Source: Octopus sinensis (taxonomy: Eukaryota). Taken from it: DNA of 64,000 bases. This document shows, one piece after another, positions 1-64,000 of this stretch (position 1 is the first letter of the stretch; each line of letters opens with the position of its first letter). Made by a program: the position numbers and the translations under genes. The stretch is from NCBI RefSeq assembly GCF_006345805.1, contig NW_021834901.1, positions 4,902-68,901 on the forward strand, given 5' to 3'. Below the pieces are notes generated by a model. The model worked only from the letters and a program-made list of their open reading frames with translations. It made no database searches and had not been told where the DNA came from.

Positions 1-6
1 TATATA

Positions 7-56
<50 letters not shown>

Positions 57-159
57 GTGTGTGTGTGTGTGTGTGTGTGTATGTATATATATATAAGCAT
101 AGTAGAAATTGTTAAAGAAGAAATATAAAATACACGTGGAAATGTAAGGATAAAAGATG

Positions 160-204
<45 letters not shown>

Positions 205-342
205 GAGAGAGAGAGAGAGACTTTTAGTGGGGGGCAACCAGATCGAACCTTCCCAAGTGTTACTGCCCGAGATGGTCGTGACTTGTGGGACTTGACTGAG
301 GAAAGAGAGCGTTATTTTTTTTACCATTTATATAAGTATGTA

Positions 343-374
<32 letters not shown>

Positions 375-420
375 TGTGTGTGTGTATGTGTGTGTGTGAG
401 TATGTGTGTGTGTGTGTGTG
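1..420. repeat. Compound (TA)n/(TG)n/(GA)n microsatellites; similar tracts recur throughout the window
   Basis: Directly visible dinucleotide runs; they produce the YI/CV/HT-repeat ORFs of the ORF track. Confidence 0.95.
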
Positions 421-740
421 TTTCAATCTATGTATTGAAGTTTCTGTTTGTTTATCTGTCTAATTATTTTTCGAATTATCTCTCTCTCTCTCTTTCTCTC
501 TTTCTTTCTTTTTTCTTTCCCTCTCTCTCTGTTCCACACTTTCATTTTCTCTCTCTTTTTCTCTCTTTCTGACTTTCTCTCTTACTCTCCTCTCTCTCTC
601 TCTTCGTAATGCTATTTTTAGTGTGCTGGTGCTGCTTGTAGGAACTTTAATCATTAATTAATGATGCCTTACCTTATGGCATTTTTTTACGCATGCTTGC
701 CACTTGATATTATTATAAGCAATAATATCCTTATATATAC

Positions 741-789
<49 letters not shown>

Positions 790-2870
790 TATATGCACTT
801 ATACACAGGTGTGTATGATTGTGTATAGGAGAATATATTACTGAAAGAAATTCCAACTTTGATTTTTATGATTTATTTACAATCCTATAATAATATATGA
901 TAAGATAAGTTAACATAATGAAGCGATAGAATATCAAATATCCACTCTGATTGAACTAGTACTTTCATGCATTCTTCAAGTTGTATAAAAATAGGTATTG
1001 TCTGCATCATTCCAAAGAGAAATAAAGTCTCCATAAAGTGTAAAAGTTAGAAATAATTTGTATGGTGTTAGTAACAAAATATTGTGTTAGAAATAGGATT
1101 ATTATCATCGGTCTTAAATTTAATCTCGCCAGTGTAGATATGTGTGTGTATAAATATCAATTTTAAATATTTACAGGAAAGTAGCAAAAATTGATTTACA
1201 TTTACAATGCCGGTTTCAAATATGACTTCAGTTTTAATTTTTTACAGAAATTAAATAGGGTTTATCCACTTATCTGAATATTCTATTACCTCATGAAAGT
1301 TTATTGTCTCATTCTGCGGCTTGTATCGGATAAGAATTCTGACCGAAGTACACATTTGTTATGACCCGTTATGTGTTTTTTTAACGGCAGTGTCAGTACT
1401 TTGTGTCGATATATGTGATTCGCTGTACTTTAATATCCGGAAAATTAATCCATTTTCAAGAAATTCACCATTTCTACACGACGCAAATTAATATAAGATG
1501 AGGTGATTTGCTTAATAACTTAATACAATTCCCTTTACGGGAATTGAAACCGCGATCTCGCTATCGCGAATGTAACACCGTTAAGAGCATGGTCATTTGC
1601 CTTGGACACCAATTATATTATTTAACATGTTATATGACATAGGTGTAACAGCATCCCAGAAATCCTTCTTATCTACTAGGCGTTTTCCTGAAGCAACACC
1701 CACTGAATTTTCATGGAACCCCAAAATGATCTGAGCGTTACTCCTAAGAGATGTCTCTTGTCAGCTAACGATATGGCGTTGTATCATGTAATGATGGAAT
1801 TTCTGACGCAGAAAATTGCAGAGTTTGACGTGGTGATACAAAGTCTGAGACCGAGGCCAATTTTAGGTTCATATCTTTGTTTGATTTTTTTTTGTTGTGT
1901 TTTACTTAGGGTGTTGTTGTCGACGTTGTTGTTTGCCCTGTTCGTAATTTTGCACAAAGGCATTCCAACTATAACCAACTAAATTTCTTTTATTCCAACA
2001 TTAGCAACCATGTCCTCCATTGTGTAAAATAAGAGTGTGTGATTGGAAACAGATTTCGCAGCTATTTCCAGATGTTTGACGGAAAACATTATATATTTCT
2101 TTACTACCCACAAGGGGCTAAACAGAGAGGAGACAAACAAGACAGACAAACGGATTAAGTCGATTACATCGACCCCAGTGCGTAACTGGTACTTAATTTA
2201 TCGACCCCGGAAGGATGAAAGGCAAAGTCGACCTCGGCGGAATTTGAACTCGGAACGTAACGGCAGACGAAATACGGCAACGCATTTCGCCCGGCGTGCT
2301 AACGTTTCTGCCAGCTCGCCGCCTTAAACGGAAAACATTATAAACATATCTGCGTCACAAGCCAATGTTTCCTGATTGAGTAAAGCTATGATCAGAGGAC
2401 ATCCAGTCATCATCTTCCCATCCATTTAGTTATATAGCATTGTCTCCGGTCTCTAGGTGAGCAGGGCCGTCCTTGAATTCAATTGCTTAAGTACACCTGC
2501 AACCAAAAACTCATAGGACACTTGTGTGTATACTACTAAATACATGCTTGTTTAACTCCTCCTCAGATCTGAATACTTCGTCACCTTTTCATCCCCGCAG
2601 GACTTTCGAATGAAAGAATAAGTTGTATAGTCCAAAAAAGTATAGAGCTTAAATTAAAAAGATAATATTAAACAAGAATTCAAGCAAAATAGTCGGCAAT
2701 GCCTGTACACAGTGTCTGTACATAAATTTACAAATTGCTTTGCAGTGTTTCCGTTGTCTATTCGCGTTCTGAGTTCCTTTCCTGTCGAACTCCCTTTTGC
2801 CTTTCATTTCTCAGAGGTGCTAAAATCCAATTAGTTGACTGTCCCCTTCTCCCACAGAAACACAACCCTC
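95..2870 (+). repeat. Segmental duplication core, copy 1
   Basis: Collinear with 22124-24660 (both start ATAAGCATAGTAGAAAT) and, from ~470, with 11165-13240. Confidence 0.9.
2094..2327 (-). mobile_element. tRNA-derived SINE (family C) with 15-bp target-site duplication
   Basis: ACGGAAAACATTATA at 2079-2093 and 2328-2342. Minus-strand head has A-box/B-box-like GAGCTGGCAGAAACGTTAGC and GAGTTCAAATTCC. Paralogous sites near 12715 and 24125 are empty. Confidence 0.9.
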
Positions 2871-3192
2871 CCCCCAACATAACTGGACAACAGGTTCATT
2901 GAAGCGTTAATTGGCTGTGGCTGCAAATGAAATTAAAATGAATTTAAATTGCCTTACCATTCCGCCAATTCGACGCCAGCCAACTGACCATTCCAAATAC
3001 GATAAACAAGTGCATAACACACACATACATGTATACATACATACATACATGCATGCATACACAGGCGTATACACACATGTATGCATACACACACACATAC
3101 ATACGTATATATATATGACGAACTAATTCTTATTTTCTCAGAGGCAGCTCAGATTTTTGTCAATGAAAAGCGACTATATCTCCGTAATATAT

Positions 3193-4075
3193 GACTCTCT
3201 TTTTGTCTCTCTCTCTCTCTCTCTTTTTATTTTACTTGATCTGTCCCCCTCTCTCTCTCTCTCTTCTCTCTACTCATCCTCTTTTTCTCTTCTCTTTACC
3301 CTCCTATTTCTTTGTCTCGCTCTGCACTCACAGGTCATTCATTCTTCGACAAACCCATCCCTTCTCCTCTCTGATCCCTTCTTTCTCTCTCTTCTCTCTC
3401 TTTTGTGCGTTTTGTCCCTCGTCTCTCTCTCTCTTCCTTTGCTTCTCTTTCTTTTCTTTTCCCCTCTTCTCTGTCACGTGACTGTTGGCCGAAATCTGCC
3501 TCTCAGCTCCTGACCCTCGTCGTGTTAACATCGTTGTTTTTCGTCCGCCGCTATAAAGGCTTCTTCCAATGCGCCAGAGAAAAAATTTGTTTGCTTGTTA
3601 TCAGTCGTAAGACACTTGTTGTTTTCACCGTTAATGCTTCTGTATTTCATGTTTCTGTATTCCATTATTGTTTTTTGTTTTTTTTATATCTGTCCCTTTT
3701 GCTGTCCTGGTGTTCGTATGCATTCGATCCTTCTTCCAGGAAATCTACGCTTCCAGCTTAGTTTTTCTAATGCTCGTTGCTTAGTTTTTCTTGGAGGGCT
3801 GGCCGTGATCTAGTAATCTCAAGATTAATCAGCCGAAATTACTACGATGATCCGGTTCTTGACTGAAGACTGAGGGGTTCGAATGTCCTGTCCATGTTTA
3901 TTGTGTCGTCTTCTAAGAGTTATACGTTCTTGTCCATGTTGTATTTTTCTACATACCTTAACATATATTCCAGGCGCCCCGTACCCCCCTTATCATTAAT
4001 GTGAGCACATATTCTTAATAATTGGTACGACTCTCTTTTTGTCTCTCTCTCTCTCTCATTTTTACTTGATCTGTC

Positions 4076-4113
<38 letters not shown>

Positions 4114-4915
4114 ACTCATCCTCTTTTTCTCTTCTCTTTACCCTCCTATTTCTTTGTCTCGCTCTGCACTCACAGGTCATTCTTCGACACCCATCCCTTC
4201 TCCTCTCTGATCCCTTCTTTCTCTCTCTTCTCTCTCTTTGTTGCGTTTTGTCCCTCGTCTCTCTCTCTCTCTTCCTTTGCTTCTCTTTCTTTTCTTTTCC
4301 CTCTTCTCTGTCACGTGACTGTTGGCCGAAATCTGCCTCTCAGCTCCTGACCCTCGTCGTTTAACATCGTTGTTTTTCGTCCGCCGCTATAAAGGCTTCT
4401 TCCAATGCGCCAGAGAAAAAATTTGTTTGCTTGTTATCAGTCGTAAGACACTGTTGTTGTTTCATCCACCGTTAATGCTTCTGTATTTCATGTTTCTGTA
4501 TTCCATTATTGTTTTTTGTTTTTTTTATTCTGTCCCTTTGCTGCCTGGTGTTCGTATGCATTCGATCTCTTCTTCCAGGAAATCTACGCTTCCAGCTTAG
4601 TTTTTCTAATGCTCGTTGCTTAGTTTTTCTTGGAGGGCTGGCCGTGATCTAGTAATCTCAAGATTAATCAGCCGAAATTACTACGATGATCCGGTTCTTG
4701 ACTGAAGACTGAGGGGTTCGAATGTCCTGTCCATGTTTATTGTGTCGTCTTCTAAGAGTTATACGTTCTTGTCCATGTTGTATTTTTCTACATACCTTAA
4801 CATATATTCCAGGCGCCCCGTACCCCCCTTATCATTAATGTGAGCACATATTCTTAATAATTGGTACGACTCTCTTTTTGTCTCTCTCTCTCTCATCATT
4901 TACTTGTGATCTGTC

Positions 4916-4953
<38 letters not shown>

Positions 4954-5631
4954 CATCCTCTTTTTCTCTTCTCTTTACCCTCCTATTTCTTTGTCTCGCT
5001 CTGCACTCACAGGTCATTCTTCGACACCCATCCCTTCTCCTCTCTGATCCCTTCTTCTCTCTCTTCTCTCTCTTTGTTGCGTTTTGTCCCTCGTCTCTCT
5101 CTCTCTTCCTTTGCTTCTCTTTCTTTTCTCTTTTCCCTCTTCTCGTCACGTGCCTGTTGGCCGAAATCTGCCTCTCAGCTCCTGACCCTCGTCGTGTTAA
5201 CATCGTCGTTTTTTCGTCCGCCGCTATAAAGGCTTCTTCCAATGCGCCAGAGAAAAAATTTTTTGCTTGTTATCAGTCGTAAGACACTTGTTGTTTTCAC
5301 CGTTAATGCTTCTGTATTTCATGTTTCTGTATTCCATTATTGTTTTTTGTTTTTTTATATCTGTCCCTTTTGCTGTCCTGGTGTTCGTATGCATTCGATC
5401 CTTCTTCCAGGAAATCTACGCTTCCAGCTTAGTTTTTCTAATGCTCGTTGCTTAGTTTTTCTTGGAGGGCTGGCCGTGATCTAGTAATCTCAAGATTAAT
5501 CAGCCGAAATTACTACGATGATCCGGTTCTTGACTGAAGACTGAGGGGTTCGAATGTCCTGTCCATGTTTATTGTGTCGTCTTCTAAGAGTTATACGTTC
5601 TTGTCCATGTTGTATTTTTCTACATACCTTA
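3193..5631. repeat. ~835-840-bp tandem repeat, about 2.9 copies (CT-rich half plus complex half)
   Basis: GACTCTCT(T)TTTGTCTCTC restarts at ~3193, ~4028 and ~4868; the third copy is truncated at a (TA)n run. Confidence 0.93.
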
Positions 5632-5820
5632 ATATATATATATATATATATATATATCTTTGATAATGATGAAGAAGAGAGAGAGAGAGAGATAGAGAGA
5701 GAGAGAGATAGAGAGAGAGACAGACAGATAGAGAGAGAGAGAGATAGAGAGATACGCAAATATATATATATATAAATGTATATATATATATTTGTGTGTG
5801 TGTGTATGTGCGCGTATATA

Positions 5821-5852
<32 letters not shown>

Positions 5853-5926
5853 CATATATGGCTGCTATTTTTAGCAAGTTAAAATTACCTGTTAAAGGGT
5901 AATATTCTATTTTGAAATATATAAAC

Positions 5927-5977
<51 letters not shown>

Positions 5978-6020
5978 CGTGTGTGTGCGTGTGTGTGTGC
6001 GTGTGTGTGTGTGTGTGTGT

Positions 6021-7931
6021 GTAGTGTTGGCGAATCTCAGGAAGCATGGAAGTTTTGAAGGATGCAGTGCTCCGACAAGTAACAACTGATGCCGGCAGTT
6101 TGTTCCATGCTTGTATGTGTATGGAGGGGAGAAAATCAAGTGTAGTGTTGGCGAATCTCAGAAAGCATGGAAGTTTTGAAGGATGCAGTGCTCCGACAAC
6201 TAACAGCTGATGCCGGCAGTTTGTTCCATGCTTGTATGTGTATGGAGGGGAGAAAATCAAGTGTAGTGTTGGCGAATCTCAGGAAGCATGGAAGTTTTGA
6301 AGGATGCAGTGCTCCGACAACTAACAACTGATGCCGGCAGTTTGTTCCATGCATCAGCGTGTGTATGGAGGGGAGAAGATCAGGTGTAGTGTTGACGAAT
6401 CTCAGGAAGCATGGAAGTTTTGAAGGATGCAGTGCTCCGACAACTAACAACTGATGCCGGCAGTTTGTTCCGTGCTTGCGTGTGTATGGAGGGGAGAAAA
6501 TCAGGTGTAGTGTTGGCGAATCTCAGAAAGCATGAAAGTTTTGAAGGATGCAGTGCTCCGACAACTAACAACTGATGCCGGCAGTTTGTTCCGTGCTTGC
6601 GTGTGTATGAGGGGAGAAAATCAGGTGTAGTGTTGCCGAATCTCAGGAAGCATGGAAGTTTTTTTGAAGGATGCAGTGCCGACAAGTAACAACTGATGCC
6701 GGCAGTTTGTTCCATGCCTGCGTGTGTATGGAGGGGAGAAAATCAGGTGTAGTGTTGCCGAATCTCAGGAAGCATGGACGTTTTGAAGGATGCAGTGCTC
6801 CGAAAAGTAACAACTGATGCCGGCAGTTTGTTCCATGCTTGCGTGTGTATGGAGGGGAGGATATCAGGTGTAGTGTTGGCGAATCTCAGAAAGCATGGAA
6901 GTTTTGAAGGATGCAGTGCTCCGACAACTAACAACTGATGCCGGCAGTTTGTTCCATGCTTGCGTGTGTATGGAGGGGAGAAGATCAGGTGTAGTGTTGC
7001 CGAATCTCAGGAAGCATGGACGTTTTGAAGGATGCAGTGCTCCGACAACTAACAACTGATGCCGGCAGTTTGTTCCATGCTTGCGTGTGTATGGAGGGGA
7101 GAAAATCAGGTGTAGTGTTGGCGAATCTCAGGAAGCATGGAAGTTTTGAAGGATGCAGTGCTCCGACAACTAACAACTGATGCCGGCAGTTTGTTCCATG
7201 CATCAGCGTGTGTATGGAGGGGAGAAGATCAGGTGTAGTGTTGACGAATCTCAGGAAGCATGGAAGTTTTGAAGGATGCAGTGCTCCGACAACTAACAAC
7301 TGATGCCGGCAGTTTGTTCCGTGCTTGCGTGTGTATGGAGGGGAGAAAATCAGGTGTAGTGTTGGCGAATCTCAGAAAGCATGAAAGTTTTGAAGGATGC
7401 AGTGCTCCGACAACTAACAACTGATGCCGGCAGTTTGTTCCGTGCTTGCGTGTGTATGGAGGGGAGAAAATCAGGTGTAGTGTTGGCGAATCTCAGAAAG
7501 CATGGAAGTTTTGAAGGATGCAGTGCTCCGACAACTAACAGCTGATGCCGGCAGTTTGTTCCATGCTTGTATGTGTATGGAGGGGAGAAAATCAAGTGTA
7601 GTGTTGGCGAATCTCAGGAAGCATGGAAGTTTTGAAGGATGCAGTGCTCAGACAATTAACAACTGATGCCGGCAGTTTGTTCCATGCTTGCGTGTGTATG
7701 GAGGGGAGAAAATCAGGTGTAGTGTTGGCGAATCTCAGGAAGCATGGACGTTTTGAAGGATGCAGTGCTCCGACAACTAACAACTGATGCCGGCAGTTTG
7801 TTCCATGCTTGCGTGTGTATGGAGGGGAGGATATCAGGTGTAGTGTTGGCGAATCTCAGAAAGCATGGAAGTTTTGAAGGATGCAGTGCCCCAACAACTA
7901 ATAACTGATGCCGGCAGTTTGTTCCATGCTT
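6021..7931. repeat. 121-bp satellite array 1, ~16 copies, derived from a LINE 3' end
   Basis: GTAGTGTTGG recurs at 6021, 6142 and onward. Minus strand reads WNKLPASVVSCRSTASFKTSMLPEIRQHYT*, the WN.LP..VV...S...FK C-terminal motif of CR1/L2-group ORF2. Confidence 0.95.
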
Positions 7932-8050
7932 CAGCAAGTCTCAGCGTGAAAAATTATATCGGAAATGAATAAGAGAAAATTAACTTGGTGGATTATTACA
8001 CATACATAGTACAACAGGTCACATATCGACAAAAGGAAACTTGAAATTTC
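7925..8050 (-). pseudogene. LINE ORF2 remnant continuous with array 1
   Basis: Minus strand across the array edge reads FFTLRLAEAWNKLP, typical of CR1/L2 ORF2 ends; the frame is broken immediately upstream. The right boundary is approximate. Confidence 0.7.
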
Positions 8051-8071
8051 GAAGGAAATTATGATGTGCGT

Positions 8072-8120
<49 letters not shown>

Positions 8121-8974
8121 CTCAATAGTTTTTCTTTCCACATTAAATTCCAATATAATCGCAATTTACACACACTGTAACGTATTTGCAGAAAATTACA
8201 TTAGAAAATAACCCATTTTTGTTAAAGTTCTGAGCAAACACAGACAATTCGTGTGAATTTTACGAAACTCATCTTTCCGCCCACAGACAAATTTGTTTCG
8301 CTACAAATTCCGATATAATCAGAATGATCACCATCTGAAGCGTATTAACAGAAAATTTAATTAAATATGGCCGTTTGGCGGGGAGTTATGAGGAAACAAA
8401 TTCGGTGCGTCGCACACATCTGTGAGAATGGCTGCCTTCCGAAGACGGGTCTTCTGCTGGAAATCGCTGTTCCAGTCGGAAAGCTTCTCGGATGTCCTCT
8501 CCCGCATCTGTGCGTGTTGGTGGGACATTACCATCAAATCCAAGCACCATTTGAGTCGTCTCTTTTCCTAACTAACATCTCTCTCTCTCACTCTCTCTCT
8601 TTCTCTAATTCTTTTTTCTTTCTTTCTCTCTGGGGGTTATGTTGCAGCCCTACCCAACCACCAGAATCATCCTCACCTGACCTAAGACCGACAATGACAG
8701 AGAAAGTAGCTGTCCATCTGCAGCTGACATGTACCCCAAGCCTCGACTCCTTGAAGCATCAACGGCTTAAAATGTGTAAGAAGCCGGTTCCCATTGTTAA
8801 CAGCGTGTAGGTCAACGGCAGACATATCTGGTCGGTGGTGGAAGATTGAGACAGATGCACAGGTATCTCGACGAAATTCAGCTGCGGGGAAGTGGCATCT
8901 GTCTTTACGATCAACCATGTGTTTCATTTTTCTTGAATCTTTTATTTAAATAAGAAATTTCAGTGTTTTTTCCC

Positions 8975-10520
8975 TTTTGTACAGACATATTGCGTTTATT
9001 AAGTTGTCCAAAAATGTCTGACAAATAGAATAATTTGTATAACGAATCTTCATTGTGGAACAAATCTGAATTTAATCCCAGCAGGAATATTATGTCTTCA
9101 TCTTCTTAAAGTTCTAACAATTGTTTCAAAGCTTCTCCATTTCAGATTCATCACACTTCTGTTCTTCATAAAACTTTGCTGAAATTGGATGCCATTTTCT
9201 CACAGAAGAGGAAACTATTGAGAACAAGAATTTTAATAACGTTAATAATTTTAACCGCTTCTTGTAATATTGCAAAAGTATCTGGAAATATTTTCTGAGA
9301 AACAAACACCTCTCAGTGAAGATTGCAATAAGTGACAGAAATAGGGTTTTTATCTTACAAATTTAACTTGAACCCCAATTTCCCTCCTTATCATAGCTTC
9401 CGCATCTTTATTACATACTACATTACATTTATACCATCCAAGGCCTAGTTCTATCTCCCTTTTACTTGTTTCAGTCATTTGACTGCGGCCATGCTGGAGC
9501 ACTGCCTTTAATCGAGGAACTCGATCCCCGGGACTTATTCTTTTATAATCCCAGTACTTATTCTATAGGTCTCTTTTGCCGAACCGCTAAGTGACGGGGA
9601 CATAAACACACCAGCATCGGTTGTCAAGCAATGCTAGGGGGACAAACACAGACACACAAACATATACACACACACAAACATATATATACATATATACGAC
9701 CGGCTTCTTTCAGTTTCCGTCTACCAAATCCACTCACAAGGTATTGGTTGGCCCGGGGCTATAGCAGAAGACACTTGCCCAAGATGCTACGCAGTGGGAC
9801 TGAACCCGGAACCATGTGGTTGGTAAGCAAGCTACTTACCACACAGCCACTCCTTCGCCTTTCGTCTACTTTTAGCTACAAAGTCCCCATCTTATGAACC
9901 AATCTTCTTGGACCCTATTCTATATTACTATAGTTTGTAAGTTTTGCTGCTTCATCTAATTGAATTGCATGTTTAGAGACGTTGTTTAAAAACCTTCGCA
10001 TAATTTACTCCAATTAATCATTATTCATTTCTGAAATACAAATACCAACATTATCATTTCGCAGACGAACTTTGATTCATCTGCATGTTATTTCAATGAA
10101 TAATTCCTGATGTTTTCATTGCTGCTGCTAATACAAGTTCTTCGCCGATGTTGTTTGGGGTTTCTTTTATCTCTTGCAATTAAATAAACAGCTTCAAAAG
10201 ATGCCCTTAAGTATTTCACTCTGTCTATTGAGTGAATAACTTGCTCAAGAGATTGCTTCTGTGTACTGATAGCCTTTCAAAACAATTCTATAGTCTTCTT
10301 ATTATAAAGGAATGTCTTGAATCAAAACGTTTTAAATTTTTGTGGGCTTCATATTTTCAGACAACAAACAATTCTTACAAATAAAGCTGACCGGAATTCT
10401 TTCAATATTTGTCCAAAGTAAAAGTAAATCCATTATATTTCGTCTTTGCTCGTTCTGAAAGAATTACTTATTTCTGAATTCATGACACTCTTTCAAGTTC
10501 TTCACTCTCCTCAGTTATAT
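8975..10520 (-). pseudogene. Decayed hAT (Charlie/Buster-like) transposase
   Basis: Manual minus-strand translation gives KNCLLSENMKP, YLRASFEAVYLIARDK, HAIQLDEAAKL, LQEAVKIINVIK and YKLFYLSDIFGQLNKRNMSVQ in the expected order, with stops and frameshifts between them. Confidence 0.85.
9455..9860 (-). mobile_element. tRNA-derived SINE (family A) nested in the hAT fossil
   Basis: Minus-strand head TGGCTGTGTGGTAAG...GGTTCAGTCCC (A/B-box-like), internal CA/TA tract, tail ...GAAACAAGTAAAAG; closely matches 46135-46520. Confidence 0.85.
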
Positions 10521-13462
10521 CATCGTCGTTACTTTCTGCAGTTTTATTCCTCGATAGATTTGGCCATTTTTCTATAGAGAATATATTTTGTCTTTAATTA
10601 CAATATGCTAATTACTGTCACCGTCTTTGAGCAGAACAAGATGAAGATCTCACTCAATAAAGGAACTGATTCTGAGTCATCACATTTGAAAGTTATCCTT
10701 TTGGTTTCAGAGAGTCAGTGATAGAGTTCTCTTTTCTCTGTTATTTCAAAACGTCGTTTTTATAAATAAGTCTATTGTTACAAATTAAATTTAAATTTGA
10801 ATATGTTCCTCTTAGTTTACATAATCAGTGACTTATTGTTTTGTACAACTTTCAGGAAGAAAGATCATGTTTATTATATTTTTGTTGTGTTTTTACATCA
10901 CATATAATATTTGAATATTCGTTCATTCCACGTTTTTGGAGCTAAAAATTAGTAAGATATGTCAGCAATTTATTCAAAATTATTTTATATAAAGGATGAT
11001 ACCATATAATTTGTTTCTAAACCAATAATTTCTAATAGTAATTGCTTATCAATTTCTGAAATAAATTTGAAGTAATTTAAATAATTTTATGTTAAATTTC
11101 AAAATAATCAGGTCTGTTCACTCGTATCACGTAAGAATCCAATAACAATTGGACAATACTTACTTATTTTTCGAATTATCTCTCTCTCTCTCTTTCTCTC
11201 TTTCTTTCTTTTTTCTTTCCCTCTCTCCCTGTTCCACACTTTCTTTTCTCTCTCTTTTTCTCTCCTTCTGTCTTTCTGTTCTTCTCTCTCTCTTTGTGCT
11301 GCTATTTTTAGTGTGCTGGTGCTGCTTGTAGGACCTTTAATTATTAATTAATGATGCTTTACCTTATGGGATTTTTTACGCATGCTTGCCAGTTGATATT
11401 ATTGTAAGCAATAATATCCATATATATATATATATAAATATATATGCACTTATACACAGGTGTGTATGATTGTGTATAGAAGAATATTCCAACTTTGATT
11501 TTCATGATTTATTTACAATCTTATAATAATATATGATAAGATAAGATAACATAATGAAGCGATAGAATATCAAATATCCACTCTGATTGAACTAGTACTT
11601 TCATGCATTCTTCAAGTTGTATAAAAATAGTTATTGTCTGCATCATTCCAAAGAGAAATAAAGTCTCCATAAAGTGTAAAACATAGAAATAATTTGTAAG
11701 GTGTTAGTAACAAAATATTTTGTTAGAAATAGGACTATTATCATCGGTCTTAAATTTAATTTCGCCTGTGTAGATATGTGTGTGTATAAATATTAATTTT
11801 AAATCTTTACAGGAAAGTAGCAAAAATTGATTTACATTTACAATGCCGGTTTCAAATATGACTTCAGTTTTAATTTTTTACAGAAATTAGAAAAGGTTTA
11901 TCCACTTATCTGAATATTCTATTACCTCATGAAAGTTTATTGTCTCATTTTGCGGCTTGTATCGGATAAGAATACTGACCGAAGTACACATTTTTTATAA
12001 CCCGTTATGTGTTTTTTTAACGGCAGTGTCAGTATTTTCTGTCGATGTATGTTATTCGCTGTACTTTAATATCCGGAAAATAAATCCATTTTCCAGAAAT
12101 TCACCATTCCTACACGACGCAAAGCAATATGAGATGAGGTGTTTTGCTTAAGAACGCAATACAATTCCCTTTACGGGATTCGAAACCGCGATCTCGCTAT
12201 CGCGAATGTAGCACAGTTAACATCGTGGTCATACGCCTTGGACACCAGTTATATTATTAAACATGTTATATGACATAGAGGTGACAGCATCCCAGAAATC
12301 CTTCTTATTTACTGGGCGTTTTCCCGAAGCAACACCCACTGAATTTTCATGGATCCCGAGAAAGATCTGAGCGTTACTCCTAAGAGATGTCTCTTGTCAG
12401 CTAACGATATGGCGTTGTATCATGTAATGATAGAAAGTCTGACGCAGAAAATTGCGTTGTTTGATGTGGTGATACAAAGTCTGAGAACGAGGCCAATTTT
12501 AGGTACATATCTTTGTTTGATTTTTGTGTGTTTTACTTAGGGTGTTGTTGTCGACGTTGTTGTTTGCCCTGACTGATCGTAATTTTGCACAAAGGCATTC
12601 CAATTATACCCTACTAATTATTTTTATTCAAACATTAGCAACCATTTCCTCCATTGTCTAAAATAAGAGTGTGTGATTGGAAAGAGATTTCGCAGGTATC
12701 TCCAGGTGTTTGATGGAAAACATTGTAAACATATCTGCGCCACAAGCCAATGTTTCCTGATTGAGTAAGCTATGGTCAGAGGACATCCAGTCGTCATCTT
12801 CCCATCCATTTAGTTATATAGCATTGTCTCCGGTCTCTAGGTGAGCAGGGTTTTCCCTGAATTCAATTGCAACCAAAAACCCATAGGACACTTGTGGGTA
12901 TACCACTAAATACATGCTTCCAATTCCTCAGATCTGAATGCTTCGCCACCTTCCCATCCCCGCAGGACTTTCAAATGAAAAAAATAAGTTGTACAGTTAA
13001 AAAGTATAGAGGTTAAATTAAAAAGATAATATTAAACAAGAATATCCAAGCAAAATAGTCGGCAATGTCTGTACACAATGCCTGTACACAAATTTACAAA
13101 TTGCTTTGCAGCGTTTCTGTCGGCTATTCGCGTTCTGAGTTCCTTTCCCGCTGAAGTCCCCTTTGCGTTTCATTTCTCAGAGGTGCTGAAGTCCAATTAG
13201 TCGACTGACCACTTCCCCCACAATAACACAACCACTGGCATTCTACCTAAGCCAGAGACAACATTATATGAGCGGCAATCTAGGATTTCAGGACAAAGAA
13301 TTGCTACGCGGTGTCATATGTAATCATGTATGGTTATATAAAGATGCAGAAAGACATATACATACACAAACACACACAAATATATTTGCGTGTATGTGTG
13401 TGTGTGTAAGTGTACCTGTGTGTGCTTGTGTATGTGACTGTGTGCAATTATGTACGTTTGTT

Positions 13463-13510
<48 letters not shown>

Positions 13511-14584
13511 CGTAGAGCCCTGTGAGTGGATTTGGTAGACAGAAACTATATGTATATATATGTGTGTGTGTGTCTATATGTTTCTATGTGTCATTTTATT
13601 GTTCACTTTTGCCGATCCGCTATGTTAAGGGGAGCGAAATAAAACCATGCTGCCAAGCTGTGAATGGAGAATAAACATAGACACACATACGTTTGAATGT
13701 GTTATTTTATTGCTCACTTTTGCCGATCCGCGATGTTAAGGGTGATGTTATGGTTGCTTGGAACCAAATGCTCACCGCCAAATTATCGTCAGAAATTAAA
13801 TACGTTTTATCCACTTATCTGAATATTCTATTGCCTCATATAAGTTTTTTGTCTCATCAGAAGCGTTCCGGTCGTGATCATCCCGTCGCTTTACTTATAT
13901 TGCAATGTGTGTTGTGTTCTTTCCGTGGTTAAGACGATAGGGTGTGAGACAATGGAATATCATAGTCTCAAATGCTTACGATAGGGCTGATAGCGCAAAT
14001 GTTCAAGTAATGGGCATTCATTAGTCCTGAAACCTATATCTACAATCATTATTGTAATACATCACATGATGTGGATGTTAATTTTCATAGATCTTTCCGA
14101 AATATAAGTCCGACCTTTCTATCAAGATGAAGCATCAATTTATTAAACGACATCTAGGACTGAATTATTCTGCAACTTGCAGAAGAATGAAAGTGATATT
14201 CTACGTGGTTTACTCTGCATGTGTGTTTAGTATATTGTAACTTTCATGTACATGGGTTATCTCAAGTACAACATACCCTCGAATATTTAGGGGCGTCCAG
14301 TTCACCCTGTGTAACTTGCCGAAGACTCACACAGCAGATGCAGGTACTAGAGGGTAAAGACGGTACTAATTCTCTAAGTTGTTCACTTGAGCATCCGCAT
14401 ACCAATTTATTATTATTCCATATACACAAAACACTTTAGATTGTCTGAATACGTTTGTGTGTATATATATATATACTAATGTATATGTGGGCGTCTATGA
14501 GCATGTGTGTGTGTGAATACATGCACAAGTGTACGGCGTTCAAAATACACACACAGACACACACACACGCAGATACACACACAC

Positions 14585-14628
<44 letters not shown>

Positions 14629-14689
14629 TACGCATTCAGAGATCAACACACACATATAAAAAGTGTATTCGTTTCTTTAATTATTTTAC

Positions 14690-15170
14690 TTGTTTAAGTC
14701 ATTTGACTGCGTCCTTGCTGGAGTTCCACCTAAAAAGCCTTTAAGCCGAAGAACCGAATGTTTACCACTGGGCTTATTCTTGGTAAGCCTGGTACTAATT
14801 TTATTGATCGCTTTTGCCGAACAGCTATGTTAAAGCGGGCGTAAAAGACCTGCTGTCAAACTATGAACGCGTAACCAACATAGTCACACAGACACACACG
14901 CACACAAGTAAACACACACACACACACACTCATACATACACACACACGCGCGCGCGCCACACATACACTCACAGACACACTCACACACACATATGTATAT
15001 ATATATATATAACGGATTTCCTTCGGGTCCGTCTACTAAACCCACTCACAAGTCTTTGCTCGGCCCGAGGTTATAGTAGAAGACACTTTCCCAGGTTGCC
15101 AAGCAGGGAAACTACACATGGATCTATGTGCCTGCGGAACAAGTTCCTTACCAAAAAGCCACGCCTATGC
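14690..15170 (-). mobile_element. SINE family A, diverged copy (similar copies at ~15935-16400 and ~26180-26600)
   Basis: TTTACTTGTTTAAGTCATTTGACTGCG...GTAGAAGACACTTTCCC...GCCACGCCTATG layout as at 9455. Confidence 0.75.
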
Positions 15171-17579
15171 ATGTGTGTTTATGTAGAATTCTATAAACAG
15201 GATGAACAGGACAATCAAATGTTTAAATAATAGTTCTTACTTGCGTGTAACAACGTTATGGTTGCTTGGAACAAAATGCTCACCGACAAATGACTGTCAG
15301 GAACAACGTTATTCTATTAAGTTGCATAGTAATAGAAAGATAAAAAGAAGAAAATATAAATCATATATTTGTGTCTGTGTATATATAAATACATTTTAAA
15401 TTTTAAAAGAAATGTAACAAAAATTGATTTATCTATTCGCATTCTGAGTTCCTTTCCTGTCGAATTCCCCTTTGCCTTTCATTTCTCAGAGGTGCTGAAT
15501 TGCAGTTAGTCGACTGTCCACCTCTCCCACAAAACACAACCCCTGGCATTCTACCTAACCCAGAAACCACTTTATAAGCGGCAATCTAGGATTTTAGGAC
15601 GAAGAATTTCTACGCGGGGTCATATGTAATCATGTATGGTTATATAAAATGCATGAGGATATATATACATACACAAACACGCAAAAATATGTGTGTGTAT
15701 GTATGTTAGTTGGTATATATATATATATATATATCTTTATATACATATGTATATATGAATGTATATGTGAGCGTGTGTCTACATGTGTGTGTGTGAATAC
15801 ATGCACATGTATACGAGGCAAAACATTCACACACATACATATATATAGGTATATAAATACATATGTATATATTCATACGCATTTATATATATACACAGAC
15901 ATGCGCACACACATATATAAATGTGTATTCTTTTTCTTTAATTCTTTTACGTGTTGAAGTCATTTGCCCGCGGCCATGCTGGAGTGCCATATCAAAAGCC
16001 ATTAGGCCCAATAAATTGACATCAGAGATTATTCTTTGTAAGCCAAGTACTTATTTTATTGGCTGCTTTTGCCGAACCGCAATGTTAAGGAAGGGGCCTT
16101 AAAAAACCTGCTGTCGAATATGAATGGGTAACAAACATAGTTGCAAAGGCCAAACAAACACACACATACACAAACAAACAAACTCACACACACACACACA
16201 AACACATATATGCTTCAATATATATAGATTTATATATAACGCACTTCTTTCGGTTTCCGTCTACCAAATCCACTCGTAAGGCTTTGGTCGGTCTGAGGTT
16301 ATAGTAGAAGACACTTTCCCAAATTGCCATGCAGTGAAACTGAACCTGGAACTATCTGCTTGTGAAGCATGTTTCTTACCACACAGCCACGCCTATGCAT
16401 ATGTGTTTATGTAGAAGTCTATATATAGGATGAACAGGACAAAGAAATGTTTGAATAATAATTCTGAAGTGCATGTAACAACGTTATGGTTGCTTGGAAC
16501 CAAAATCTCACCGACAAATGATCGTCAGGAACAACTTAATAGTATTAATTTGCATAGTTATAGAAAGATAGAGAGAGAGGGAAAAATAAATCATATATAC
16601 ATGTGTGTGTAGATACAAATGTTAAATCTTAAAAGAAAAGTAACAAAAATTGATTTACCTTTATAGAGCCGGCCCCAAATATGACTTCGGTTTGAATTTT
16701 TGACAGAAATTAAATGTTTTATCCACTTATCGGAATATTCTATTGCCTCATATAAGTTTTTTGTCTCAACCTTCCAGGTGCTATCCGAAAAGCATACTGA
16801 ATGAAATACCCTGTTGTAATAATTCTCTAATTATTTTTAAAACGAGAGTGGCAGTATTTTTTCTTGATGTATGTGATTGGCTGAAATTCTTAATATCCGG
16901 AAAATAAATCCATTTTCCAGCTAGTCACCATTCCTACACGTCGAGTGTTGAAATGGTCGCTGTGCAACATAAGATGAATTGTACTGCGCACAAAACATCA
17001 CTCGTCCCAGGATCTCAAATCACGACCTTAATCACGATTTCATGTCCTCGACTACTATTATATTACCAAAACTTTATTTTTCATATGTCCTGACAACACC
17101 TACAGAATATTCTTATCTACTTGTCGCTTTTCTAAAACAAACGCCATAGTTTTTACCGATTATTGGGATGGCGATATCTGCTCAAAAATAGGACCTCATC
17201 GCTCTAGTTACTAAAATGGAAACCCGGCCAATTTTCCTCGTTTCGCAGAATATATTTCAGTTATTTGTAAAGAATGCTTGTTGTTCAATGATGACAAGAC
17301 TATGATCAGAGGCGTTTCGGCCATGATCGTGCCGTTGATTTACTTACATCGCAATGTGTGTTGTGTTCTTTCCGTGGTTAAGACGAGGTGGGTGGGACAA
17401 TGGAATATCATTGTCTCAAATGCTTACGATAGGGCTGATAGCGCAAACGTTCAAGTAATGGACAATCATTAGTCCTGAAACCTACACCTGCAATCATTAT
17501 TGTAATACATCACATGATGTGGATGTTAATTTTCATAGATCTCTCCGAAATATAAGTCCGACATTACAATTAATTTTTG

Positions 17580-18830
17580 CTTAGAAACTCTGTCTCCCTT
17601 TTCAGCTTCCTTTCAGCAACCATAACCATGTCTCAATATTACTATTTCCTGCAACTATCTTTGCCAATCGACATTGCCATACATTCTCTTGTCAGTTAGA
17701 TTATCTTCCTACTTTTTTTATTGTTTTAATTTCATTTGGCTTTTTCCTTTCCTATCTCCTACTATAACTCAGGCAAATCATAAATTTTATTCATTATTAT
17801 ATATATCAACTCTAGCTAACTCTACCCTACTTTCTGCTGATATTAAACCGCTTCCACCTTCGTTATTCTAAGTAAGTGCAATCTTGCTCTTCCTAATCGA
17901 GGCTGAAGTCCTCTATTCATATTGAATTCCTTCCTAGTTCTTCTGTCTAGATTTGCTAATTCAGATCTTTTCCAATCAACAAATTCTGCTGAATACCGAA
18001 GTAACGACACTTCCCAAAGTTTTTACAACCTTTACTAGATTTAGAACCCTTCGCTTTCCCTTCATTAGCTTCTTCAACCTTCCGATGTACTCCTTAGCTA
18101 TTTTTGTTTTCATTTCCATTGTTAGTACACTCTCAGATTCTAATACTCCGAAGCACTTATGATTCTCTGCCTTCAGTGATATTACTTTCTTGCTATCTGG
18201 CCTTCACTGCTGACTCCCTTTTCTGTGTGAATTCATGTTAAAAGTCTCTACATTGGGAATTTGCCTGGTTTTTGTCTATTTTGGATTTTATGTAGTTAGT
18301 TATGAATGCCTGATCGTGTGCGGTTGCTTACAAACACTGTCTCCCTTTTCATTTTCCGTTCTGAAACCATATTAGTCTGTAAGTGTCCCTTGGCTATTCT
18401 TTCTGTACCCTTTCTGTTCCACTGGTGCTTTGTAATTTATTTCCAGGAAATCATACACCTAATTAGATATTATTCCTGTCATCAGCTTCCACATGAGGGG
18501 CAGACAGGTGATAGGCCGGTGATTATCCACTGCATTGCTTTGTTGGGATTATTTTGGCAAAGAATTGTTTGACTTTTGGTCAGCCTCTTTGGGATTTGTA
18601 CCCCGTTGTTGATCATTTTATATATTTGCTTGGCTATTCTTCTGTGTACTGCTGGGGGAAATTTTCAGCCAATATCCTTGTACGCTATCCGGTCCTGGGT
18701 ATTTCCAGTTTGGCGATTTAATCACTCTGGCCCACATTGGTAGTCAAATATACAATGAGGCGACAGGTGTTTATACATCTGCTTTTACTCGTCCTTAATT
18801 ACTAAACAATACTCTCCTCTCGCTCTCTTT
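17580..18830 (-). pseudogene. Decayed R4-type RT fragment, internally deleted
   Basis: Minus-strand remnants of [28 protein letters not shown] and downstream RT-thumb sequence; paralog of 26820-28570. Confidence 0.7.
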
Positions 18831-19454
18831 CCCTCTCTCCTCTAATAACTTAATTAAATTTAACTCTCTATAATTATCTACGATGACTATGCGAGAATTT
18901 GTATGTGGGTGTGTCTGTGCGTACAAACAGACATTTATCTGTCCATTTCTAAACTCATACGTATGGATGTGTATGTATGGCCGCGTAAGTGTGTGTATCT
19001 GACTGTGTGTATATCAATAGGAATATGCCACTGCATATGTGTCTGTGTGTGTCTGTGTGTATTTGCATATGTTAGTGCGTGTGTGTATGTGTATGTCTCT
19101 CTCTGTATGTATGTGTGGTATACATGCATCCTTTAACCCCAAGTCAAACACCCCTTCACTATATAGACTAATCTCTATATACTCTCATATATTTCTCATT
19201 CGCCCAATAATAGACTCTTCCAAGGCCATCCAAATCTGATTCACTTTCTATTCAAAGATGCAACTGTTAATTTCCATTATCCTTTGCCAGGGACTTTCCT
19301 GGAAACTTTACTAACTTTTTCACCGAACTTATTATTTATAAGACTTGTACTTATTCTATGAGTCTCCTTTGCTGAACCACTAATCTACATGGACGTAAAC
19401 TCACCAACATCGGTTGTAAAGCGATGGTGGTGGACAGACACAGACACAAAAACT

Positions 19455-19486
<32 letters not shown>

Positions 19487-19869
19487 ATACTTATATTATA
19501 AATTATAAAATGAATGTTCTTGAAAAAGGCTAAATGTTTTTCTTGCTCCTAATCTGTTATAATTTATGTCCCTCCGCTCAATGATCAACACACCTTAAAC
19601 CCATGATACCCAATTCTGCACCACATTTTTCTGTTCAAGCCGGTGTTTTAGTGGTAAACCAAACTGAGCAGTCACACTACATACGACCTTTTACATGATT
19701 TTCTATTGTATCAACGCTAAGGTATAATATATACTTTTATGTGGCTTTGGGGAGTGGCATGAACGGATTTCTTCTATTTGTATGTATTTCAATTTCTCGT
19801 GTAACGAACAATTCCTTTAACGAACATGGCTCGGAAAGGATTATGTGTATATATAGAGATGGCACTGGT

Positions 19870-20600
19870 TTGAGAAGTTTTGAGTCGAACTAATTGACCT
19901 CTGTACTTAATTTTTTAAGCCTTGTACTTATTTTATTGGAGTATATTGGTGAACCGCTAAGTTACCGGAACGTAAACACACCAACACAGGTCATCAAGCG
20001 GTGGGACAAACACTGACACAAAGACACACACACTGATACATACAGACAGACATATATAGACATAGAAGTGGCCGTAGAGTATGAAACACATGGTTCCGGG
20101 TTCAGTCCCGTTGCGAGACATTTTGGCTGAGTGTCTTCTACTATAGCCAAGGGCCGACCATAGTCTTGTGAGTGGATTTCATAGATGGAAACTCAAATAA
20201 GCCCGTCGTATGTGTGTGTGTGTATTTGTGTGTCTATATTTGTCCCTCCACCATCATTTGACAACCGATGTTGGTGTGCTTACGTCCCTGTAACATAGCG
20301 GTTCTGGAAAAGAAACTGATAGAATAAGTACTAGGATTACAAAGGTTAAGTCCTAGGGTCGATTTGTTCGACTAAAGGCGGAGCTCCAACATGGCCGCAG
20401 TCAAATGACTGAAACAAGTAAAAGAATAGTCACGATAGGCTTCTTTCCGTTTCCATCTACCAAATCCACATATGAAGATTTTGAGAGTCCAATGGCTACA
20501 GTAGAAGACATTTATGTAGCGTGCCACGCAGTGGAACTGAACCCGAATCCAAATTTGGAAGCAAGCGTCTTACCACACAGCCGCGCCTAAACATGCCCCC
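19870..20600. mobile_element. Cluster of SINE family A pieces in both orientations (paralog ~29105-29430)
   Basis: Minus 3' half at ~19870-20010, plus-strand copy at ~20061-20430, minus head at ~20430-20590. Confidence 0.7.
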
Positions 20601-21002
20601 CTACACAGATTCAATCCAAGGAAACACGCATAAAGATGAAACACTCTCCAAGCCGTTCACTTTATAATTTGTTAAAACCATTAACATGGTGTCCATTAGT
20701 GAGTGATGCTGTGTTTTGTTTTATTTCTCCTACACATTGATTCCAAATTTTGGCACAACACCAGCAATTTCAGGGGAGGAGTAAGTTGATTACATCGACC
20801 CCAGTATATAACTGATATTCATTTCATCGACCCCGAAAGGATAAAAGGCAAAGACAACCTCGGCGGAATATTTCTACTTAATATTTAATATTATTACGTT
20901 CATGCATTTTTGAAATTGGGTGTTAAAACAGAAATTCTTCTATTTGGAGATGGTCGTCTGTTGCCAATGAAACACGCGCAATATATATTTGATATTCACT
21001 TT

Positions 21003-21024
<22 letters not shown>

Positions 21025-21033
<9 letters not shown>

Positions 21034-21670
21034 GTACGCCGGGCGAAACGTTTAGAAGTATTTCGTCTGCGGTTACGTTCTGAGTTCAAATTCCACCGAG
21101 TCCAAATTCCACCGAGGTCGATATTGCCTTTCATCCTTTTGTAGTCGATTAAATAAGTACCAGTTACGCACTGGAGGCGATATAATCGACTTAATCAGCG
21201 TGTCTGTCCTTGTTTGTCCTCTCTGTGTTTAGCCCCTTGTGGGTAGTAAAGAGATAAGTATTTCGTCTCTCACTACATTCTGAGTTCAAATTCCGCTTAG
21301 ATCGACTTTGCCCTTCATCCTTTCGGAGACGATAAATTAAGTACCAGTTACACACTGGGATCGATGTAATGGACTTGTCCTTGTGCTTCCAGTAGACAGG
21401 ATAATAATAATAATAATAATAATAATTATTATTATTATTATTATTATTATTTGAGGTTTAGCTGGCAGAATCGTTAGCACGCCGGGCAAAATGCTTGGTA
21501 GTATTTCATCCATCATTAGTTTCTGAGTTCAAATCCCCCGAGGTCAACTTCACATTTCAACATTTCGAGGTCTATAAATTAAATACCAGTTGAGTACTAG
21601 GGGCTATGTAATCGACTAACTCCCCCCATCCAAGAATATGTCAGGCTTTGTGCTTATAGTAGGAACGACT
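21025..21670 (+). mobile_element. Tandem SINE family C copies with (AAT/ATT)n linkers (paralog ~29885-30170)
   Basis: Repeated TTCTGAGTTCAAAT...GCC(T/C)TTCATCC...AAGTACCAGTT blocks matching 2094-2327. Confidence 0.8.
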
Positions 21671-21677
21671 ATTATTA

Positions 21678-21726
<49 letters not shown>

Positions 21727-22009
21727 CATTATTATTATTATTATTACTATTAGTATAAATTCTTTCGTCTCACATACTGTGATCTCCTCAGCGACTCTCT
21801 GCTACGCCTTTTTCTTCTTATCCTGCTTATTCTGTATTAAAATTTATATTAAATGTCTACTTTTCTACTGTTTGTCAAGTGGTTTGTTTATCAAATAATT
21901 TATACTCGGAACAATTGTACAAACGGAATTTCCCACTTGGTGCAGCAGCTATATTTTAGTAATTGTTTGAATGAATACACGCACATACACAACTCACTTA
22001 TATGTTTGT

Positions 22010-22029
<20 letters not shown>

Positions 22030-22085
<56 letters not shown>

Positions 22086-22208
22086 GTGTGTGTGTGTGTG
22101 TGTGTGTGTATGTATATATATATAAGCATAGTAGAAATATGTTAAAGAAAGAAAATATAAAATACACGTGGAAATGTAAGGATAAAGATGATATATGTAT
22201 ATGTATAA

Positions 22209-22282
<74 letters not shown>

Positions 22283-22531
22283 CTTTTAGTGGGGGGCAAC
22301 CAGATCGAACCTTCCCAAGGTTACTGCCCGAGATGGTCGTGACTTGTGTGGGACTTGACTGAGGAAAGAGAGCGTTATTTTTTTACCATTTATATAAGTA
22401 TGTATGTGGTGTGTGTGTGTGTGTGTGTATGTGTGTGTGTGTATGTGTGTGTGTGAGTATGTGTGTGTGTGTGTTTCAATCTATGTATTGAAGTTTCTGT
22501 TTGTTTATCTGTCTAATTATTTTTCGAATTG

Positions 22532-22565
<34 letters not shown>

Positions 22566-24886
22566 CTTTCCCTCTCTCTTGTTCCACACTTTCATTTTCT
22601 CTCTCTTTTCTCTCTTTTACTTTCTCTCTTACTCTCTCTCTCTCTCTCTCTCCGTAATGCTATTTTTAGTGTGCTGGTGCTGCTTGTAGGAACTTTAATC
22701 ATTAATTAATGATGCCTTACCTTATGGCATTTTTTACGCATGCTTGCCACTTGATAATATTTAAGCAATAATATCTTATATATACATATATATATAGTAT
22801 ATATACATATATATATATATATATAATATATTATATATATATATATATGCATTATATACACAGGTATGTATGATTGTGTATAGGAGAATATATTACTGAA
22901 AGAAATTCCAACTTTGATTTTCATGATTTATTTACAATCCTATAATAATATATGATAAGATAAGATAACATAATGAAGCGATAGAATATCAAATATCCAC
23001 TCTGATTGAACTAGTACTTTCATGCATTCTTCAAGTTGTATAAAAATAGTTATTGTCTGCATCATTCCAAAGAGAAATAAAGTCTCCATAAAGTGTAAAA
23101 GTTAGAAATAATTTGTATGGTGTTAGTAACAAAAATATTTTTTTAGAAATAGGATTATTATCATCGGTCTTAAATTTAATCTCGCCAGTGTAGATATGTG
23201 TGTGTATAAATATCAATTTTAAATATTTACAGGAAAGTAGCAAAAATTGATTTACATTTACAATGCCGGTTTCAAATATGACTTCAGTATTAATTTTTTA
23301 CAGAAATTAGAAAAGGTTTATCCACTTATCTGAATATTCTATTACCTCATGAAAGTTTATTGTCTCATTTTGCGGCTTGTATCGGATAAGAATACTGACC
23401 GAAGTACACATTTGTTATAACCCGTTATGTGTTTTTTTAACGGCAGTGTCAGTATTTTCTGTCGATGTATGTTATTCGCTGTACTTTAATATCCGGAAAA
23501 TAAATCCATTTTCCAGAAATTCACCATTTCTACACGACGCAAAGTAATATAAGATGAGGTGATTTGCTTAAGAACGCAATACAATTCCCTTTACGGGGAT
23601 TGAAACCGGGATCTCGCTATCGCGAATGTAACACCGTTAACAGCGTGGTCATTCGCCTTGGACACCAATTATATTATTTAACATGTTATATGACATAGGT
23701 GGGACAGCATCCCAGAATCCTTCTTATCTACTAGGCGTTTTCCCGAAGCAACACCCACTGAGTTACATGGATCCCGAGGAAAATCTGAGCGTTACTCCTA
23801 AGTGATGTCTCTTGTCAGCTAACGATATGGCGTTGTATCATGTAATGATGAAGAAGTCTGACGCAGAAAATTGCGTTGTTGATGTGGTGATACAGTCTGA
23901 GAACGAGGCCAATTTTAGGTACCTATCTTTGTTTGTTTTTTTGTTGTTTACTTAGGGTGTTGTTGTCGACGTTGTTGTTTGCCCTGACTGATCGTAATTT
24001 TGCACAAAGGCATTCCAATTATACCCTACTATTATTTTTATTCAAACATTAGCAACCATGTCCTCCATTGTCTAAAATAAGAGTGTGTGATTGGAAAGAG
24101 ATTTCGCAGGTATCTCAAGGTGTTTGATGGAAAACATTGTAAACATATCTGCGTCACAAGCCAATGTTTCCTGATTGAGTAAAGCTATGGTCAGAGGACA
24201 TCCAGTCGTCATCTTCACACCATTTAGTTATATAGCATTGTCTCCGGTCTCTAGGTGAGCAGGATTTTCCATGAATTCAACTGCTTCAGCACACATGCAA
24301 CCAAAACCCATAGGGCACTTGTGTGTAGACTACTAAATACATGCTTCCACCACCTCAGATCTGAATGCTTCGCCATCTTCCCATCCCCGCCAGGACTTTC
24401 GAATGAAAAATAAGTTGTACAGTTTAAAAGTATAGAGCTTAAATTAAAAAGATAATATTAAACAAGAATATCCAAGCAACATAGTCGGCAATGCCTGTAC
24501 ACAATGCCTGTACACAAATTTACAAATTGCTTTGCAGCGCTTCTGTCGGCTATTCGCGTTCTGAGTTCCTTTCCCGCCGAAGTCCCCTTTGCATTTCATT
24601 TCTCAGAGGAGCTGAAGTCCAATTAGTCGACTGACCACTTCCCCCACAAAACAACAACCACTGGCATTCTACCTAAGCCAGAGTAAACATTATATGAGCG
24701 GCAATCTAGGATTTCAGGACAAAGAATTGCTACGCGGTGTTATATGTAATCATGTCTGGTTATATAAAAATGCATCGGGATATATATACATACACAAACA
24801 CGAACAAATATATGTGCGTGTATGTGTGTGTGTGTAAGTGTACCTGTGTGTGTATGTGAATGTGAATGTGTGCAAATATGTACGTT

Positions 24887-24938
<52 letters not shown>

Positions 24939-27900
24939 GGCGTAAAGCCCGGTGAGTGATTTGGTAGACAGAAACTTAAAGAAGCCCGTCGTTTATATGT
25001 ATATATATGTGCGTGTGTGTGTCTATATGTTTCTATGTGTTATTTTATTGGTCACTTTTGCCGATCCGCTATGTTAAGGGTGGGTGTTATGGTTGCTTGG
25101 AACCAAATGCTCACCGACAAATTATCGTCAGAAATTAAATAAGTTTTCTCCACTTATCTGAATATTCTATGGCCTCATATAAGTTTTTGATCGATTATTG
25201 GGATGGCGATATCTCATTTCTCTAGTTACTAAAATGCAAAACCGACGAATTTCCCTCCTTTCCCAGAATATATTTCAGTTGGTTGTAAATTATGCTTGTT
25301 GTTCACTGATGACAAGGCTATGATCAGAGGCGTTTCGGTCATGATCATCCCGTCGATTTACTTACTTCACAATATGTGTTGTGTTCTTTCCTTGGTTAAA
25401 TCGGTAGGGTGTGAGACAATTGAATATCATTGTCTCAAATGCTTACGATAGGGCTGATAGCGCAAATGTTCAAGTAATGGACATTCACTAGTCCTGAAAC
25501 CTACACCGACAATCATTATTCTAATACATCACATGATGTGGATGTTAATTTTTATAGATCTTTCCGAAATATAAGTCCGACCTTACTATCAAGATGAAGC
25601 ATCAATTTATTAAATGACATCTAGGATTGAATTATTCTGCTACTAGCAGAAGAATGAAAGTGATATTCTACGTGGTTTACTCTGCATGTGTGTTAATATA
25701 TTGTAACCTTCATGTACATGGGTTATCTCAAGTAAAACATAGCCTCGAATGTTTAGGACGTCCAGTTCACTCTGTGTAACTTGCCACAGGAGTCACACAG
25801 CAGATGCAGGTACAAGATGTTAAAGACTGTACTAATTCCTAAGTTGTTCACTTGAGCATCCGCATACCAATTATTATTATTCGATATACACAAAAAACTT
25901 TAGATTGTCTGAGTACGTTCGCGTATATATATATATATATATATAATATATATATGTATATATATATATATTTATATTAATGTATATATATATATTAATG
26001 TATATGTGGGCGTCTATGTGCATCTGTGTGTGTGAGTACATGCACAAGTGTTCGGCTTTTAACATACACACACATACACACACACGCACACGATCACACA
26101 TATTTGTATATATATATATATATAAAAATATTCATACGCATTCAGAGATCTACACACACATATAAATAGTGTATTCTCTTTAATTCTTTTACTTGTTTAA
26201 GTCATTTGACTGCGGCCTTGCTGGAGTACCACCTGAAAAGCGTTTAAGCCGAAGAGCCGAAGAAATTTACAGTTGGGCTTAGTTTTTGTAAGCCTGGTAC
26301 ATATTTTATTCGTCGCTTTTGCCGAACAGCTATGTTAAGGCGGGAGTAAAAGACCTGCTCTCAAGCTGTGAACGGGTAGCAAACATAGTCACACAGACAC
26401 ACACGCACAGGTAAACACACACACACACTCACACACGCGCGCGCGCGCACCACATATACACTCACAGACACACTCACACACACATATGTATATATATATA
26501 TATAACGGACTTCCTTCGGGTACGTCTACAATACCCACCCACAAGTCTTTGCTCGGCCCGAGGCTATAGTAGAAGACATTTTCCCACTTTCCCTATAGTA
26601 GAAGACACTTTCCGTGGTTAATTCGGTAGGGTGTGAGACAATTGAATATCATTGACTCAAATGCTTACGATAGGGCTGATAGCGCAAACGTTCAAGTAAT
26701 GGACAATCATTAGTCCTGAAACCTACACCTGCAATCATTATTGTAATACATCACATGATGTGGATGTTAATTTTCATAGATCTCTCCGGAATATAAGTCC
26801 GACATTACAATTAATTTTTGCTTAGAAACTCTGTCTCCCTTTTCAGCTTCCTTTCAGCAACCATAACCATGTCTCAATATTACTATTTCCTGCAACTATC
26901 TTTGCCAATCGACCATGCCATACATTCTCTTGTCAGTTAGATTATCTTCCTACTTTTTTTATTGTTTTAATTTCATTTGCCTTTTTCCTTTCCTATCTCC
27001 TACTATAAATCAGGCAAGTCATAAATTTTATTCACTATTATATATATCAATTCTAGCTAACTCTACGCTACTTTCTGCTGATATTAAACCGCTTCCACCT
27101 TCGTTATTCTAAGTAAGTGCAATCTTGCTCTTCGTAATCGAGGCTGAAGTCCTCCATTCATATCGAATTCCTTCCTTGTCCTTCTGTCAAGATTTGCAAA
27201 TTGAGATCTTTTCCAATCAACAAAATCTGCTGAATACCGAAGTAACCATACTTCCCAAAGTTTTTACAACCTTTACTAGATTTAGAACACTAAGCTTTCC
27301 CTTCATTAGCTTCTTCACCCTTCGAGTGTACTCCTTATCTATTCCATTGTTAGTACACTCTCAGATTCTAATACTCCGAAGCACTTATGATTCTCTGCCT
27401 TCAGTGATTTTACTCTCTTGCTATCTGGCCTTCACTGCTGACTACCTGTCCCCTTCTTATGACTTGTGTTGCGCACATATCTATGCCAAATTCCATGCCT
27501 ATATCTTTGCTGAAGAGTCTTACAATTCGTATTAAGGAACCAAAAAGCTTCTAATCGTCCATCTTGAGCAAATGATTAATATTTCTTTAACATCTCTAAA
27601 CTGATACCCTGACTTTGCCTTTAGTAGTACTAAATTGACGACAGCTAAGCATAAGAACTATTAAAGAGGTAACGAGTCTCTGGAGAATTCCTCACCTGAT
27701 ATTAACTTTTCCTAAGACACAGTGTCACCTGAGTAGAGATATAATTTCCAATTCTTTACACTATAGCTGTAACTAATTAAGTCTCTTGTGTTGTCTGCAA
27801 CACTGAATATACTCAAAATTCACTTATCCGTGAGTGTTGAATCATGCCAATGATTTTTATACCGTTGAAGTTTGCATTCTCGATTTTAGAACTGCTTTCT

Positions 27901-30194
27901 CTGTGTGTAATAGATCGTGCGTTCCTCAACCTTCTTTCTGCAAACATTTCAGTTTTTCTGGTAACAATTTCTTGTTGGTCAAGTTGCTTCTAAATGTTTT
28001 CTGTGTGAATTCATGTTAAAGTCTCTACATTGGGAAATTGCCTGGTTTTTGTCTATTTTGGCTTTTATGTAGTTAGTTATGAATGCCTGATCGTGTGCAG
28101 TTGCTTACAGACAATTTCTCCCTTTTCATTTTCCTTTCTGAAACCATATTAGTCTGTAAGTGTCCCTTGGCTTTTCTTTCTGTACCCTTTCTGTTCCACT
28201 GGTGCTTTGTAATTTATTTCCAGGAAATCATACACCTAATTAGATATTATTCCTGTCATCAGCTTCCACATGAGGGGCAAACAGGTGATAGGCCGGTGAT
28301 TATCCACTGCATTGCTTTGTTGGGATTCTTTTGGCAAAGAATTGTTTGACTTTTGGTCAGCCTCTTTGGGATTTGTACCCCGTTGTTGTTCATTTTATAT
28401 ATTTGGTTGGCTATTCTTCTGTGTAGTGCTGGGGAAATTTTCAGCCAATATCCTTGTACAGTATCCGGTCCTGGGTATTTCCAGTTTGGCGATTTAATCA
28501 CTCTGGCCCACATTGGTAGTCAAATATACAATAAGGCGACTGGCGTTTATACATCTGCCTTTTCTCATCCTTACTTACTAAAAACATCCCTCCTCACTTC
28601 TCCCTTCTACTCACTTAATTAAATTTAACTCTCTATAATAATATACGATGACTATGCGAGAATTTGTATGTGGTGTGTCTGTGCGTGCAAACAGACATTT
28701 ATCTGTCCATTTCTAAACTCATACGTATGGATGTGTATGTATTTTCGCGTAATTGTGTGTATCTGACTGTGTGTATATCAACGGGAATATGCCACTGCAT
28801 ATGTGTGTGTGTCTGTGTGTGTTTGCATATGTTAGTGCGTGTGTGTATGTGTATGTCTCTCTGTGTATGTATGTGTGTGTATACATGCATCCCCTTAACC
28901 CCCAAGTCAAACACCCCTCACTATATAGACTAATCTCTATATACTCTCATATATTTCTCATTCGCCCAATAATAGACTCTTCCAAGGCCTTCCAAATCTG
29001 ATTCAATTTCTATTCAAAGATGCAACTGATAACTTCCATTATCCTTTGCCAGCGACTTTCCTGGAAACTTTACTAACTCTTCGATCACGAAAATACCAAA
29101 CACATTTATCTGTGTTGGTGTGCTTACGTCACTGTAACATAGCGGTTCGGTAAAAGAGACCGATAGAATAAGTTCTAGGCTTACAAATATTAAGTCCTAG
29201 GGTCGATTTGTTCGAATGAAGGCGGAGCTCCAACATGGCTGCAGTCAAATGACTGAAACAAGTAAAAGAATAGTCACGATGGGCTTCTTTCAGTTTCCAT
29301 CGACCAAATCCGCTTATGAAGATTTTGAGAGTCCAATGGCTACGGTAGAAGACATGTGCGTGGTGAGCCACGCAGTGGAAATGAACCCGAATCTAGATTT
29401 GGAAGCAAGCATCTAACCACACAGCCGCGCCTAAACATGCCCCCCTACACAGATTCAATCCAAGGAAACACGCATAAAGATGAAACACTCTCCAAGCCGT
29501 TCACTTTATAATTTGTTAAAACCATTAACATGGTGTCCATTAGTTAGTAATGCTGTGTTTTGTTTTATTTCTCCTACACATTGATTCCAAATTTTGGCAC
29601 AACACCAGCAATTTCGGGAGAGGGAGTAAGTTGATTGCATCGACCCCAGTACTTAACTGATATTGATTTCATCGACCCCGAAAGGATAAAAGGCAAAGAC
29701 AACCTCGGCGGAATATTTCTACTTAATATTTAATATTATTTCGTTCATGCATTTTTGAAATTGGGTGTTAAAACAGAAATTCTCCTATTTGGAGATGGTC
29801 GTCTGTTGCCAATGAAAACACACGCAATATATATTTGATCTTCACTTTTTTATTATGTTGTTGTCGTTGTTGTTGTTGTTATTATTGGTACGCCGGGCGA
29901 AACGCTTAGAAGTATTTCGTTTCCCCGAAGGCGGTGAGCTGGCAGAAACGTTAGCACGTCAGGCGAAATGCTTAGAAGGATTTCGTCTGTGGTTATGTTC
30001 TGAGTTCTAATTCCGCCGAGGTTGACTTTGCCTTTCATCATTTCGATGTCTATAAATTAAATACCAGTTCTGTACTAGGGGCTATGTAATCGACTAACTC
30101 ACTCCCAAAAAGATTTCAGGCCTTGTGCCTATAGTTGGAACGACTGTTATTATTGTTATTATTATTATTGTGAATGTGATTATTATTATTATTA

Positions 30195-30250
<56 letters not shown>
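22030..30250 (+). repeat. Segmental duplication, copy 3
   Basis: Matches copy 1 from 22124 and copy 2 from ~22515; lacks ~15100-17370 of copy 2. Confidence 0.88.
26820..28570 (-). pseudogene. Decayed R4-type RT fragment retaining the catalytic-core remnant
   Basis: ORF 28259-28513 reads NWKYPGPDTVQGYWLK. Manual translation gives INHLLKMDD*KLF and LFSKDIGMEFGI at ~27480-27580. Confidence 0.8.
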
Positions 30251-30558
30251 TATGTTTGACTTTTGCTTTATGTCTGTACAAGTTGGCTCCAAGTCTCACC
30301 CAGAGACCTCAAGAGACAACAGGTTGGAGGTTCTGTGCCCATTTTTGGCACGGGTTTTCATGCGCCTAGCTTTTTCTGTGCTGTGTTTCTTGTATGCCTA
30401 TCTCTAATTCCAAAATTGGTTGTATTCGGAATTCCCTTAGATATTCCTTTGCCTGTTTGTTACTGAGTATGATGCTTTCTTGTTTTCATGTTTGAGACAA
30501 GTTTAACATCCAGTCCTCAGAGTTTTCAGTAGGTGTCTAGGCCAATTATAGCTAATCT

Positions 30559-30560
<2 letters not shown>
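30250..30560 (-). mobile_element. Short insert between (ATT)n runs, possibly a 3' remnant of another R4-like element
   Basis: Bounded by (ATT)n on both sides; minus strand ends AAAGCAAAAGTCAAACATAG then (AAT)n. The family assignment is from recollection only. Confidence 0.35.
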
Positions 30561-30608
<48 letters not shown>

Positions 30609-31164
30609 GAGTGAGAGAGCAGTACATGCCATCAAAGTGATACTGGGGTAAAATATACGAAGCCCAATATACCCATCATGACTACCCGTCTGATAAGGGT
30701 ACACCAGGCATATGCATCACAAGCATATGTGCGCAACATGCTGATCTCATATCAAGATAAACAGTGCATGACCTTGCAGGTGGGACCCAGTTAGAATTTT
30801 CTTCTGGTCGAGTAACCCATCCCACTCAAAAGGTCCCTGAATAAGGATTTTTTAAGGATGTTGAACAAACCACCCATGTTTCCAAAAGTGAATTAGCCAA
30901 ACCTCTAAAAATTCCTTTCAGCATACGGCTATGATGCTCTCCCACTACTTCTGATCATGATCAGAGATGCACATATCGTCGGCCACTAAGGGACATGCTC
31001 AACTGGTTAAGGTCAAACAACTGACAAGCAAATCTGTGGTATTGAGCAGAATATTTGCTGTAGCCCATCTTTTATACCAAGACAAAACAATGTACATGAT
31101 AACACTTCCAATCAGTTAAGATCAGCAGCCATGAGAGCCACTGCCTGGTACTGCATCAGGACAT
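30609..31164. mobile_element. Non-coding ~560-bp interspersed-repeat-like insert between (ATT)n runs
   Basis: Sharp borders with (ATT)n at 30561-30608 and (TTA)n at 31165-31181; no ORF. Confidence 0.5.
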
Positions 31165-31321
31165 TTATTATTATTATTATTGTTTGTTTTTTTTTCTTCT
31201 TTCAAATTTGCTTCCATTTCTTGCCGGGTGTCTTCCGGACTCCTAGGGCAAAGAAACTCATAGTATACGTTGGTAGGCCATTAAACCAAACTCAATAGTT
31301 CGTTCATTTTTTTTTTTTAAA

Positions 31322-32302
31322 TTATAATACATGAGCAGCAACAGTTCTCACATCGACAATGCTCTTCTCAATACGTGTGATGTACCAGTTAAGACAATCT
31401 TTTGCACTTCTTGCAGGGATGGTAAGCCAGGGATCATTCTCATAATTTTCGGTTCCCTTCTTGATCATTCCTAGTGCTCCTACGATCACTGGTATTGTGA
31501 CCGCCTTGAGATGCCACATTTTCTCAATTTCAATGAGTAGGTCTTTATATTTTCTGAGCTTGTCAAACTCTTTCGCTGAGATATTATGATCACAGGGGAT
31601 GCTCATGTCGATCAATAAGCAAACTTTATTGTTTTGGTCTTTCACAACAATATCTGGTTTATTGGCTTTGATGGCTCGGTCTGTATGTACTGGAAAGTCC
31701 CACAGAATGGTTACATTTTCTCCTTCAGTTACAGCCTCAGGGTGGTGATTATACCACTTGTCGGCAGTTTTGATATTGCAATGCCGACTTATTAGCCAGC
31801 GGAGATATTGGCCAACTATGTCATGTCTTAATTTATACTCCACTGGTGCTAAGACTTTACATCCAGAGATAAGGTGGTCCACTGTTTCAATCATGTCGTT
31901 GCAGAATCGGCATTTTGGGTCTGCTCCATTTTTCATCACATTGGCCTGGTAGTTCCGGGTTAATAGTCTTTGATCTTGAGCAGCCAGGATGAAACCTTCG
32001 CTCTCTGCTTTTAGCCCTGAGCTCCGTAGCCACTGATGGGTTTGCTTCTGGTCAACTTCAGCTTGTTTGCTGCGGGTCACATATTTGCCGTGCAGAGGTT
32101 TCTCCTCCCACCTATCAGCCAATTGCTCGTGCGCTTTTTTCGTTGCCATCATTTTCACCTTCTTTGCAACAATAGTTGCCGTACTTCCCTCGGGCTGTTC
32201 AGTTTGGGTATCCTGCACGAGATCAATAGCAAATTTTTTGCTTTCCTTTATAATAGAATGAAGCTTCTTTCGTCTCTCGTGATTTTCCACGAGCTTTATC
32301 AT
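31322..32302 (-). CDS. C-terminal part of R4 ORF: CCHC zinc knuckle plus restriction-like endonuclease (frameshifted near the end)
   Basis: CRFC..ETVDHLISGC, RHD and KPDIVV..IDMSIP..K..KY. The true end RMIPGLPSLQEVQKIVLTGTSHVLRRALSM* lies in another frame (stop at 31348-31350). Confidence 0.85.
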   Translation of the reverse strand: MIKLVENHERRKKLHSIIKESKKFAIDLVQDTQTEQPEGSTATIVAKKVKMMATKKAHEQLADRWEEKPLHGKYVTRSKQAEVDQKQTHQWLRSSGLKAESEGFILAAQDQRLLTRNYQANVMKNGADPKCRFCNDMIETVDHLISGCKVLAPVEYKLRHDIVGQYLRWLISRHCNIKTADKWYNHHPEAVTEGENVTILWDFPVHTDRAIKANKPDIVVKDQNNKVCLLIDMSIPCDHNISAKEFDKLRKYKDLLIEIEKMWHLKAVTIPVIVGALGMIKKGTENYENDPWLTIPARSAKDCLNWYITRIEKSIVDVRTVAAHVL

Positions 32303-32425
32303 CCAGTCATTCGATATTTCGAGATATTTGGCCAGTCCAATTGTGGTTGTTTTGTAAGCTAGTTCAAATTGGATCAGGCCTCGACCTCCTTGGGCTCTGG
32401 GAAGGTAAAGGCGATCTACGTCTGC

Positions 32426-34054
32426 CTATGGGTGGTGCATCCTATTACAACTCAGCAGCTTGCGTATTTTCCTATCTATATTCTTTACTTCACTCATATT
32501 CCAGTTCAACACATTGTAGCTATAAGTAACAACTGGAACTGCTAAGGAATTTATAGCTAACACCTTGTTACGTGCATTTAGTTCAGATTTCAGGACTGCA
32601 CGAACTCTCCTATAACATTCCTTCCTGATCTTCTCTTTCATGCTTGCATGCTGAATACCAGAGCCTTCATTTATCCCTAAATATTTGTATGTTTGTTCTT
32701 GCTCAAGCTCTCTTATGACTGTGTCAACATCTAACACGACTGAATTTGTGGTCTTCACTTTCCCTTTCTGGAAAGTGGCCTTGGCACACTTCTCAAGTCC
32801 AAACTCCATCCCGATGTCATCGCTGAATGCTTTCACGGTGCGCAATAGGCCTTCAAGTTCATTATTGTCTTTACCATAAAGTTTTAAGTCATCCATATAA
32901 AATAGATGGCTTATTTTTTTATTGGTAATTTTATACCCATACTCTGTTCTGTTTAATTCACTTGTAAGGGGTATTAGGGCTATGCAGAATATTAAAGGTG
33001 AAAGTGAGTCACCTTGAAAAATTCCACAGTTGATGTTTATATTTTCTGAGGCAAGTACTCCATTAGAGTGGTATAATTGGAGATTCGTATTCCACAACGA
33101 CATATTGTGCTTCAGGAAGTTTGAAATCACAGGGGAAATTTTGAAGATGTCCAGCGATCTCAAGATCCATGGATGCGGTATACTGTCGAAGGCCTTTTTA
33201 TAGTCAATCCATGCGGTGCTGAGATTTCTGCGCTTGTTGTGACAGTTCTCAAGGATCATACGATTGATTAGCAGTTGATCTTTGCATCCGTAAGAGCCTC
33301 GGCGGCACCCTTTTTGTTCAATGGGGAAAATATCGTTTTTCTCCATGAATGCATATGTTTTCTCCGCCAGGATAGATGTTAGGATTTTATACGTGGTGGA
33401 TAGACAGGTTATAGGCCGATAGTTTTTTGGAAGGTTGGTTTCGTTATTCTTTGGGAGTAGGTAAGTAATGCCACTTGCTAACCATTCAGGTGTTTTCTTT
33501 GGGTCTCTCATAATTCCATTGAGCAGCTGAACTAGCTTACCGTGTGCGCATGGGAGCGATGCGAGCCAGAAATTCGGCACCCTATCTTTACCGGGGGATT
33601 TCCAATTATGGGCCTTCGTGAGTGCCTTTCTTAGGTCTGCTATTGTGATGTCTTCCCATGCTTGTTGTAAATTTTGGTAGGATCCTTCAGTTTGTATAAT
33701 CCAGTCTGCATTTATGTTGTACGTCTTCTTGTCACTCCAAATCCTTTTCCAAAAGTTTTGAACTTCTTCCATGGGAGGGGGGTCTTTAACGGTTACTTTC
33801 TCCTTCCCTATTTCTCTGTAGAATTGTTTGGCATTGGATCTGAACAGCTTATTTTGCTTGTAAAACTTGTTTCTCTTCTCAAATCTTCGTATTCTTTGGG
33901 CTTTTGCTTGGACCTTTTGTTTCAGCGTTTCTTTTATTGATATCAGTTCTTCTCTTGGTGAGGATCCAAATTTTCTCTTCATCTTTCTTCCTGTTCTGGA
34001 TCTTACATCATTTCCACATATTAGTTCATTTAATATTGATATTTCCCCTCTCAT
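32426..34054 (-). CDS. Reverse transcriptase domain of R4 ORF (disrupted)
   Basis: NYRPITCL, IDYKKAFDS, GIFQGDSLSP and HLFYMDDLKLY; ends at an in-frame TAG in MHHP*ADVDRLYLP, in the same frame as the next ORF. Confidence 0.92.
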   Translation of the reverse strand: MRGEISILNELICGNDVRSRTGRKMKRKFGSSPREELISIKETLKQKVQAKAQRIRRFEKRNKFYKQNKLFRSNAKQFYREIGKEKVTVKDPPPMEEVQNFWKRIWSDKKTYNINADWIIQTEGSYQNLQQAWEDITIADLRKALTKAHNWKSPGKDRVPNFWLASLPCAHGKLVQLLNGIMRDPKKTPEWLASGITYLLPKNNETNLPKNYRPITCLSTTYKILTSILAEKTYAFMEKNDIFPIEQKGCRRGSYGCKDQLLINRMILENCHNKRRNLSTAWIDYKKAFDSIPHPWILRSLDIFKISPVISNFLKHNMSLWNTNLQLYHSNGVLASENININCGIFQGDSLSPLIFCIALIPLTSELNRTEYGYKITNKKISHLFYMDDLKLYGKDNNELEGLLRTVKAFSDDIGMEFGLEKCAKATFQKGKVKTTNSVVLDVDTVIRELEQEQTYKYLGINEGSGIQHASMKEKIRKECYRRVRAVLKSELNARNKVLAINSLAVPVVTYSYNVLNWNMSEVKNIDRKIRKLLSCNRMHHP

Positions 34055-34076
34055 AAATTCATTCTCTTTTTCAATT

Positions 34077-35031
34077 TTACTTCTTCAGGTTTGATTTCTT
34101 CCCAGGTTTTGTTTTCTTTGTTTTTTCGGGGGGCATACAGCTGGTTTCAATTGCCCTAGCAGAAGCGTAAATAATTTCATTTAACTCAGTAAAATCAGGT
34201 TTTAATTCTCGTATTATTTCATTTGTTACATAGTTGCCAATTTGGATTTGTTTTTTATTTTGGTTTGTATTTGAGAGTTTATGAAGCGGTTCTCTATCAT
34301 TCATACTTGTATGTCTTACAACTTCAAGCGTATTCAGGATTTTCTGCCTCATTTCTGCTATAGACTCTCTGTGTTCTTCAGCAATGCGAGATCTTCAGTT
34401 ACTGTTGTTCTTTCGTTTTCCTGGCTATCTTTAACAGGTACAATAGAATTTCTTGTATCTTCAGGCCTTTGCGTACTTTGGTCAGATGGCAGTCTTTCAA
34501 TTAAGCCTCGTGGCGGCTATACTGTTCATCTGATTCTTCATTTCCTTTGTGTCTTATATTTATGTCATTTTCCGTTGTGTGCTTGATCGCGCTTATTTCA
34601 CTGTCTGTGAGTCTGTTATTTCTAAAGATATCCCTCCTCACATTTGCTAATTTGTTCTCGTCCAAATAGGGCCTACTGTCTTGATTCCGTGTTCTCCATA
34701 TACTGTAAGAGTTTGCGGTGTGTCTCTCTTGAGATGGCCTACCTAATGCATAGTAATAAGCGTATATTACTTCTTTATACTCTTCTCGGGTCCATTTGTT
34801 CCGCTTACATTTTTCTTTCTGTGGTGGTTGTGGTGGTGAACTTGGAGGGCTCGAGTTGGGGGATTTCCAGTTCAAGTGACCATCCATGTCCGTATTCGGA
34901 GAAGAGTTTGTGCCAGTTGATGACTTTTCGATCCCAGGCTGGCTCTTCCCTGGGGGACGCGCTTCCAGATTAACCATAGGACAAGCGATTTGGTATACTG
35001 ATTTAGTTTTCCTTTTAGTTTCCAAAAACAT
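34077..35031 (-). pseudogene. N-terminal part of R4 ORF split by frameshifts/stops
   Basis: ORF pieces 34501-35031 and 34077-34352 are collinear upstream of the RT. Confidence 0.7.
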
Positions 35032-35617
35032 TTTGGTGCTACGATAATGTTATCATTTTTTAGCTTTGATTGGCTCGTGGGGAGACGGCCATCATTGCCG
35101 TTACAATTATAATCGTACCATTATAGCAGCCGTAGTCGGCTTATTATTGTTATTATCATCACCATTACCATCACTATCATCATTATCGCCACCATTACCA
35201 TCATCATTATCATCATCACCATCACCATCACCACCATCATCATCAATGATATTGTTTTATGTGTAGTCATAGCAGTATCTTATTATTGTTACTTTTGTTT
35301 TTTTTTTATCATTATCACCATCACAGTAGTGTCTGTCTGTCTCGTTGGCTGGCTTGGTGGTTGGCTGGCTGACTGTCTTTTTTTTTTTCTTTTAATTGTG
35401 GTCCTATCGGTCAAAAAAAGTTCAGATGTTTACTACTATTAGGCTTAAGAAAAATTAAGGAAGGGCGGTTCTGTATTGTTTGTGAATAGAGAAGTTGTGT
35501 TCGACCAGAGAGAATCGTAGCATCATCATTTTTTTTTTTCCACGTGCGTTTGTGTTATTGTAATAAAAAGTGTTTGTATATTTCCTGTAAGGTAATATTG
35601 TGGAGGTTGAAGTTGAC

Positions 35618-35661
<44 letters not shown>

Positions 35662-35679
35662 GTTATTATTATTATTATT

Positions 35680-35900
35680 CATGTCACTGCCTGGAATCGA
35701 AGTCTGAATGTTGGGGTTAGTAGCCCGCGCTCTTAACCACTATGCCATATTCCCGTGTGCATATGGCATAGTGATTAAGACACCTGATGAATGCTGGAGG
35801 GTGTATCAGCTGAAATGTTGTGTTATCAACCAAAAAGATGAGGACACATATCCTTCAAATATAAATAATATAAATAATGTACATATTTCCGCATTTCTTA
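35680..35900. mobile_element. tRNA-like head with (AAT)n tail, joined through a 20-bp inverted repeat to a Penelope-like end with a degenerate hammerhead motif
   Basis: Minus strand GGCATAGTGGTTAAGAGCGCGGGCTACTAA...TTCGATTCC then (AAT)n; arms at 35731-35750 and 35761-35780; CTGATGA at 35784, GAAA at 35812. Confidence 0.6.
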
Positions 35901-35911
35901 AATATAGAACT

Positions 35912-35945
<34 letters not shown>

Positions 35946-35994
35946 GCATTATTAAATCTCAGAATGAGATTGAAACAGTAATCGCTCGACAATG

Positions 35995-36243
35995 TAAAGT
36001 ATAGAAGCCATCTTATCATGGCTAACCACATAGGGGAGGGGTGTTACTGTAGCTTTATAGCCCCAGAAGATCTTCGTCTCCAGCTGGCTTTAGACACCAT
36101 ATCAGTGCCATATCAGTGCCATATCAAGGGCACTGATATGGTGTCTAAAGCCAGCTGGAGACGACGTTCTCCTGGGGCTATAAAGCTACAGTAACACCCC
36201 TCCCCTATCTGGTTAGCCATGTTAAGATAGCTTCTATACTTTA
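35995..36243. mobile_element. 249-bp foldback/MITE-like palindrome
   Basis: ~115-bp arms with few mismatches; the loop contains tandem CCATATCAGTG copies. Confidence 0.85.
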
Positions 36244-36446
36244 TATATATATATATATATAACAGGCATACATTGCTGAAAGTGTTCAATACTTCAATTT
36301 AAGTGGTATTTTTTTCATTTATTACGACAGCAGGGACTTAAAGTTTGTCTTGTACCCCATACAACAAATGTTTATAATCCTGGTTGTTTAGTGATTTAGA
36401 ATTATTATCACGGGTATAGTTCAGGAAAATATCACTTCTATAATTC

Positions 36447-36539
<93 letters not shown>

Positions 36540-36540
<1 letters not shown>

Positions 36541-36720
36541 AGGAGCAATAGCCTAGTGGTTAAGGCAGCGGACTCGCGGTCGCAGAATCGCGGTTTCGAT
36601 TCCCAGACCGGGCGTTGCGTGTGTTTATTGAGCGAAAACACCTATAGAAAGCTCCACGAGGCTCCGGCAGGGGGTGGTGATCCCTGCTGTACTCTTTCAC
36701 ATCTTCGCCAGTTCAAACCT
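36540..36720 (+). mobile_element. tRNA-derived SINE family B, 3'-truncated
   Basis: TAGCCTAGTGGTTAAGGC...GGTTTCGATTCCC head; homologous to 42760-43035 and 44905-45190. Confidence 0.8.
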
Positions 36721-36928
36721 TATGAAGCTTAACGATTGTGTCACAAATTTATTGACTGCTATTTCTAATAAAAATTGGTGGCTTGTTGAACCACAACTTA
36801 CTCTCTCTCTCTCTTTCTCTCTCCCCCCTCTCTCTTTCTACATATATATATATATAGAAATTCGGGGTGAGTACTTGATAATTATAAGCACCTGTGTATA
36901 CCGTTTGGTGGTGTAGGTGGTGGAGTAA

Positions 36929-37337
36929 ATTGATCAAAATAAAATAAAAACATGATGCGAAGGATTCAGCGGTACATATGTTTCGGGCCTTTATTAGACA
37001 GATTTATAACAATGCATAATGTATGTCTGTGGCCTTCTTCAGCCGCGCACAACAGCTTCCACAAGGAACATGTGTTACTCAAAATTCTTGGTTTGGGATG
37101 AATCCCTCATTCACGTACGACAAATGCGGCAGCAGCATAGAGTTGAAGCCGTCCATCTCTTTCTTCTCTCAATGTAGAATGAGGAAATTGGATGTTGAGG
37201 TACTGTAAATATAATCAATACGCGGCTGAAGAGGCCACAGACATACATTATGCATTGTTTTATAAATCTGTCTAATAAGGCCCAAACATATGTAAACGGA
37301 ATCCTTCGCATCATGTTTTTATTTTATTTTGATCAAT
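36929..37337. mobile_element. Inverted-repeat element (~120-bp arms, ~175-bp spacer) whose arms are hammerhead-bearing, Penelope-like
   Basis: Both ends carry TTGATCAA (36930-36937 and 37329-37336); the arms are reverse complements and contain CTGAAGA...GAAA. Confidence 0.8.
36969..37046 (-). ncRNA. Type I hammerhead ribozyme motif, family 2
   Basis: GCGG-CUGAAGA-a-GGCC...GGCC-c-GAAA-CAUAUG-UA-CCGC: 4-bp stem I, palindromic ACAUAUGU stem III, GUA triplet. Confidence 0.75.
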
Positions 37338-37384
<47 letters not shown>

Positions 37385-37802
37385 TTATATACAGGCACAC
37401 AGATACATGAATAATTATTTGTATATATTCCAAAATGTGAATGCACACAGACAATGCATAAACGGATACACACAGACAATATATTATATATATATATAAT
37501 ATATAATATATATATTTGTATGTATGTATATATATATACATATATAATGTGTGGGTCCATACTATTTGTCCATATATATACCTACCTATACATCTATACA
37601 TACAAATGCAGACATGTAATAGTGCGCGTGGTGCGTGTTAGGCCTTGACAATAATGATGATGACGATTATGATGATTGGACGTTGACGATAGCTGCTTAC
37701 AGGTTATAAAACTGTCCTGACCTGATTTTTGACTAAGAGGCCTGCAGTCGTTAATGTTAAGTCAAAGTGTGACTCAGTTTCAACATTCTTAACACACACA
37801 CA

Positions 37803-37847
<45 letters not shown>

Positions 37848-37909
37848 ACGCGATAAACACGCAGGTGACTCAGACCAACAATTACTGCTATATCCTGCCC
37901 TCCCGTGGG

Positions 37910-38320
37910 CAAGCTAGTAGAAACTTAGTGCCCGCGCGAAATGCTTAGCCGTATTTCGTTCGTCGCTAAGAACTGAGTTTCAAATTCCACCGAGGTCAAC
38001 TTTGCCTTCATCATTTCGGGGTCGATAAATTAGTACCAGTGACGCACTGGTGGTCGATAATCGACGTAATCCGTTTGTCTGTCCTTGTTTGTCCCCTCTA
38101 TGTTTATTCCCTTGTGGCTAATAAGAAACAGATATTTCGCCGTCGATACGTAATGAGTTCAAATTCAGCCGAGGTCGACTTTGCCTTTCATCCTTTCGGG
38201 ACGATAAATTAAGTACCAGTCCAAAGCTGAAGGTCGATGATTCGACTTGTTTCCCCGCCCAAATTTTCATTCACGCCTTGTGCCTATTGTAGAACTATAC
38301 ATACTCTGTTCAGCCCTTTC
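37910..38320 (+). mobile_element. Two tandem SINE family C copies
   Basis: Two GAGTT(T)CAAATTC...GAGGTC(A/G)ACTTTGCC...GATAAATT...TACCAGT blocks. Confidence 0.8.
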
Positions 38321-38585
38321 GAATTGTGCCAATGCTACATTCACTTTTAACTTTTTAGGTGTCGATAAAATAAGAAACAGGTTCATATCGGGGTCGAAGT
38401 AATAAACTAGCAAACTCCACAACAACAATTTGGGACTTGTATATATGGCTTTTTTTCACTTTCTCTATTCCTCACTCCTCTTTACATATATATATATGTG
38501 TGGTGTGTGTGGTGTATGTATGTAGGTATGTATGTATTTATGTATGTATGTATGCATGTATAAATATATATATATTATATATATA

Positions 38586-38622
<37 letters not shown>

Positions 38623-38630
<8 letters not shown>

Positions 38631-39299
38631 ATTTTACATTACTCGGTAGTCAAGATAAACTCTGAGTTTCAGATGCCGAAGTGGAAATCCACAACACATC
38701 ACTCGTTCGGTTATCTGGCTATTGAAAACGTTATGAAAAAATACCGTTAAAAATGAAGGGAAATTACTCTGTTATAACTCTGCTTTGCCTGCGTACTTAT
38801 ACATCGCTCGCATTTTTCGGTCATAAAAATATATAAAAAATACATAAACATATATAAAATATATAAAAATATATAAAGGTGCGGTTTATGCGACATGGGA
38901 GATGGCTTATCTGGAAAAGCAGCTTAGACCCTACCACATTCTAAATACAGCCAGAGCTTTTCGGATCATCCCACATGTGACTAAATTCTGTTACGTTTTT
39001 TGGTCCCCTAAAGAAAACGGATAGACATATCTTTCTTGTTATGTCCCAAAGATAGATTTATATATTTTTATATTATTTTATGTATTTTTATATAATTTTT
39101 ATGACGAAAAATGCAGTGATGTTAGTACGCAGCAAAGCAGAGTTATAACAGAGTAATTTCCCTTCATTTTTAACGGTATTTTTTCATAACGTTTTCAAAT
39201 AGCCAGATAACCGAAGAGATGGTGTTGTGGATTTTCCACTTCGGCATCTGAAACTCAGAGTTTTATCTTGACTACCGAGTAATGTAATAATATTGTATA
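38623..39299. mobile_element. Non-autonomous long-TIR element (~240-bp arms), TA-flanked
   Basis: TATACAATATTTTACATTACTCGGTAG... mirrored by ...CTACCGAGTAATGTAATAATATTGTATA; no ORF. Confidence 0.85.
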
Positions 39300-39615
39300 G
39301 ATAATTTCCTCTTTTTACATAATATTGAGGTCTCTTTCTTTCTTTTGTATCTTACCGTTTATCCTATATATATATATATATAATATATATATAGATAGTT
39401 AATCAATTTAGGGTAGTAAAAATTTCGATAAAAATTTATCACTACCAGCGGCCCAGTGGAAAAGAAAATAGTCATGAGACTAAATGTAAATATATAACAA
39501 TTTAGGAATGGCCTTAACAGGCCATTCGTCCACTAGACAGAGCAGCCATAACTCCAACCGCCAAGTAATGTAATTCAGAAAAAGGTGAAAAATTAAAAAC
39601 GTTTACCCTAATTCA

Positions 39616-39714
39616 TCTTTAGAGACGATCATCGTTTCTGCGTTTTTAATGATAGACCAGCTTAATTAAATTAATTAAGCTAATCTACCATAGGTCACGC
39701 TTCGTCAGTAAGAA
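39616..39714 (-). ncRNA. Type I hammerhead motif, family 1, damaged copy
   Basis: CUGACGA (39702-39708) and GAAA (39635-39638) are intact; stem III lacks one base and stem I is mispaired. Confidence 0.55.
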
Positions 39715-40163
39715 ACCTTTGGTAGAGGCAAATATACACGAGGCTACTTGCATCGAAGCCTGGAATACTGTCCGTAAAATTTTCGAAGACCAGCGCAATC
39801 TTCGCCAACCTTATCAGCAAGCAATATAAACTGCCGATTCAAACTCAAATTAGTCAGAAAATAATCAATTAATCAATTAGAGTAGTAAAAATTCGATAAA
39901 AATTTATCACTACCAGCGGCCCAGTGGAAAGAAAAATAGTCATGAGACTAAAATGTAAATATATAAAAATTTAGAATGGCCTTAACAGTTCATTCGTCCC
40001 ACTGGACAAGAGCACCATAACTCCAACCGCCAAGTAATGTAATTCGGAAAAGGGGAAAAATTAAAACGTTTACCCTAATTCATCTTTTAGACGATGCATC
40101 GTTTCTGCGTTTTTAATGATAGACCACTTAATTAAATTAAATAAGCTAATTAAGCCAAAGGTT

Positions 40164-40262
40164 TCTTTACTGACGAAGCGTGACCTATGGTAGATTAGCT
40201 TATTTAATTTAATTAAGCTGGTCTATCATTAAAAACGCAGAAACGATGCATCGTCTAAAAGA
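40164..40262 (+). ncRNA. Type I hammerhead ribozyme motif, family 1
   Basis: UCUUUA-CUGACGA(40170-40176)-a-GCGU...ACGC-a-GAAA(40240-40243); palindrome ACGAUGCAUCGU at 40243-40254; GUC at 40253-40255; UAAAAGA closes stem I. Confidence 0.8.
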
Positions 40263-40405
40263 TGAATTAGGTAAACGTTTTAATTTTTCACCTATTTCCG
40301 AATTACCTTACTTTGGCGGTTGGAGTTATGGCTGCTCTGTCTAGTGGACGAATGGCCTTACAGGCCCTTCCTAAATGGTTATATATATAATATATATATA
40401 TTAGA

Positions 40406-40454
<49 letters not shown>

Positions 40455-40464
40455 ATAATATATA

Positions 40465-40513
<49 letters not shown>

Positions 40514-41009
40514 CATATATATATATACATATATATAACTTATATATAAGGGCTTATAAAAAAATAAATAACTACTTTGCCACATACTGAACTCATTAGA
40601 AATAGCAGCTAAAGAAATTTCTTCAGCTATTTCTAATACTTAAAGAAGATCTCTCTCAGATAGTGTTTGCCTAAACCACTCACAAAGGTATGGGGGAAAA
40701 AACATTAAAAAATCAAGTGCAAAGGTTATTTGAGAACGTACGTTTCTAGATTTAGTCAATTCGACTTTCTTTCGTCAGCTCAGAATCCTTGAATCGATTT
40801 GGGACACTGAAAGTTGGAGCATACCCTTTCGGCTTCTTATCACCTCTAGAATTCTGCTCGAACTAAAGTGCTATCAAATCCGAATATGCAAGCGAAGAAT
40901 TTCTGCTCTCCCCTTTCCACCAGCGTGGGTTAAATTGACAAACACCATGTATTAACGGTGAAAACCGCCAGCATTTAACATATATATATATATATAATTG
41001 CATATATAT

Positions 41010-41060
<51 letters not shown>

Positions 41061-41156
41061 TAGATATACTTATATACATATATATATATATATAGATATA
41101 TACATATTATATATATATATATATATATAATATAGATATACTTATATACATATATA

Positions 41157-41187
<31 letters not shown>

Positions 41188-41218
41188 CATATTATATTAT
41201 TATAAATATAGATATACT

Positions 41219-41268
<50 letters not shown>

Positions 41269-41404
41269 AGATAATATACATATATAATATATATATATAT
41301 CTATATATATATATATATACATATATATAGATCATATTTATTTATATAATTATATATATATATATATAATATATATATATATATATCTATATATATCCTA
41401 CGCA

Positions 41405-41770
41405 CTATTGGATGTGTGGTAAGTAGCTATCTAACCAATCACATGCTTTTGGGTTCAGCATGGCAGAGCAGGGAATGTTTCTACTATATCCTCGGCCCGA
41501 ATAAAGCTTTTTGAGCGGATTTGGTAGATGGAACTGAAAGAAGCCTTCGATATTTATGTAGTTATATGATTGTGTGGTCTGTGCTTGTGCCCCCACTATC
41601 GCTTGACAACCGATGTTGGTGTGTTTCTGTCTCCAAAATATAGCGGTCCGGCAAAAGATAGAAGATAGAATAAGTAATAGGCTTAAAAAAATTAGTCCTG
41701 GGGTCGATTTGTTCGACTGTAGGCGGACTCCAGTATGGTCGCAGTTACATGACAGAAACGAATAAAAGAA
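41405..41770 (+). mobile_element. SINE family A, diverged
   Basis: GATGTGTGGTAAGTAGC...GGGTTCAG head through ...GAAATAAAAGAAA tail. Confidence 0.7.
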
Positions 41771-41992
41771 ATATACATATATATAAATATATGTGTGTGT
41801 GTCTGTATATGTGTGTATAATAAGTATGTATATATACATACATGAATATATATATGAAATATATTTGTGTATGTATGCATGCATATATATGTGTATGTAT
41901 GCATATATATATATATGTATGTATGTATACATATATATATATATATATATTTATATACGTGTGTGCGTATGTATGTAATTTATGTGTATGTT

Positions 41993-42028
<36 letters not shown>

Positions 42029-42559
42029 GTGTGTGTATATGTAATGTATGTATATATATGTATATATATATGTATGTATAATTAGCTTGCAAACCAACCA
42101 TATGGTTCTAGGTTCAGTCCCACAACATGACAATTTCGACAAGTGTCTTTTGCTATAGCATCGTTTCCGACCAAAGCCTTGTGAGTGGATTTGTTAGACG
42201 GAAACCGAAAGATATATATTTAATATCTATATCTCTCTATAGATTTAAAATTTTTATTCTTTTGTCTTTAATCTTCTGTCATCTGATTTATTCTTTTATG
42301 TTCTGTGAATACTCTGTCTGGAACTTCCTGCATACACGTTGTCACTGACGACGGAATACCCTGAGGTCTGGAGATGCTGACCCATCACCTGTGTTATCCA
42401 GAAACTGAGATATTAACTACTTCTACTTCTCCATTTTTCATTCCACTCTAATTAAATATTCTAAATGACCCGAGATACTCGCCCTGTTTTGGTTTTCATT
42501 TATTTTCCTTTAATATGTATGTATGTATCTCTCTTTCTATATATATATATATATATATG

Positions 42560-42635
<76 letters not shown>

Positions 42636-42683
42636 TATATAAATTTATATGTCTGTATGTATATATGTATACATATATATATA

Positions 42684-42745
<62 letters not shown>

Positions 42746-42759
42746 CGTGATCACCGTGA

Positions 42760-43035
42760 CCGACCATCAGATGTTGCTACACATCGCTGGTCACAATGCA
42801 TTTGTATTGTTTTAGCCTTCGAACGACGCCACCCCGCTGGCTCAGCGAGCAGGCCAACAGAAGAAAGAGTGAGAGAAAGAGTGGTGAAAGGGTACAGCAG
42901 GAATCACCACCGCCCCATGTCGGAGCCTCGTGGAGCTTTTAGGTGTGTTCGCTCAATAAACACACACAACACCCGATCTGGGAATCGAAGCCGCGTTCCT
43001 CCGACCGCGAGTCCGCTGCCCTAACCACTGCGCCT
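42760..43035 (-). mobile_element. SINE family B
   Basis: Reverse complement of the 36540/44905 family, including head and 3' part. Confidence 0.8.
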
Positions 43036-43044
43036 CCACACACG

Positions 43045-43075
<31 letters not shown>

Positions 43076-43076
43076 G

Positions 43077-43125
<49 letters not shown>

Positions 43126-43419
43126 TATATATACATATATATACACATAAGTGTGTGTGTGTGTGCCATAAGCTGTTTTCACTGTCCGTCTTGTTTATAG
43201 CAGAGAACGTTTGCTCTAGGTGCCATGCAGTGGAATTGAACCCGAAATCCTGTTGTTCAGAAACGAACTGCTGACCACACAGCCACGCCTATACCTGTAA
43301 CGCTTGTCTACGTGTCTGTGTGTGTGTCCATACATATATCACTATATACACGTTTCTAATTATATGTGTGTAAGTATGCATGTGTGTGCCTGTGTATATA
43401 CAGATAATTCGATTGAATG

Positions 43420-43690
43420 TTAAGGTGTCGGACGATGTCAGGCAGAGAGATTATGACGTCACAAGAACAAAATAGATTTAAAGAGAGAGCTTGTCATTCT
43501 CTTCTCTTCTCTCACTCTCTCCCCAAACCTTTCTTCTCTCATAATAATTACATCGAAAAATACCTTAGGTTCGAAATTTCTCCACGACACCTGATGAAAG
43601 CTGGAGGGTATATCAACCGAAGCGTTGTGTTTACAACAAACAAGATGAGGACGAATATCCGTCAAATGTAAATAATGTAAATAAGAAGTT
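43420..43690 (+). mobile_element. Penelope-like terminal fragment with degenerate hammerhead motif (family 3)
   Basis: GACAC-CTGATGA-AAGCTG...CAACC-GAAG-CGTT-GTGTT at 43586-43631; shares the AAGATGAGGAC...AAATAATGTA tail with 35780-35890. Confidence 0.55.
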
Positions 43691-44003
43691 TTATCGTTTC
43701 AAATTTTTTAATTCTTTGCTTGTTTCAGCGTATTTTTGACCACCAAAATGACCAAGATTGTATTTTTAGCTGCATTACTAAAGGCATTATGTGACTTCGG
43801 ACTGTTCATTGCTTATACTGTCAATATAGTCGAGTGAAATACTTGACGTGGATTTAATGGAAATATTGACCGGTCATAATCAAGGATATTCTGTTCGATA
43901 ACAACTTCAAACGGTGCTATACATACATACATACATATATATATATACATATATGTATGTATGTATGTATGTGTGTATGTGTCTGTGTGTGTATGTATGT
44001 GTG

Positions 44004-44034
<31 letters not shown>

Positions 44035-44037
44035 GTA

Positions 44038-44069
<32 letters not shown>

Positions 44070-44077
44070 ATATTTGT

Positions 44078-44133
<56 letters not shown>

Positions 44134-44357
44134 GTGTGTGTGTGTGTGTTGTACTCTACTATTAAAGCAGCAGAGAATTCAACAAAACCTGTTACTCTGA
44201 GTTTCCCGTTGCCGTTCATCGGCCAGTTTTTGCTAGAATGGAACCGAAATGTCAATTCTATCCAGCCTATTTTCTGCTGCTTTAAATAAAGCATACTACT
44301 CTACCACTGTATTTGAGTACTCTTTTTCCACTTGTTTCACATTTATGTGTTTACTCC

Positions 44358-44399
<42 letters not shown>

Positions 44400-44797
44400 A
44401 TATAATATATATATATATTATATACATTCATACATATATATGTATATATATATATACATTCATATATATATATGTGTATATAATATATATATATATATAT
44501 ATATTATATATAATATATGTATACATATATTATGTTTATATATATATATATAAATATATACTCTTTACTTGTTTCAGTCATTTGACTGCGGCCATGCTGG
44601 AGCACCGCCTTTAATCGAGCAACTCGACCCCGGGACTTTATTCTTTTGTAAGCCAGTACTTATTCTATCGGTCTCCTTTGCCGAACCGCTATGTGACGGT
44701 GACGTAAACACACCAGAATCGGTTGTCAAGCAATTCTAGGAGGACAAACACAGAACTGACACAAACAATATACACACCACACATGCATATATATATA

Positions 44798-44842
<45 letters not shown>

Positions 44843-44904
44843 ATTATATATATATTTACATATATACGACAGGCGTCTTTCAGTATATATATATATATAC
44901 TGGG

Positions 44905-45190
44905 CAATGGCCCAGTGGTTAGGGCAACGGACTCGTAGTTGTAGAATCGCCGTTTCGATTCCCAGGCCAGGCTGTGTGAGTGTTTCTCGAGCGAAAACAC
45001 CTAAAAGTTCCACAAGGGTCCGGCAGGGGTCGGGGTGGCGATCCCCGCTGTAATCTTTCGTCACAACTTCATCTCAGTCTTTCTTCTGTTAGCGGCGGGG
45101 TGGCGTCATTTGAAGGCTAAACCAATATGAATCGCATTGTGACCAGCGAGGTGTAGCAACATCTGACAGTCTGATTGGTCACGGTGACGT
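44905..45190 (+). mobile_element. SINE family B
   Basis: TGGCCCAGTGGTTAGGGC...GTTTCGATTCCC head plus body matching 42760-43035. Confidence 0.8.
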
Positions 45191-45282
45191 TGTTATATAT
45201 ATATATACACACACATACATACATACATATATATACACATAGAGGCACACACACACACACACACATACATACACACACACAC

Positions 45283-45313
<31 letters not shown>

Positions 45314-45885
45314 TGTATGTATGTATGTATGTATGTATGCATGTATGTATGTTATGCATGTATGTATGTATGTATGTATGTATGTATGTATGTATGTGTG
45401 CATATCTTTTGTTTTTCCTGAGTCAGTTATTAAACTGCAATCATGCTGGAGCAACAATTTGTAAAGATTTAACCCAAAATAAATTACTCCGGCAATTTTT
45501 CTTTAGCCTACGTCTTATTCTATCGGATGTCTTTTGCCGAACCGCTACATAATGGAGACAAACACAGATACAAAGAGAGAAAGAGAGACAAAGAGTGAGA
45601 GAATGAGGCAAATAAACATGTGAAACTTCTTGGGATTGATATATAAAATAAATATCAATGGATAGATGTTAGCAGAGAGGAAGCAAAGATTGAGGATGTT
45701 CCACTCTCTGCTTTGTCTTTATCTCCGTGTATCCATGGATTTCTGTTGCAGCCACTCTTCATGTCGGGGACTTGGTCGTCGGTAAAGCTTTCCGAGTCGA
45801 AGTTGAATCTGTTTGGTAGCTGCTAAGTGTTTTCTACATTGAGAATCTCTTGAGATCTGTTCAATCTCTCTTTCTCGCTCTCTCT

Positions 45886-45936
<51 letters not shown>

Positions 45937-46036
45937 CTCTTTCTCTCTCTCTGACGTCTGTATATATATATGTATATGTTTGAGTGTGTGTGTATGTTTT
46001 TATATATGTATGTATATATCTATGCATATGTTTATA

Positions 46037-46078
<42 letters not shown>

Positions 46079-46081
46079 ATC

Positions 46082-46113
<32 letters not shown>

Positions 46114-46134
46114 CATTTCTTTCTTTCTCTTCTT

Positions 46135-46880
46135 ATTCTCTTACTTGTTTCAGTCGTTTGACTGCGACCATGCTGGAGCACCGCCTTTAGTCGAGCAAAT
46201 CGACCCCGGGGCTTATTCTTTGTAAGCCTAGTACTTATTCTATCAGTCTCTTTTGCCGAACCGCTAAGTGACGGGGACGTAAACACACCAGCATAGGTTG
46301 TCAAGCAATGCTAGAGGGACAAACACAGGCATATAAACATATACACATATGCATTACATATATACGACAGGCTTCTTTCAGTTTCTGTCTACCAAATCCA
46401 CTCACAAGGCATTGGTTGGCCTGAGGCTTAAGCAGAACACTTGCCCAAGGTGCCACGCAGTGGGACTGAACCCGGAACCATGTGGTTGGTAAGCAAGCTA
46501 CTTACCACACAGCCACCCCTAGTCTATATACATATATACGACAGGCTTCTTTCAGTTTCCGTCTACCAAATCCACTCACAAGGCATTGGTTGGCCTGAGG
46601 CTATAGCAGAAGACACTTGCCCAAGATGCCACGCAGTGGGACTGAACCCAGAACCATGTGGTTTGTTAGCAAGCTACTTACCACACAGCCACCCCTAAGT
46701 CTATATACATATATACGACAGGCTTCTTTCAGTTTCCGTCTACCAAATCCACTCACAAGGCATTGGTTGGCCTGAGGCTATAGCAGAAGACACTTGCCCA
46801 AGATGCCACGCAGTGGGACTGAACCCAGAACCATGTGGTTGGTTAGCAAGCTACTTACCACACAGCCACTCTTACGTCTA
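46135..46880 (-). mobile_element. SINE family A with tandemly triplicated ~175-bp head
   Basis: CGACAGGCTTCTTTCAG at 46365, 46539 and 46716. Confidence 0.9.
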
Positions 46881-47654
46881 TGTATATATATATGCACACA
46901 CATACATACACAGCTGCTCTACTGGTTGTCATCACCCTTAAGATGAAACTTTAAGTTAACAGTTCAAGGGCAATAACTCTTGTAGAATAAGAAGTATTAC
47001 CTCCCTTAATGTAGTTAATTAAATTCTCTCGTTTGGGTCAAATTTTTCTTTCCGTCCTTCATTGACAATAAAACGAAGTGGTAAAGGTCGCTTCTTGCGT
47101 GTGTATGTTCGAGTGTAACTCAAACCGTTGATTCACTTCCCCTTCTCTGACGCAGATAACCGTCTCTTTCGTGGGCCACAATATAAACATCCCGCCAATT
47201 TTGGCGAGTGTGTCCGTGTTTCAGTGGAATTGCTCAAACGGTGATTCGAAATCGATCCGCTTACCGTCGCCGTCCGATCATGCGAAAAAAAAATCAATCA
47301 GTTAGGCGGCCATCCGTTCAATCGAGCAAGAGAAAGACGAGAAAGAAAGAGAGTGAGAGAGAAATACAGAGATAGAATGGGAGTGGGAGACAAATAGAGA
47401 GTGGGAGAATGAGAGAAGGGGAGAGAGGGAGGCAGATAGGGGTAGAGAGAGAAAGAGGAGAAAGAAAGAGAGAAAGAGTGGGAGTGAGAGGGAGAGAGAG
47501 AGAAACAGGCAGGAAGAGAGAGACGGGTGACACAACGGTGCCAGAGACACACAGACAGACAGATATATACAGTGAGAGAGAGAAAATAGAGTGACAGAGA
47601 CAGGTAGGAGAGAGAGAGAGTCTTTTTTCATCGTATGAGAATAGCAAGTCAGAG

Positions 47655-47881
47655 GCAGGTATTAGTTCTTCCGTCGTTGTCGACGATGACCAAATACATT
47701 ACATGGGAGAAGGAGATGGGTAACGGTGTGTCCGGCAGTGGTCGTCCAGTCCGATACGTGCTGGGAAGTCTTTGCCACAGGTCGGGCAATGGTTGTCTGC
47801 TGGGTCTGAAGGCAAGAAGCCGACTCTGGACCCGCATAATTGAAGCTTTCGTTGCCCTTGTAATCCTTTTCTAGGTTGCAA
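47655..47881 (-). mobile_element. 3' end of an RTE-clade LINE
   Basis: CPTCGKDFPARIGLDDHCRTH terminal C2H2 motif typical of RTE ORFs, followed by a short UTR. Confidence 0.7.
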
Positions 47882-48296
47882 GGTATATCTGGGTCAATTA
47901 GTACCTCTGTCAAGGGCATATGCAGTGACCTGTGAGTCATCAATTCTGTCTGCATGCAACAGTATCCACACCCAGGCTCACGGCTTCCACAGGCTGGCTA
48001 AACCTTGGTAAGGGTAGCAAACGGCCTTTAACCATTGGTGGACTAGGGCTTGTCTACCTAAGGATGTGAACCAGTTGAGTGTGCTGAGGAAACCACTAGA
48101 CAGGCTCAACGGACCAGCAAACTTTGTGGAGGGTGAACTGCAACCTGTCTGTAGTTTTCTTGACTTCATCCTTCCACTGGAATTACATAGGAAGGGACGA
48201 GAGAGTAAGCCAGATTCTGTTGTGCAACCTTCCCTCACTTTAATCCATGTCCCGCTCACTTCAACATATCACACCATCCCAGGGTCAGGTAAAATA

Positions 48297-48534
48297 TTGG
48301 GCTGGTGCATAATTATTGCGGCTTATTTCAAGAAATATTATTCAACAAAAGCAATAAAAATATTTATCAAAAACATCTTTACATGATCGTCTATCAAGCG
48401 AATGGGAAGCAGTTATTGAAGTAGATGGTGAATATGCTCCGGAATAATCATTTAAAGATGTTTTTGTTACATGTTATTGTTTTTGTTGAATAAAATTTAT
48501 TGAAAAAAGCCGCAATAATTATGCACCAATCCAA
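48297..48534. mobile_element. mariner-derived MITE with TA duplication
   Basis: TA-TTGGGCTGGTGCATAATTATTGCGGC ... GCCGCAATAATTATGCACCAATCCAA-TA; the interior encodes LHDRLSSEWEAVIEVDGEYAPE*, a mariner transposase C-terminus. Confidence 0.85.
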
Positions 48535-49379
48535 TATATGGACACACACACACACACCACACACACACACGCACACACACACACACACAGTCGGACGACG
48601 GATGGAACAACGGTTTGCCTATTGATGAGAGAAACGGATGTGAGGACACCTGGATGGAACGCCTCTTCAGAGAGCATCGTGCGGTGTGTGGAGGGAGAGA
48701 AAGGGGCGGAGCGACGGCGAGTGATGCCTATCATTAAAAAGAGTGAGAATAATATAAAATAGTGTTTATAACACATTATCGATAAATATCGAACATTGAT
48801 CAATGGAATTAGTACAGATTGCGACTCCACGTCACTGATTCGTTTTTTATTTCGCTTTTTCACATTTCCAATTCTTTACTTTTCCTTTCACTCTGCCTGC
48901 AATCATCACACAGTTTGCATGGTCGCTGGAGTGAAGTGGCTTAGAGGTTAGGGGCATTCGGGTTAGATTTGGGGTGATATATTAATACATGCTGAGGTGG
49001 GAGAGAGAGGATTTTCTAAGTTCCCTTAATTTTTATATGAGTGACAACACAAAACTTTTATATACCTGGCTGTTATTTCTAGCATCACGTAGGACCACCA
49101 ATTGTGTATTATTCCTCCGGATGCTTCTTAAGGTCTCCTTCAATCTTTCATGAAAAACAATGCAGAATATAGTGTATTGAACTGTTATTTCTACCATCTT
49201 ACCCGACAACCTGTAGGACAATATGTTTGATAGACGCTTCGTCAAGTGTCCTGCTTTTATAAAACAAAAACTTTAGAAATATCAAGGTGTTTGGTTGCTG
49301 TTTCACGAATGATGCGAGACAATAGAGAGGTGAGATTCTTTTATAAAGGTCGAAATGATTTTGGGAGGGAAACAATGAG

Positions 49380-51410
49380 ATTAAGGGAAAGAAAGAGAGT
49401 GAGAGAGAGAGAGAGTAAAAAGAAGGAAAGAATGAAAGAGAGTGAGAGAGAGAGAGAAAGGAAGAAAAAAGAAAAAAAGAAGGAATGAAAGAAAAGAGAA
49501 AGGAAGGAATAAAGTAACATGATTCTGTAATAATGCATGAAATGAGAACGGAAGAAAGAAAGAAAGAAAGGAAGGAAGGAAGGAAGGAAATAATGTAGGA
49601 AAGAAGGAAGGAAATAATGTAGGAAAGAAGGAAGGAAAGAAAGGCAGTAAGAAGAAAGAAAGAAGGAAAGAAAGGCAGAAAGAAAGAAAGAAAGAAAGAA
49701 GGTAAAAAGGAAAGAAAGAAAGACAGAAAGTAAAAAGGAAAGAAAGAAAGAAAGAAAGTAAAAAGGAAAGAAAGAAAAAAAGAACGAAAGAACGAAAGAA
49801 AGAAAGGGAGTAAGTAAGAAAGAAGGGAGAAAGAAAGAAAGAAGGACAGAAGGAAAAAGAGGGGAAAATAAAAAGAAGGGAAGGAATAAAGAAAAAAAAA
49901 GAAAGGAAGAAAAAGGAAAGAAGGAAAAAGAAGGAAATGAAAAACTGAAACAAAAATAAAGAATATAACGAAAAGAAAGAAGAAGAAGAAAGAATGAGAG
50001 AAATGAAGAAAGAAAGACAGGAAAGAAAGAAAGAAGGAAGAAAGAAAGTAATGAAAGAAAAATAAAGAAATGTAATAAAGAAATCAGGAAAGAAAGAAAG
50101 AAGAAAAGAAAGTAAAAGGAAAGAAAGAAAAAAGAACGAAAGAACGAAAGAAAGAAAGGGAGTAAGTAGAAAGAAAGGGAGAAGAAAAGAAAGAAGGACG
50201 AAGGAAAAAGAGGAAATATGAAAGAATGAAGGGAAATAAGAGAAAAAAGAAGAAGAAAGGAAGAAGGAAAAAGAAGGAAATGAAAAACTGAAACAAAAAT
50301 AAGAAATAACGAAATGAAAGAAGGAAAGAAAGAAGATGAGAAGAATGAAAAGAAAGACAGAAGAAAGAAAGAATGGAAGAAAGAAAGTAATGAAGAAAGA
50401 AAAATAAAGAATTAAGAAGAAATCAGAAGAAGAAGAAGAAAAGAAAGACTGAAAGGATGAAGAAAGCAAGAAAGAAAGGAAAAGGAAAGAAAGAAAGAAA
50501 GAAAAAGGACATAAGTAAACGGAAACAAAAAGAAAGAAAGAGAGAGAGAAAAAAGAAGGAAAGAAAGAATGTGAGAAATGAAGGACGAAAGAAAGACAGA
50601 AAGGAAAGAAAGAAAGAATGAGAGAGAGATAGAGAGGAAGGCGACGTAATTCTGAAAAAATGATAAGAAGAAAGAGGGAGAAGGAGGGAGAGAGGGGGAG
50701 GAAGGAGGAGGGATTAGAGAAATAAATGTTAAGAAGAGAGGAGGAGTGTGAGATGAGAGAGAAAGAGTAAAAAGGCGGAGCATTAATATATAATAAGGTA
50801 ATAGAGAGAGGGAGAGGGAGAAAGAGAGAGACAGACAAACAGAGACACGGAGACAGAGAGAGACATAAGAAGCGAGAGGGCGAAAGAGAGAGACTGAAAG
50901 AGAGAAATCGAGAGAGCAAAGAGAGAGAAAGACAGACATAGAGAAAGAGAGGGAGAGGGAAAGGGAGGAGAAAGGGAGGGAAAGAATGAGGTAAGAGAAT
51001 GAGAGAATATTATATAAGGAGGTGGAGGGAGAGAGAGAAGGATACATAGGTTTAGAAAGAGAGGGAGTGTGTGAGGTGGGGCGGAGCGCAAAAGAGGTAG
51101 AGGGAGAGTATGAGATATGAGGTGGTAAAGAGGGAGGGAGAGAGACAAAAAGTGAGGGAGGGGAAGGAAACAGAGATGATGTATGAGATATATGCTTTGT
51201 GAGGGAGGGAGAGTAAGAGTTGAGAGAAAACGAGGGATGAGGGAGGCGGGGTTAAACAATAACATAAATAAGTGAAAGAGGGGGAGGGAGAGGAGTAGAG
51301 AAGGAGAGGGAATGATGTGTGTGATAAGAGAGGGAGTCTATCATGTATTAGAGAAAGGAAGAGGGGAAGGATGAGGTATTAATACAGAATGAGGAAGGAG
51401 AGAGAAGAGT
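49380..51410. repeat. Purine-rich (GAAA/GA) low-complexity tract with an internal ~340-bp duplication
   Basis: Almost all A/G on the plus strand; GAACGAAAGAACGAAAG at ~49781 and ~50124. Confidence 0.9.
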
Positions 51411-51567
51411 TTCGAAGTGTCCTTCATTTTCATATGAAACACAAAACCAAACTTTAACATACTTGGCTGTTATTTCTAGCATCACATTTGATCCCCAACT
51501 GGACTATATTTCTCCAAAAGCTTCTGAAAGTGTCCTTCATGATAACAATGTAAAGTATAGCGTAATG

Positions 51568-51925
51568 GGCTGTTATTTCTAGCAAGATAACAGACCACCA
51601 ATACGTTTTATAGACGCTTCTTCACTTGGTTTCTCTTTCGAGGAAGAAGTCTGACCAGATCCGGGAAAAAGTTTTATAAATGCTTCTTAAATTGTCTTTC
51701 AATTTCGTATGAAAAACAAAGGAACTTTGAGTGTAGTGGGCTGTTATTTCTAGCAAGATACCAGACCACCAATACGTTTTATAGACGCTTCTTCACTTGG
51801 TTTCTCTTTCGAGGAAGAAGTCTGACCAGATTCGGGAAAAAGTTTTATAAATGCTTCTGAAATTGTCTTTCAATTTCGTATGAAAAACAAAGCAACTTTG
51901 AGTGTAGTGGGCTGTTATTTCTAGC
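51568..51925. repeat. ~170-bp tandem duplication
   Basis: GGGCTGTTATTTCTAGCA restarts at ~51567, ~51738 and ~51908. Confidence 0.85.
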
Positions 51926-52189
51926 AGGTGTAGAAATAAACCAGGTGTAGGAGGATTCTTTGAATAAATGCTTCTTAAATTGTCCGTCAATGTCTCGGCT
52001 AATTAATTTGCTCAATTAAGAACTACACAGTAATTATGTAATTAATGGTTAGTTAAATAATTAGCTTCTGGTAAAATAATTAGCGAGAGAGAAATTTGAA
52101 GGTAAATCTGAAAATATAATTTATTTGTAAGAAAGTAAGGTTTCTTAGGGATAAAAGGAGAGGAAGAGGGAGAGAGTAAGATATAAGGA

Positions 52190-53300
52190 GGTGGGGGAGA
52201 TAGAGAGAGAAAGAAAGGAAGAAAGAGTGAGAGAGAGAAAGCCTAGGGAAGGGGAGGGATATATTAATGTATGAGGAAGGAGAGAAAGAATGAGAGTGGG
52301 AGAGAGAGAGAGAGAGAAAGAAAGGAAGAAAGAGTGAGAGAGAGAGAAAATAGGGAAAGGAAGGGATATATTAATGTATGAGGAAGCAGAGAAAGAATGA
52401 GAGGGGGAGAGAGAGAGAGAGAGAGAATGCGTGAGAGAGAGAGAGAGAGAGAAAGAAAGGAAGAAAGAGTGAGAGAGAGAGAAAATAGGGAAAGGGAGGG
52501 ATATGTTAATGTATGAGGAAGCAGAGAAAGAATGAGAGTGGGAGAGAGAGAGAGAGACAGTATGCGTGAGAGAGAGAGAGAGAGGAAGGAAGAAAGAGTG
52601 AGAGAGAGAAAGCCTAGGGAAGGGGAGGGATATATTAATGTATGAGGAAGCAGAGAAAGAATGAGAGTGGGAGAGAGAGAGAGAGAGACAGAATGCGTGA
52701 GAGAGAGAAGAGAAAGGAAGAAAGAGTGAGAGAGAGAAAGCCTAGGGAAGGGGAGGGATATATTAATGTATGAGGAAGTAGAGAAAAAATGAGAGTCGGA
52801 GAGAGAGAGAGAGACAGAATGCGTGAGAGAGAGAGAGAGAAAGAAAGGAAGAAAGAGTGAGAGGGTGAAAGCCTAGGGAAGGGGGGGATATATTAATGTA
52901 TGAGGAAGCAGAGAGGGGGAGTGAGAGTGTGAGAGAGAGAGAGAGACAGAATGCGTGAGTGAGAGAGAGAGAAGAAGGAAGAAAGAGTGTGAGAGAGAAA
53001 CCCTAGGGAAGGGGAGGGATATATTAATGTATGAGGAAGCAGAGAGTGGGAGTGAGAGTGGGAGAGAGAGAGAGACAGAATGCGTGAGAGAGAGAGAGAG
53101 AGAGAGATAGAAAGGAAGAAAGAGTGAGAGAGAAGAGAGAGAATGCGTGGAGAGAAGAGAAGAAAGAAAGGAAGAAAGAGTGAGAGAGAGAAAGCCTAGC
53201 GAAGGGGAGGGCTATATTAATGTATGAGGAAGCAGAGAAAGAATGAGAGTGGGAGAGAGAGAGAGACAGAATGCGGGAGAGAGAGAGAGAGAGAGAGAGA
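52190..53300. repeat. ~130-bp purine-rich composite minisatellite, ~8 copies
   Basis: AT(A/G)TTAATGTATGAGGAAG recurs at ~52261, 52370, 52504, 52633, 52762, 52892, 53022 and 53216. Confidence 0.85.
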
Positions 53301-54779
53301 TACAGTTAGTGAGGGAGAGGAAGAGGTGAAGGCTTTTGCAAGGGAGGTGGGCGGTGATTAAAATGAATATATAATGAGGTTCTGAGAGAAAGGAGACAAA
53401 GAGGGAGAAGTGGGAGGATATGTTTTGTAGGGGAGGGAGAAAGAGTATGAAAATGCATTAAGGGTTTAGTGAGGTACAGACAGAGGGAATTAAGAGTAAA
53501 AGCAAGGGAGGGGGAAGCATTTGGTAATATATGAGGAGGTGGGAGAGGGAGGCGAAGAGAAAGAGACAAAGAGGGAGAGCGCGCTTATTGGACGATATAT
53601 ATTTAGTAATAGGGGAAGGGTATGAGTTAATAAAGAAAGCAAAATGGGCGGAGTCAGTCTACATTATGCAAAGTGGTGGGAGGAGTCAACGTTGAAGGGG
53701 TAAGAACAATAACTCTTATTGAATCCCTTTTCGCTTTAAATTCTATTTTTTTCTTTCGCAGAATTTGAAGATTTCCAAAAATGATTTAATGTAAATAATA
53801 GATCGAAGGGTTTAATATTGCAATTCTTAGCCCTTAATTTCCTCCTCGTAATCTTCACACTGCACCCTGCACCTATTGTGGATGCAGCTGCTAGAAATAG
53901 CAGCCAAACATCGCATACTAAATGAAACCTCTGATTTCTTTAATTGCTTCAAAATTTATTAAGTTGAGGAAAAAGTTCGTGCGTTTGGTCTTTATTTTGA
54001 AGAATATTTGTTGCTTTTGAATAAATTCTTGCATAAAACAATCATTATTTTAACACGACGCACAGACATTTCCCTCAATCTAATAGTTTCTATTTTATAA
54101 TTGGCATTTGGTCAGATAACTGCAAAGATTAGCCATTGACTGTCCACTACAAAGAGAAGGGGGCAAGAATATGCAATGAAAGTGCAGTTAAGTGCAGCCG
54201 TGCACTGGTTGTTGTCCTATTTTAAGCTGCAAAAATGTGAAAGTAAACTTCGAGAAGGAAAGGGATCAGACCGGAAGTGATGAGAATAGAACAGGAAACA
54301 AGTGAATGCCATCTAACGGAGAACAATTCAGCTCATAGTGACGACGCCTCTACCACCGAAACATCTCGACACACTGTTTTTACTCATCGCAGGCCGGTCT
54401 CATGGATGTGTGACGGAGCTGTGTTGCGGGGAAACAGCTACGAGAACGGAAATCGACGGAAATTGACGCATCTCGACGGTTATGAAGGAGTTCAGTGAGT
54501 AGATATTAAATGCCTTTCGGTATTGCTTCAGATGTTTGACACCCGAATTTTCTGCCTCAGAGCTTCCAGAAAATGGAGATTTTAAATTATATTTTCGAAA
54601 ACTGAGCTTCTGATGCTGTAAATTGCGATTATATCGGAATATTTGATGAAAACATTTTTCCTTCTTCGATGTTAGGAGTTTTGGAAAATTCACACAAGGC
54701 GTCTGGCTTTCTTCACAACTTTCAGAAAAATAGTAAATTTTTAATGGAATTTTCTATAAATGCCTTTCAGAGTGTATCG

Positions 54780-54921
54780 ATTACAATTATAAAATAATAA
54801 TAAAAATAATGAAATTATTGTATACAGTGCTCAGGTGCACCACCACTTGTCAGAAAGTGGGTATAAAGTGTATGCAGTAATGTACAAATGTATGGAAAGC
54901 GAACAGTGTATGAGTCAGATA
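54780..54921 (-). mobile_element. 3' UTR and (ATT)-rich tail of the LINE that seeded the 121-bp satellite
   Basis: Minus strand continues from the unit (...ACGCAAGCATG) into unique sequence with a GTGC-ACCTGA-GCAC stem-loop and an ATTATT-rich tail. Confidence 0.65.
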
Positions 54922-57900
54922 CATGCTTGCGTATGTATGGAGGGGAGGACATCAGGTGTAGTGTTGGCGAATCTCAGAAAGCATTGAAGTTTTGAAGGAT
55001 GCAGTGCTCCGACAACTAACAACTGATGCCGGCAGTTTGTTCCATGCTTGTGTGTGTATGGAGGGGAGGAAATCAGGTGTAGTGTTGGTGAATCTCAGGA
55101 AGCATGGAAGTTTTGCAGGATGCAGTGCTCCGACAACTAACAACTGATGCCGGCAGTTTGTTCCATGCTTGCGTGTGTATGGAGGGGAGAAAATCAGGTG
55201 TAGTGTTGGCGAATCTCAGAAAGCATGGAAGTTTTGAAGGATGCAGTGCTCAGAAAATTAACAACTGATGGCGGCAGTTTGTTCCATGCTTGCGTGTGTA
55301 TGGAGGGGAGGAAATCAGGTGTAGTGTTGGCGAATCTCAGAAAGCATGGAAGTTTTGAAGGATGCAGTGCTCAGACAATTAACAACTGATGCCGGCAGTT
55401 TGTTCCATGCTTGCGTGTGTATGGAGGGGGGGAAATCAGGTGTAGTGTTGGCGAATCTCAGAAAGCATGGAAGTTTTGAAGGATGCAGTGCTCCGACAAC
55501 TAACAACTGATGCCGGCAGTTCGTTCCATGCTTGTGTGTGTATGGAGGGGAGGAAATCAGGTGTAGTGTTAGCGAATCTCAGGAAGGATGGAAGTTTTGA
55601 AGGATGCAGTGCTCCGACAACTAACGACTGATGCCGGCAGTTGTTCCATGCTTGTGTGTGTATGGAGGGGAGGAAATCAGGTGTAGTGTTGGCGAATCTC
55701 AGGAAGCATGGAAGTTTTGAAGGATGCAGTGCTCAAACAATTAACAACTGATGCCGGCAGTTTGTTCCATGCTTGCGTGTGTATGGAGGGGAGGAAATCA
55801 GGTGTAGTGTTGGTGAATCTCAGGAAGAATGGAAGTTTTGAAGGATGCAGTGCTCAGAAAATTAACAACTGATGCCGGCAGTTTGTTCCATGCTTGAGTG
55901 TGTATGGAGGGGAGGAAATCAGGTGTAGTGTTGGTGAATCTCAGGAAGAATGGAAGTTTTGAAGGATGCAGTGCTCAGACAACTAACAACTGATGCCGGC
56001 AGTTTGTTCCATGCTTGAGTGTGTATGGAGGGGAGGAAATCAGGTGTAGTGTTGGTGAATCTCAGGAAGAATGGAAGTTTTGAAGGATGCAGTGCTCAGA
56101 CAACTAACAACTGATGCCGGCAGTTTGTTCCATGCTTGCGTGTGTATGGAGGGGAGGAAATCAGGTGTAGTGTTGGTGAATCTCAGGAAGAATGGAAGTT
56201 TTGAAGGATGCAGTGCTCAGACAATTAACAACTGATGCCGGCAGTTTGTTCCATGCTTGCATGTGTATGGAGGGGAGGAAATCAGGTGTAGTGTTGGTGA
56301 ATCTCAGGAAGGATGGAAGTTTTGAAGGATGCAGTGCTCAGACAATTAACAACTGATGCCGGCAGTTTGTTCCATGCTTGAGTGTGTATGGAGGGGAGGA
56401 AATCAGGTGTAGTGTTGGTGAATCTCAGGAAGGATGGAAGTTTTGAAGGAGGCAGTGCTCAGACAATTAACAACTGATGCCGGCAGATTGTTCCATGCTT
56501 GCGTGTGTATGGAGGGGAGGAAATCAGGTGTAGTGTTGGTGAATCTCAGGAAGAATGGAAGTTTTGAAGGATGCAGTGCTCAGACATTAACAACTGATGC
56601 CGCAGTTTGTTTCCATGCTTGAGTGTGTATGGAGGGGAGGAAATCAGGTGTAGTGTTGGTGAATCTCAGGAAGGATGGAATTTTGAAGGATGCAGTGCTG
56701 CAACCACTAAACTGATGCCGGCAGTTTGTTCCATGCTTGAGTGTGTATGGAGGGGAGGAAATCAGGTGTAGTGTTGGTGAATCTCAGGAAGAATGGAAGT
56801 TTTGAAGATGCAGTGCTCAGAAAATTAACAACTGATGCCGGCAGTTTGTTCCATGCTTGTGTGTATGGGGAGGGGAGGAAATCATGTAGTGTTGGTGAAT
56901 CTCAGGAAGGATGGAAGTTTTGAAGGATGCAGTGCTGCAACCTCTAACAACTGATGCCGGCAGTTTGTTCCATGCTTGAGTGTGTATGGAGGGGAGGAAA
57001 TCAGTGTAGTGTTGGTGAATCTCAGGAAGGATGGAAGTTTTGAAGGATGCAGTGCTGCACACTAACACTGATGCCGGCAGTTGTTCCCTGCTTGAGTGTG
57101 TATGGAGGGGAGGAAATCAGGTGTAGTGTTGGTGAATCTCAGGAAGGATGGAAGTTGTGAAGGATGCAGTGCTCAGACAATTAACAACTGATGCCGGCAG
57201 TTTGTTCCATGCTTGCGTGTGTATGGAGGGGAGGAAATCAGGTGTAGTGTTGGTGAATCTCAGGAAGAATGGAAGTTTTGAAGGATGCAGTGCTCAGACA
57301 ATTAACAACTGATGCCGGCAGTTTGTTCCATGCTTGCGTGTGTATGGAGGGGAGGAAATCAGGTGTAGTGTTGGTGAATCTCAGGAAGAATGGAAGTGTT
57401 GAAGGATGCAGTGCTCAGACAATTAACAACTGATGCCGGCAGTTTGTTCCATGTTTGCGTGTGTATGGAGGGGAGGAAATCAGGTGTAGTGTTGGTGAAT
57501 CTCAGGAAGAATGGAAGTTTTGAAGGATGCAGTGCTCAGAAAATTAACAACTGATGCCGGCAGTTTGTTCCATGCTTGAGTGTGTATGGAGGGGAGGAAA
57601 TCAGGTGTAGTGTTGGGGAATCTCAGGAAGAATGGAAGTTTTGAAGGATGCAGTGCTCAGACAATTAACAACTGATGCCGGCAGTTTGTTCCATGCTTGA
57701 GTGTGTATGGAGGGGAGGAAATCAGGTGTAGTGTTGGTGAATCTCAGGAAGGATGGAAGTTTTGAAGGATGCAGTGCTGCAACCACTAACAACTGATGCC
57801 GGCAGTTTGTTCCATGCTTGCGTGTGTATGGAGGGGAGGAAATCAGGTGTAGTGTTGGTGAATCTCAGGAAGGATGGAAGTTTTGAAGGATGCAGTGCTG

Positions 57901-60900
57901 CAACCACTAACAACTGATGCCGGCAGTTTGTTCCATGCTTGAGTGTGTATGGAGGGGAGGAAATCAGGTGTAGTTTTGGTGAATCTCAGGAAGGATGGAA
58001 GTTTTGAAGGATGCAGTGCTCAGACAATTAACAACTGATGCCGGCAGTTTGTTCCATGCTTGCGTGTGTATGGAGTGGAGGAAATCAGGTGTAGTGTTGG
58101 TGAATCTCAGGAAGAATGGAAGTTTTGAAGGATGCAGTGCTCAGACAATTAACAACTGATGCCGGCAGTTTGTTCCATGCTTGCGTGTGTATGGAGGGGA
58201 GGAAATCAGGTGTAGTGTTGGTGAATCTCAGGAAGAATGGAAGTGTTGAAGGATGCAGTGCTCAGACGATTAACAACTGATGCCGGCAGTTTGTTCCATG
58301 TTTGCGTGTGTATGGAGGGGAGGAAATCAGGTGTAGTGTTGGTGAATCTCAGGAAGAATGGAAGTTTTGAAGGATGCAGTGCTCAGACAATTAACAACTG
58401 ATGCCGGCAGTTTGTTCCATGCTTGCGTGTGTATGGAGGGGAGGAAATCAGGTGTAGTGTTGGTGAATCTCAGGAAGAATGGAAGTTTTGAAGGATGCAG
58501 TGCTCAGACAATTAACAACTGATGCCGGCAGTTTGTTCATGCTTTGTGTGTATGGAGGGGAGGAAATCAGGTGTAGTGTTGGTGAATCTCAGGAAGGATG
58601 GAAGTTTTGAAGGATGCAGTGCTTGCAAACCACTAACAACTGATGCCGGCAGTTTGTTCCATGCTTGAGTGTGTATGGAGGGGAGGAAATCAGGTGTAGT
58701 GTTGGTGAATCTCAGGAAGAATGGAAGTTTTGAAGGATGCAGTGCTGCAACCACTAACAACTGATGCCGGCAGTTTGTTCCAAGCTTGAGTGTGTATGGA
58801 GGGGAGGAAATCAGGTGTAGTGTTGGTGAATCTCAGGAAGATGGAAGTTTTGAAGGATGCAGTACTCAGACAATTAACAACTGATGCCGGCAGTTTGTTC
58901 CATGCTTGCGTGTGTATGGAGGGGAGGAAATCAGGTGTAGTTTTGGGAATCTCAGAAGGATGGAAGTTTTGAAGGATGCAGTGCTGCAGACCACTAACAA
59001 CTGATGCCGGCAGTTTGTTCCATGCTTGAGTGTGTGGAGGGGAGGAAATCAGGTGTAGTGTTGGTGAATCTCAGGAAGAATGGAAGTTTTGAAGGATGCA
59101 GTGCTCAGAAAATTAACAACTGATGCGGCAGTTTGTTCTGCTTGAGTGTGTATGGAGGGGAGGAAATCAGGTGTAGTGTTGGTGAATCTCAGAAGGATGG
59201 AAGTTTTGAAGGATGCAGTGCTGCAACTCTACAACTGATGCCGGCAGTTTGTTCCATCCATGCTTGAGTGTGTATGGAGGGGAGAAATCAGGTGTAGTGT
59301 TTGTTGAATCTCAGGAAGGATGGAAGTTTTGAAGGATGCAGGGCTGGCAACAACTAACAACTGATGCCGGCAGTTTGTTCCATGCTTGAGTGTGTATGGA
59401 GGGGAGGAAATCAGGTGTAGTTTTGGTGAATCTCAGGAAGGATGGAAGTTTTGAAATATGCAGTGCTCAGACAATTAACAACTGATGCCGGCAGTTTGTT
59501 CCATGCTTGCGTGTGTATGGAGGGGAGGAAATCAGGTGTAGTGTTGGTGAATCTCAGGAAGAATGGAAGTTTTGAAGGATGCAGTGCTCAGACAATTAAC
59601 AACTGATGCCGGCAGTTTGTTCCATGCTTGCGTGTGTATGGAGGGGAGGAAATCAGGTGTAGTGTTGGTGAATCTCAGGAAGAATGGAAGTGTTGAAGGA
59701 ATGCAGTGCTCAGACAATTAACAACTGATGCCGGCAGTTTGTTCCATGTTTGCGTGTGTAGGAGGGGAGGAAATCAGGTGTAGTGTTGGTGAATCTCAGG
59801 AAGAATGGAAGTTTTGAAGAAGGATGCAGTGCTCAGAAAATAACAAACTGACTGATGCCGGCAGTTTGTTCCAAGCTTGAGTGTGTATGGAGGGGAGGAA
59901 ATCAGGTGTAGTGTTGGGGAATCTCAGGAAGAATGGAAGTTTTGAAGAGATGCAGTGCTCAGACAATAACACAACTGATGCCGGCAGTTTGTTCCATGCT
60001 TGAGTGTGTATGGAGGGGAGGAAATCAGGTGTAGTGTTGGTGAATCTCAGGAAGGATGGAAGTTTTGAAGGATGCAGTGCTGCAACCACTAACAACTGAT
60101 GCCGGCAGTAGTTTGTTCCATGCTTGAGTGTGTATGGAGGGAGGAGGAATCAGGTTGTAGTGTTGGTGAATCTCAGGAAGGATGGAAGTTTTGAAGGATG
60201 CAGTGCTGCAACCACTAACAACTGATGCCGGCAGTTGTTCCATGCTTGAGTGTGATGGAGGGGAGGAAATCAGGGGTAGTTTTGGTGAATCTCAGGAAGG
60301 ATGGAAGTTTTGAGGATGCAGTGCTCAGACAATTAACAACTGATGCCGGCAGTTTGTTCCATGCTTGCGTGTGTATGGAGTGGAGGAAATCAGGTGTAGT
60401 GTTGGTGAATCTCAGGAAGAATGGAAGTTTTGAAGGATGCAGTGCTCAGACAATTAACAACTGATGCCGGCAGTTGTTCCATGCTTGCGTGTGTGTATGG
60501 AGGGGAGGAAATCAGGTGTAGTTTTGGTGAATCTCAGGAAGAATGGAAGTTGAAGGATGCAGTGCTCAGACGATTAAAACTGATGCCGGCAGTTTGTTCC
60601 ATGCTTGCGTGTGTATGGAGGGGAGGAAATCAGGTGTAGTGTTGGTGAATCTCAGGAAGAATGGAAGTTTTGAAGGATGCAGTGCTCAGACAATTAACAA
60701 CTGATGCCGGCAGTTTGTTCCATGCTTGCGTGTGTATGGAGGGGAGGAAATCAGGTGTAGTGTTGGTGAATCTCAGGAAGAATGGAAGTTTTGAAGGATG
60801 CAGTGCTCAGACAATTAACAACTGATGCCGGCAGTTTGTTCCATGCTTGTGTGTGTATGGAGGGGAGGAAATCAGGTGTAGTGTTGGTGAATCTCAGGAA

Positions 60901-63900
60901 GAATGGAAGTTTTGAAGGATGCAGTGCTGCAACCACTAACAACTGATGCCGGCAGTTTGTTCCATGCTTGCGTGTGTATGGAGGGGAGGAAATCAGGTGT
61001 AGTGTTGGTGAATCTCAGGAAGAATGGAAGTTTTGAAGGATGCAGTGCTCAGACAATTAACAACTGATGCCGGCAGTTTGTTCCATGCTTGAGTGTGTAT
61101 GGAGGGGAGGAAATCAGGTGTAGCGTTGGTGAATCTCAGGAAGGATGGAAGTTTTGAAGGATGCAGTGCTGCAACCACTAACAACTGATGCCGGCAGTTT
61201 GTTCCATGCTTGTGTGTGTATGGAGGGGAGGAAATCAGGTGTAGTGTTGGTGAATCTCAGGAAGGATGGAAGTTTTGAAGGATGCAGTGCTGCAACCACT
61301 AACAACTGATGCCGGCAGTTTGTTCCATGCTTGAGTGTGTATGGAGGGGAGGAAATCAGGTGTAGTGTTGGTGAATCTCAGGAAGAATGGAAGTTTTGAA
61401 GGATGCAGTGCTGCAACCACTAACAACTGATGCCGGCAGTTTGTTCCAAGCTTGAGTGTGTATGGAGGGGAGGAAATCAGGTGTAGTGTTGGTGAATCTC
61501 AGGAAGGATGGAAGTTTTGAAGGATGCAGTACTCAGACAATTAACAACTGATGCCGGCAGTTTGTTCCATGCTTGCGTGTGTATGGAGGGGAGGAAATCA
61601 GGTGTAGTGTTGGTGAATCTCAGGAAGGATGGAAGTTTTGAAGGATGCAGTGCTCAGACAATTAACAACTGATGCCGGCTGTTTGTTCCATGCTTGCGTG
61701 TGTATGGAGGGGAGGAAATCAGGTGTAGTGTTTGTGAATCTCAGGAAGAATGGAAGTTTTGAAGGATGCAGTGCTCAGACAATTAACAACTGATGCCGGC
61801 AGTTTGTTCCATGCTTGAGTGTGTATGGAGGGGAGGAAATCAGGTGTAGCGTTGTCAATCTCAGGAAGGATGGAAGTTTTGAAGGATGCAGTGCTGCAAC
61901 CACTAACAACTGATGCCGGCAGTTTGTTCCATGCTTGTGTGTGTATGGAGGGGAGGAAATCAGGTGTAGTGTTGGTGAATCTCAGGAAGGATGGAAGTTT
62001 TGAAGGATGCAGTGCTGCAACCACTAACAACTGATGCCGGCAGTTTGTTCCATGCTTGAGTGTGTATGGAGGGGAGGAAATCAGGTGTAGTGTTGGTGAA
62101 TCTCAGGAAGAATGGAAGTTTTGAAGGATGCAGTGCTGCAACCACTAACAACTGATGCTGGCAGTTTGTTCCAAGCTTGCGTGTGTATGGAGGGGAGGAA
62201 ATCAGGTGTAGTGTTGGTGAGTCTCAGGAAGAATGGAAGTTTTGAAGGATGCAGTGCTGCAACCACTAACAACTGATGCCGGCAGTTTGTTCCATGCTTG
62301 CGTGTGTATGGAGGGGAGGAAATCAGGTGTAGTGTTGGTGAATCTCAGGAAGGATGGAAGTTTTGAAGGATGCAGTGCTCAGACAATTAACAACTGATGC
62401 CGGCAGTTTGTTCCATGCTTGCGTGTGTATGGAGGGGAGGAGATCAGGTGTAGTGTTGTTGAATCTCAGGAAGGATGGAAGTTTTGAAGGATGCAGTGCT
62501 GCAACCACTAACAACTGATGCCGGCAGTTTGTTCCATGCCTGAGTGTGTATGGAGGGGAGGAAATCAGGTGTAGTGTTGGTGAATCTCAGGAAGAATGGA
62601 AGTTTTGAAGGATGCAGTGCTCAGACAATTAACAACTGATGCCGGCAGTTTGTTCCATGCTTGTGTGTGTTTGGAGGGGAGGAAATCAGGTGTAGTGTTG
62701 GTGAATCTCAGCAAGGATGGAAGTTTTGAAGGATGCAGTGCTGCAACCACTAACAACTGATGCCGGCAGTTTGTTCCATGCTTGTGTGTGTATGGAGGGG
62801 AGGAAATCAGGTGTAGTGTTGGTGAATCTCAGGAAGGATGGAAGTTTTGAAGGATGCAGTGCTCAGACAATTAACAACTGATGCCGGCAGTTTGTTCCAT
62901 GCTTGTGTGTGTATGGAGGGGAGGAAATCAGGTGTAGTGTTGGTGAATCTCAGGAAGGATGGAAGTTTTGAAGGATGCAGTGCTCAGACAATTAGCAACT
63001 GAGGACGGCAGTTTGTTCCATGCTTGCGTGTGTATGGAGGGGAGGAAATCAGGTGAAGTGTTGGTGAATCTCAGGAAGGATGCAAGTTTTGAAGGATGCA
63101 GTGCTCAGACAATTAACAACTGATGCCGGCAGTTTGTTCCATGCTTGCGTGTGTATGGAGGGGAGGAAATCAGGTGTAGTGTTGGTGAATCTCAGGAAGG
63201 ATGGAAGTTTTGAAGGATGCAGTGCTCAGACAATTAACAACTGATGCCGGCAGTTTGTTCCATGCTTGTGTGTGTATGGAGGGGAGGAAATCAGGTGTAG
63301 TGTTGGTGAATCTCAGGAAGAATGGAAGTTTTGAAGGATGCAGTGCTCAGACAATTAACAACTGATGCCGGCAGTTTGTTCCATGCTTGCGTGTGTATGG
63401 AGGGGAGGAAATCAGGTGTAGTGTTGGTGAATCTCAGGAAGAATGGAAGTTTTGAAGGATGCAGTGCTCAGACAATTAACAACTGATGCCGGCAGTTTGT
63501 TCCATGCTTGCGTGTGTATGGAGGGGAGGAAATCAGGTGTAGTGTTGGTGAATCTCAGGAAGGATGGAAGTTTTGAAGGATGCAGTGCTGCAACCACTAA
63601 CAACTGATGCCGGCAGTTTGTTCCATGCTTGAGTGTGTATGGAGGGGAGGAAATCAGGTGTAGTGTTGGTGAATCTCAGGAAGGATGGAAGTTTTGAAGG
63701 ATGCAGTGCTCAGATAATTAACAACTGATGCCGGCAGTTTGTTCCATGCTTGAGTGTGTAAGGAGGGGAGGAAATCAGGTGTAGTGTTGGTGAATCTCAG
63801 GAAGAATGGAAGTTTTGAAGGATGCATTGCTCAGACAATTAACAACTGATGCCGGCAGTTTGTTCCATGCTTGTGTGTGTATGGAGGGGAGGAAATCAGG

Positions 63901-64000
63901 TGTAGTGTTGGTGAATCTCAGGAAGAATGGAAGTTTTGAAGGATGCAGTGCTCAGACAATTAACAACTGATGCCGGCAGTTTGTTCCATGCTTGCGTGTG
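54922..64000. repeat. 121-bp satellite array 2, ~75 copies, runs off the window
   Basis: Same unit and orientation as 6021-7931; begins at CATGCTT (54922). Confidence 0.97.

What the first reader, a model, noticed from the sequence alone, without database searches (positions are those of the whole stretch)
6021..8050. 121-bp satellite born from the last codons and UTR of a LINE via a 7-bp microhomology (ORF-side junction)
Seen: the unit encodes WNKLPASVV...FK...* and the array's right edge continues into FFTLRLAEAWNKLP. The unit boundary is AAGCATG, present both in the E-A-W codons (plus CATGCTT at 7925-7931) and 121 bp later in the 3' UTR (plus 54922). Established: this motif ends ORF2 of CR1/L2-group LINEs. 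Inference: slippage or recombination between the two AAGCATG copies seeded the tandem array, so the origin of the satellite can be read directly from the sequence.
Basis: partly seen in the sequence, partly recalled or inferred. Interest (0 to 1): 0.78.

Follow-up and report, generated by a model that had tools for sequence, protein, structure and literature searches.

The report
LINE-tail 121-bp satellite in octopus
A 121-bp tandem repeat in this octopus-like genome is an amplified copy of the last 31 codons, stop codon and first 23 UTR bases of a CR1-type jumping gene, cut out between two copies of AAGCATG; this is a clean but unsurprising example of how satellite DNA is born.

Summary

- **Arrays.** There are two same-sense 121-bp arrays: 6019-7931 (15.8 units) and 54922-64000+ (at least 75 units).
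- **Coding content.** On the minus strand each unit reads AWNKLPASVVSCRSTASFKTSMLPEIRQHYT*. Array 1's head continues 22 bp upstream into FFTLRLAE.
- **Relatives.** A search of 1.84 billion protein representatives found five relatives (E 9e-11 to 4e-7). A follow-up search placed them in Octopus vulgaris and O. sinensis CR1-like ORF2 tails. A bird protein fragment (Tinamus) carries the same motif.
- **Parent element.** A single-unit O. vulgaris copy (L001 6436-6950) has AAGCATG at 6693 and 6814, exactly 121 bp apart. Both window flanks align to this one element at about 92%. Array 2's flank runs to the LINE's natural 3' end.
- **No older duplication.** The unit and the UTR after it share nothing beyond the 7-mer.
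- **Third array.** O. vulgaris locus L005 has a 7-unit array behind 550 bp of ORF2.

Caveats:
- DNA slippage cannot be separated from reverse-transcriptase template jumping.
- A 123-bp junction variant exists.
- Array 1's far end is not at AAGCATG.
- Where the array was born, and how often, is unknown.

This is a new member of a known kind. A chicken CR1-derived HinfI satellite is already described.

The parts
6019..7931 (-). Array 1: 15.8 units of the 121-bp repeat (LINE sense is the minus strand). It contains a 7-unit (849-bp) higher-order block and two 123-bp units.
   Evidence: TRF. Unit table and junctions. Self-identity is 0.918 at offset 849 against 0.805 at offset 121.
7932..7953 (-). 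ORF-side flank: the LINE ORF2 codons FFTLRLA(E) directly 5' of the first unit. It matches the parental LINE at 21 of 22 bases. LINE homology starts here, so this copy is 5'-truncated.
   Evidence: A TAA stop at 7954-7956 and unrelated sequence lie upstream.
7925..7931 (-). ORF-site AAGCATG (codons gaA-GCA-TGg, Glu-Ala-Trp). This is the 5' boundary of the first unit.
   Evidence: The same site is at L001 6693-6699.
7834..7836 (-). The ORF2 stop codon (TGA), carried inside every unit. Each unit is 2 nt of the Glu codon, 31 codons, the stop, and 23 nt of 3' UTR.
5934..6027 (.). (TG)n/(AC)n microsatellite with GCGT interruptions that replaces the 3' part of array 1's last unit. No UTR-side AAGCATG junction survives at this array.
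54922..64000 (-). Array 2: at least 75 units, running off the window. Interior units are a homogenised derived variant. The five units nearest 54922 are closer to the parental and array-1 type.
54922..54928 (-). UTR-site AAGCATG: the last 7 bases of array 2, followed by unique LINE 3' UTR (TATCTGACTC...).
   Evidence: The same site is at L001 6814-6820.
54795..54921 (-). The rest of the LINE 3' UTR downstream of the unit, reaching the element's natural end (..CAATAATTTCATTAT plus an ATT-rich tail). The end coordinate is approximate.
   Evidence: Aligns to O. vulgaris L001 copy B, O. sinensis L004 and ENA loci L006/L008. All diverge after TTCATTAT(ATT)n.

Best explanation
**What it is.** The repeat is a piece of a CR1-group LINE turned into a satellite. 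The parental element ends ...KHFFTLRVAE-AWNKLPASVVSCRSTASFKTSMLPEIRQHYT*, followed by about 150 nt of 3' UTR and an ATT-rich tail.

**How it started.** Two copies of AAGCATG lie 121 bp apart in that element. One is in the Glu-Ala-Trp codons and the other is 23 nt past the stop codon. A microhomology-mediated tandem duplication joined the UTR copy to the ORF copy inside a LINE insertion. The likely mechanisms are replication slippage, template switching, or microhomology end-joining with the sister chromatid. The result was a dimer whose junction keeps one AAGCATG.

**How it grew.** Once two 121-bp copies existed, ordinary unequal exchange expanded and homogenised the array. Part of that growth was in 7-unit blocks.

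**What it does.** The arrays are non-coding. The frame shifts by +1 per unit, each unit carries the stop codon, and no cellular function is implied.

**Shown:** derivation from the LINE, the unit boundaries, the two sites in a single-copy parent, and the later array dynamics.

**Inferred:** that the 7-mer mediated the first duplication, and that this happened at the DNA level.
For: - Unit and flank structure are established.
- The peptide finds octopus CR1-like ORF2 C-termini at E 9e-11 to 4e-7. Profile hits include O. vulgaris and O. sinensis proteins and a bird fragment (Tinamus) with the same motif.
- The single-unit parent L001 copy B has AAGCATG at 6693 and 6814, spacing 121. The maximal shared string is GAAGCATG.
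- Both window flanks align to that one element at about 92%, through to its natural 3' end.
- The unit and the UTR after it share no similarity beyond the 7-mer (28 of 114 identities, shuffle mean 29.8). The sites are therefore isolated microhomology, not relics of an older repeat.
- More divergent subfamilies share less at the two sites and were seen only as single units. O. sinensis L004 has AAACATG and ACACATG. ENA loci L006 and L008 share only CATG.
- Units at the edge of array 2 are closer to the parent than interior units.
- Array 1 has an 849-bp higher-order period. Both this and the edge pattern are the pattern expected from in-place unequal exchange.
Against: - Only one single-unit copy carries both intact 7-mers. 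Copy A has AAGCGTG at the ORF site.
- A 515-bp LINE tail contains 15 repeated 7-mers, four of them extending to 8-mers. The pair is therefore not remarkable in itself. The argument rests on its coincidence with the array boundaries.
- The 123-bp junction ACACGCTG|AAGCATGG, whose extra TG matches the ORF flank, occurs in L005 and in window array 1. It needs a second event, either a GC-microhomology junction or a conversion from the array head.
- Arrays at three loci each keep LINE sequence on only one side within what could be read: array 1 keeps the ORF side and lacks the UTR side, L005 keeps the ORF side and is cut mid-unit, and array 2 keeps the UTR side while its ORF side lies beyond the window. 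No array was seen with both junctions.
- No dimer intermediate was found among the nine or so copies examined.
Confidence: 0.7

Rival explanations
1. The LINE's own reverse transcriptase made the repeats. During target-primed reverse transcription the enzyme reaches the ORF-site AAGCATG and jumps back to the UTR-site AAGCATG, on the same or another RNA. It re-copies the 121 nt, possibly several times. Multimeric insertions are then dispersed by retrotransposition and enlarged locally.
For: - Arrays occur at three or more separate loci, each attached to LINE sequence with different 5' truncation points. Array 1 has 22 bp of ORF and L005 has about 550 bp.
- Junctions are heterogeneous (121-bp and 123-bp types, the latter with only GC microhomology), as expected from independent jumps.
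- In L005 the array is joined mid-unit to a second, 5'-truncated CR1-like LINE that has its own (AACT)n tail. This is the architecture of a template-switch chimera, and there is a weak possible 7-bp duplication (TTACTAC) on both sides.
- The 123-bp junction type and the GCCGGCATC variant are shared between L005 and the window arrays.
Against: - Array 1 and L005 lack the LINE 3' end that every primed insertion should carry.
- No convincing target-site duplications were found.
- The edge-versus-interior gradient and the 7-unit block duplication show that most copies arose in place.
- An array of 75 or more units (over 9 kb) is far longer than jumps would give.
- Only about nine copies were examined.
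Confidence: 0.2
2. A 121-bp circle was excised between the two AAGCATG sites, amplified by rolling-circle replication, and re-inserted as ready-made arrays.
For: - Microhomology-bounded excision would give exactly this unit.
- Array 1 and the L005 array end mid-unit against unrelated sequence on one side.
Against: - Array 1 and L005 continue in register into ORF2 on the 5' side, and array 2 continues in register into the UTR and natural LINE end on the 3' side. A re-inserted concatemer would not do this.
- No array was seen at a site free of LINE sequence.
Confidence: 0.05
3. The direction is reversed: a pre-existing satellite monomer was captured as the 3' end of the LINE.
For: None beyond the shared sequence.
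Against: - The unit encodes the conserved C-terminal ORF2 motif (FF..R....WN.LP..VV....S..FK) shared with bird, amphioxus and echinoderm proteins.
- The motif is split by the unit boundary and thrown out of frame in the array.
- Divergent octopus subfamilies have the same region as a single copy.
Confidence: 0.01

Closest known systems
Chicken HinfI (SCR1) tandem repeat derived from CR1, as listed in review PMC9659126, Table 1
   Same: It is a satellite or tandem repeat whose monomer contains the 3' UTR and part of ORF2 of a CR1-family LINE.
   Different: - It is in a vertebrate and has a different unit.
- From the review text I could not tell whether a microhomology-bounded progenitor was shown there.
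- Here the single-copy parent with both breakpoint repeats was recovered and the unit is short (121 bp).
Cetacean common satellite and other L1-derived satellites (PROsat, Pvc20), listed in PMC9659126
   Same: In each case a LINE 3' end or ORF2 fragment was amplified into a tandem array.
   Different: They come from the L1 clade, not CR1. Their junction-level origin is generally not preserved, whereas here head and tail junctions are still readable.
PisTR-A and other satellites from the 3' UTR tandem repeats of Ogre LTR retrotransposons (PMC7004042; PMC9659126)
   Same: Short tandem repeats inside the 3' untranslated part of a retroelement act as the seed for long satellite arrays.
   Different: Those are plant LTR elements in which the repeats are a standing variable region of the element. 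Here, most sampled LINE copies carry one unit and the unit includes coding sequence.
Microhomology-mediated tandem duplication (replication slippage, template switching, microhomology end-joining), as reviewed in PMC9659126 section 4
   Same: A short direct repeat is present at both breakpoints in the progenitor, and one copy is retained at the novel junction.
   Different: This is a generic mutational mechanism, not a family. The window gives only its end product.

Membership tests
CR1-group (CR1/L2-like) non-LTR retrotransposon, as parent of the unit | Conserved ORF2 C-terminal motif FFxxRxxxxWNxLPxxVVxxxSxxxFK, close to the stop codon | tested here: met
   - The window peptide is FFTLRLAEAWNKLPASVISCWGTASFKTS.
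- The octopus relatives extend upstream into RPHLEFASPVWNP...VQRRATR.
- The bird fragment P0051 reads RKHFFTLRVVELWNKLPRKVVECPSSEIFKSCLD.
CR1-group (CR1/L2-like) non-LTR retrotransposon, as parent of the unit | Placement of the reverse-transcriptase domain within the CR1 clade | not tested
   No full-length copy was recovered. Only a YADD box was seen upstream in O. sinensis L004. Pfam gives no hit on the C-terminal fragments. CR1 versus L2 or Rex1 is not resolved.
CR1-group (CR1/L2-like) non-LTR retrotransposon, as parent of the unit | 3' end is a short simple repeat rather than a long poly(A) tail, with frequent 5' truncation | tested here: met
   Five copies end ..TTCATTAT followed by (ATT/TAT)n and then diverge. 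Copies start at different ORF2 positions.
Satellite DNA | Head-to-tail arrays of a monomer longer than 100 bp | tested here: met
   15.8 and at least 75 units of 121 bp.
Satellite DNA | Concerted evolution or higher-order structure within arrays | tested here: met
   Array-specific consensus variants and an edge-versus-interior gradient. An 849-bp higher-order period in array 1.
Satellite DNA | High genomic abundance and long arrays at many loci | not testable with these tools
   - Only three arrays were seen: two in the window and one of 7 units in O. vulgaris L005.
- No octopus genome can be searched by DNA here.
- Satellite ORFs are absent from the protein collections.
- The JGI metagenome scan gave 0 hits.
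Microhomology-mediated tandem duplication | The single-copy progenitor carries the same short sequence at both breakpoints, at the unit's spacing | tested here: met
   L001 copy B has AAGCATG at 6693 and 6814, spacing 121.
Microhomology-mediated tandem duplication | The novel junction keeps one copy of the microhomology with no untemplated bases | tested here: inconclusive
   This holds for the main 121-bp junction, ACACGC|AAGCATGG. The 123-bp variant has an extra TG that matches the ORF flank, so it needs a second event.

The most novel reading that the evidence does not exclude
The LINE's reverse transcriptase itself generates the multimers. It jumps repeatedly between the two AAGCATG sites during insertion, so the element seeds a ready-made satellite nucleus wherever it lands. 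The arrays at different loci, including the L005 chimera with a second LINE, would then be products of retrotransposition rather than of local DNA slippage.
Probability: 0.2. Interest if true: 0.65.

Novelty: new member of a known kind. Interest (0 to 1): 0.45.

Why it matters
Satellite DNA is abundant, but its moment of birth is rarely preserved. Four things can still be read here:
- the single-copy progenitor;
- the two 7-bp breakpoint repeats;
- the head and tail junctions;
- arrays of about 7, 16 and 75 or more units.

Octopus genomes could therefore serve as a natural series for studying how a retrotransposon tail becomes a satellite. They could also help decide whether the first step is made by the replication machinery or by the element's own reverse transcriptase.

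For annotation, the practical point is that these arrays should be labelled as CR1-derived satellite, not as many LINE fragments.

Tried and rejected
**Searches that found nothing.**
- A word-index protein search with the 43-residue tail peptide found no candidates.
- Exact look-ups of six satellite ORFs and four other window ORFs found none in the collection. The species of the window could therefore not be fixed.
- A homology search with the plus-strand 54-residue satellite ORF found nothing. No further arrays could be reached through proteins.
- A JGI metagenome scan for GCATGGAACAAACTGCCNGCATC gave 0 hits.
- The 2026 O. vulgaris repeat-annotation paper lists 13 recently active CR1 families but does not mention any satellite.

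**Ideas tested and rejected.**
- *The unit and the UTR after it are an old diverged duplication, so AAGCATG would be a relic.* Rejected: 28 of 114 identities against a shuffle mean of 29.8, and no gapped alignment.
- *The unit forms a meaningful RNA structure.* The 10-bp inverted repeat AAGCATGGAA/TTCCATGCTT closes the predicted fold. However, the energy is ordinary (z = -0.58), and the derived units of array 2 have lost the pairing (CATTCTT).
- *The two arrays are halves of one array split by an insertion.* Rejected: the order along the LINE sense is array 2, then its 3' junction, then 47 kb, then the 5' junction, then array 1.

**Left unexplained.** The 270-bp inverted pair next to both arrays (8154-8422 and 54529-54791, 69% identity) is absent from the other loci.

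Full report
**1. What is in the window**

Tandem Repeats Finder reports a 121-bp array at 6019-7931 (15.8 copies, 94% matches). It reports a second array in the same orientation at 54922-64000 (75.1 copies), which runs off the window.

Read on the minus strand, array 1 has sixteen anchor points. They are spaced 121 bp apart, except for two 123-bp units.

From 7953 the minus strand translates as FFTLRLAEAWNKLPASVISCWGTASFKTSMLSEIRQHYT, followed by TGA at 7836-7834. The consensus unit reads AWNKLPASVVSCRSTASFKTSMLPEIRQHYT*.

A unit is therefore made of four parts:
- the last two bases of a Glu codon;
- 31 codons;
- the stop codon;
- 23 nt of untranslated sequence.

Because 121 is 3x40+1, the frame slips by one base at every unit.

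| Junction | Sequence | Position |
|---|---|---|
| Head of array 1 | ..TTGCTG\|AAGCATGG | plus-strand CATGCTT at 7925-7931 |
| Unit to unit | ..ACACGC\|AAGCATGG | throughout |
| End of array 2 | ..ACGCAAGCATG\|TATCTGACTC | 7-mer at 54922-54928 |

Two qualifications apply.
- The ORF-derived flank of array 1 is only 22 bp (7932-7953). A TAA stop precedes FF, and the sequence upstream is not LINE.
- Array 1's other end is not at AAGCATG. The last unit breaks off at CCAACACTACAC and runs into an (AC)n tract with CG interruptions.

The ORF-side and UTR-side junctions are therefore each seen once, on different arrays.

**2. Is the coding resemblance real?**

The 39-residue peptide was searched with HMMER against 1.84 billion representative proteins. 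It found five hits at E 9e-11 to 4e-7 and 69-86% identity.

These hits are short predicted proteins ending in ...KHFFTLR(V/I)AEAWNKLPASVV(S/G)CRSTASFK(T/A)SMLPV(I/V)RQHYT. Upstream they have the usual RPHLEFASPVWNP...VQRRATR...LPYSERL region of a LINE ORF2 C-terminus.

A profile search gave 133 proteins. Named ones include:
- Octopus vulgaris entries, one annotated 'RNA-directed DNA polymerase from mobile element jockey-like';
- an Octopus sinensis entry;
- amphioxus and brittle-star proteins;
- a bird (Tinamus) fragment reading RKHFFTLRVVELWNKLPRKVVECPSSEIFKSCLD.

The exact clade (CR1, L2 or Rex1) is not resolved. No full-length copy was recovered, and Pfam has no model for this tail.

The window is very probably from an Octopus species. 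The same SINE is also seen in the window (46355-46892) and in O. vulgaris locus L001. I could not fix the species.

**3.

O. vulgaris chromosome OX597841.1 (locus L001) carries two 5'-truncated LINE tails side by side. Copy B (6436-6950) has a single unit:

...CATTTTTTCACGCTGAGAGTTGCTG-AAGCATG-GAAC...ACACAG-AAGCATG-TATCTGACTCATACAC...CAATAATTTCATTAT...

- The two AAGCATG sites start at 6693 and 6814, exactly 121 bp apart. The longest shared string is GAAGCATG.
- Window 7953-7804 (head flank plus first unit) aligns to this copy at 92.7%.
- Window 55049-54787 (last unit plus flank) aligns at 91.6%.
- Five copies from three sources share the 3' end up to ..TTCATTAT and an ATT-rich tail, then diverge.

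Array 2's flank is therefore the rest of the LINE 3' UTR down to its natural terminus, near 54795-54800.

**4. How strong is the microhomology argument?**

A 515-bp LINE tail contains 15 repeated 7-mers, four of which extend to 8-mers. A 7-mer pair by itself is therefore unremarkable. What matters is that the array's two boundaries fall exactly on this pair. For arbitrary breakpoints, the chance of seven matching bases is about 4^-7.

I tested whether the pair is a relic of an older 121-bp duplication. It is not. Apart from the 7-mer, the unit and the following UTR match at 28 of 114 positions, against a shuffle mean of 29.8.

More divergent subfamilies share less at the two sites and were seen only with one unit:

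| Locus | ORF site | UTR site | Shared |
|---|---|---|---|
| O. sinensis L004 (8-bp insertion in the unit) | AAACATG | ACACATG | ACATG |
| ENA L006 and L008 | GGCATGG | TACATGT | CATG |

They are consistent with the longer match promoting the event, but the sample is about nine copies.

**5. After the birth**

- Array 1 has a 7-unit higher-order period. Self-identity is 0.918 at offset 849 against 0.805 at offset 121.
- In array 2, interior units are a homogenised derived type that differs from array 1's consensus at six positions. The five units next to the UTR junction are closer to the parent and to array 1.
- Both patterns are what unequal exchange inside an array produces.
- The arrays carry a stop codon in every unit and shift frame at every junction, so they do not encode protein.

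**6. What does not fit a single simple event**

- A third array exists in O. vulgaris (L005). About 550 bp of ORF2 (from 6113) runs through the same head junction into seven units (6665-7499).
- Its first two junctions are ACACGCTG|AAGCATGG (123 bp). The extra TG matches the ORF flank, so the join lies at a GC dinucleotide, not in the 7-mer.
- The same 123-bp type occurs twice in window array 1, as ACACGCTG|ATGCATGG.
- This needs either a second junction-forming event or a conversion from the array head.
- The L005 array ends mid-unit against a different, 5'-truncated CR1-like LINE with an (AACT)n tail.
- Among arrays whose far end could be read, only array 2 keeps the LINE 3' end.

These facts keep a rival alive. 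The LINE's reverse transcriptase may jump between the two sites during insertion, creating multimers that are then dispersed. I put this at about 0.2. The reasons against it:
- convincing target-site duplications were not found;
- two of the three arrays lack the 3' end that priming requires;
- most copies clearly arose in place.

Rolling-circle re-insertion (0.05) is disfavoured because the arrays continue in register into LINE sequence. Capture of a satellite by the LINE is excluded by the deep conservation of the encoded motif.

**7. Comparison with what is known**

Satellites derived from transposable elements are well documented. A review lists a chicken HinfI (SCR1) repeat built from the 3' UTR and part of ORF2 of CR1. 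It also lists L1-derived satellites in cetaceans, a hamster and a seal, and Ogre 3' UTR-derived satellites in legumes. It discusses microhomology-mediated joining and slippage as mechanisms (PMC9659126; PMC7004042).

A 2026 repeat annotation of O. vulgaris reports 13 recently active CR1 families and does not mention any satellite (PMC13282606).

This finding is therefore a new member of a known kind. Its merit is that progenitor, breakpoints and several array sizes are all still legible.

**8. Verdict**

- The step 'the 7-mer mediated a DNA-level slippage or recombination' is a well-founded inference (0.7), not a demonstration.
- Interest is moderate (0.45).

Noticed in passing
window 7922-7931 and 7861-7870 (minus strand), repeated in every unit: Each unit holds a perfect 10-bp inverted repeat, AAGCATGGAA ... 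TTCCATGCTT. The breakpoint 7-mer therefore occurs a third time, inverted, about 60 nt downstream. The repeat closes the predicted fold, but the folding energy is ordinary (z = -0.58). The derived units of array 2 have lost it (CATTCTT).
   Followed up: partly
window 8154-8422 (+) and 54529-54791 (-); 12-mer at 7953-7964 (-): A roughly 270-bp sequence (69% identity) lies next to both arrays in inverted orientation. In each case its same end faces the LINE-derived sequence. Its 12-mer TTCCGATATAAT also abuts the 5' truncation point of array 1's LINE fragment (4 matches against 0.5 expected). It is absent from the other loci fetched.
   Followed up: partly
window 3190-5639: An unrelated tandem repeat with a period of about 835-840 bp (about three copies, 95-99.6% identity) lies just left of array 1.
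   Followed up: no
window 1-2867, 11411-21756, 22032-30233: Large segmental repeats with a period of about 11.4 kb (87-94% identity). The first copy breaks off near 2867, where the 835-bp repeat and array 1 follow.
   Followed up: no
window 31322-35031 (-): A different non-LTR retrotransposon: ORFs of 176, 91, 542 and 326 residues, with RVT_1 (E 1.7e-30) and a weak zf-RVT hit. It is not the parent of the satellite, because its tail is different.
   Followed up: partly
window 46355-46892; L001 7440-7590: A SINE-like sequence (..CTTCTTTCAGTTTCCGTCTACCAAATCCACTCACAAGGC..) is present as a 177-bp tandem of 3.1 copies in the window and as a single copy in O. vulgaris. This would be another repeat family forming short tandems.
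   Followed up: no
L001 6140-6950 (O. vulgaris OX597841.1): Two 5'-truncated tails of the same LINE lie head to tail. Copy A stops 8 nt after its UTR-site AAGCATG (TATCTGAC), and copy B's ORF2 sequence starts at once. Copy A also has an 8-bp deletion and AAGCGTG at the ORF site.
   Followed up: partly
L005 7496-7880 (O. vulgaris CATOCA020000001.1): The 7-unit array is joined mid-unit to a second, different CR1-like LINE tail (..SFSVRVADPWNKLPDEMV..) with an (AACT)n end. TTACTAC occurs on both sides of the composite, a weak candidate for a target-site duplication.
   Followed up: partly
L006 95-167 (ENA ERZ27277065): A fragment of the unit in reverse orientation lies directly upstream of a single-unit LINE tail. 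The predicted protein P0003 therefore starts in antisense unit sequence and then reads through the LINE stop codon into the UTR.
   Followed up: no
protein P0029: A 134-residue 'hypothetical protein, partial [Escherichia coli]' on a 406-bp contig matches this animal LINE tail at 46% identity. It is most likely animal DNA contaminating a bacterial assembly.
   Followed up: no

What the first reader, a model, noticed from the sequence alone, without database searches (positions are those of the whole stretch)
54780..55100. Tail-side junction: the 9-kb array is anchored in an intact LINE 3' UTR
Seen: the array begins at CATGCTT (54922), and leftward lies a unique UTR with a small stem-loop and an (ATT)-rich tail. 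Array 1 instead ends at a (TG)n run but retains the ORF-side junction. Together they reconstruct ORF end - [121 bp]n - UTR - tail. Inference: arrays may be expanded inside, and dispersed by, the LINE itself, since the 3' recognition tail is preserved.
Basis: partly seen in the sequence, partly recalled or inferred. Interest (0 to 1): 0.7.

Follow-up and report, generated by a model that had tools for sequence, protein, structure and literature searches.

The report
LINE tail-derived 121-bp satellite array
The 9-kb array is a 121-bp piece of the 3' end of a CR1/jockey-like LINE (the last 31 codons, the stop codon and the first 25 bases of the 3' UTR), amplified in place inside a dead, truncated LINE copy; this is an ordinary, already documented way for satellite DNA to arise.

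Summary
Array 2 starts at 54922. To its left lie about 115 bp of unique sequence and an (ATT)-rich tail. On the minus strand these are 90% identical to the 3' UTR and tail of a LINE copy in Octopus vulgaris (L004). That copy carries the same 121-bp segment only once: ...HFFTLRVAEAWNKLPASVVSCRSTASFKTSMLPEIRQHYT*, then UTR, then ATT tail.

In that element the amplified segment is bounded by a 7-8-nt direct repeat, (G)AAGCATG.

The claim that the LINE itself disperses the arrays is only partly supported. An independent O. vulgaris locus (L006) has 6.9 units contiguous with at least 590 nt of LINE ORF, but it lacks the UTR and tail.

The two arrays in the window do not look like two separate insertions. 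The ORF-side flank of array 1 and the tail-side flank of array 2 are complementary halves of one target repeat ("X"). They share a 5-6-bp target-site duplication (ATTATA). The likeliest history is one roughly 300-bp 5'-truncated insertion that expanded in place and was later split or partly duplicated at the DNA level.

LINE-3'-end-derived satellites are already known: the chicken HinfI repeat from CR1 and the cetacean common satellite from L1. Interest is low to moderate.

The parts
54922..64000 (-). Array 2: at least 75 units of 121 bp, running off the window. On the minus strand each unit reads AWNKLPASVVSCRSTASFKTSMLPEIRQHYT + TGA + 25 nt of 3' UTR.
   Evidence: Tandem Repeats Finder; unit segmentation, 87-100% identity to consensus; translation. 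The seven units nearest the tail (54922-55767) keep the ancestral, array-1-type variants; the interior carries derived ones.
54808..54921 (-). Single-copy part of the LINE 3' UTR (minus strand: TATCTGACTCATAC...GCACTGTATACAATAATTTCATT).
   Evidence: Unique in the window. 90.4% identical over 135 nt to L004:10821-10955 and 87.7% to L004:16974-17103. The 3'-terminal block is conserved in 7 copies.
54826..54841 (-). Conserved small hairpin GGUGC-ACCUGA-GCACU just upstream of the tail; a candidate recognition element for the reverse transcriptase.
   Evidence: 5 pairs kept in 6 copies, with one compensatory UA>GC change and one GU>AU change. The evidence is thin (6 sequences).
54843..54860 (-). 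It is specific to this copy.
   Evidence: In L004a the arms read GCACTT/AAGTTG, which gives only 4 pairs. It is not part of the consensus fold.
54792..54810 (-). Degenerate (ATT)n tail of the LINE (minus strand: ATTATTTTTATTATTATTTT).
   Evidence: Relatives end in clean (ATT)3-9 runs followed by unrelated flanks.
54786..54791 (+). Target-site duplication, tail-side copy (ATTATA).
   Evidence: the joined flanks carry a 5-nt surplus compared with the intact X repeat. Sequence.
54434..54791 (+). Xa: the left part of the target repeat X (about 160-bp sub-units carrying the motif GATTATATCGGAAT). It ends at the insertion site.
   Evidence: 69% identity over 269 bp to the reverse complement of 8154-8422; motif at 54627-54640.
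7953..7958 (+). Target-site duplication, ORF-side copy (ATTATA).
7959..8073 (+). Xb: the continuation of X after the insertion site (TCGGAAAT...), plus spacer up to the (GT)n run.
   Evidence: ATTATATCGGAA at 7953-7964 matches the X motif 12/12. Similarity beyond the motif is not significant on its own.
7930..7953 (-). The only LINE ORF sequence outside the array (FFTLRLAE). The 5' truncation point of the insertion lies here, and an in-frame TAA sits at 7954-7956.
   Evidence: Read by eye, TTTTTCACGCTGAGACTTGCTGAAGC differs at one base from L004/L006 TTTTTCACGCTGAGAGTTGCTGAAGC.
6019..7931 (-). Array 1: 15.8 units, all of the ancestral variant type, with a weak 7-unit higher-order period.
   Evidence: (identity 95.6% at lag 7 against about 93% at other lags).
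5934..6027 (.). (TG)n run that cuts array 1 at unit position 35. This is a rearrangement breakpoint; no UTR or tail is present here.
   Evidence: The left flank 5400-5933 has no similarity to X or to the LINE.
8119..8511 (-). Intact inverted copy of X. Together with Xa+Xb it forms a foldback-like pair around a roughly 160-bp spacer.

Best explanation
A CR1/jockey-like non-LTR retrotransposon (LINE) inserted on the minus strand as a severely 5'-truncated copy of about 300 bp: the last 39 codons of ORF2, the stop codon, a roughly 145-nt 3' UTR and an (ATT)n tail. It landed in a local repeat, X, and made a 5-6-bp target-site duplication (ATTATA).

In the canonical element a 7-8-nt direct repeat, (G)AAGCATG, occurs twice. 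One copy lies in the codons for E-A-W; the other lies 121 nt further on, 23 nt past the stop codon. The 121 bp between them duplicated by slippage or unequal exchange at this microhomology (inferred). Unequal crossing-over then expanded the segment to at least 91 units. Derived variants were homogenised in the interior, while the edge units stayed ancestral.

The array is therefore anchored on one side in the intact UTR, hairpin and tail (54792-54921), and on the other side in 24 nt of ORF (7930-7953). These two anchors now lie 47 kb apart and in permuted order. A later DNA-level rearrangement, not retrotransposition, most likely copied or moved the ORF-proximal block (array part + ORF end + Xb + inverted X) to a (TG)n breakpoint upstream (inferred).

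What is shown: the LINE identity of unit, UTR and tail; the single-unit canonical structure; the direct repeats; and the matching flanks. What is inferred: the order of events and the kind of rearrangement.
For: 1. The C-terminal peptide hits 5 proteins (E 9e-11 to 4e-7) that cover FFTLR..HYT. P0002 ends at HYT. Source names are 'RNA-directed DNA polymerase from mobile element jockey-like [Octopus vulgaris]' and 'Tick transposon'.
2. L004:10440-10935 (O. vulgaris) has ORF end, one unit, the same UTR and the tail. Identity to the window is 95% for the unit and 90% for UTR plus tail. A second 5'-truncated single-unit copy lies at L004:16974-17171.
3. The direct repeat AAGCATG is read directly.
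4. Seven copies share the terminal block and the (ATT)n tail, with unrelated flanks.
5. The left flank of array 2 and the right flank of array 1 are the only X sequences in the window. All 4 hits to the X motif lie beside the arrays, against 0.85 expected by chance. The joined flanks align through the junction to the intact X with a 5-nt surplus.
6. The arrays differ at 5 of 121 consensus positions, and the edge units of array 2 are of the array-1 type.
Against: The far (ORF-side) end of array 2 lies beyond the window, so the single-insertion model is not closed.

Beyond the 12-nt motif, Xb is not significantly similar to the intact X (21% of random windows and 40% of shuffles score as well). 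The flank match therefore rests on the motif, its exact position and the target-site duplication.

No full-length element with a reverse-transcriptase or endonuclease domain was retrieved. Pfam finds nothing in the C-terminal fragments, so the clade is not fixed.

L006 shows that arrays exist at another locus with a different truncation point. That leaves room for array-bearing source elements.
Confidence: 0.7

Rival explanations
1. One reading: an array-bearing LINE master copy is transcribed and retrotransposed. Arrays 1 and 2 would then be two independent insertions, both in X repeats because the element prefers the X motif as a target.
For: L006 is an independent locus whose array is contiguous with at least 590 nt of ORF, against 24 nt in array 1. 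Array 2 keeps the hairpin and tail needed for target-primed reverse transcription. The rare 123-bp junction type CACACGCTGA(A/T)GCATGG occurs both in L006 and in two units of array 1.
Against: None of the other 3' ends retrieved lies in an X motif; all flanks are unrelated, so there is no sign of site specificity. Array 1 and L006 both lack the UTR and tail. Two insertions at the same nucleotide of X, each now showing only the complementary junction, would be a large coincidence. Both junction types can arise repeatedly from the same misalignment GC[TG]AAGCATG.
Confidence: 0.2
2. The arrays belong to a DNA element with terminal inverted repeats, like the mollusc elements that carry satellites between conserved arms. 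X would be its arms, and the LINE-like reading would be incidental.
For: The X copies flank the arrays in inverted orientation relative to each other.
Against: The junctions are LINE junctions: an (ATT)n tail on one side, a 5' truncation on the other, and a target-site duplication inside X. The unit and UTR are 90-95% identical to LINE copies that have no X nearby. X was not found in 61 kb of related loci.
Confidence: 0.04
3. Assembly artefact: the permuted order of the two junctions, or the array length, comes from a false join within long near-identical repeats.
For: Arrays of 121-bp units at 94% identity are hard to assemble, and the region is full of local duplications.
Against: A simple false join within the array would not place the right-hand flank 47 kb upstream of the left-hand flank. 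The two arrays carry distinct, spatially ordered variant patterns. Array 1 ends in a specific (TG)n junction.
Confidence: 0.06

Closest known systems
Chicken HinfI repeat, derived from the CR1 LINE (Li & Leung 2006, as tabulated in the review PMC9659126)
   Same: A satellite-like tandem repeat whose monomer contains the 3' UTR and part of ORF2 of a CR1-type LINE.
   Different: Here the monomer is only 121 bp. It is bounded by a 7-8-nt direct repeat and still sits inside an identifiable LINE insertion with tail and target-site duplication. The host is a cephalopod.
Cetacean common satellite, derived from the L1 3' end (review PMC9659126)
   Same: A LINE 3'-terminal segment turned into a tandem array.
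   Different: A different LINE clade. Nothing here shows genome-wide abundance or a centromeric role.
Retrotransposons with variable tandem repeats in their 3' UTR that seed satellites (Ogre LTR elements, PMC7004042; the SVA variable-number repeat, from my own knowledge)
   Same: Tandem repeats inside the 3' part of a retroelement, with short arrays in some copies and long arrays elsewhere (for PMC7004042, title only).
   Different: Most copies of this LINE retrieved here carry one unit. No array-bearing copy with its own tail and target-site duplication was shown at a second locus.
SINE-derived satellites in scaled reptiles (PMC10702118)
   Same: Tandem arrays formed from part of a non-LTR retroelement (abstract).
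   Different: The source here is a LINE coding end plus UTR, not a SINE.

Membership tests
CR1/jockey-like non-LTR retrotransposon (3' end) | Homology to the ORF2 region downstream of the reverse transcriptase, ending at the same stop codon | tested here: met
   P0001-P0012 (VRPHLEF..VWNP..LE.VQRRATR..TRGH..FFTLR..WNKLP..FK..HYT*). NCBI names P0012 'RNA-directed DNA polymerase from mobile element jockey-like'.
CR1/jockey-like non-LTR retrotransposon (3' end) | Reverse-transcriptase and apurinic-type endonuclease domains in the same ORF | not testable with these tools
   Every copy retrieved is 5'-truncated downstream of the reverse transcriptase. Pfam finds no family in the fragments. The RVT_1 LINE at 31322-35031 in the window is unrelated.
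CR1/jockey-like non-LTR retrotransposon (3' end) | 3' end formed by a short tandem-repeat tail rather than poly(A), preceded by a conserved terminal block | tested here: met
   ...GTGGTGCACCTGAGCACTGTATACAATAATTTCATT(ATT)n in 7 copies from at least 4 assemblies, followed by unrelated flanks.
CR1/jockey-like non-LTR retrotransposon (3' end) | Conserved 3' stem-loop supported by covariation | tested here: inconclusive
   a 5-bp hairpin with one compensatory change in 6 sequences; the fold is no better than shuffles; no Rfam family.
CR1/jockey-like non-LTR retrotransposon (3' end) | Variable 5' truncation and a target-site duplication | tested here: met
   Truncation points differ between the window (7953), L006 (at or before 10170), L004 (about 10440 and inside the unit at 17171) and L003 (about 543). 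The ATTATA duplication is seen when the two window flanks are joined.
Transposable-element-derived satellite DNA | Head-to-tail array whose monomer is homologous to a defined segment of the element | tested here: met
   the unit is 95% identical to L004:10700-10820.
Transposable-element-derived satellite DNA | Arrays at several loci, some free of the parent element | tested here: inconclusive
   Only the window (two arrays) and L006 are known. Array ORFs are absent from the protein collections, and a DNA scan of metagenomes found nothing. No eukaryotic genome could be searched by DNA.
Retroelement with an internal variable-number repeat mobilised by retrotransposition (SVA- or Ogre-like) | Several insertions, each with an array, its own tail and its own target-site duplication | tested here: inconclusive
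   Only array 2 has a tail. Array 1 and L006 lack one. Arrays 1 and 2 share one target site.
Satellite-carrying DNA elements with conserved arms (mollusc Helentron- or MITE-like) | The array is bounded by the element's own arms at both ends | tested here: not met
   X is interrupted by a LINE tail and a target-site duplication. LINE copies elsewhere have no X.

The most novel reading that the evidence does not exclude
The arrays are made or seeded by the LINE machinery itself. The reverse transcriptase would switch template repeatedly between the two (G)AAGCATG repeats during target-primed reverse transcription. Short arrays would then be carried to new sites in LINE RNA, so this family would act as a dispersed seeder of satellites in octopus genomes. 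Hints: head-to-tail and head-to-head joined LINE 3' fragments in L004 and L001, and a LINE-A array fused directly to a different LINE's 3' end in L006.
Probability: 0.15. Interest if true: 0.55.

Novelty: new member of a known kind. Interest (0 to 1): 0.3.

Why it matters
This is a clean case in which the birth of a satellite can be read base by base:
- the parent LINE segment;
- the 7-8-nt direct repeats that frame the first duplication;
- the intact anchor (UTR, hairpin, tail, target-site duplication);
- the gradient from ancestral edge units to homogenised interior units.

For genome annotation, these 121-bp arrays in octopus assemblies should be labelled as LINE-derived. The short ORFs they contain (AWNKLP...HYT) are not genes.

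It adds a cephalopod example to a known class. It does not change how satellite origin is understood.

Tried and rejected
- Looked for the parent LINE inside the window. The only reverse-transcriptase-bearing LINE (31322-35031, RVT_1) shows no similarity to the unit, at either DNA or protein level.
The exhaustive representative search was needed.
- A search with an array-encoded ORF, meant to survey other arrays, returned only the two O. vulgaris LINE fragments. Array ORFs are not in the collection.
- An exact-pattern scan of JGI metagenome contigs gave 0 hits.
- Look-ups of three window ORFs, meant to locate the window in a genome or find a second copy of array 1's flank, were all 'not on record'. 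The source assembly and the far end of array 2 remain unknown.
- Rfam on 54400-55200 gave only chance-level hits.
- Pfam on the LINE C-terminal fragments gave nothing.
- A weak tblastn hit, VSCRWTATF at 8702-8728, looked like a second degenerate LINE C-terminus (E = 0.29). The translations upstream show nothing LINE-like, so it was dropped as chance.
- The model in which X forms the arms of an inverted-repeat element was rejected. See the rival explanations.
- A significance test of Xb beyond the motif was not significant and is reported as such.
Full report
**What is in the window**

Tandem Repeats Finder reports two arrays of one 121-bp unit on the same strand. Array 1 lies at 6019-7931 (15.8 copies). 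Array 2 lies at 54922-64000 (75.1 copies, 94% matches) and runs off the window.

On the minus strand a unit reads AWNKLPASVVSCRSTASFKTSMLPEIRQHYT, then TGA, then 25 nt. That makes 96 coding bases and 25 non-coding bases.

At the right end of array 1 the minus strand reads TAA-FFTLRLAE-AWNKLP.... Only 24 nt of extra ORF (7930-7953) precede the array, and an in-frame stop comes directly before them. The left end of array 1 is cut at unit position 35 by a (TG)n run.

Left of array 2 lie about 115 bp that occur nowhere else in the window, followed by an AT-rich, ATT-like stretch.

**Is it a LINE 3' end?**

The only reverse-transcriptase-bearing LINE in the window (31322-35031, RVT_1) is unrelated to the unit. 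Evidence therefore had to come from outside the window.

An exhaustive phmmer search with the 39-aa peptide (window:7837-7953:-) found five proteins, with E-values from 9e-11 to 4e-7, that cover FFTLR...HYT. Their upstream sequence runs VRPHLEFASPVWNP..LE.VQRRATR..SLKLRRL..TRGH.YKVRK..FRKHFFTLR..WNKLP..FK. From my own knowledge, this is the region that follows the reverse transcriptase in CR1/jockey-type LINEs. P0002 ends exactly at HYT. Source names include 'RNA-directed DNA polymerase from mobile element jockey-like [Octopus vulgaris]'. Pfam has no model for this region. No full-length element was retrieved, so the exact clade is open.

**The canonical element**

Locus L004 (NCBI GCA_951406725.2, OX597841.1; its proteins are named Octopus vulgaris) contains, at 10440-10935, the following sequence:

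...HFFTLRVAEAWNKLPASVVSCRSTASFKTSMLPEIRQHYT* TGA TTTTCTCCCCTCCATACACACAGAAGCATG TATCTGACTCATACAC...GTGGTGCACCTGAGCACTGTATACAATAATTTCATTATA, followed by unrelated flank.

- The window unit is 95% identical to L004:10700-10820.
- The window's UTR plus tail (minus strand of 54780-54921) is 90.4% identical over 135 nt to L004:10821-10955.
- A second, 5'-truncated single-unit copy lies at L004:16974-17171.

Seven copies from at least four assemblies share the terminal block and end in (ATT)3-9, followed by unrelated flanks.

A 5-bp hairpin, GGUGC/GCACU (window 54826-54841), is kept in six copies with one compensatory change. The region as a whole folds no better than shuffles and matches no Rfam family.

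**How the array started**

In the single-unit element the 121-bp segment is framed by a direct repeat. GCTGAAGCATG lies in the ORF (codons A-E-A-W). CGCAAGCATG or CAGAAGCATG lies in the UTR, ending 30 nt past the stop codon.

Unit junctions in the arrays are the expected hybrids. CACACGCAAGCATGG is the 121-bp type. A rarer 123-bp type, CACACGCTGA(A/T)GCATGG, occurs in two units of array 1 and in the first units of L006. Both types follow from misalignment of GC[TG]AAGCATG. This points to slippage or unequal exchange at a short pre-existing direct repeat, followed by unequal crossing-over. That mechanism is an inference.

The two arrays differ at 5 of 121 consensus positions. The seven units of array 2 nearest the tail keep the ancestral (canonical and array-1) bases, whereas the interior carries derived bases. 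This is the usual pattern of interior homogenisation in a tandem array.

**The flanks: one insertion, not two**

- The left flank of array 2 (54529-54791) is 69% identical to the reverse complement of 8154-8422, which lies to the right of array 1.
- This repeat, here called X, has about 160-bp sub-units carrying the motif GATTATATCGGAAT.
- The motif has 4 hits in the window against 0.85 expected by chance, and all four lie beside the arrays.
- X on the array-2 side stops at ...GATTACAATTATA (54791), where the LINE tail begins.
- The flank on the ORF side of array 1 starts ATTATATCGGAAAT (7953). This is a 12/12 match to the rest of the motif.
- When the two flanks are joined, they align straight through the junction to the intact X copy, with a 5-nt surplus. 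That fits a 5-6-bp target-site duplication, ATTATA, at 54786-54791 and 7953-7958.

One caveat applies. Beyond the motif, the array-1 flank is not significantly similar to the intact X. The argument therefore rests on the motif, its exact position and the duplication.

None of the other LINE 3' ends retrieved sits in an X motif, so a site-specific target preference is unsupported.

I therefore read the two junctions as the two ends of one insertion. It was a 5'-truncated fragment of about 300 bp, and it expanded in place. The ORF-side junction now lies 47 kb upstream of the tail-side junction, and array 1 ends at a (TG)n breakpoint with unrelated sequence beyond it. A DNA-level duplication or transposition of the ORF-proximal block is therefore the simplest history. 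The window contains other local segmental duplications: 1-2867 resembles 11161-13233 and 22032-24659. The inverted X at 8119-8511 would then be the partner arm of a foldback-like pair that existed before the insertion.

**Is the array dispersed by the LINE?**

Locus L006 (O. vulgaris, CATOCA020000001.1) gives an independent case. LINE ORF sequence runs from at or before 10170 to the stop at 10761, followed by 6.9 units (10665-11495). The truncation point differs from that of array 1, so this is a separate insertion.

The L006 array ends abruptly at 11499 against the 3' end of a different CR1-like LINE. That second element has its own ...WNKLP..FK.. C-terminus and an (AACT)n tail. No UTR or tail of the parent LINE is present.

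So arrays occur in at least two LINE insertions. Whether they were inherited from an array-bearing source RNA, or arose twice at the same predisposing direct repeats, cannot be decided from these data. Only array 2 keeps the tail. Most copies retrieved carry one unit: L001-L005, about 10 copies.

**Comparison with what is known**

Satellites derived from LINE 3' ends are documented. Examples are the chicken HinfI repeat (CR1 3' UTR plus partial ORF2) and the cetacean common satellite (L1 3' end) (review PMC9659126). Satellites derived from retroelement 3' UTR tandem repeats (PMC7004042) and from SINEs (PMC10702118) are also described.

This case is a new member of that kind in a cephalopod. 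It is unusually legible because the anchor, the target-site duplication and the founding direct repeats all survive.

**Verdict**

- Observation: confirmed.
- Anchoring in an intact LINE 3' UTR and tail: confirmed.
- Dispersal by the LINE: not shown, and for the two arrays in this window probably wrong.
- Interest: low to moderate.

Noticed in passing
window 31322-35031 (minus), with tails at 30147-30249 and 30561-30608: An unrelated LINE with an RVT_1 domain (542-aa ORF) and a zf-RVT-like region (326-aa ORF). Long (TTA)n/(ATT)n runs lie downstream on its strand. It has no similarity to the 121-bp unit.
   Followed up: partly
window 1-2867, 11161-13631, 22032-25080 and onward: Local segmental duplication with a period of about 11 kb, at 87-92% identity. 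Copies 2 and 3 stay collinear for about 8-10 kb. Copy 1 diverges after 2867, just upstream of array 1.
   Followed up: partly
window 3190-5639: Tandem repeat with a unit of about 840 bp (3 copies, 95% identity), directly upstream of the (TG)n run and array 1.
   Followed up: no
window 46355-46892; also 9459-9854, 20084-20590, 29110-29434, 41409-41770: A SINE-like element of about 177 bp, present as a 3-copy tandem array and as many dispersed copies at 70-95% identity.
   Followed up: no
window 7953-8511: The X motif, a spacer containing (GT)n, and an inverted X copy form a foldback-like inverted repeat with arms of about 300-360 bp at 69% identity. X itself is built from about 160-bp sub-units.
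   Followed up: partly
L004:10140-10935: Two LINE 3' fragments joined head to tail. The first stops 13 nt into the unique UTR (...GCATGTATCTGAC). The second starts further upstream in the ORF (AACCAAGAGAATACC...). There is no tail between them, which suggests template switching or recombination rather than nested insertion.
   Followed up: partly
L001:1-530: Two LINE 3' ends joined head to head, an inverted copy followed by a forward copy. This could be a twin-priming-like inversion or a palindromic assembly artefact in a 602-bp metagenome contig.
   Followed up: no
L006:11499-11900: A second, different CR1-like LINE 3' end (...FSVRVADPWNKLPDEMVKMLTTARFKVSLDQKW, with an (AACT)n tail) abuts the 121-bp array directly. 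This is either a chimeric retrocopy or an insertion accompanied by a deletion.
   Followed up: partly
P0001, P0003, P0004 (loci L003, L001, L005): The gene calls for these metagenome contigs read the LINE's TGA stop as W, and the tool reports 'translates_to_query: no'. The calls were apparently made with a TGA=Trp genetic code, so the 3' UTR was translated as protein.
   Followed up: partly
window 49387-53300: About 4 kb of purine-rich low-complexity sequence, (GAAA)n/(AG)n, with higher-order periods of 107-343 bp. It gives long spurious ORFs on the minus strand.
   Followed up: no
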